From contig CM082589.2 in NCBI GenBank assembly GCA_040954595.2, forward strand, positions 2,547,275 to 2,599,974: a DNA stretch of 52,700 nt, read 5' to 3'. The notes under the pieces are model-generated. The model saw only the letters and a list, made by a program, of their open reading frames with translations. It was not told the DNA's origin and ran no database searches. The first letter of the stretch is position 1. Each line of letters opens with the position of its first letter. The position numbers were made by a program, and so were the translations under genes. The stretch is from Balanoglossus misakiensis. Its lineage: Eukaryota > Animalia > Hemichordata. Below, piece after piece: positions 1 to 52,700 of this stretch.

Positions 1-351
1 CGACAATCGCAGTTTTCTCTCTCGATCTATATCTGGTTTCTTCTCTGCGGCAAAATTAACATCTGGAGAACGGCGGTTCATTACCTTTTGTCTTTCCTTC
101 GACGCTCCGAATTTCTTCCGATTTCTTGCATCACCAATGTCCGGTCCAGACAACTTTAGTCTCTCAGCCCTGCGGTTACTCACTCTACCAATAACATTTG
201 TCCCATACACTAATTCGTCCGACGGTGCGGGTCTCTCGGAAACACCAAGGATATTCCATAATAAAATGATTGTTAAAATGAGAAATGTTGTGTGAACGTA
301 CAATCTACGAATTCTTGGCGGAAATTCAACAACTCCACCAGCGGAGAGCAT
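1..351 (-). CDS. Partial CDS (N-terminus) of a type II membrane protein, probably a sixth carbohydrate sulfotransferase paralog; runs off the window
   Basis: Not in the ORF track. ATG at 351 opens 117 stop-free codons to position 1: MLSAGGVVEFPPRIRRLYVHTTFLILTIILLWNILGVSERPAPSDEL... Short basic N-terminus, signal-anchor and hydrophilic stem, in the same orientation as the neighbouring sulfotransferases. The catalytic domain is not visible. Confidence 0.55.
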   Translation of the reverse strand, partial: MLSAGGVVEFPPRIRRLYVHTTFLILTIILLWNILGVSERPAPSDELVYGTNVIGRVSNRRAERLKLSGPDIGDARNRKKFGASKERQKVMNRRSPDVNFAAEKKPDIDRERKLRLS

Positions 352-901
352 GGTTTCAGCATTCTAAAAGATGGCCGATTCTTTTTTTTGAAATGGTCCG
401 GTTTTTCACACCCTTATCAACACCTGTGTGTAATTATCCTTTATTCGTGTAAGAACGGTAATTGGACAAATCATGCATGAAAGCGTGACCATTGACACCG
501 ATAATGACAATGCCGTATTGGCCAAAATTATTGCCGTGTTGTTCACCACGTGCACGATGATGTAATCCCACGTAACTGCATGCACGACTGACGAATCACT
601 CTCAACACAGCTTTAGGCGATAATTGATATTCTTCGAATATTTTTAGACAAACACACACACGCGTACACAATAGATGTTCATTACAAACGTTAATTTTAT
701 TAACAGCTGCCCGTGGACAATAGTGATACAGCTGGTGTCACTGGTGACCATCATACACAGGCTTGCTCGACTTCACGCCATGAAGTCAACCTGAGCAATG
801 GGAGGCGACATTATGAAAAGTGTCTCTCACCAGAAAACGGTCAGGCAGATAAATATTATTGTCTAAATCTATGGTCCGTCTTAGGTCTAACTTAGGTTAC
901 G

Positions 902-2041
902 TCATAAAGCATCATTATCTCGTTTCGGAAAAGGAACCACAAAACTTTTACTTGTGTTTCGTAACTGATTCTCATCTTCTACCACAGTGTAACCAAATCT
1001 TTCTAGGAGACTCTCGGAACAAATCTCCTGTACCTCGCGGATTTGGTCAAAAGTTAATTTTGTCCTCCACGCCTGACCGTTTCCTCGCTTTTTACCCGGC
1101 GATAGCATGTTCTCTCGGATGACCGGGTGGAGTGGCAGACCTACGAACTCGTACAGTTTGGGAACTGTTTCTGTCGGATTGTCGGCGATGTCCTCGTACC
1201 GCACGAGAAAGTAGTTCTCTCTGAACCACCTGTCAGAGTTCATGGCGCTTAAATAGTTAGTGTCCAGCCAAATGCAGTAATCTTTCACTATGTCTCTCAA
1301 AACGTTATTAAGTTGTCGATATTGTCCATTCCCACCATCTTTTCTCGTCTTTTGAAAATAAGATCTTGACGAGATCATGCCCCGAGGGTCTCGAACGAGG
1401 TGCACGATTTTAACATTGTCGGCTCTCAGGACTGGTGACCCTAAAATCACATTATTCAGACGAATGATCTTGGTCACTACGTGACGTTTAGAGCGGCAGA
1501 TCGACGTCACTTCCGCTTCTCCGATGGGCTGCTCCAAGTGAGTAAGATTTGCGAAGCCGCGCATGAATTTGTGGCGGTTCAAGCTCTGAAAGTAGTACGG
1601 CCGGGCGGTGAAGTTGCAATGAAAGAACGCGTGCATGAAATCAATGAGTTCGGGCCGAATGCCTTCCAGGTAATCGAAGTTGTCCTTGTACAGGTTTCCG
1701 CCCTCGTAGTCCACCAGCGCGTGGCCTGGCTCGTACACGTAGAAAAAGTCCGGATGACGGGCGAAGTAGCTGGCGGTCAAAGTGGAACCCGTCCGCATCC
1801 GGGCATGCACTAGCACATGAACGTTCGACGGTGTTTCTTCAAGTTCACTCTGCACCCGTCGCCTACCAGCGTCCAATGTCGGACTGACAGTCGACGGAAA
1901 AAACCTGGACGAACCAGTTCTCCTGTCGAAATCTCTAGCCGAGTTATCACGCCAACTTTTCATCAGAAATGAATGGATAATAACCGTGGCAGCGCAAACT
2001 GAGACGTAGAGTATCACTGTAGCTTGTCTTGGCTTCCCCAT
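902..2041 (-). CDS. Golgi carbohydrate sulfotransferase (CHST1/3/4/5-like, GST family), single coding exon, 379 aa
   Basis: ORF 902..2173, likely start MGKPRQ at 2041. N-terminal TM (VILYVSVCAATVIIHSFL), 5'-PSB motif HARMRTGST, FYVYEP, 3'-PB motif HLVRDPRG, VRYED and C-terminal WR..L...Q..C...FGY. Confidence 0.9.
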   Translation of the reverse strand: MGKPRQATVILYVSVCAATVIIHSFLMKSWRDNSARDFDRRTGSSRFFPSTVSPTLDAGRRRVQSELEETPSNVHVLVHARMRTGSTLTASYFARHPDFFYVYEPGHALVDYEGGNLYKDNFDYLEGIRPELIDFMHAFFHCNFTARPYYFQSLNRHKFMRGFANLTHLEQPIGEAEVTSICRSKRHVVTKIIRLNNVILGSPVLRADNVKIVHLVRDPRGMISSRSYFQKTRKDGGNGQYRQLNNVLRDIVKDYCIWLDTNYLSAMNSDRWFRENYFLVRYEDIADNPTETVPKLYEFVGLPLHPVIRENMLSPGKKRGNGQAWRTKLTFDQIREVQEICSESLLERFGYTVVEDENQLRNTSKSFVVPFPKRDNDAL

Positions 2042-3439
2042 TTTCAAGGATGAACTTAACCATTCCAGAGCATCACATATTAACGACGCCGAGGAGATAA
2101 AATCGAATTCTTTATGAGAGTCAAATGAACCCTTAACTACGTAAAAAATCGCTCTACGTAAAACTAACCACAAACATAAGGAGTTCGGTATTTTTTATTC
2201 TCTTAATTTAGCTCATTAGAATACACACCTCTTCCATGTTATTGTGACATCATTAAAAACTTTTAAATATCTTATTTTTTATTACCACGATACACGATAT
2301 AAATCTTACACGGCAACGGCATCGCATCACCCAACATGAAAATATCACCGTCTACTTTGATAATTATAATAGTCATTCATAACATATTTATTTACAGGAG
2401 GTTTGTAACGTTTGCAAGCGGACCAAATGTACATTTTGTAGCTTTGTGAATAAGTCCACAAACAATACCAGTACCTAAACCAATATTTCAACCAAATACT
2501 CTGTTCATTTTACCGTTGAATACAACGACAGCAGCTGTGCAAAGTTTCGATTGTTGAAGCAGATGAAATATTCGAGTTCTTCTGGAATGTAATTTGTCTC
2601 CTGCACACTTTTATTACATGTCGATTGTTACATTAATGCCACATACGAGAAAAAACTACACAACTGAAATGCCATCAACAAATGTTACCGAGTTGAATAT
2701 AAAAAGCTCCACTGACACACCAGCTTTGAATTTCTATTTCGCCTGTCAGATTTGTTATGATCACAGTAATATCAGTCACATGAGTTGTTCGGTGGAAGAA
2801 TCCGGACCAAAGAAAAGAAATACTCTATGTAAATCATTTGGTCTACAGCTGGTCCTAGCATAAATGAACTGCGTGAAAATCAATACACATTGAATAAATA
2901 CAAAACAATTACCAAAAACGTGTGACCGTGTGTCGTTATAATTATGCCCTTTGCTTCCCATTGCAAATAGAGACAGACAGACAGAGATAGACACTGAGAG
3001 GTGTATCCAGTCCAGCGCCACCCCCTCTAGTGATAAATGAACGATTGACAACGCCCCAAACTGCCACACCCAAGTGACCACCGTCATTTTAATGCAGTGT
3101 CCACTTAAATTGGCGATTTTTGCTGAAATTCACGCCACACATGCACATATTTGAATAGGTATGACCCACACGGACATCCATTATGGTAATACGCCTATGT
3201 GAAAAACGTGACTGACCATACCATGAAAAATATCTAGCCAGTGTTCTTGGCACGTTTATAAGACAGTACATGTTTCGAGTAGAGAGCTCAATAGCACAGC
3301 TGATGTGTTAAAATTTACATCGCAGACTACGCCATTCGTTTGACAGGGTTTGATTCTTTGACTGACCTGCACCCTTTGCAATTTGTGTGTCCTGAACGCA
3401 ACGTCGGCACTCACTGAGTAACAACCTTTGACCCCTAGA

Positions 3440-4534
3440 CTACGTGGCAGGGGCGTCCGGCTGTGGCAGAACAAGACTCAGAGAATCGTTCCGCAGCTGC
3501 TCTTCATTCCGTACCATGACGTAACCAAACATTTTGAAAACTCGTTCAGGGCAAATTTCTTGGATTCGGTTGACTTCTTTAAAACTCAGCTTGCTTCTCC
3601 AGGCCTGTCCGTTCCCAAGTTTCCCCGGTGACCGAATCATCTTCTCAATTTTGGGATGAAGGGGGAGCCGAAGAAATCTGTACATTTGGGGGACGATTTC
3701 GCCTGGCCTGTCGGACAGATCCTCGTACCTGACTAGCATATAGTTTCTCTTGAACCAGTTTTCCACGTTCTGTGCGGCTAAATAGTTTGTGTCCATCCAC
3801 GTGCAGTCATCTCTGATCACCTCTTCGAGTTTGTCGGGCAATCGGAAATTTCCGTTCCCCGTCGAGTCTTTCGGCATCGCTTCAAACGCACGCCTTGAGT
3901 TGGCCATGCCACGTGGATCTCGGACAAGGTGTATCACCTTCACGTTGTCCCTTCGGAGAACAGGCGAAGCAAATATTATATTGTTGAGTCGAATTATCTT
4001 GGTAACGACGTGTCGTTTCGACCTACAGATCGAAGTGACGTCAGCTTCGCGGATCGGGAGACTCAAGTGCGTGATATTCGAAAAATACCTCTGGAAAAAG
4101 TTTTTGTTGATACTTTTGAAGAAGTAGTCACGGGCTGTGAAGTTACAGTGCAAGAACGAGTGCATAAAATCGACAAGTTCGCCCCGTATGGGTTCCAGGT
4201 AGTCGAAGCTGTCCCGGTATAAGTTCATGCCATTGTACTCGACGATCATGTGACCTGGCTCGTAGACGTAGAAGAAGTCTGGGTGGTTGGCGAAGTAGCT
4301 GCCGGTTAGGGTTGAACCGGTGCGCATCCTGGCGTGCACAAGCACGTGCAGTCGACCGTCAGCGCTTTCCTTCAATTTTCCCACGCTGTCTTCATCCTCG
4401 AATAATCTCGCGCCGTGATGCTTCATCCTTGAGATTCTCTCACCGTCATCCAAGTCGATCCAGCGAAGGAAGCCCAGCAGCGCCACGACCAGGACAACCA
4501 CCCCTTTCCATCGTCGACGTAACCAAGGCAACAT
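3440..4534 (-). CDS. Golgi carbohydrate sulfotransferase (CHST-like), single coding exon, 364 aa
   Basis: ORF 3440..4609, first ATG (MLPWLRRRW) at 4534. TM VVVLVVALLGFL, ARMRTGST, FYVYEP, HLVRDPRG, VRYED. Closest paralog of the 902..2041 gene by eye. Confidence 0.9.
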   Translation of the reverse strand: MLPWLRRRWKGVVVLVVALLGFLRWIDLDDGERISRMKHHGARLFEDEDSVGKLKESADGRLHVLVHARMRTGSTLTGSYFANHPDFFYVYEPGHMIVEYNGMNLYRDSFDYLEPIRGELVDFMHSFLHCNFTARDYFFKSINKNFFQRYFSNITHLSLPIREADVTSICRSKRHVVTKIIRLNNIIFASPVLRRDNVKVIHLVRDPRGMANSRRAFEAMPKDSTGNGNFRLPDKLEEVIRDDCTWMDTNYLAAQNVENWFKRNYMLVRYEDLSDRPGEIVPQMYRFLRLPLHPKIEKMIRSPGKLGNGQAWRSKLSFKEVNRIQEICPERVFKMFGYVMVRNEEQLRNDSLSLVLPQPDAPAT

Positions 4535-4871
4535 TTTATCGCTCAGACACAAAAAGTTCAGCAAATGCAAAAAGTTTCCAGCGAGTTTAATATCCGTTGT
4601 CAACTGCAAAGCTCGGTAACTACTAGTAACAGGCTACACGTGCTTACGTGTCACATTCTCTGAAGTGTCAGTGTGTACGTAACGCACGTTTTACTCCCCA
4701 GGCAAGTGTAAACAAACATGCAAGATTAAAACACGGTTCGGCTAAGGCGTCGATTATAATTTACTCATCATAGGATACCTGTCACATAAGCACAGCTGTG
4801 TACCTATTAATAGTTGTGTCCACTCATATATCATCTCTAAAATTTAATTTGCATTTGTATGAAATTCGTCA

Positions 4872-6038
4872 TTACCATGATGTCGTGTCAAATGTAATTT
4901 TGCTGCTCTCCGGAAAGTTAGTGAAGGTGCTGAAATCTTTGTCGGTCAACTGTGATCCTTTGGTGATCAAACGATACCCAAACATCCGATACACCCTCTC
5001 CGGACACACATCTTGTGCCCTCTTCGCGATTTCCGCTCCTGTTTTGTACCGCCACGACTCTGGGCCGTCGTTTTTCTTCTTGGTCATCTCTCGGATTTTC
5101 TGCTTCACAATATCCTGCATGGGCAACCCCGCGAATTCGTAGAGCTCTTCCACAACTCTGTTGGGATTCGCCACCAGATCCTCGAAGCGCACGAGGCGGT
5201 AGTTTCTTTTCAGCCACTCCGGTCCGTGCTTCACCGTGAGGTAGTTCGTCTCCAGCCAGATGCAGTAGTTCCTCACGATTTCGTCGATCTTTGCCAGAAC
5301 TGTCTCCCGATCGTCGTTCTTCTTGCGCTTCCCGTAGATCTGGAGGCGCGTGCGTGACGACGCCATCCCGCGGGGATCTCGGACCATCTGAATGATTTTG
5401 ACGTTGTGCTCTTTCAAAACCGGCGCCGCCATTATTAAGTTATTAAGCCTTACGCTCTTGATCAGCTTGTGTTTGCGATACTTGCACACGTTTGTAATTC
5501 CACGGTCGTTGACTGTCGTCAAAAACTCAGTTCGAGTGAGTTGGCGCATCCATGATACCTCGTTCATGCTCTTGATGAAATAATCTCTTCCGGTGAAATT
5601 ACACGAGTATATACCATCAATGAATTCCGTCAGTTCCTCCCTCATGTCTTCCAGAAACATCCAAGAATCGTCCCAAATGTCCCGCCGGAATCTGTTCAGA
5701 ATGAACCCTGGCTCGTAAACGTAGAACACATCGGGATTTACATTGAAAGTGTCGGCCATCAAACTCGAGCCAGTACGCATGCGTGCGAAAACCATAATAT
5801 TCACGTTTCTCGACGTACTATCATTGCCTTCACTTTGATATTCGAAGTCGTTTAGACCATCCTTGATTCTGATGACGTCACTAAAGACTGAGTCTTCGTC
5901 CACGCACAACTCGCCCGTGTTTCGAGTAATCCACTTCAGAAAACCAATATTTAAGACGAACACGATGGCCACCAATGAGAAAGTCGTCAGTAAGGAAGAC
6001 ATCCTTCGTGTCGGCCAAATCTCGCTGATGCGCCGCAT
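4872..6038 (-). CDS. Golgi carbohydrate sulfotransferase (CHST-like), single coding exon
   Basis: ORF 4872..6089. Likely start MRRISE at 6038, just downstream of a pyrimidine tract and AG acceptor at 6055-6056; candidate 5'UTR intron 6055..6179 with AAG|GTAAG donor. Motifs FARMRTGSS, FYVYEP, MVRDPRG, VRFED. Confidence 0.88.
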   Translation of the reverse strand: MRRISEIWPTRRMSSLLTTFSLVAIVFVLNIGFLKWITRNTGELCVDEDSVFSDVIRIKDGLNDFEYQSEGNDSTSRNVNIMVFARMRTGSSLMADTFNVNPDVFYVYEPGFILNRFRRDIWDDSWMFLEDMREELTEFIDGIYSCNFTGRDYFIKSMNEVSWMRQLTRTEFLTTVNDRGITNVCKYRKHKLIKSVRLNNLIMAAPVLKEHNVKIIQMVRDPRGMASSRTRLQIYGKRKKNDDRETVLAKIDEIVRNYCIWLETNYLTVKHGPEWLKRNYRLVRFEDLVANPNRVVEELYEFAGLPMQDIVKQKIREMTKKKNDGPESWRYKTGAEIAKRAQDVCPERVYRMFGYRLITKGSQLTDKDFSTFTNFPESSKITFDTTSW

Positions 6039-6299
6039 CACCGCTGATTTTTGACTGAGCATAAAGAAAAGAGAGAAGGATGCTGCCACGATATTTTAAA
6101 TACATGAAAAAAGGAAATTTTTAGACCTTAGACCAAAATCAAAACGATGCCATAAACTACATAAGGGTTAGTGTCTTACCTTGTAATCCCTGGAAATAGC
6201 AAATGAGGGTCTAAGTTCAAATCAATGTGATTTGTTTTTCAAATAGTGAGCGCCATGAATGGCTGCAAACCTCCACGAATTCTGGCTCAGGGTATCAAT

Positions 6300-6620
6300 A
6301 ATTGTCGTCTATACATAGAGGGCGTGATGCAAACAGGTTTCCAGCAAAACCATTGCACATGACCTCTTTCTAGATAGTTAAACTGCCATATTTCTTTGTT
6401 GCAAAGACCTGATAAAACACTGTCAAAGTACAGACCGGTATTCACGTCCCAAAAATTAACAGCGGGTTAAAAACATTAACAGTTTAGATTTTCAGGGACG
6501 TTACTGGATCGCCCAATCAGACGTGCCGTCACTTGGGGGCAGAGGGCGCTTGCCACGTCATGTCAGCAATTGTGTGCTGCGCAACAGTTGGTAGGGATTA
6601 AAGGATAAAGGTACAGATTT
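6300..6620. promoter_or_regulatory. Candidate bidirectional promoter between the divergent sulfotransferase sub-clusters
   Basis: Lies between head-to-head genes. Contains CCAATCAG (~6513), a GC-rich box (~6536-6549) and CRE/G-box-like CCACGTCA (~6553). Splice-donor-like sites point outward on both strands (6179 minus, ~6611 plus). Motif matches only. Confidence 0.35.
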
Positions 6621-6805
6621 TTCGCAAAAACGCATGTCAGATTGTTTGATTATGTCGTTGGTAATACACTTCTGGTCAATAAGTACATGTATATTTTACT
6701 TGAGTACCAATCAAGCAGTCAGATTTGCACAGAAAAAAAGAAAAACATTTATTTCTACATTTTCTGTCTCGTTCTGTATCTCTTTCTGTTGCCATTTCAC
6801 TGTCG

Positions 6806-6831
6806 GTCTGTCTGTCTGTCTGTCTGTCTGT
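6806..6831 (+). repeat. (TCTG)n microsatellite
   Basis: gtctgtctgtctgtctgtctgtctgt seen directly. Confidence 0.9.
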
Positions 6832-7144
6832 CACTCTGCTTCTGTTTCTCACACATTTCCTCTGTCTGTCTCTTTCATATTTTAACCGACCGAAATAGCA
6901 GACGACAAAGCCCACACATTTGAAATGACCCTTCAGAACAAGCTGATACCAGCTTAATGACCATGCGTAAGGCATACAATATAGCATGATATTTAAACAA
7001 ATAGATTTGCACGTTACTGTATTGTTTGCGGGTAAATCTACATTTTCAGACTTCTAGATTTATAGATTGTTTAGCCTATCTAAAACGTGTTTCGATGTTT
7101 TTGTGTAAATCGCTGAGATATTTTGTGGCGGCGTCGACGAAGGC

Positions 7145-8266
7145 ATGAAGTTCTTCAAAAGAGTCATTGTGTTTGCCATCGTGGTGTCGACTGTGCTTGC
7201 TCTGATTTATGTCAACTCGGATTGGAACGGGCGCAACGACAGCGGCGAGAGATTCATTCAAAGGGCAGGAGGTGTCACAGAGGCATGGACGAGTTCTGTC
7301 ACTATTCGTTCGCCAGAGAACAAATCGTCTTCTGCTGACGCCATTCCGGATGACGCAGGACGGAAGATAAAAGTGCTCATCCACGCACGGATGAGGACAG
7401 GGTCCAGTGTGACGGCACGCTACCTCGCTAAGCACCCGGATTTTTTCTACGCTTATGAGCCCGGCTGGATGCTGTCTCACAGGTTGCCAGGACTACGACC
7501 CGTCGACGATAGTTACACTTCTCTTGAGTATCTGAGACCGTATCTCATCTCACTGCTCCAGGGGATTTTTCGGTGCAATTTCGACAACCACGCGTATTTC
7601 GTCCAATATTTGAACACAATATCGTTCTTCCGGTCTTATACAGGGCTTCCACTCAGACTGCCTATCAGCAAAGACAACATTACAGATTTCTGTCAATCAA
7701 AACCACACGTCCTGGTGAAGACAATTCGCCTGAACAACATTTTCTCTTTAGCGCGCACGTTGCTAAGGGATGACGTCAAAGTAATCCATCTCGTTCGCGA
7801 CCCCAGGGGAATGGCTCAATCGAGGGAACAGTTTCAGCGTCTTGATAAAGCCAAGTCGCTCACCGAAGACGCTGTGTTTCACCCCATTCTGGAGAACAAC
7901 ATTAAGGAAACGTGCATGTGGATGGAGATGAATCTCAATGTGGTGAAAAACGGTCCGGATTGGCTGAAGAAGAACTACTTTTTACTCCGCTACGAGGACA
8001 TTGCAGACTACCCGTGGCGCTTTGTCCCAAAAATGTACGAATTTGTCGAGTTAAACATGCCTGACATTGTCAGCCAATCTATAGAAAAGGAAATACTTAA
8101 AAGACCAAACAATGGACAATCTTGGAGAAGGAAAATGACGTTTGACCAAGTGAAAAAAGTTCAGGAACTCTGTTCAGAACGCGTTTTCCAATTGTTTGGT
8201 TATCGACTGGTGACAAGTGAGGACCAGTTGCTTGGCAACGGGAGTTTGGTAATTGACATGACATGA
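7145..8266 (+). CDS. Golgi carbohydrate sulfotransferase (CHST-like), 373 aa
   Basis: TM VIVFAIVVSTVLALIYV, HARMRTGSS, FYAYEP, HLVRDPRG, LRYED; AATAAA at ~8381. Confidence 0.92.
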   Translation: MKFFKRVIVFAIVVSTVLALIYVNSDWNGRNDSGERFIQRAGGVTEAWTSSVTIRSPENKSSSADAIPDDAGRKIKVLIHARMRTGSSVTARYLAKHPDFFYAYEPGWMLSHRLPGLRPVDDSYTSLEYLRPYLISLLQGIFRCNFDNHAYFVQYLNTISFFRSYTGLPLRLPISKDNITDFCQSKPHVLVKTIRLNNIFSLARTLLRDDVKVIHLVRDPRGMAQSREQFQRLDKAKSLTEDAVFHPILENNIKETCMWMEMNLNVVKNGPDWLKKNYFLLRYEDIADYPWRFVPKMYEFVELNMPDIVSQSIEKEILKRPNNGQSWRRKMTFDQVKKVQELCSERVFQLFGYRLVTSEDQLLGNGSLVIDMT

Positions 8267-9033
8267 CATGGTAACTGTGTGGATTTACGTGTACTGGGCA
8301 TTGATCGATGGATCAGGGTGAAGGTGAAAATATTTATGTTTTATGGAAAGTGTCATTGTATATATGTTGATAAAAAAATGAATAAAACTTATTGGTACGC
8401 TTTCCACCATTAAAACTAAATTTCATTAAAATACAACAGTAGCTCCGTGGAGCGAGACTATTATGTTCCATGTTTTTCTATGGTAACCCAGCCATTAATC
8501 TTTCTGGCGTCAGATGGATTGGATATGATAATCGTTTTATATGTACATACATGTGTCATGTGGTCATATCAAACTCTTTGTAAAGGAACGGGTTGCATAT
8601 CACTATAAATCTGCCATTGTGGTTTGGTGAACAGACAGACACAAATTAATGCAACTGACCGTTAAGTAGGTCTCTCCGCCATTTCATATTTGTCTTCAGA
8701 AACAATTTCTGAATACAGTGCTGCCACGTAAGTATTATTTACATTCAATTTTTATTGAAATTTCTTTTTCGTAGAATAATTTTGATAAATTCATTCAACT
8801 ATTGGCCCCATTTGCCTAGCCATTAACAGTCAATAAAAAACTAATGCAAACATTAAATATTGATATTTATATGATTTATATACAATCGCTAGGCTTCAAC
8901 GTGAACACATATTATACAAGTGTGTAGGCTATCGTCTGAAAAAATGTACAGGCTCAACTTCTCCCATCTTGTTCAAACTCGCAGCTATAGCCACCACATG
9001 TAGCCTGACTGTGATTCATCCAAGCCGTCACAT

Positions 9034-10155
9034 ATGAACATGATGGTGAGAAGAAGACTCTGCAGGTTCGCCATAATTCTGCTGGCATCTGTGACCTGTT
9101 TCAGCGCGTACCAAAATCTCTACCCAGGCAGAGAAGACCTGCCTCAGACGAGAGACACAAGCGCCGATCGGGACAACACGGAATGCTGTCAAAATTCAAC
9201 TTCCCGACCGGGGTCCGAGGTTGCAAGCGACCAAGGAGTGAAGGTGCTTGTGTTCGCCAGGAAACGCACCGGTTCCAAGCTGACGGCCAGATACGTAGCA
9301 AGCCACCCTGATTTCTTCTACGTTTATGAACCGGGCCTGATGGTTTCGGATTATTTTGACGGCATGAAGGGACGGGACTCCAAAGACTATCTCATGGAAA
9401 TAGAACCCAGAATTATCGCCTTTTTAGACGCCATATTTAAATGTGATTTTACCGGACACGAGTACTTTGTAACTTATTTGAACGATATGAGCATGTTCCG
9501 GAAAAGGGGACTTTACGATCTACCACTGCCCATAACTATGGGAAGTATCACCCAATTTTGTAGATCTAAAAAACATATAGTGGTTAAAATTGTTCGGCTT
9601 TACAGTTTGGAAATGGCGTTGCCGGTTCTCAAAAGTCATGACGTCAAAGTTATCCACCTCGTTCGCGACCCTAGGGGCACGGCTACATCCAGAGGGAATT
9701 TCCGAGGGGCGGGTAACGACGAAGGTGATACCGCCATCCTCAATGCATACCCAGCGATTGAAGAAGAGGTGACGGATGTCTGCGAGTGGATGACAGATAA
9801 TTTCGAATTTGCAAATCAAGCGCCAACATGGTTAAAACAAAATTACTACCTGCTCCGGTACGAGGACATCGCGGACAACCCTTTGCACGAAGTTCCTGAG
9901 CTTTATAAGTTTATTGGCCTCACTATGCCCGACAGCATCGATGATGTCATCATCGGCAAAACAGGAGAGCTCCCTAGAAACGGCCAGGTCTGGAGAGAGC
10001 ATGTGCCGTACCAGGAGGTCACTAGGATACAGAACCTTTGTTCCGCCAGAACGATGGCAATGTTTGGCTATCGTCAGATTAACAGTAGGAAGGAATTAAA
10101 AATGCAAGACAGTTTAGTTGAAGTTATGGATAATTATCACTATATAATCAGATAA
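9034..10155 (+). CDS. Golgi carbohydrate sulfotransferase (CHST-like), 373 aa
   Basis: TM FAIILLASVTCFSAY, FARKRTGSK, FYVYEP, HLVRDPRG, LRYED; AATAAA at ~10280. Confidence 0.92.
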   Translation: MNMMVRRRLCRFAIILLASVTCFSAYQNLYPGREDLPQTRDTSADRDNTECCQNSTSRPGSEVASDQGVKVLVFARKRTGSKLTARYVASHPDFFYVYEPGLMVSDYFDGMKGRDSKDYLMEIEPRIIAFLDAIFKCDFTGHEYFVTYLNDMSMFRKRGLYDLPLPITMGSITQFCRSKKHIVVKIVRLYSLEMALPVLKSHDVKVIHLVRDPRGTATSRGNFRGAGNDEGDTAILNAYPAIEEEVTDVCEWMTDNFEFANQAPTWLKQNYYLLRYEDIADNPLHEVPELYKFIGLTMPDSIDDVIIGKTGELPRNGQVWREHVPYQEVTRIQNLCSARTMAMFGYRQINSRKELKMQDSLVEVMDNYHYIIR

Positions 10156-10728
10156 CTACATGTATTAGTATATAAGACTCCATAAACAACTTCTCTTAGA
10201 CGGAAAACTGCGCCCTCAACACAAAAGTACACCACTCTTTCGTTTAGTATGTTTCGGGTCACATTTCTTCAGGTCAGTCAATAAAAGTGAACAAAACATC
10301 ACTAATAATACTGATTCATGCAGACGTCACTTTTTATTAGAGACTTTATTGAAAATATACAACATAGTATGACAGATAAGTCATTCAAGAAAGCTACTTT
10401 CCCTTAAAAATGCATTGATTGTAAATTAGACAAAAAGTTTTCTACTTCAAGCCATGGTGTCTACTAGGAATTTGATGGTACATGTAAAGGTAAAAACAAA
10501 ACTCATAAATAATACTGACAGCCACTTGATATGCTGATTGTGTCTGACCACTGAGCTGAGTCACTCAAACCTCTCACCCCTCACCATACCTAGAAGTTGT
10601 CCTTGGTATAATCAAACTGTATTTCATTGCTGTGGATCAATCCACATGCTTGGAAACGAGGGGTGAAAGGGTCAGATCCTGTGTAAATATTCAGTGGTAA
10701 CATGATCTCTCAGATACCATGGAGAGCT

Positions 10729-12702
10729 TTACAGTCGGAACCTGAAAGAACTGAAATAAACAGAGTATTGTCAATGATATGGACTAGTTGGACCTATAGA
10801 TTAAGACCATGTGAGACTTGGCAAAATACGTTATTAAAACTAGTCATAGTTATATATACTTTGCAGGAGTTTGAGTGAAATCTAACTATCTTATCTCTGT
10901 GCTTAAATTTTACACTCTCTGTAAAAGACCGAGAACTTACTTGATGAAGTCTGGGGCTTTGGAGATAACATGTTCAAATTCAGCAAAGGACAGAGAGTCG
11001 TCGTCATCCAGATCAGCTTCTTCAAAGATCTGTCAGGAAGATATTGATATGTTATATATTATATAGTATGAAATTGGTGGAAATTAGTGTAAGTAATCTA
11101 TGGGACTATGCAGCAGGAATCCAACATGCATATTAAGTAAAAAGGACTGTGTGAATTTTCCACTTACATTATCTATCAGCTGTTGCATGTCTTCATCAGA
11201 TAACTGTTGATCTCCGGTCAGTCTATTGACGACTTCCCTGAGATCAGCACTGTCAATGAAATCATCCTCATTGAAGTCTGTGAATTAAAAAATAAATATA
11301 TACATTCGTACATGTAAGGACACACATGCAAACACAAAAAATCATGCACCGCTGAAAGAGTCATTAAAAAACTTAGCCCTGATCGTGTGTATGTAGATGT
11401 ACTTACCATAGATTCTGAAGGCATATTCTGATTTGACTGCCTTGGGTGCATTGTCACTGAAGACAGACATCATGTCCAGGAAATCTTCAAAGGTAAGATC
11501 TCCATCACCGGATGTTGAAAACACCTTACAGATTCTGTCCTTGAAGGGATTGACCTAGAAAGTAGAAGTAGATCAAATATTGTGTAACTAATTCATGGCT
11601 TTTACACGTCTGTGTCAAGCAGAGACATTTACCAGTGACAAAGTATACTACACATGTTGACTAATATAGACAGTACCTTCAATTCTTGAAGTTCCATTAT
11701 TTTATCCATAGGCAACCTGACATTCCTGTCTTGTCTCACCGCATCAGGATCCAGTAAATGAAAGCGTTTGAATACACTGCAAGAAGAATGTACAAATTGT
11801 TAAAGATTCCATACAAAGTTTCACAAAATAAGTGGAAAGAAACACACAAATAAATTAAATCAATCATGACTTATGGCATTTTATTCCCAACAAGAATCAA
11901 AGTCTGGCAGTGACAAAAACAGTATTTACTTTTGAACTTTGACCTCACCAACAATAAATATCTATATCGAAATGTGTGATAAAATATAGATATACTCACT
12001 GAAGAATTTCTTTCTTTGTGAAATACGTCAACTCCTGCGAAAAGAGCAAAGCATCGGCTTGTATCATAACTGTGACTGGTTGTGATCAGGTTACCTAGCT
12101 AAACGTGCGACTGTGACGTCATCGGTCGACGGTCTTGACTACGGCTCGACTGGGGGCACACGGTATCGCCGAATATGTCGTATTTCACAAATCTATCTCC
12201 TCGACTTGTTGAGAAATGTTGACAGGACACGAAACTCGCCCGAGTCGCGATCGTCGACGCGCAACGAATGATCTGACGTAGTTGATTACGAGCGAATCCG
12301 GCTCACATACATACTGGGAAACACTTCCGTGTTTACGTTGTCCGCCATGTTGATCTCGATATTGTGTGAACGCATTTCGTTCGGTACCTAACCGCGGTTG
12401 TGGATATCGTTATGAAGTAGGATATCCTATGTCATAGAATTTTATCAGTGACTTAATTAGGTTTAAAACAACGCTAGAACAAACAGTTTATACAACCCAG
12501 GACTGCTCGAGTGTTTGATACAACACTGCAGCAATGGCGACAGGTGTGTGTACAGTGCACAGTACAGGACCTTCTGTCGAAAAAGTGCAATTTATCTGCA
12601 CTCTGTTACTTCACACCTTTTTACTTTGAAGGAATATAGATCGATCCTTACCTGGTAATCTTCAAGTTCGGCCTCTGTAAACTGAGTATTCGTATTTCCC
12701 AT
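10729..12702 (-). CDS. CIB1: Calcium and integrin-binding protein 1-like (paralog A), 7 exons, 184 aa
   Basis: Hand-spliced exons 12702-12652, 12034-12000, 11776-11677, 11554-11407, 11277-11168, 11029-10941, 10750-10729; all GT-AG and in phase. Protein [34 protein letters not shown]...[12 protein letters not shown]...[12 protein letters not shown]...[15 protein letters not shown]...[33 protein letters not shown]. Has Gly2 and two canonical EF-hands. CIB1 versus CIB2/3 assignment is by eye. Confidence 0.88.
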
Positions 12703-13387
12703 CTTTACCGACCGGAATATTCTCCCCTCGATCGCGTTCGCAGTTAAAGTTATATGCCAAATCGAGGCTGACTGGTAAATTTCGTAATTTGCATATCAAA
12801 GAGTTTCCTCGACACGAGTGACGTCATGCAGTAAACAAAAGTAAATAAATCCGTACTTGCTATTTCGAATCGTTTTAAACAGCCGTTCGTTATCTCGGAT
12901 ACGTTATAGTCATTTTACAATACTTTGGGGGTAAACTTGAACGTATCCCATAACTGGACAAACGAATTTCTACAACAATTTCCTTATATAGATTTTATAG
13001 AGGTATAAAAATGCAATGTCATAATTCATTAAATCTGGCAAATTCATGGCAATTCTTCTAGAACTGTCTCAGTGTGTGATATTGTTCTGTTATTATTGAT
13101 ATTTGCGCATCAGGGGAACAATGATCCACAGATACACTCGTATGATTTATTAAGTCTGTTTATTGCCAAGAATTAACTATAATTCATCAGGTGGCATGTG
13201 CCAAGTCAGTATGTCACGTGATGATAGCTATACTCAAACGAAGAATGTCATACAATCGTTATAATCGCAGTAGAAAAAGTGAAAATCTTCAGAAGCCATT
13301 CACGATCAGCAATAAATCTCAACTGACGGATTCGCTCTCAAAAATCACAAGCGCAATGCAATTCACTAACTAGGGTCGACCAAATTG

Positions 13388-13799
13388 TAGCCCGGAGACA
13401 CAGGCGTAGTAGTAGGGGAAAAGGAACGCCCGGGGACAGTCTCTATTTACGCCCCGAATTCTGTGCGCAGAACGACACGGGTGGTAAATCTTGTGTGTAA
13501 GCTAATTGGTCACTCAATGTAAACCAAATGACATCATCGCATTCTAAATAAGGAAATAGAGGTAGAGTCATGTGTGAAATTCCCGCGACGGGATGTGGGA
13601 GTGGTTTACCAAGCTTTGTTAATTATATCATCCAACCACTGGCGCCCGTCAACATTTGATAGATCACTCGTTAGCCATTCGTTACTAAGCGACCCTGATC
13701 GTTGCCAGGGCTACTATCTTTCAGCTCAGCAGGAAGTTACTTCACTGTCCCCGGGCGTTGTATTCTAGATTCTAGATCAACGCCTGTGTCTCCGGGCTA
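13388..13799. mobile_element. Non-autonomous DNA transposon (MITE), 412 bp, TAG...CTA termini, 9-bp TSD
   Basis: Perfect 20-bp TIR tagcccggagacacaggcgt (13388-13407) / acgcctgtgtctccgggcta (13780-13799). Second 16-bp subterminal IR at 13425-13440 / 13744-13759. Direct repeat accaaattg at 13379-13387 and 13800-13808. Confidence 0.92.
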
Positions 13800-14351
13800 A
13801 CCAAATTGCTCCATTAAGTAACTATAACATTACTCACACCAATAAAAAAACATGTTTTCGGAGCACAGTCATGCACTAAGCAGAAAAATCTTTCCAAGGA
13901 TACACAAGGACAAAGTAGTCTTTTTCTCTCAAAGTTGACTTTCTGATAAAATATTCAATATACACTCTATCTCATTTTCTGAATCAAAGTTTTGATATCT
14001 GATTTGTTTTCTTTCCTGGTATCACAACTTGCGTTATACTTCTGTGGGATTCAGACACTGTCACTAATTTTAATTTTTTCACGTCGATTATTACCATTTT
14101 ATTTTTATCGCCAGAATAGGGGCTAGTGCGATTTTATAAATTGGCAGCATAGTCTGACTTACCAATCTCTAAAATATGAGATGTGTTTGTTGTAAGTTAT
14201 TGTGGAACATATTCACAATTCTACACCAGTTTCTATTCATATTGTCCTTCATATTCAGTGACCCACTATAAGTGTGCAAGTATAGGTGAAACTCTCACCA
14301 TTTCTTTGTTGTCTTTGTCATTGTCGTGATGCACAACGATTACTGCTGTGT

Positions 14352-17300
14352 TTATTGGGCAAACACTTTAATGCAGTGATTGGTTTGGTCAACTACAGCC
14401 ACTCTGCATGGGACATCATTGGTCAGTGTGATACCATGTGGCCACCCAAGTCCATCCTCATCACTGTCAATGCGAGATATGAATCTGCCTTTGCTGTCGA
14501 ACTTCACCACGCGTTTGTTTCCTTTGTCACAGACATACACATTTCCGTCTTTATCTGTCACTATTCCCGATGGCCAATTCAGGCTGACATCTGCGCTGAT
14601 GTTGCGAAATGAGTATAAAAACTCACAGTCTGCATTGAACACCTGAACTCGGTAATTGTTCATATCTGATACAAATGCTTCTCCTCGACTGTTGATATCC
14701 ACATATGAAGGTCCGAAGAATTCTCCCTCTTTAGTGCCATACTTTCCAAAGGATTTGATGTGCTGACCTTGCTGTGTGTATTTCCTGATACAGTGACTAC
14801 CTTCCTTGTCTGTGGCATCACCCTTTCCATCCCAGTCTGTGACATACACACTGCCATCTAGAGGACTGATACCAATTCCATCGGCATGTTTCAGTTCAGG
14901 TTGTCCAAAGTGCCTGAGTACATGTCCATCCTCATCGCTTACAACTACTTGATTGTTGCCCTTATCTGTCATGAAGTATTCGTCATCAGCTGATACTGAC
15001 ACATCGTTTGGTTGAAATGGTTTCTCAAACTGTGTGAACGTTAAACTTGATTTGTAATTTCCATCTCTGTCGGCTATGTGTACCCTGTTGTTACCTTTAT
15101 CAGCTGTAACAAAGTCGCCGCGTTTATTAGTAGTTATCCCTAATGGCCTTCTAAGCTGACCTTTGCCTATTATCTTCACCAAACCCTTGACAGAAATTAC
15201 AAATGGTGATCCTGGTATCGGCTGATCACCAAGGGTTATGGTGACTTCATGTCTACCACCAACATCTGCATGAATTCTCAGACTGTGTGTACCATCTCTG
15301 TTGTCAACCACTCCAACGTTTTCTTGTGACCCATCTTCTTTGCAGATCTTTGCTGTGATTGCTTTGTGTGGTATGACTGGTTTCCCTCTTCTGTATTCAA
15401 TTCTGACAATGACGTCAGCAGACTCACCCCTGACGAGTCTTTTGGGAATATCCTCTACTCTACACTGTGATGCACTGATATCGAGTTCCAGGAATCCCAA
15501 CAGTCCATGCTGCAGAGGGTCTTCAGAAGGGTTGAATCTAACTATTTCCGTTTTTATGAATTGATTCATTTGATGAACAAATTCATGAATGTGAAGCAGA
15601 GTTTGTTTCTTTGATGACATTAGGTGAGCAGAACTCCCATCATTCACCAGTGCTTCCATGTAATCGCATGCCTTGGAAATACTTCCATGTTTTTCTTCCC
15701 AATCATCCACTTCAGTTTCGATGGTGTGTCTGATCATCTTGTATTCATCTTTCATCTCTTCAACCAGTCTGAACTCTTCCCTCTTCACCATTTTTATTAT
15801 CTTCTTTGCTTTATTTCTCACTTTCTCCTCTTCCTCTTGACGATGTACTTCTAGGTCATCTTTGATACCCTCACCTCCAGTGTCACGTGACTTGACGGCC
15901 TGTTCATTTCTTCTCAACTTCGTCACCATCTCTCTCAGTTGTTTTCTGTAATCATCAGCGGCAACTTGTATCTGTCTGTGGACATGGTCAGGAATAGGAT
16001 GTGCAGTGATACATTCAGGACAGATGCATACTTGACAACTATCACAAAACAGATGTACTTCATTCTGTGTGTGAAAGCTGCAGTACACTTGACCTTGTTG
16101 TGATTGCTGACTTGATACTTCTTTCAAGTATTTGTCAAGTTTGACGTCACTCTGACCTTTGACAGCTTTTGTGTCTTCATGGACAGTTATACAGGAAGAA
16201 CAAAACTTGGCACTGCACTCTCTGCATCTATGTAGCGATTCAGTTTCTTTGCAACCTTCACATTGACCTATTTCTAAATCTTCGGTTTTCTCTGTTTCTT
16301 TTGCAAAACTCGCCTTCAAAGAATAAGTTGTGAAAAATATATATTATTAAACAATTTAAGTGAGTGGTATTCCTGATTAAAAATATTCATGACACTTTTT
16401 GGTATCATTGTCGAAGGCTTATACTTATGAAAAATGATCTCGAGAATCAAAGTATAATAAACACGTGACAAAGCAGTATATTATATGATGTACGTTGTTA
16501 AAACAGTTTACTTGAACATACATGTATAGTGATTTCAACCCGATGATGTTCACGTAATGTACACCAAACTTTATATTCCACTGGAAATGATTACCTGGGT
16601 ATTAAATGTTTACTTACTGTTGAGAGCGCACCTCGTTTTGTTCTCTCACGAACTGCAATTTTTTCAGCTAGATCTTTTTCAACCTGCAGTCGTTTGATTT
16701 CGGCTTGCTGAATTGATTCTGTCTGCTTCAGTTCAGCAATCTGTGCAGCGTTAAAGTTAGCTTGCTTCTTGAGTTTTTCTAGCTGATCTTTGACTTCGTC
16801 TGTGTCTATTTCTAAGTCCTCAGTTTTGTGTGCTTCCTTTGCAATACTTGCCTATAAAGAAAAGATTGTGATATTTGTATTATTAAACAATTTAAAAGTA
16901 CTGATGCCAATAAAATGTCTCTCTTTTGTGGCAACACGCTTGAAGATAATTAGTCAAGTAAAAAAACACGACAAATAGTTGTATTTGATAGTAAAATTTG
17001 CAATGCATAAATGACAAAATACGGTTAGTGTCATTTCAGTAGTTTTTGTTTTGTGTATGAACTAAAATACACAATGAAAAAGGGGCCACATGGCTTAAAT
17101 TTAGTCAGTAAAGAAATTAATTTTTTGCCAATGGTTTTTCTATTGGCGAACACATTCAACAAAACACATTCAAGAAAGTTTATCTCCTAATTGAGCACGG
17201 TGACTATATTATTTTTTTGACCAGTGAATTTAATTTCATTTGGAAGAACTATGAGTAAAACTTCATGAAAATGACAAAATCAGAAGCAATCAGACGATAA

Positions 17301-19965
17301 ATATGTCTTAAAAAGCTTAAAAAGTGTGTACCTATATCTTAGCTTGGCGCCAAGTTTTACTTTTAAATCCATTACTAGTTTACATACCGTCAGTCGATTG
17401 ATTTCTTCTTCACATTCTGCCTTTGTAATTTGAAGATTCTTAATCACATTTTGGTCTGCAGCATGCTTCAATGCCACGAGCTTCACTACAGCTTTACTGT
17501 AATTTAGGGCCACCTACAAAATATACATAATACATGCATCCTTTTATCAGACTTTGCTCATGTCAAGAATATAAGACTTGCAACATGTTCGGATATAAAT
17601 CGCTTGATTCTGTTGAGCGATAAATTTCTTCCACTCCATGGCGACACATCAGAGTCGAAATCGGTTGAACGGATGTAGGATGTAGGTCTACATTAAGAAT
17701 GTCATTGTATGTATCGGTAAACTAAATTTTGGTAAGTTGAGCATCAAAGTCTAATTGATAAGTCTTTATAGACAGCTACATTACTACGGTTGCATTCGGA
17801 CTGGAGTCCATATTATCATTAGTAAATAGTACTAGTCACAACCTAGGCGACTAAGGTCAACCTTATGACCCTGACAACCCATGAATGTTGATAACATATC
17901 GTTTGGTCAAAGGTGATTATTGATATTCTGAAACTGACCCCACCTGAGTGATATGGGTCATGGATTCCCGAGTGGCCGAAAATATACTTTATAGAATAAA
18001 CTTATAAGGGCATGGGAATCGCGTCAGTTGACTACGTGCACTTACCAAAGACGTCGACACAAGTTTCATTTTCATATTTGCTGCATATTTCTGGTGCTCT
18101 GTCTTGAGTTCTGCTGCATATTTGGAAGCTGTCTCCTTCTCTGCTTTGAGTTCTTTGATTCTGTGCTGTGATGCCTGGAGAAGAGACCTTCTGCCGAATT
18201 CTGATATTTCATTTAAAGTCGGCCAGACTGTTGACATCAAGTTCAGTACATCGATACAAGGAAATCTCAGTGTGATGGACTGCAATCTTCTGTTTCTTGC
18301 GTTCTCTGTGTGTAAACAAAATATTTAAATATCGGGATGCACATATACCACAGCTACTATCACATTATACTCAGGGTACAGCAACAAGAAAATATAGCAA
18401 AATTAAATGGTGATATGGGAAATTATAAGCTATATTCGGGCAAAATTATTACTCGAATACGTGTGATGCCGCCAACTGCATAAAGGTATACATTTCGTGA
18501 TAAGCTGTTTTGATTACAGGCATACAACATCTCATTTTATGTAACGTCGATAAAATGCGTTTTAATTGATTACCTTTGAAATATTGTATTCCTATGTCCA
18601 ACTGTAACTGGTCAACTTGAACAGCTATGTAGAATTCAACATTGGATGCTTTGTCTGCAATTAGTGCTTTGATTCTCGGTGATATCAGGATGTCACTCAA
18701 TTCTTGCTCAACATCGCCATTTCTAAGTCCTTTTCTGAAGCACTGGATACCATATATCTCAAAAGCTCGAAGTGCTAGGATAACAGATGATATCTTTATC
18801 CCCATCAGCTCTATGCGATACTGTTTAAGGGCTTTATACATCGCCTTGGACTTGTCAGGACATTCTCCTTTCTTGATTTCAGCGATTTCGTATTTGTATA
18901 TCTCCTTTGCACTCTGGAATAATTCTAATTGTATCCATTGCTCTAATTGATCGCCGCGTTTTGCCAGATCTATGCTGACATCAAAATCTGAAATTGTAAT
19001 GTTTTTGATGAGTTTCAATATACATGTATACAGAGTGAACTTTTAAAGTATGGACTAAAATCTAATTAATTATCTATCAAAAGTCTCATGTTACTCAGTC
19101 TGGCTGTAAAATTCAATGACGCATTACTGATCAAATACCGACTGATTGCTAGATAAAAACACACAGAGAATAAGGATGCGTTTACTGCTATTCGGGGATG
19201 AAGGAATGTCAATTACATTGTAACGGCTTACTAATTTTTGACCTCTCAATGCCCCAAATAATACAGAAGGTACTCACCAACGTAGGGCTGCATTTCTGAT
19301 CCTGGCAGGTCAGTGACACTTGATCGCCTTCTTCTTTGCCCTTAAGTAAAATAAAATGTAAAAATGCATTGATAAAACTTACAAAGTATCGAAAACAGAG
19401 TTACTTGCCAATTTCTCCCGCTGATTTTCAAAACCGTTCCCCAAGTTTAAGTACAAGTACCTGACCAGTCCATAAATAAATGCATCACCAAATACCCCAC
19501 AGGCAGAGTAGAGGACAAGGTGTTATCCTTCTGTAGTAAAATCATTATTTTTTTAAACGGTAATAAAAGGGAAAGTTATTCACTTTTAAAATAGCTTGTA
19601 TCTGTCCGTTTGAAGGAATCTGTAGCTGACGCCATAATGTGATTGTTATAATGAGGTTCAGTATCCGTAAAAGACTCACCTAATGCGTTCGATTGAAAAG
19701 TTTCCACTTTCTTCTTTAGCTCTGGGAGTTTTAAAAGTCCCATCAGTTCAACCAATACCTCCACGTTCTCTTCGGACACATGACCACTTTCTTCCAATTT
19801 CTCAAAAACGTCCATAGCAGTTTCGGTTTTCTCAACTTCGGTTTTGGTCAGTTGGTTCCCTCTGATTAGCGACTTCATCAGCTTTACATTTTCCTTGCTT
19901 AGTTCTTGGTGTAAAGTTAGTAAGAGAATCCTGAGCGGCGGTATTTTGGTTGACCTAGTCTCCAT
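14352..19965 (-). CDS. DED / TRADD-N-like / coiled-coil / B-box x2 / coiled-coil / filamin / NHL protein (RING-less TRIM-NHL fusion), copy 1, 1114 aa
   Basis: Exons 19965-19680 (DED), 19340-19278, 18987-18574 (TRADD-N-like), 18305-18046, 17513-17388, 16851-16618, 16313-14352 (B-boxes to NHL). All GT-AG, phases 1,1,1,0,0,0, total 3345 nt open. Motifs CxxH..CxxC..CxxC..H..H, DNRDGTHS...PIPGSPF and six P.G..D..N.RV repeats. Confidence 0.85.
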
Positions 19966-22121
19966 GCTTATAAAATGGCGTCAACCAACCATAACCATAC
20001 TCATCTAATCACAATTTTTGTGCATTTTTGCTGCACCTGAAATAAAATTATACGCCATTTTGGTCAATAAGGACTGTTGAACTTTACAACAGAACAGGGC
20101 GGAGCATTAACACGTAAACATAGTCAATGATTTATTGCATAGGTCTGGGACTAATTGGAGAAATGAAATAACAACATGTTCTTGTAAATATATAACGATG
20201 CAGATGGGGGGGGGGGGGGGGTGATGTTAGTCTAATGTAACTTCGTCGCCGCGAATGTGAAGATAGAAGGCCCGCAACATTACAAACTACAGTGTTCCGT
20301 ATCAACCATAAAAATTTGATTGGTATCAAAATCACTTATGTCCTGAACCCACAATATGAATGTTCAGAAAAATCTGTCTATAAATCATTGCTAACTGCCA
20401 ATATTTTAAAGTCATATATCCAAACTTATATTGAAATCTATGTATCAGGCGGCTAGTATAGTCCTTGTCAACATGACAAAGACTATACTGTACAGCCATA
20501 GGCATGAGATACAAAACCAATTAAATCAACATCCACGATCTACATTACTTGTTTGTCTGATTCTAAATATACACCAGGTCGAAGTGTAGATTTAGCTTAT
20601 ATCCGCCGACAAACGTTTCTGTACGTTTATCAACTTGTGGCGTACTGGGCAGGTCGCCAGCTTTGGCTCCAGAAGTCGATCGATTGGTGGGTCTCTCCTT
20701 ATGTCTAAGGTAAAGTCAATAAATGTTAGCAGACACTAGTACGCGTTGTTTTAGAACTTTATCAGTGAGACATGTCCTGACACAACAATGCATAGCTGAA
20801 CTGCCAGTCTGCTGTTTGGCAACAGTGGAACTTGTATTAGACTAGCGGAGTAGGTTAAAATGGGCCACAATTTGAAACGGGGAGAGGTGTGGCGCAGAAT
20901 TGTCTGTGTTCACACACACCTGTACGCAGAGCTATAAGTAATGTGGTAGTAGCTTTGGCTTGTAAGTAGATGAGGAGTGTTTATTTTGTTTGGCAAATGA
21001 ACTCAACTTCGAGGTTGGCGCCATTTTTAACGTTGGAAATAACTTTCGTCTATTCGTCTAATTACTGGCACAGGTCGCAGCACCCGAGCCTGCGCAGATT
21101 TACGGCACGCCGAAGCCTTGACACTCGGGAAAGATTTTCTACCTTTGCTCTAATATCTGGGGTAGTTCGTCCTGTCATTGTTGTGTAGATTAGGTAAAGG
21201 TAACTATATTAAAATGTTGTGTGTTTAGATAAAAAGTGAAAACAAATAAACTTCTCCAAGTTAAAAGGGCGCGTTTACATCTTCGAAGTTTGTTGGCACA
21301 TTTCTTCATAGTGTAAACATAGTGAATTATCATGAATATGGGGACTGGGCAGTGGTCGGGGAGTCGATGCGTTCTCAAAGCGCCACCAATATAATGTCTA
21401 TTCGAAAGTATGCGGTATGCAGTAGAGTATACGGTGAAAATCTAATAATGTGGTCAGAAACCGCACGACACTTTATCAGTGAGACATGTCCTGACACAAA
21501 AATGCATAGCTGAACTGCCAGTCCGCCGTTTGGCAACAGTGTAGAAAATAGTTAGAAAAATCTATCGGTGAGCATATCAAACAGTCGATATTACAAGATC
21601 ATCTTGTCCTCGAACTTGAAAAGTCTCCAAGCATGAATCTGTATGCAAATTTAACAAACTCCCGAAAAGATTATCATTCTTTCGCACAAACAGGAATTTT
21701 GTGTAACACGGTCAGCATCAGTACAGTACCACGTTACTCGAATTAGGGTCACAACATCCACAGGGGATGGGCGTTTTATGTGAACTATAAACTTGATTGA
21801 AATAGCTGACTAGCTGACACGAAAGTAACATAAATGCCACCATATTATAAAAACACAGGAATTATAATCTATCAAGTTCAAATCTCTGTCAGGCATGAGA
21901 CGTTTCCCAGTTTGTGATTTACAGGAAGTGAATAACTCAGTCTTCAGTTTGATTGTTCACTCATGAGTTATTGTGGAACATTTGCACAATTTGACTCCAG
22001 TTTTTATGCCTATTGTCCTTCATATTCAGTGACCACTATTTGTGTGCAAGTATAGGTGAAACCCTCACCATTTCTTTTTTGTCTTTGTCATTTTCGTGAT
22101 GCACAACGTTTACAGAAGTGT

Positions 22122-25100
22122 TTATTGGGCAAACACTTTAATGCAGTCATTGATGCAGTCAACTACAGCCACTCTGCATGGGACATCATTGGTCAGTGTG
22201 ATACCATGTGGCCACTCAAGTCCATCCTCATCACTGTCAATGCGAGATATGAATCTGCCTCTGCTGTCGAACTTCACCACGCGTTTGTTTCCTCTGTCAC
22301 AGACATACACATATCCGTCTTCATCTGTCACCACTCCCCTAGGGAATTTCAGGCTGACATCTGCGCTGATGTTGCGTAATGAGTACAAAAACTCACAATC
22401 TGCATTGAACACCTGAACACGGTTATTGTTTATATCTGATACAAATGCTTCTCCTCGACTGTTGATATCCACATATACAGGTCCGAAGAATTCTCCCTCT
22501 TCAGTGCCATGTTTTCCAAAGGATTTGATGTGCTGACCTTGCTGTGTGTATTTCCTGACACAGTAACTACCTTCCTTGTCTGTGTCATCACCCTTTCCAT
22601 CATAGTCTGTGACATACACACTGCCATCTAGAGGACTGATACCAATTCCTTGGGCATATTTCAGTTCAGGTTTTCCGAAGTGTCTGAGTACTTGTCCATC
22701 CTCATCGCTTACAACTACTTGACTGTTGCCCCGATCAGTCATGAAGTATTCATCATCAGCTGATACTGACACATCCTTTGGTTGAAAGGGCTTCTCAAAC
22801 TGTGTGAATGTTAAACTTGATTTGTAATTTCCATCTCTGTCGGCTATGTGTAGCCTATTGTTATCTCTATCAGCTGTAACAAAGTCGCCGTGTTTATTAG
22901 TAGTTATCCCTAATGGTCTGTCAAGCTGACCTTTGCCTATTATCTTCACCAAGCCCTTGACAGAAATTACAAATGGTGATCCTGGTATCGGCTGATCACC
23001 AAGGGTTATGGCGACTTCATGTCTACCACCGACATCTGCGTGAATTCTCACACTGTGTGTACCATCTCTGTTGTCAACCACTCCAACGTCTACTTGTGAC
23101 CCATCTTCTTTACAGAACTTTGCTGTGATTGCTTTGTATGGAATGACTGGTTTTCCTCTTCTGTCTTCGATTCTGACAATGACGTCAGCAGACTCACCCC
23201 GGACGAGTCTTTTGGGAATATCCTCTACTCTACACTGGGATGCACTGATATCGAGTGTCAGAAATCCCAGCATTCCATGCTGCAGAGGGTCAGCAGAAGG
23301 ATGGAATTTGATTAACTCGGATTTTATGAACTGATTCACTTTATGAACAAATTCTTGAATGTGAAGCAGAGTTTGTTTCTTTGACGACATTAGGTGAGCA
23401 GAACTCCCATCATTCACCAGTGCGTCAATATAATCGCATGCCTTGGAAATATTTCCATGTTTTTCTTCCCAATCATCTACTTCAGTTTCGATGGTGTGTC
23501 TGATCATCTTGTATCCAAGTTTCATCTCTTCAACCAGTCTGAACTCTTCCCTCTTCACCATTTTTAGTATCTTCTTTGCTTTATTTCTCACTTTCTCCTC
23601 TTCCTCTTGACGATGTACTTCCAGGTCATCTTTGATACCCTCACCTCCAGTGTCACGTGACATGACGGCCTGTTCAGTTCCTCTCAACTTCACCACCATC
23701 TCTCTCAGTTGTTTTCTGTAATCATCAGCGGCAACTTGTATCTGTCTGTGGACATGGTCAGGAATAGGATGTGCAGTGATACACTCAGGACAGATGCATA
23801 CTTGACAGCTATCACAAAACAGATGTACTTCATTCTGTGTGTGAAAGCTGCAGTACACTTGACTTTGTTGTGATTTCTGACTTGATATTTCTTTCAAGTA
23901 TTTGTCAAGTGTGACGTCACTCTGACCTTTGACTGCTTCTGTGTCCTCATGGACAGTTATACAGGAAGAACAAAACTTGGCACTGCACTCTCTGCATCTA
24001 TGTAGCGATTCAGTTTCTTTGCAACCTTCACATTGACCTATTTCTAAATCTTCGGTTTTCTCTGTTTCTTTTGCAAAACTCGCCTTTAAAGAAAAAGTTG
24101 TGAAAAATATATATTATTAAACAATTTAAGGGACTGGTTTTCCTGATTAAAAATATTCTGACACTTTTTGGTATCATTGTCGAAGGCTTAAATTTATGAA
24201 AAAACGATCTCGAGAATCAAAGTATAATAAACACGTGACAAAAGCAGTATATTATATGCTGTACGTTATTAAAACAGTTTACTTGAACATACATGTATAG
24301 TGATTTCAACCCGATGATGTTCACGTAATGTACACCAAACTTTATATTCCATTGGAAATGATTATCTGGGTATTAAATGTTTACTTACTGTTGAGGGCGC
24401 ACCTCGTTTTGTTCTCTCACGAACTGCAATTTTTTCAGCTAGCTCTTTTTCAATCTGCAGTCGTTTGATTTCGGCTTGCTGAATTGATTCTGTCTGCTTC
24501 AGTTCAGCAATCTGTGCAGTGTTAATGTTGGCTTGCTTCTTGAGTTTTTCTAGCTGATCTTTGATTTCGTCTGTGTCTATTTCTAAGTCCTCAGTTTTGT
24601 GTGCTTCCTTTGCAATACTTGCCTATAAAGAAAATATTGTGATATTTGTATTATTAAACAATTTAAAAGTATTGATGCCAATAAAATGTCTCTCTTTTGT
24701 GGCAACACGCTTGAAGATAATTAGTCAAGTAAAAAAAACACGACAAATAGTTGCATTTGATAGTAAAATTTGCAATGCATAAATGACAAAATACGGTTAG
24801 TGTCATTTCAGTAGTTTTTGTTTTGTGTATGAACTAAAATACGCAATGAAACAGGGGTCACATAGCTTAAATTTAGTCAGTAAAGAAATGAAGTTTTCAC
24901 CAATGGTTTTTCTATTGGCGAACACATTCAACAAAGTTTATCTCCTAATTGAGCACGGTGACTATATTATTTTTTTGACCAGTGAATTTAATTTCATTTG
25001 GAAGAACTATGACTAAAACTTCATGAAAATGACAAAATCAGAAGCAATCAGACGATAAATATGTCTTAAAAAGCTTAAAAAGTGTGCACCTATACCTTAG

Positions 25101-27722
25101 CTTGGCGCCATGTTTTACTTTTAAATCCGTTACTATTTTACATACCGTCAGTCGATTGATTTCTTCTTCACATTCTGCCTTTGTGATTCGAAGATCCTTA
25201 ATCACATTTTGGTCTGCAGCATGCTTCAATGCCACGAGTTTCACCACAGCTTTACTGTAATTTAGGGCCACCTACAAAATATACATAATACATGCACCCT
25301 TTTATCAGACTTTGCTCATGTCAAGAATATAAGACTTGCAACAGGTTCGGATATAAATCGCTTGATTCTGTTGAGCGATAAATTTCTTCCACTCCATGGC
25401 GACACATCAGAGTCGAAATCGGTTGAACGGATGTAGGCCTTGGTCTACATTAAGAATGTCATTGTATGTATCGGTAAACTACATTTTTGTAAGTTGAGCG
25501 TCAACGTCTAATTCTTAAGTCTTTATAGACAGGTACATTACTACGATTGCATTCGGACTGGAATCCATATTATCATTAGTAAATAGTACTAGTCACAACC
25601 TAGGCGACTAAGGTCAACCTTATGACCCTGACAACCCATGAATGTTGATAACATATCGTTGGGTCAAAGGTGATTATTGATATTCTGAAACTGACCCCAC
25701 TTGAGTGATATGGGTCATGGATTCCCGAGTGGCCGAAAATATACTTTATAGAATAAACTTATAAAGGCATGGGAATCGCGTCAGTTGACTACGTGCACTT
25801 ACCAAAGACGTCGACACAAGTTTCATTTTCATATTTGCTGCATATTTCTGGTGCTCTGTCTTGAGTTCTGCTGCATATTTGGAAGATGTCTCCTTCTCTG
25901 TTTTGAGTTCCTTGATTCTGTGTTGTGATGCCTGGAGAAGAGACCTTCTGCCGAATTCTGATATTTCATTTAAAGTCGGCCAGACTGTTGACATCAAGTT
26001 CAGTACATCGATACAAGGAAATCTCAGTGTGATGGACTGCAATCTTCTGTTTCTTGCGTTCTCTGTGTGTAAACAAAATATTTAAATATCGGGATGCACA
26101 TATACCACAGCTACTATCACATTATACTCAGGGTACAGCAACAAGAAAATATAGCAAAATTAAATGGTGATATGGGAAATTATAAGCTATATTCGGGCAA
26201 AATTATTACTCGAATACGTGTGATGCCGCCAACTGCATAAAGGTATACATTTCGTGATAAGCTGTTTTGATTACAGGCATACAACATCTCATTTTATGTA
26301 ACGTCGATAAAATGCGTTTTAATTGATTACCTTTGAAATATTGTATTCCTATGTCCAACTGTAACTGGTCAACTTGAACAGCTATGTAGAATTCAACATT
26401 GGATGCTTTGTCTGCAATTAGTGCTTTGATTCTCGGTGATATCAGGATGTCACTCAATTCTTGCTCAACATCGCCATTTCTAAGTCCTTTTCTGAAGCAC
26501 TGGATACCATATATCTCAAAAGCTCGAAGTGCTAGGATAACAGATGATATCTTTATCCCCATCAGCTCTATGCGATACTGTTTAAGGGCTTTATACATCG
26601 CCTTGGACTTGTCAGGACATTCTCCTTTCTTGATTTCAGCGATTTCGTATTTGTATATCTCCTTTGCACTCTGGAATAATTCTAATTGTATCCATTGCTC
26701 TAATTGATCGCCGCGTTTTGCCAGATCTATGCTGACATCAAAATCTGAAATTGTAATGTTTTTGATGAGTTTCAATATACATGTATACAGAGTGAACTTT
26801 TAAAGTATGGACTAAAATCTAATTAATTATCTATCAAAAGTCTCATGTTACTCAGTCTGGCTGTAAAATTCAATGACGCATTACTGATCAAATACCGACT
26901 GATTGCTAGATAAAAACACACAGAGAATAAGGATGCGTTTACTGCTATTCGGGGATGAAGGAATGTCAATTACATTGTAACGGCTTACTAATTTTTGACC
27001 TCTCAATGCCCCAAATAATACAGAAGGTACTCACCAACGTAGGGCTGCATTTCTGATCCTGGCAGGTCAGTGACACTTGATCGCCTTCTTCTTTGCCCTT
27101 AAGTAAAATAAAATGTAAAAATGCATTGATAAAACTTACAAAGTATCGAAAACAGAGTTACTTGCCAATTTCTCCCGCTGATTTTCAAAACCGTTCCCCA
27201 AGTTTAAGTACAAGTACCTGACCAGTCCATAAATAAATGCATCACCAAATACCCCACAGGCAGAGTAGAGGACAAGGTGTTATCCTTCTGTAGTAAAATC
27301 ATTATTTTTTTAAACGGTAATAAAAGGGAAAGTTATTCACTTTTAAAATAGCTTGTATCTGTCCGTTTGAAGGAATCTGTAGCTGACGCCATAATGTGAT
27401 TGTTATAATGAGGTTCAGTATCCGTAAAAGACTCACCTAATGCGTTCGATTGAAAAGTTTCCACTTTCTTCTTTAGCTCTGGGAGTTTTAAAAGTCCCAT
27501 AAGATCAACCAATACCTCCACGTTCTCTTCGGACACATGACCACTTTCTTCCAATTTCTCAAAAACGTCCATAGCAGTTTCGGTTTTCTCAACTTCGGTT
27601 TTGGTCAGTTGGTTCCCTCTGATTAGCGACTTCATCAGCTTTACATTTTCCTTGCTTAGTTCTTGGTGTAAAGTTAGTAAGAGAATCCTGAGCGGCGGTA
27701 TTTTGGTTGACCTAGTCTCCAT
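22122..27722 (-). CDS. DED-TRADD-N-like-TRIM-NHL protein, copy 2, 1114 aa
   Basis: Exons 27722-27437, 27097-27035, 26744-26331, 26062-25803, 25271-25146, 24622-24389, 24083-22122. Same exon lengths and splice sites as copy 1. Confidence 0.85.
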
Positions 27723-29325
27723 GCTTATAAAATGGCGTCAACCAACCATAACCATACTCATCTAATCACAATTTTTGTGCATTTTTGCTGCACCTGAAAT
27801 AAAATTATACGCCATTTTGGTCGATAAGGACTGTTGAACTTTACAACAGAACAGGGCGGGAGCATTAACACGTAAACATAGTCAATGATTTATCGCAAAG
27901 GTCTGGGACTAATTGGAGAAATGAAATAACAACACGTTCTTGTAAATATATAACGATGCAGATGGGGGTGGGGGGGTGATGTTAGTCTAATGTAACTTCG
28001 TCGCCGCGAATTTGAAGATAGAAGGCCCGCAACATTACAAACTAGTGTTCCGAATAAACCATTAAATTTTGATTGGTATCAAAATCACTTAAGTCCCGAA
28101 TCCAGAATACATGAATGCTTCAGAAAAATCTGTCTATAAATCATTGCTAACTGCCAATATTTTAAAGTCATATATCCAAACTTATATTGGAATCTATGTA
28201 TCAGACGGCTAGTATAGTCCTTGTCAACATGACAAAGACTATACTGTACAGCCATAGGCATATCTACATTACTTGTTTGTCTGATTCTAAATGTACACCA
28301 GGTCGAAGTGTAGATTTAGTAACGAGCTTATTCGCCGACAAAGTTTATCAACTTGTGGCGTACTGGGCAGGTCGCCAGCTTTGGCTCCAGAAGTCGATAA
28401 ATTGGTGGGTCTCTCCTTATGTCTAAGGTATTATCAATAAATGTTAGCAGACACTAGTACGCGTTGCTTTATAACTTTATCAGTGAGACATGTCCTGACA
28501 CAAAAATGCATAGCTGAACTGCCAGTCTGCCGGTTGGCAACAGTGGAACTTGTATTAGACTAGGGGAGTAGGTTAAAATGGGCCACAATTTGAAACGGGG
28601 AGAGGTGTGGCGCAGAATTGTCTGTGTTCACACAGACCTGTACGCAGAGCTATAAGCAATGTAATAGTTGCTTTGGCTTGTAAGTAGATGAGGAGTGTTC
28701 ATTTTGTTTGGCAAATGAACTCCAACTTCGAGGTTGGCGCCATTTTTAACGTTGGAAATAACTTTCGTCTATTCATCTAATTACTGGCACAGGTCGCAGC
28801 GCCCGAGCCTGCAGTATGCGCAGATTTACGGCACGCCGAAGCCTTGACACTCGGGAAAGATTTTCTACCTTTGCTCTAATATCTGGGGTAGTTCGTCCTG
28901 TCATTGTTGTGTAGATTAGGTAAAGGTAACTATATTAAAATGTTGTGTGTTTAGATAAAAAGTGAAAATAAATAAACTCAGAATCTCCAAGTTAAAGGGG
29001 CGCGTGTAAGTCTTCGAAGTTTGTTGGAACACTTCTTCATAGTAACAGAGTGAATATGGGGACCGGACCGGGCAGTGGTCGGGGAGTCGATGCGTTCTCA
29101 AAGCGCCACCAATGTCTATTCCAAAGTATGCGGTATGCAGTAGAGTATGCGTTGAAAATCTAATAATGTGGTCAGAAACCGCACGACACTGAAATGTCCA
29201 ATTACTCCACGGGAAGTCACTCTTGACCCAGTAGTGGAAAAACCGACCGTGTGTGCAACTTAAGAATTTCACAGCTGAAATCAAGTTCACCAACGTCGAG
29301 TCATTCATAGAAGGATACGAGAGAG

Positions 29326-29386
29326 ATGAGACTGGAATTTCACTTCGCTTTTGTCACCGTTATTCTGTTGTTTCTCGTCCTTTTAG
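29326..29386 (+). pseudogene. Orphan duplicate of the signal-peptide exon 1 of the AChBP-like gene
   Basis: ATG...TTA G|GTGAG encodes MRLEFHFAFVTVILLFLVLL, a near copy of 36960-37020. It has no downstream exons of its own within unit 2. Confidence 0.65.
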
Positions 29387-30572
29387 GTGAGTACAATAGA
29401 ATTTCGTTGGGTATATTAGGAGAGTAAAATATTTGGCAAGAAGCATAAATTTCAAGCAATATTTCATAACTTTTTCCGCGCACATTTACAGGGTGGGTGT
29501 AGTCCCGTCTGCGGATATGCGTCCCCATACCACACAGTCGAGTGTCAAGTCAAACTATACAATGCGTTATTACTATTTATCACATTTCCAATTTACTTTG
29601 AAATGACATTTACATGTACGTTGACAGGGTCTCTCAATGCTGATGATGTGTTTATAAATGGAAAAGTCGCCCATGTGAAGTTCAGGCGACCATCTCCCTT
29701 TAAAGCGACCAGTCTGTCGTATCAGATCAAAAGTCACCAAGACTGCGCGTTTATTCCTTAGTAAACGCTCTGAGAAGTTACTCTTTTGATACATTCTGTT
29801 TTTTTGCGTTTGGTACATCAATCGGCACCAGTGCTAAAGAAAAACTGCATTAACACAAGCAAGCTTCTGAGTCATAACCTTCACACTGACTTCAATTAAC
29901 TCACAAGTCAACATATGTTTTTGATGTCCTTACACTTCAGAAAGCACTGCCTTGGCCATTTGACTAAAAACAAAGTACTTAGAAAAATCTATCGGTGAGC
30001 ATATCAAACAGTGATTACAAAATCATCTTGTCCTCGAACTTGAAAAGTCTCCAAGCATGAATTTAAATAAAACAAGAATATGTATGCAAATTTAACAAAC
30101 TCCCGAAAAGATAATCATTCTTTCGCACAAACAGGAATTTTGTGTAACGCGGTCAGCATCAGTACAGTACCACGTTACTCAAATTAGGGTCACCACATCC
30201 ACGGGAGATGGGCGTTTTATGTGAACTATAAACTTGATTGAAATAGCTGACGACGGAGTAATTTCTGTCATGCAAGACGCACGAAAGTAACATAAATGCA
30301 ACCACATTATAAAAAACAAAGGAATTATAATCTATACCCCAAGTTCAAATCGCTGTCAGGCATGAAACGTTTCCCAGTTTGTGATTTATAGGAAGTGAAT
30401 AACTCAGTCTTCAGTTTCATTGTTCCCTCGTGAGTTATTGTGGAACATTTTCACAATTTGACACCAGTTTCTATGCCTATTGTCCTTCATATTCATGACC
30501 CACTATTTGTGAAACTCTCACAATGTCTTTGATTTTTGTCACTTTCAGGATACACAACTTTTGCTGCTGTGT

Positions 30573-33500
30573 TTATTGGGCAAACACTTTAATGCAGTCA
30601 TTTTCATGGTCAACTACAGCCACTCTGCATGCCACATCATTGGTCAGTGTGATACCAGCTGGCCACTCAAGTCCATCCTCATCACTGTCAATGCGAGATA
30701 TGAATCTGCCTCTGCTGTCTAACTTCACCACGCGTTTGTTTCCTTTGTCACAGACATACACATATCCGTCTTTATCTGCCACTATTCCCCTTGGCCATTT
30801 CAGGCTGTCATCTGCGCTGATGTTTCCAAATGAGTATAAAAACTCACAGTCTGCACTGTAAACCTGAACACGGTAATTGTTCATATCTGATACAAATGCT
30901 TCTCCTCGACTGTTGATATCCACATATCCAGGTCCTTTGAATTCTCCCTCTTCAGTGCCATGCTTTCCAAAGGATTTGATGTGCTGACCTTGCTGTGTGT
31001 ATTTCCTGACACAGTGACTACCTTCCTTGTCTGTGTCACCAGCCTTTCCATCCCAGTCTGTGACATACACACTGCCATCTAGAGGACTGATAGCAATTCC
31101 TTGGGCATATTTCAGTTCAGGTTTTCCGAAGTGCCTGAGTACTTGTCCATCCTCATCGCTTACAACTACTTGATTGTTGCCGTCATCTGTCATGAAGTAT
31201 TCGTCATCAGCTGATACTGCCACTTTGTTTGGTAGAAAGGGCTTCTCAAACTGTGTGAACGTTAAACTTGATTTGTCATTTCCATCTCTGTCGGCTATGT
31301 ATACCCTATTGTTACCCCAGTCAGCTGTAACAAAGTCGCCGTGTTTATTAGTAGTTATCCCTACTGGCCTTCTAAGCTGACCTTTGCCTATTACCTTCAC
31401 CAAACCCTTGACAGAAATTACAAATGGTGATCCTGGTATCGGCTGATCACCAAGTGTTATGTTGACTTCATGTCTACCACCGACATCTGCGTGAATTCTC
31501 AGACTGTGTGTACCATCTCTGTTGTCAATAACTCCAATGTCTTTTTGTGACCCATCTTCTTTGCAGATCTTTGCTGTGATTGCTTTGTGTGGTGTGACTG
31601 GTTTCCCTCTTCTATCTTCGACTCTGACAATGACGTCAGCAGACTCACCCCTGACGAGTCTTGTGGGAATATCCTCTACTCTACACTGGGATGCACTGAT
31701 ATCTAATGTCAGTAATCCCAGCATTCCATGCTGCAGAGGGTCAGCAGAAGGATGGAATTTGATTAACTCGGATTTTATGAACTGATTCACTTTATGAACA
31801 AATTCATGAATGTGAAGCAGAGTTTGTTTCTTTGATGACATTAGGTGAGCAGAACTCCCATCAATCACCAGTGCTTCCATGTAATCGCATGCCTTGGAAA
31901 TATTTCCATGTTTTTCTTCCCAATCATCCACTTCAGTTTCGATGGTGTGTCTGATCATCTTGTATTCATCTTTCATCTCTTCAACCAGTCTGAACTCTTC
32001 CCTCTTCACCATTTTTATTATCTTCTTTGCTTTATTTCTCACTTTCTCCTCTTCCTCTCGATGATGTACTTCCAGGTCATCTTTGATATCCTCACCTCCA
32101 GTGTCACGTGACATGACGGCCTTTTCAGTTCCTCTCAACTTCGCCACCATCTCTCTCAGTTGTTTTCTGTAATCATCAGCGACATCGTGTATCTGTCTGT
32201 GGACATGGTCAGGAATAGGATGTGCAGTGATACACTCAGGACAGATGCATAGTTGACAGCTATCACAAAACAGATTTACTTCATTCTGTGTGTGAACGCT
32301 GCAGTATGCTTGACTTTGTTGTGATTGCTGACTTGATATTTCTTTCAAATATTTGTCGAGTGTGACGTCACTCTGACCTTTGACTGCTTCAGTGTCCTCG
32401 TGGACAGTTATACAGGAAGAACAAAACTTGGCATTGCACTCTCTGCATCCATGTAGCGATTCAGTTTCTTTGCAACCTTCACATTGACCTATTTCTAAAT
32501 CTTCGGTTTTCTCTGTTTCTTTTGCAAAACTCGCCTTTAAAGAAAAAGTTGTGAAAAATATATATTATTAAACAATTTAAGGGAGTGGTATTCCTGATTA
32601 AAAATATTCATGACACTTTTTGGTATCATTGTCGAAGGATTAAACTTATGAAAAACGATCTCGAGAATCAAAGTATAATAAACACGTGACAAAAGCAGTA
32701 TATTATATGCTGTATGTTATTAAAACAGTTTACTTGAACATACATGTATAGTGATTTCAACCCGATGATGTTCACGTAATGTACACCAAACTTTATATTC
32801 CACTGGAAATGGTTATCTGGGTATTAAATGTTTACTTACTGTTGAGGGCGCACCTTGTTTTGTTCTCTCACGAACTGCAATTTTTTCAGCTAGCTCTTTT
32901 TCAACCTGCAGTCGTTTGATCTCGGCTTGCTGCATTGATTCTGTCAGCTTCAGATCAGCAATCTCTGCAGTGTAAATGTTGGCTTGCTTCTTGAGTTTCT
33001 CTAGCTGATCTTTGACTTCGTCTGTGTCTATGTCTAAGTCCTCAGTTTTGTGTGCTTCCTGTGCAATAATTGCCTATAAAGAAAAGATTGTGATATTTGT
33101 ATTATTAAACAATTTAAAAGTATTCATGCCAATAAAATGTTTCTCTTTTGTGGCAACACGCTTGAAAATTATTAAAGTAAATAATGTTTTTTCTATCGGT
33201 GAACACATTCACCAAAGTTTATCTCCTAATTGAGCACGGTGACCATATGATTTTTTGGACCAGTGAATTTAATTTCATGGGAAGAACTATGAGTATAACT
33301 TCATAAAAAGACAAAATAAGAAGCTTTCTGGCATTTCTCAATTTAATCCCATTGGCTTACATATGACCGTCCCGTGTTTCGATTTTTCAATCAGACGATA
33401 AATATGTCTTTAAAAGCTTAAAAGTGTGCACCTATACCTTAGCTTGGTGCCAAGTTTTACTTTTAAATCCGTGGCTATTTTACATACCGTCAGTCGATTG

Positions 33501-36287
33501 ATTTCTTCTTCACATTCTGCCTTTGTGATTCGAAGATCCTTAATCACATTTTGGTCTGCAGCATGCTTCAATGCCACGAGTTTCACTACAGCTTTACTGT
33601 AATTTAGAGCCACCTACAAAATATACATAATACATGCACCCTTTTATCAGACATTGCTCATGTCAAGAATCAAGACTTGCAACAGGTTCGGATATTAATC
33701 GCTTGATTCTGTTGAGCGAAAAATTTCTTCCACTCCATGGCGACACATCAGAGTCGAAATCGGTTGAACGGATGTAGGCCATGGTCTACATTAAGAATAT
33801 GTCATTGTATGTATCGGTAAACTACATTTTGGTAAGTTGAGCGTCAAAGTGTAATTGATAAGTCTTTATAGACAGGTACATTACTACGATGGCATTCGGA
33901 CTGGAGTCCATATTGTCATTAGTGAATAGTACTAGTCACAACCTAGGCGACTAAGGTCAACCTTATGACCCTGACAACCCATGAATGTTGATAACATATC
34001 GTTGGGTCAAAGGTGACTGTTGATATTCTGAAACTGACTCACCTGCGTGTAGGGATCGTGGAATACCGAGTGGTCGAAAATATGCATTATAGAATTAAAC
34101 ATTGGTGAGGGAGGGGGGGGGGGGGGGGTCGTGAATCGTGTCAATTTACTTCGTGCACTTACCAGAGACATCGACACAAGTTTCATTTTCATATTTGCTG
34201 CATATTTGGAAGATGTCTCGTTGTCTGTTTTGAGTTCTTTGATTCTGTTCTGGTGCTCTGCTTTGAGTTCTTTGATTCTGTGTTGTGATGCCTGGAGAAG
34301 AGACCTTCTGCCGAATTCTGATATTTCATTTATAGTCGGCCAGATTGTTGACATCAAGTTCAGTACATCGATACAAGGAAATCTCAGTGTGATGGACTGC
34401 AATCTTCTGTTTCTTGCGTTCTCTGTGTACACACATAGCGATGTATTAGTCATAATAATGTTAAGCAACACGTTTGGCTCACGTGAAGTTTGGGCCTCTG
34501 TGGTTATATTTAATTCATTACAAGGCTGTCATCTTTAACGAGGCATATCTTACCATTTCTGTCAAGCATACATGAATAATATTGCTAGATGAGTTATGTA
34601 TTAAACAGAACAGTGTCACTGACATGTTTGAATGTTACAATAGTATTCAGCACTTCAGGAAAACACACCTTGCACGATCTTGGACAAACTCGCTATAATT
34701 TACAAGTCGATTCACTTGACGCTTAGTTTTGTCTGTTTGCGCTATATATATGTTTGACTCTAAGGAAAATAATGCAAAAGACGAATATCCTATTTTCAAT
34801 TGCCCTTTACGACGGTTTAAGGCATCAAAAATATCAGCAGAAAAGTTTAGGTCTATGGTATTTGTTTCCATGCACTTACCTTCAAAGTATTCCATGCCCC
34901 TTTCTAATTCAGCGTGGTCAACCAGTGCAGCTATTTCTAACAGCCCCTCTCTTTTCACAAGCATCTTCATACTATTGGAAATAAGTATGTCGGAAAGCAG
35001 GCGCTCCAGATCACCACAGTCCAGCCCTTTTTTGAAACACTGTATGTTACTCCGACTGAAGGTTCGCAAAATCAGAATAACGGACGACATCTGGATACGT
35101 ATTAACTTGGCTTGGTAACGGTCAAAGGCCTTGTCGAGTAATTTCGATTTGTCTGGATTATTGCCATTCTTAATTTCTTCCACCTCAACTTCAAATATCT
35201 TCTTCGCGGCTTCATATAAATGGGCTTCTATCTGTTGTTTTTGTTGGATTTGAAGTTCTAGCCGGAAATCTGTAAAAAAATACACAAAGGCGATTAAATT
35301 GTATAATCTGTTACTGGTATCACACTTCAAAATATTTGTTGAAAAAGTCTACTTTCTTCAACCAATAAGCAATCGGTATAAATAATGATACGTTCTAAAA
35401 TATCGGATCCGGTCACGCTATCTCGGCTATTAAAGTTGATTTTCTAATGACTCAGCAAAAGTATACCATTGCCAGTGATGGAGGAAATGAATAGCATTCG
35501 TTTCGCACTGGCGGAAGCTGACAATGCATGGGGTCGTAAAGGGTTCAGGCAGTCAAATAGTGAAGTACGCTTTTCACTTTAATGGAACTGTCTGGGCTTC
35601 GCGAACCGGGCCAGCACACACAACAACATCGTCTATATGCACTCAGAACCACTTGATCATTAAAGGCGTTGGTCGTACGTGAATTAACGCCACCAAATGC
35701 ACTTGCAAATTTAACCACAGTTACCTTGGAACTTACCCCAATAGGGACTAGCCTTGTCCATTTCTTGTCCAGGACGATCAGCATCACTGTAACGCCGTCG
35801 TTTCTCTACTAAAGAAAACAGAACATGCATTGTGATTAATTAAACATGTATTGAAAATGCATGAAAATATCCGTTTTCATTTTAAAAATAACGGCTGGAA
35901 TTGTTCTTAAAAACGGAAAAAAAATATTCAGGACAAACAACATGTACCCTGTGCTGGCCTCCAGTCAAAGGGTTATAAATAGAACTGTCACTCACCTACA
36001 GCTACCGCACCAGATTGAAAATTTTCAACTTTTTCCTTTAGCCGTGGACGCTTCAAATGATCCATTAATTCGATGACTAGTCCAAGATTAGTTGCAGATA
36101 TATATCCACGTGTTTCCAAATGTACGAATAGGCTCATTGCAGTTTTCGTCTTCTCTGCGTCTTCTTCGCTTAACTGGCGACCGTAAAGTAGGAGTTTCAT
36201 CGTAGATACTTCTTCGCCGCTAAGTTCGCTCTGTAATGCTAGAAAAAGTGACCTCAATGGGCAAACGTTGGTCACACTCACTTCCAT
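30573..36287 (-). CDS. DED-TRADD-N-like-TRIM-NHL protein, copy 3 (divergent N-terminal module), 1111 aa
   Basis: Exons 36287-35996 (DED), 35808-35737, 35269-34880 (TRADD-N-like), 34422-34163, 33613-33488, 33073-32840, 32534-30573. Same phases as copies 1/2, total 3336 nt open. Confidence 0.85.
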
Positions 36288-36959
36288 GGTTAAATCGCTG
36301 TCTTCCAATCTTTAACTACACTATGGGAAAGCGACAATTTCTATTTTTAGAGGGAATACGTTAAACATGCCCCGACACAAACGGCCGCCATTTTGTTTTC
36401 TGGTCTCTTTTACAGTTCAAAATAGTAGGACAACAGCCCTGCGTGATTTATGGAACATGGTACATGCCTGGGGCCGGGGTAAACAGAAACATGGCGGCCA
36501 TTCGTATCCTGCCAAATCGCGTTATAAAACTGGTTTGCTGTTTACACGTGTATACAGGGTGCCCAAACTCAAGTCCGTTAATCAGTCAAGTGCGTGTAAC
36601 GCTGAAGGGCCTACATATAATGCGGCCCTGGACCCGTTTTTACTATGACATCCATTTCACGGGTGTCATAATGCAAACCGAGTAAACATGAAGTCCAGCA
36701 GGGCGGTACAATAGTCGGGAGGAGTCGATGCGTTCTCAAAGCGCCACCAATGTCTATTCCAAAGTATGCGGTATGCAGTAGAGTATGCGTTGAAAATCTA
36801 ATAATGTGGTCAGAAACCGCACGACACTGAAATGTCCAATTACTCCACGGGAAGTCACTCTTGACCCAGTAGTGGAAAAAACAGACCGTGTGTGCAACTT
36901 GAGAATTTCACAGCTGAAATCAAGTTCACCAACGTCATTCATAGAGGGATACAAAAGAG

Positions 36960-39900
36960 ATGAGATTGGAATTTCACTTCGCTTTTGTCACCGTTATTCT
37001 GCTGTTTTCGATTCTTTTAGGTGAGTACATTAGGGTTTCGTTGGGCATATTAGGAGAGTAAAATATTTGGCGAAAAGCATAAATTTCAAAGAATATTTCA
37101 TAACTTTTTCCGTGCACATTTACAGCCTGAGGGTGGGTGTGTTCCCGTCTGCGGGTATGCGTCCCATAAACACACAGTCGAGTGTCAAGTCAAACTATAC
37201 AATGCGTTATTACTATTTATCACATTTCCAATTTACTTTGAAATAACATTTACATGAACGTTGACAGGGTCTCTCAATGCTGATGGTATGTTTAATGGAA
37301 AAGTCGCCCATTTGCAGTTCTGGCGACCATCTCCCTTTAAAGCGACCGGTCTGTCGTATCAGATCAAAAGTCACCAAGACTACGCGTTTACTCCTCAGTA
37401 AACGCTCTGAGAAGTTACTCTTTCGATACATTCTGTTTTTGCGTTTGGTACATCAATCGGCACAAGTGCTGAAGAAAAACTGCACAACACAAGCAAACTT
37501 CTGAGTCATGACCTTCACAACTTCAATTAAACAACAGGTCAACATATGTTTTTGATGTCCTCACACTTCAGAAAGCACTGCCTTGGCCATTTGACTAAAA
37601 ACAAAGTACTTAGAAAAATCTATCGGTGAGCATATCAAACAGTGATTACAAGATCATCTTGTCCTCGAACTTGAAAAGTCTTCAAGCATGAATTTAAATA
37701 AAACAAGAATCTGTATGCAAATTTAACAAACTCCCGAAAAGATTATCATTCTTTCGCACAAACAGGAATTTTGTGTAACACGGTCAGCATCAGTACAGTA
37801 CCACGCTACTCGAATTAGGGTCACCACATCCACGGGAGATGGGCCTTTTATGTGAACTATAAACTTGATTGAAATAGCTGACGAGGGAGCAATATATTTC
37901 TGTCATGCAAGACGCACGAAAGTAACATAAATGCAACCATCTTATAAAAACGAAGGAATTATAATCTATACCCCAAGTTCAAATCGCTGTCAGGAATGAG
38001 ACGTTTCCCAGTTTGTGATTTATAGGAAGTTAATAACTCAGTCTTCAGTTTCATTGTTCCCTTATCTCTAATTGGTATGAGTTCGGCGCCGCCTTTCACA
38101 CGTTAGTCTAACGCATTCCAAGTTGTTCGCATACCTCGAGAAATAAGTTTTAACGAGTACTCGCAAATGTAAGGCACGACGTTCAGCCACAGGAAAACGT
38201 GTGTAAGCTCACGAATTCCTGACGATCGCTTAAAGTTCAAGAATACTGGGATCCATGCCTTCGACCATTGACAATGATCATAACACCAAGTCCCTCCAAA
38301 ACAGACCTACTAATTTGCTTGACAGAAGTTACCAGTCCATAACATTATCCACATACAAGTTCACTCGAAGTTGAAAAGCAAAAACACAGTGAAACACGAT
38401 CGCATTCTGGTATTCGCAATTTCCCTCCAGATATAGACGTAGTCATGCTTTCCGACATACCAGGTTCTCATTGCTACATACATACGTGTAGCCGTAATTT
38501 CACAGAATGTCCTCACGTTTACGACCGACAGCTGAAAGTCTTCCCCTAATTCTTTGCTATGTCACCCATTTGACAATTTGTTACGTACATGACTGTTACT
38601 CAAGTTGGTCTATACTAAGATATAATCAATATTCAAATGAAATACGTTAGTTCATGTGCTTCGAAAAATGGAGAGGTTTGTCGCGATTATTTTACTCCGG
38701 CAATATGTGACGTGAATGAACGTACAGAATCGTAACTTTATGTCTTTGCGACAGATGGTTTTGTATGACGCAGAAACCTGACCTCGAATCGACAGCGAGA
38801 CATGTTTATTGGGAACTTCATAAATTTGTAGACAAATGGCAAGGCCTTAGAAATGCTTATGTTGACTTTCTTCACACGAGATATCCCGCAGGGAGAAGCA
38901 ATCTTGAACCGACTCCCTGAACTGAATGGTGACCATGAACTTAAATTCTAGGTCATGTTTTCACAGTCTCAATATCAAGGTTGTTATTTTCATGAGGTCA
39001 GGTGGAATGTTGTGGTGGTGACGACGGCGATGATGATGATTTGAACATATGCATGGTATGTGAATGAAAATCAACTTGCATTGTCTGGCAGCCATGCTCA
39101 TTACTAAGATCAAAGCACATCAGTACGGGAATACATCTCACGTCAACGTGTTTAGGAATGAGAGTATCTTAACATCTATTTTGTGTTTTTCTGCTTTGTC
39201 TGCTTTCACAGGCGTCGCCGAAGGAAGCAATGGCGGTCTCTCAAATGATAACGGCAATGATCAATTAAGGCGTAAATTATTACAATACTACGATCGCAGA
39301 AAGTTACCTCATAAGCCACAGGTGGATATCACGGTGTCTATCCAGTTGGTCACAGCGGAAGTTGTAAGTGTTGTTTGTTTGATAATTTTTGTCGTTTGGG
39401 GGGGACACTAAAATATCACGTATTATACGAAAGGGAAGCGTTGGACCATTCACAATACAGCATCAACGTCGATGCATTTTGCTTCATTAAGACTTTTCAA
39501 TTTCTTGTGAACATATTAACGTGTTCTATTTAATTATCCATAAAAGTCATAATTATCATTATAATTTTGTTTGATTTCAGAACACGGAGACGAACATTCT
39601 GATTGCGGAGCATCGAAGGCTATACGTAAGTGTTGCTATTAAACCATCCACATCCCGTCCATCATCAATCGATTCATTTTCCGTCAACCAACCCACTGAG
39701 TCACTCACATATTCACTCACTCACTTGGTCGATCGATCGATCGATCAGTCAGTCAAACTACAACCCGGGACGTTTTCTGACATTGTTACACTGACTCTTC
39801 TTATGGAATCGCATCATTCCAGCTAGCAAATGTTATTTTTTAACACAACAGAAATGGTATGACAACAGACTCGTCTGGGATACACCAAACAAGCGATCGA

Positions 39901-40589
39901 GTCAAGTGTCAATCTTGGCTGTCTCGCCGGAGTCTATCTGGAGTTTCCTGCGCTACGAACAACTTGTAAATGGGTTAGTTCATTTCTCATTACTCATCTG
40001 CTGAACATGGCGACGAAAAGAATTTCGCCTCAGCCATGTGAACGACCAAATTTCTTAATGCTATGAACCAATATCTGAATGAACGACTTCATAACAACTC
40101 ATGCAGATATGTCTTTTACTCGACAGTACTTTACGGAAACCAGTGAACGCAACACGTCACGAGGAATCACCCACAGCATTGGTGACGTCAGAGGGTCTGG
40201 TCGAGCTCGTGACACCTCGGGTCGTCACGGAGACGCCCTGTTTGCAGCACGCCCTCTCAAACGACACTTACACATGCGAGATAACGCTCTCCAATTGGCG
40301 ATACCCGTCAACCAAGCTGAGGCTACAGTTTCCCCCAAACAGGGTGCCCGTGGATTTGCACTCTTTCATGACGGAAGAGTGGGAAGTTGCGGAAGCCACG
40401 GGCAAGATCTTCGACAGAAAGAGCGACAGCAAGTTAACCGACACGGTGTCGTCGGTCACATTTGAAATCGTTCTCCAAGAAGCAGACGTGTCCCTGTCTC
40501 ATCTTAAGAACACTGCGACCAACCTTTTGCCAACGACTTACATGTTCATGCTGTGTGCAGGACATATTTTTCTTCTTACTACTATGTAG
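36960..40589 (+). CDS. Cys-loop ligand-gated channel extracellular-domain-only protein (AChBP/nAChR-LBD-like) with signal peptide and hydrophobic C-terminal tail, 5 exons, 280 aa
   Basis: Exons 36960-37020, 39212-39363, 39581-39625, 39852-39973, 40127-40589; phases 1,0,0,2; 843 nt. Motifs LRRKLLQYYDRRKLP, WYDNRLVW, PESIW, ALVTSEGLV, C-x11-C loop, SNWRY, EEWEV. The 45-nt exon and following phase-2 exon mirror nAChR gene structure. Confidence 0.78.
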
Positions 40590-41165
40590 ATTGTTTCTGA
40601 GCTGAGCTCTTCCTTGCCAAACCTAAGATATTATGATTAAGACATATATTTAAAGTTTACTATATTATCCGGGTAATCGTTCAGACATAAAATCTTAGGC
40701 TTAGAAAATTAGTTCGAGTTAGGACTTAGGCAGTATATATACTTTCCGATTGATTGACAAGCGAATGAACAGTACTGTTTCCGATTAAGTTACATTTCTA
40801 GATTTAAAAAAAAATCTTATATGGCGCTGCATTCTTTGATGACCAAAAGTTCACACTAGACATGCGCAGAACCCGATTCAGAATACCTGTATCAGTTTAA
40901 CTGTCTGACGCAAGCCAAAATACTGGCGTACGGTCATCGTGTGTGGTGACGTGTATTTCTTCAGTTCAGAATTAATCGAGAGATCAGTTTGAAATTATTC
41001 TCCAGTGAGGATTAGTTATGTACACTTGGTTATCTGAGGAAGAGGCAACGCAGTGCATGGGCGTGGCCATTGATGTGAAGTGTGAATGCTATCATCGTTG
41101 CAGTGACAGCCCTCAAGAGGGCGTAAATCCCATCCCGTCTGCTAGTCACATGGTATGACACAGCG

Positions 41166-43420
41166 CTATAGTTTGATTCGAAACGACCTAGAAAGACACG
41201 AGAAAAATTTCAATTTAAAAATTAAAAAAAATTATTTTTCATATTTCATGTTTTAGCATTTTCTATGTCATGTAAAGAAAGGACAATACACTATTATCTT
41301 CCACGAAAGTCTCCTTTTTTTATTTTAATCCTTGGAGAGGTTGAGAGCTATTTCTCCACGCCATCTTACCTCATGAATTCCGGTGACTTGGAAACCACAT
41401 GTGAAAACTCGGCAAATGTCAATTGTCGATCATCATCCAAATCTGTTTCTTCGAATATCTGAAGAGAGAAGTGTGGGGTGGTGGGTTAGCAGCCTGCCAT
41501 ATTTGCTTTAGTGTGTGTGTTTGCATGAGAAAGAATCGATGATGTGTTCTATTGTGATATCTTGGTTTCACTGAATAAATACTGTTCTGTCATGTAATAT
41601 TATGCGCAATACACTTGTTTTCATATTGATAAACACTTGAACATCATCATCGTAAGCATCACAGCCTTGGTAATGTTGTCTATATCTAAATAAGTTTGGC
41701 AACCAAAAAATATGACCGTCCTAAACACAACATGACATATATGATCCCAAAATTCTTACATTGTTGACGAGTAACTTCACTTCATTCTCACTGAGTCGCT
41801 GATCGCTTTCGTCACTCGACGCCGTGATCCTTTTGACCATCTCTCTGATGTCAGACTCGTCGATAAGGTCATCTTCGTTAAAATCTGTCATGGAATCGAA
41901 TTTTTTATGGTTAGTTTCTCTATTTGCCTCTGTTTGTGGGATTCCCAATAGGTTTTAGGTCACACTTCCTTCCCCAATCCAGCTGACATAAACGAACGTA
42001 GTATTTTTCAGATTTCTAGTGCATTGATGGCGTCCTTGTTACTCATGATGCAGTATGCAAAGAGTATCGAACTATCATGTATCGTATTTTATAGCCACCA
42101 AGTTTCAACAGCGCCGTTATTGTGATTTGTCAATTTGGGAGTTTGGGCTTGATAAATTTCCCTTCAAATGATGCAAAATTGACAACAAGGCAATATTCCT
42201 AGTGGAAACTCACCGTAAATTCGGAATGCATACTCCAGCTTCACTTGCATAGGTGCACTGTCGCTAAACACCGACACCATATCAAGAAAATCCTCAAAAT
42301 TCATGCCGCCATCTTCACTCGAGGAAAATATGCGACAGATGCGATCTTTGAACGGGTTACACTGCAACAGGATTTATATAATGGTGAATGTGTGAGGTTT
42401 TGTTTGGTCTTTGTCTGTCTCTCTTTGCCCCTCCCCTTTCCCTGAATTTTCAAAACAGTCAATACAATTTATACATGAGAACTTTCTGAACTCACTTGTA
42501 ATTCGGGCAATTGTTGTATAGTCTCTGCCGACAGAATTGCCCGGTGGTCATCATCAACTGTCTCTGGATCCAACTCTGTGAACCTATCGAATACACTGTA
42601 AACAAACAGGACATGTGATATTTGATGGTAATGACAGGCCAATATATAATTAAGCAATAAAACACCCCCAACCATGGTATACCACGAGATTTTGACCAGT
42701 TCACGACATATACGCACGAGCGATAGCGAGTGCATATATGGAGTTGAACTGGTCAAAATCGAGTGGTATACCATGGCTGGGGGTGTTTTATTGCTATTAT
42801 ATTATGCCAGTATATTGAAACTTTGCATAAAACATTTTAAAAAGGCATTTTCTTTGACTATGATATATGACTGTGGTATATGGCTAATATATCACGGTCA
42901 TGTGTCGTGTCTCGACCAATCAAATAGCGTGATTTACACCATCAATATACTGGTATAATATAATTAACGGTACTACACAATGATAAGCGATCACTATAAA
43001 TGACAAATGTACTCACTGTAATATCTCCGCCTTCGACAGATACGTTAGCTCCTAAAGGCAATTTAGAAAGTCGAAGTTATTACAAGGCTGTGAGTCCCAG
43101 TAATATGTCATTGCTTCGATGTATGTATGTATGTATGTATGTAGTATGTATGTACCGTATGTATGAAGTCGTGAATAAGAAATGGGGAAGTAATGAGCGA
43201 TTTCTAATATCCGCTTTACTAAAGATCAAATTTCTCAGTAGAGATTGCATTGTTAAACTTCCGCCTTTCGAGTCAGCCTAGTGAACACATAAGCGCTGAT
43301 CACAAGCTTATCCCTTGCTTGAACAATATACTAAGACGTACACAACGTACATTGGTTGATTGATCTCACCTCATAGTCGTCGAGTTCCCCTTGGGTGAGT
43401 TTACTTCTCCACACGCCCAT
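41166..43420 (-). CDS. CIB1: Calcium and integrin-binding protein 1-like (paralog B), 7 exons, 189 aa
   Basis: Exons 43420-43370, 43051-43017, 42595-42496, 42361-42214, 41884-41760, 41458-41370, 41187-41166 (51/35/100/148/125/89/22 nt; paralog A is 51/35/100/148/110/89/22). Protein [29 protein letters not shown]...[12 protein letters not shown]...DFNEDDLID...[13 protein letters not shown]...SFRIKL. Confidence 0.85.
42644..42967. mobile_element. Non-autonomous palindromic element with two inverted-repeat pairs, in intron 2 of CIB paralog B
   Basis: Near-perfect hairpin 42653-42795 (agcaataaaacacccc...tttgaccagttca / tgaactggtcaaa...ggggtgttttattgct). Second IR tattatgccagtatattga (~42800-42818) / tcaatatactggtataata (42942-42960). 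Direct repeat atataattaa at 42644-42653 and 42958-42967. Confidence 0.75.
43119..43165 (+). repeat. (TATG)n microsatellite, imperfect
   Basis: atgtatgtatgtatgtatgtat... seen directly. Confidence 0.85.
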
Positions 43421-44524
43421 TCTCGCCGGAGAATGTCTCTTAAAGCCGACAAACAGTCGCCGCGGAATCCACCGTCGACGTTTGTAAATGGCCGAAAAAC
43501 AGCGAGAGCCTTCTACATGTATATGTTTACACCCAGCCTTACTTGACCCCGCGTGACCTTGGGTCACAAAGGAACGGGTGTGATAGGCTATGTGGCATCT
43601 TGGCGTGGTATTATTAATGTGTGCGTAATAAGTCAAAACGTGTACGCATGCGTCATGAACGAATATATACACAACAAACATCTGTATGTATTAATAGTGC
43701 ATAACAAAATACGAGCACACCATAAATCAAAATATGTCAAATTAGCATATGTACACGTCATTATCTTTTCTGTCCCAATTTTTGTTGTCACACTTGAATG
43801 ATAATGATTAATAGACCTGTTTTGATCATGATGTCACCAACCTCCAAGACAGCATAGCACTGTATCGAAGGAAAATGTGACAAAAAGACCTAATTAATAT
43901 CATGTAACCCGCTTTTATGACACAGGCAAACATCGTTTGCATGTACCGAATGTGTCACAAAACGTTCTCGAAAACGGAATACCCTTATGTTTGTTTTGGG
44001 TGCATGTTGTGGCTCCAAGCCATCAATCGTCACACTTTACAATCAAAGGCCAGCCTCGTCGCCCTTGCAAGCCTCAAGGGCGTGTTCAAAGCCACCCTGT
44101 CAACAATTAAGTCAACAATACTTGACACGGTTTGTTCAGCGCCATTGTGCGTGGGTTCAGCACTGCAACATGGCATATCTACAAAGTGTCTAACTGCTTT
44201 ACATGCAATGACGTCTGAACTCAATCTTGCATGGTTGATATGATTTTATTTGAACAGAGTGAATAATCTTAACAAGCCTTCATTGTTTGGTCGATTGATT
44301 GACGTCATTTTTAGACACCATTACTATCAGAAAAATGTTGTATACAATGATTTTGCACCGTATAGAATCATCATTGCCCTCTATCATGACAGACAAAAAA
44401 CTCCGCAGCGATACTCGGTCCAATGTCATGTTCATTCTCATCACATTATATAATTTCTGTATATTGTATAAAATGCAAATATATATACATGTATCCATAA
44501 AATTTGCGCACGAGATAATCCTCT

Positions 44525-52700
<8,176 letters not shown>

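Follow-up and report, generated by a model that had tools for sequence, protein, structure and literature searches.

RING-less TRIM-NHL genes with a death effector domain and a TRADD-N-like domain in a tandem array of the acorn worm Balanoglossus misakiensis

Gene models of the array

The analysed window, a stretch of 52,700 nt, contains 3 tandem genes on the minus strand. Each was modelled with 7 exons, and splicing by coordinates yielded stop-free predicted proteins of 1114, 1114 and 1111 aa (Table 1). All 18 introns are GT-AG and the intron phases, 1,1,1,0,0,0, are common to the three copies, including the divergent head of copy 3. The sequence-only reading had proposed that ORFs of separate appearance splice into one protein of about 1110 aa in each copy, with a phase pattern holding even in the very divergent exons of copy 3; both proposals agree with these models, in which the exon joins are predictions from genomic sequence and not observations on transcripts. 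For exon 2 of copy 3, two in-frame acceptors separated by 3 nt are available, at 35808 or 35805. Between the head exons of copies 1 and 3 the differences lie chiefly at third codon positions, which indicates coding constraint. In exon 3, the mismatches between these copies number 55, 36 and 92 at codon positions 1, 2 and 3, respectively, and a different codon is used for 36 of the 58 identical residues. That the head exons and the TRIM-NHL exon form one fused gene through the predicted joins is highly probable.

The predicted layout is the same in all copies: DED, TRADD-N-like domain, coiled coil, two B-boxes, coiled coil, filamin and NHL, without RING. Exon 7, scanned in copies 1 and 3, matched B-box, filamin and NHL profiles, with the B-box profile PF00643 above cut-off and a C-terminus made of a filamin repeat and an NHL propeller as in TRIM-NHL subfamily C. 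The region following the B-boxes aligns with the coiled-coil region of RING-bearing relatives; its match to PML_CC reached E 0.011 and its crude heptad score was low. An HMM was built from 43 RING stretches of the relatives and recovered 43 of 43 proteins in a control. Its best match in the six frames of the window had an E-value of 0.11, consistent with the absence of a RING noted earlier.

Table 1. Positions of exons, domains, duplication units and head tracts in the window
Feature	Position	Strand
Copy 1 exon 1, start codon and DED	19680..19965	-
Copy 1 exon 2, 21-aa basic/Ser linker	19278..19340	-
Copy 1 exon 3, TRADD-N-like domain (probable DEDD2 clade), SS turn aa 183-184	18574..18987	-
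Copy 1 exon 4, conserved motif past TRADD-N, then likely coiled coil	18046..18305	-
Copy 1 exon 5, likely coiled coil	17388..17513	-
Copy 1 exon 6, likely coiled coil; acceptor region duplicates exon-7 acceptor region	16618..16851	-
Copy 1 exon 7, ends at stop codon	14352..16313	-
Copy 1 exon 7, B-box1	16155-16262	
Copy 1 exon 7, B-box2, then likely coiled coil	15975-16082	
Copy 1 exon 7, filamin	15189-15476	
Copy 1 exon 7, NHL propeller	14355-15182	
Copy 2 exon 1, DED	27437..27722	-
Copy 2 exon 2, linker	27035..27097	-
Copy 2 exon 3, TRADD-N-like domain, no difference from copy 1	26331..26744	-
Copy 2 exon 4	25803..26062	-
Copy 2 exon 5	25146..25271	-
Copy 2 exon 6	24389..24622	-
Copy 2 exon 7, B-boxes, likely coiled coil, filamin, NHL (NHL 22125-22952)	22122..24083	-
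Copy 3 exon 1, divergent DED, 49% aa vs copy 1	35996..36287	-
Copy 3 exon 2, linker, alternative acceptor 35805	35737..35808	-
Copy 3 exon 3, TRADD-N-like domain, divergent, 45% aa vs copy 1	34880..35269	-
Copy 3 exon 4	34163..34422	-
Copy 3 exon 5	33488..33613	-
Copy 3 exon 6	32840..33073	-
Copy 3 exon 7, B-boxes, likely coiled coil, filamin, NHL (NHL 30576-31403)	30573..32534	-
Three head-to-tail duplication units (14192-21964, 21966-30428, 30430-38065)	14192..38065	
Copy-1 head tract, 2 differences from copy 2 over 1,899 bp	18167..20065	
Copy-3 head tract, unmatched at DNA level in copies 1/2 (blastn E<=1e-3)	34429..36713	

Head domains and their relatives

Exon 1 had been taken for a DED from its residue pattern, and the Pfam DED profile (PF01335) confirmed it above cut-off in all 3 copies, with E-values of 1e-13, 2e-13 and 6e-15 and bit scores of 51.7, 50.9 and 55.8 for a curated cut-off of 35.9. 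The best sequence matches in the PDB were the DEDs of FADD and caspase-8.

A search of 1.84 billion proteins with exon 3 retrieved 3 matches, Ptychodera flava XP_070539273.1 and two Saccoglossus loci; the E-values were 1.4e-8 against LOC102805649 and 7.8e-7 against XP_006811155.1. In Kaur et al. (PMC8195603), the two Saccoglossus loci are listed as DED+TRADDN-DEDD2+Coiled-coil and TRADDN-DEDD2+Coiled-coil. The Ser-Ser preceding VIL is unchanged in 7 of 7 rows and would be placed in the beta2-beta3 turn, and the Tiny-Ser motif of DEDD2-clade TRADD-N domains is present. Atlas features place exon 3 alongside PF20694 clusters (0.93; family share 14-46%), the Saccoglossus homolog has an Atlas model that compares to a PF20694 cluster with a TM of 0.57, and two fold predictions of exon 3 were of low confidence (pLDDT 49.7 and 44.5). 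Neither PF20694 nor PF09034 matched any of 5 rows at E<=10. Since two members listed by Kaur et al. are among these rows, Pfam is blind to the TRADD-N branch of exon 3. The domain is present in single copy, flanked by other domains, after the death fold and at the constant/variable junction. The homology to members listed by Kaur et al., the Ser turn and the Atlas matches thus uphold the suggested resemblance to TRADD-N, and exon 3 is very probably a TRADD-N domain of the DEDD2 clade. Binding of TRAF2 by this domain is doubtful because Kaur et al. argue that MATH is not the universal TRADD-N partner (PMC8195603).

Beyond the three copies, the full layout was found in just one protein, the automatic gene model XP_070539273.1. 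It is RING-less, has all the domains in the same order, and is 34% identical at the N-terminus over 323 columns and 58% in exon 7, with a coiled-coil region shorter than in the three copies. It shares with them a His-to-Gln change in B-box1 and a tree branch. Its RefSeq name is generic (tripartite motif-containing protein 2-like) and its TRADD-N carries no Pfam annotation. A filamin-NHL tree of 57 rows, built by a quick method, groups the three copies with five RING-less P. flava proteins in a single branch (SH-aLRT 100), which is nested among RING-bearing relatives. The five rows labelled DED require 3 changes on this tree, because three P. flava models of the branch have no DED as annotated. 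This position of a RING-less clade within RING-bearing acorn-worm TRIMs is an addition of the present analysis.

Histories of the head and the propeller

Head and body have different histories. The near-identity of copies 1 and 2 over the first head tract of Table 1 is likely due to gene conversion. The copy-3 head tract lies within a unit otherwise 89-93% identical to copies 1 and 2, and is likely the product of a head swap. The head, near-identical in two copies and replaced in the third, appears to travel as a unit.

Variable sites number 33 of 102 on the top face of the propeller versus 20 of 174 elsewhere (p 3e-5). Likewise, 8 of the 12 positions corresponding to LIN41 contacts vary between copies versus 45 of 264 other positions (p 3e-4). 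The propeller, described as variable in the sequence-only reading, therefore concentrates its changes on the top face. For a narrow set of 48 top-face sites, chosen after the alignment had been viewed, pN is 0.24 versus an exon-wide pS of 0.089 (bootstrap ratio 2.7, 1.7-4.0); with the pS of the set itself (0.138) as reference the ratio falls to about 1.7, and for the broad top face it is just 1.5 (1.0-2.3). Whole-NHL dN/dS values are 0.69, 1.23 and 0.73. All these rates derive from only three sequences, with conversion between them. In 7 of 8 paralog groups, including 4 of the 5 purely RING-bearing groups, variable sites are enriched in the narrow set (p<0.01). Top-face variation is thus not peculiar to the RING-less clade, and binding faces may drift without an arms race.

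Possible functions and known systems

An immune or conflict role of these proteins is fairly probable. We give about even weight to a more precise reading, an intracellular immune sensor in which the variable face of the propeller would bind a molecule of the invader and the DED heads, once clustered, would recruit DED-bearing partners, and similar weight to an activating output of the DED. The proposed mechanism starts from the exon models, the DED, the lack of RING, the B-box/filamin/NHL body, the top-face changes and the separate head and body histories. By homology, a DED-TRADD-N-coiled-coil head would have replaced the RING in one branch of the acorn-worm TRIM-NHL expansion. By analogy with the TRIM20 structure, the coiled coils would form antiparallel dimers, clustered by a repetitive ligand, and in the model of Kaur et al. 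TRADD-N would hold neighbouring domains off until the ligand binds. In the weakest step, the clustered DEDs might nucleate a FADD/caspase-8-type assembly leading to cell death or NF-kB-type signalling, in replacement of ubiquitylation.

The Phe-Leu patch and Arg-x-Asp-Leu, which we take to be the signature motifs of FADD/caspase-8-type DEDs, are both altered in all three copies, most strongly in copies 1 and 2. The FADD Phe-Leu site reads Ser-Leu in copies 1 and 2 and Leu-Leu in copy 3, and the Arg-His-Asp-Leu site reads Leu-Pro-Glu-Leu and Arg-Pro-Arg-Leu, respectively. No copy thus conforms to the FADD/caspase-8 type in this motif comparison with FADD, and canonical FADD/caspase-8 binding is not assured. 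The head could then act as a decoy or brake, either capping or sequestering DED assemblies, as cFLIP and PEA-15 do, or binding its own kind only, with inhibition and not death as output. This is rather unlikely: two DED types, 49% alike, do sit on near-identical bodies, and DEDD2, the namesake of the TRADD-N clade, is described as a cFLIP-binding negative regulator, but the motifs are altered in P. flava and Saccoglossus relatives too, so that invertebrate partners may use other residues, and the DED scores far exceed the Pfam cut-off.

A Brat-like RING-less TRIM-NHL regulator, with the propeller on host or viral RNA and the head as a localisation or partner module, appears improbable. On the top face as a whole, acidic residues are at least as numerous as basic ones (14-19 versus 13-15), and of the twelve RNA-contact residues defined in DrLIN41 (PMC5908797), located in each blade relative to the conserved Pro and Asp, just 2, 3 and 2 are kept in the three copies. 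The variation of these contacts and of the top face would be unexpected in a conserved developmental regulator. On the other hand, the closest solved NHL relatives are those of Thin, TRIM2/3, TRIM71 and Brat, the narrow top-face set has 8-10 Lys/Arg and 8-10 aromatic or His versus 3-6 acidic residues, and Loedige et al. predict an RNA-binding potential for all TRIM-NHL domains.

An adaptor pairing with RING-bearing paralogs through the coiled coil or B-boxes, and delivering death-fold substrates to a ubiquitin ligase, would fit the presence of a RING in 43 of 62 relatives, the 40-48% identity of the body to most of the RING-bearing ones and the intact B-box2 ligands; it is quite improbable given that Gln replaces the last His ligand of B-box1 and that even our three copies diverge by 10-15% in the coiled coil. 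It is very improbable that head gene and TRIM fragment are mis-joined neighbours, or copies 1 and 2 alleles assembled in tandem: DED+TRADD-N+coiled-coil models stand alone in Saccoglossus, gene models are unstable (the newer LOC102805649 model has no DED and three P. flava sisters start downstream of it) and copies 1 and 2 are 95% alike overall, but the introns are just 187-549 bp long, AATAAA is absent from all 18 (ATTAAA is present in 7), the first Met of the exon-7 frame falls downstream of both B-boxes in 3/3 copies so that exon 7 could use them only with the help of an exon upstream, phases are preserved in the divergent copy, the same join occurs in P. flava, the 4 exonic indels among 12 of 30 listed from same-species contigs preserve the frame (6 nt, 9 nt and a -1/+1 pair), and three copies exceed the alleles of one diploid.

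The immune sensor reading has precedents. For marine invertebrates, Kaur et al. 2021 (eLife, PMC8195603) predicted constant regions of DED+TRADD-N joined to variable parts of B-box, propeller and TRIM type, and they list near-identical strings in coral and oyster as TRIM/propeller fusions. The architecture, not recognised as a described family in the sequence-only reading, is therefore of a kind already known, and a generically named RefSeq protein of P. flava has its layout. Among the matches listed by Kaur et al. in the part of their table examined (30 BBOX and 8 Filamin occurrences), no row combines DED, TRADD-N, both B-boxes, filamin and propeller, none from Saccoglossus has a B-box or filamin, and none of the rows is from Ptychodera. 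Common to the DED/Death + TRADD-N expansions of that paper and to our genes are a constant head of death fold then TRADD-N, TRADD-N at the junction with the variable part, a conserved Ser turn and a marine sessile host; the tandem array, head exchange and top-face variation seen here were not found in the sections examined.

The earlier parallel with NLR-type receptors fits less well. No NACHT/STAND NTPase was matched in exons 1, 3, 4, 6 and 7, the exons scanned; exons 2 and 5 encode 21 and 42 aa, and the whole protein model is assigned to other domains or short helical exons, none an NTPase. For lack of an NTPase, Pyrin/TRIM20 is the closer analogy, with a TRIM body, a death-fold domain on a long linker where the RING would stand and an antiparallel coiled-coil dimer (PMC4455283), the dimer being a prediction for our proteins. 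Differences are a DED in place of PYD, an added TRADD-N, two B-boxes, and filamin-NHL in place of B30.2, and the filamin-NHL tree suggests that the RING was replaced independently of pyrin. Pyrin itself senses indirectly. DEDD2/FLAME-3 has the same N-terminal DED and TRADD-N, joined by a linker that is presumably basic, as it is here, but ends after TRADD-N, whereas our proteins continue for about 860 residues. TRIM-NHL proteins (TRIM2/3/71, LIN-41, Brat; Marin subfamily C, PMC3503706) share B-box1, B-box2, a probable coiled coil, filamin and six NHL repeats, and differ from the present multi-copy, variable proteins, which lack the RING, carry a death-fold head and do not keep the LIN41 RNA pocket.

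The TRADD-N switch model of immunity in marine invertebrates was predicted from lists of domains, and no experimental test of it was found in the literature searched. The array offers a compact natural experiment: one head is common to copies 1 and 2, which differ in their propeller face, while copy 3 bears another head on a near-identical body. Input can thus be separated from output and the model directly tested. A tentative possibility is an acorn-worm receptor array with separately exchangeable parts, in which gene conversion would shift the DED-TRADD-N cassette (two separate events are both bounded by the exon 3/4 junction), selection would reshape the NHL face and new specificities would be wired to different death or signalling outputs. 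If so, the NHL propeller would be a pathogen-recognition surface and, with the coral, oyster and amphioxus analogues, a pyrin-like receptor class would have been built repeatedly on TRIM-NHL bodies. If the propellers bind microbial ligands, NHL would rank with B30.2 and LRR among the diversified recognition surfaces of deuterostomes, and a RING would have given way to a death fold, as in pyrin, on several occasions.

Predicted gene models and their relatives

The interval 14192-38065 is made of three head-to-tail units of 7.6 to 8.5 kb, each carrying one minus-strand model with seven coding exons. Splicing by coordinates yielded 1114, 1114 and 1111 residues for copies 1, 2 and 3 with no internal stop; all 18 introns have GT-AG borders and the intron phases (1,1,1,0,0,0) are identical across copies. 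Exon 1 passed the Pfam cut-off for a death effector domain (DED) in the three copies, and exon 7 gave Pfam matches to B-box, filamin and NHL. No RING was found in the window using a profile built from 43 relatives (best E-value 0.11; 43 of 43 recovered in the control); the corresponding candidate in intron 5 of copy 1 does not display the RING pattern and was dismissed. The sequence-only reading had proposed a single RING-less protein starting with a DED in every copy, and these models agree with it, the exon joins being predicted from the sequence.

The first Met of the exon 7 frame sits downstream of both B-boxes. AATAAA is absent from the 18 introns inspected and ATTAAA is present in 7 of them. 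In the same-sample contigs, compared over 14000-33900, 4 exonic indels were seen among the 12 listed out of 30, all of them frame-preserving. The Ptychodera flava RefSeq protein XP_070539273.1 aligns with the window proteins from the DED through the last blade; being an automatic model, it provides support independent of our splicing and short of proof.

Two side features of the exons were noted. The acceptor of exon 6 and its first ~40 coding bases duplicate those of exon 7 (16806-16895 versus 16268-16359, 76-82% over 92 bp, with equivalents in copies 2 and 3); both acceptors being in phase 0, omitting exon 6 would preserve the reading frame. The linker exon (19278-19340; 35737-35808) contains a basic run followed by a Ser in every copy and in P. 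flava, RRxS-like, which may serve as a kinase site or a signal for localisation.

At a threshold of E<=1e-30, each of the 62 exon 7 relatives carries the name of an acorn worm (P. flava, Glandiceps talaboti or Saccoglossus kowalevskii), the closest being from P. flava with 67-68% identity; an enteropneust origin of the window is therefore likely. A RING is found in 43 of them and a DED in 2. In a filamin-NHL tree (57 rows, quick method, midpoint root; 9 of 63 proteins left out for too short a cover), a single branch (SH-aLRT 100), surrounded by RING-bearing branches, unites the three copies with five proteins of P. flava that have no RING. The simplest reading of this topology would be one event in which the head (DED, TRADD-N-like domain and coiled coil) took the place of the RING. 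As annotated, 3 of the 5 P. flava models miss the DED; they may be truncated or carry other heads, since two of them keep homology to the coiled-coil exons. A search with the head of one relative, P0003, returned only P0003 itself among 3,996 candidates, this search being a weak one. On the same branch, P. flava P0021 (XP_070554797.1) has its DED joined straight to filamin-NHL, which would reflect either a deletion or mis-splicing of the model.

The TRADD-N-like domain of exon 3

Exon 3 is not named by Pfam, which likewise misses two of the TRADD-N members listed by Kaur et al. (PMC8195603). Scanning 1.84 billion representatives with HMMER produced 3 matches in total: XP_070539273.1 of P. flava (3e-17) and, from Saccoglossus, LOC102805649 (1e-8) and XP_006811155.1 (8e-7). 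Kaur et al. list the latter two (PMC8195603, Figure 4 source data 1) as DED+TRADDN-DEDD2+Coiled-coil and TRADDN-DEDD2+Coiled-coil, respectively. The tiny-Ser motif of TRADD-N, defined in the same paper, is present as an invariant Ser-Ser in 7 of 7 rows of the exon 3 alignment. The top Atlas clusters for exon 3 are PF20694 (0.93, 211-214 of 256 features, family share 14-46%), and the Atlas model of the Saccoglossus homologue superimposes on a PF20694 cluster with a TM of 0.57. The two AlphaFold2 models of exon 3 itself are all-helical and of low confidence (pLDDT 49.7 with 7 rows, 44.5 with 5 rows), so that its fold is assigned through its relatives; a wide fold search with the first of these low-confidence models reached a top Z of 5.3, on helical hairpins, an uninformative result. 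A sequence search of the PDB with the exon 3 profile gave just 5 weak, unrelated matches, and a word-index search, weak by nature, matched 0 of 371 candidates. The resemblance of exon 3 to TRADD-N, first suggested from sequence inspection, is upheld by homology to the loci listed by Kaur et al., the Ser-Ser motif and the Atlas clusters.

The older 828-residue model from Saccoglossus can be aligned along the entire head, at 26% over 282 columns, which makes a stand-alone head gene a plausible donor. LOC102805649 is described by two models (P0064, P0066): the newer starts past the DED and the older 828-residue one contains it.

Probable head exchange and propeller variation

Over 18167-20065, from exon 1 into exon 4, two of the 1,899 bases distinguish copy 1 from copy 2, versus about 5% unit-wide. 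Blastn matches nothing in copies 1 and 2 with 34429-36713 of copy 3, a tract whose two flanks are 89-93% alike; the 80-86% identity given by global alignment for copy 3 introns 1-3, where blastn finds no match, was rejected as a gap artefact. The DED and TRADD-N of copy 3 are 49% and 45% identical to those of copy 1, with differences mainly at third codon positions. The exon 3/4 junction lies within about 150 bases of the end of both tracts. These patterns are best explained by a head moving as a unit, through gene conversion acting twice: one event would have involved adjacent copies, the other a distant paralog as donor. The near-identity of copies 1 and 2 over the first tract may also come from assembly smoothing.

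The spacer between copies 1 and 2 holds, at 21470-21541, a 72-bp duplicate of 20756-20827; at this place the other spacers carry some 780 different bases. Around ~29559-29608, many same-sample contigs stop with differing loose ends, a pattern like that seen at interspersed-repeat boundaries.

The top face of the propeller is formed by loops b-c and d-a (PMC4015489). Among the three copies, 33 of 102 top-face sites are variable versus 20 of 174 elsewhere (p 3e-5), namely 4 of 37 in bottom loops and 16 of 137 in strands. Of the 12 positions contacting RNA in zebrafish LIN41 (PMC5908797), an externally defined set chosen independently of our analysis, 8 equivalents vary versus 45 of 264 other sites (p 3e-4); 2-3 of the 12 contact residues are matched. 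For a narrow 48-site set, chosen after the alignment had been viewed, pN was 0.24 versus an exon-wide pS of 0.089, a ratio of 2.7 (1.7-4.0), the local pS being 0.138; the broad top-face set gave 1.5 (1.0-2.3). Whole-domain dN/dS values were 0.69-1.23 for NHL, 0.24-0.32 for the B-boxes, 0.26-0.51 for filamin and 0.51-1.14 for the coiled coil. With three sequences, and gene conversion among them, these figures suggest diversifying selection on the propeller face without establishing it.

Of 8 other paralog groups, two of which overlap, 7 show enrichment of the narrow set (p<0.01), including 4 of the 5 purely RING-bearing ones. Thus, a changing binding face characterises the acorn-worm TRIM-NHL expansion as a whole, from which the DED clade inherited it. 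This expansion is large (P0001-P0062), its RING-bearing members also varying on the propeller top face, and no paper on it was found in a literature search mostly outside subscription journals.

Other features of the window are listed below, among them five single-exon ORFs (383-430 codons, 905-10152) forming a sulfotransferase-like cluster by look.

Features elsewhere in the window
Feature	Position	Strand	Evidence
Sulfotransferase-like ORF 1	905-2194	-	PF00685, E 2e-16
Sulfotransferase-like ORF 2	3443-4633	-	resemblance
Sulfotransferase-like ORF 3	4875-6095	-	resemblance
Sulfotransferase-like ORF 4	7109-8263	+	resemblance
Sulfotransferase-like ORF 5	9004-10152	+	resemblance
Cys-loop ligand-gated channel subunit exons	39064-40586	+	PF02931, E 4.5e-6 on 40095-40586
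Imperfect palindrome	42644-42802		160 bp, 85%
Direct repeat	44527-44714 and 45052-45239		188 bp, 74%
Likely ferlin exons	~47999-52146	-	C2 domain E 4.6e-6, weak ferlin match on 48346-48597

Proposed mechanism and known systems

The window protein is neither a canonical TRIM ligase nor an NLR, nor is it a pyrin, though its layout is alike; B-box1 is without its last His. TRIM20 carries a death fold in place of the RING, and its coiled coil assembles into antiparallel dimers (PMC4455283). By analogy, the window protein is likely pyrin-like in layout and working, and ligand bound by the propellers would draw the heads together. Kaur et al. proposed that TRADD-N silences the domains next to it as long as no invader is sensed by a flanking domain, the death fold afterwards recruiting a larger complex (PMC8195603). 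Following their model, the TRADD-N brake would be lifted on sensing and the death fold would then bring in the larger complex; TRAF binding by a TRADD-N-like domain is, according to them, not expected by default. Instead of ubiquitylation, death or signalling driven by the DED would result. This last step is the weakest because the Phe-Leu and Arg-His-Asp-Leu motifs of FADD are altered in the DED of all copies, a change with which the DED-headed protein may instead act as a decoy.

TRIM-NHL proteins correspond to Marin subfamily C (PMC3503706). By their sequence, the window proteins are members of the DEDD2-clade TRADD-N fusions. In marine invertebrates, constant DED and TRADD-N regions are reported in combination with B-box, propeller and TRIM parts that vary; hemichordates account for 22 copies, and close domain strings are tabulated for coral, oyster and amphioxus (PMC8195603). 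The exact string of the window proteins is absent from the part of that table covered here. The architecture, which the sequence-only reading did not recognise as a described family, is of a design already in print there and in RefSeq (XP_070539273.1). Apart from Kaur et al., no study of a DED-headed TRIM-NHL family was found in a search mostly outside subscription journals. The DED-headed RIG-I-like receptors of sea stars are a parallel case (PMC8662601). The locus is real and correctly read, and is a variant of a kind predicted by Kaur et al. (PMC8195603). Since it combines probable head exchange, as read from the alignments, with a varying binding face, it is a place where the TRADD-N sensor model can be tested.
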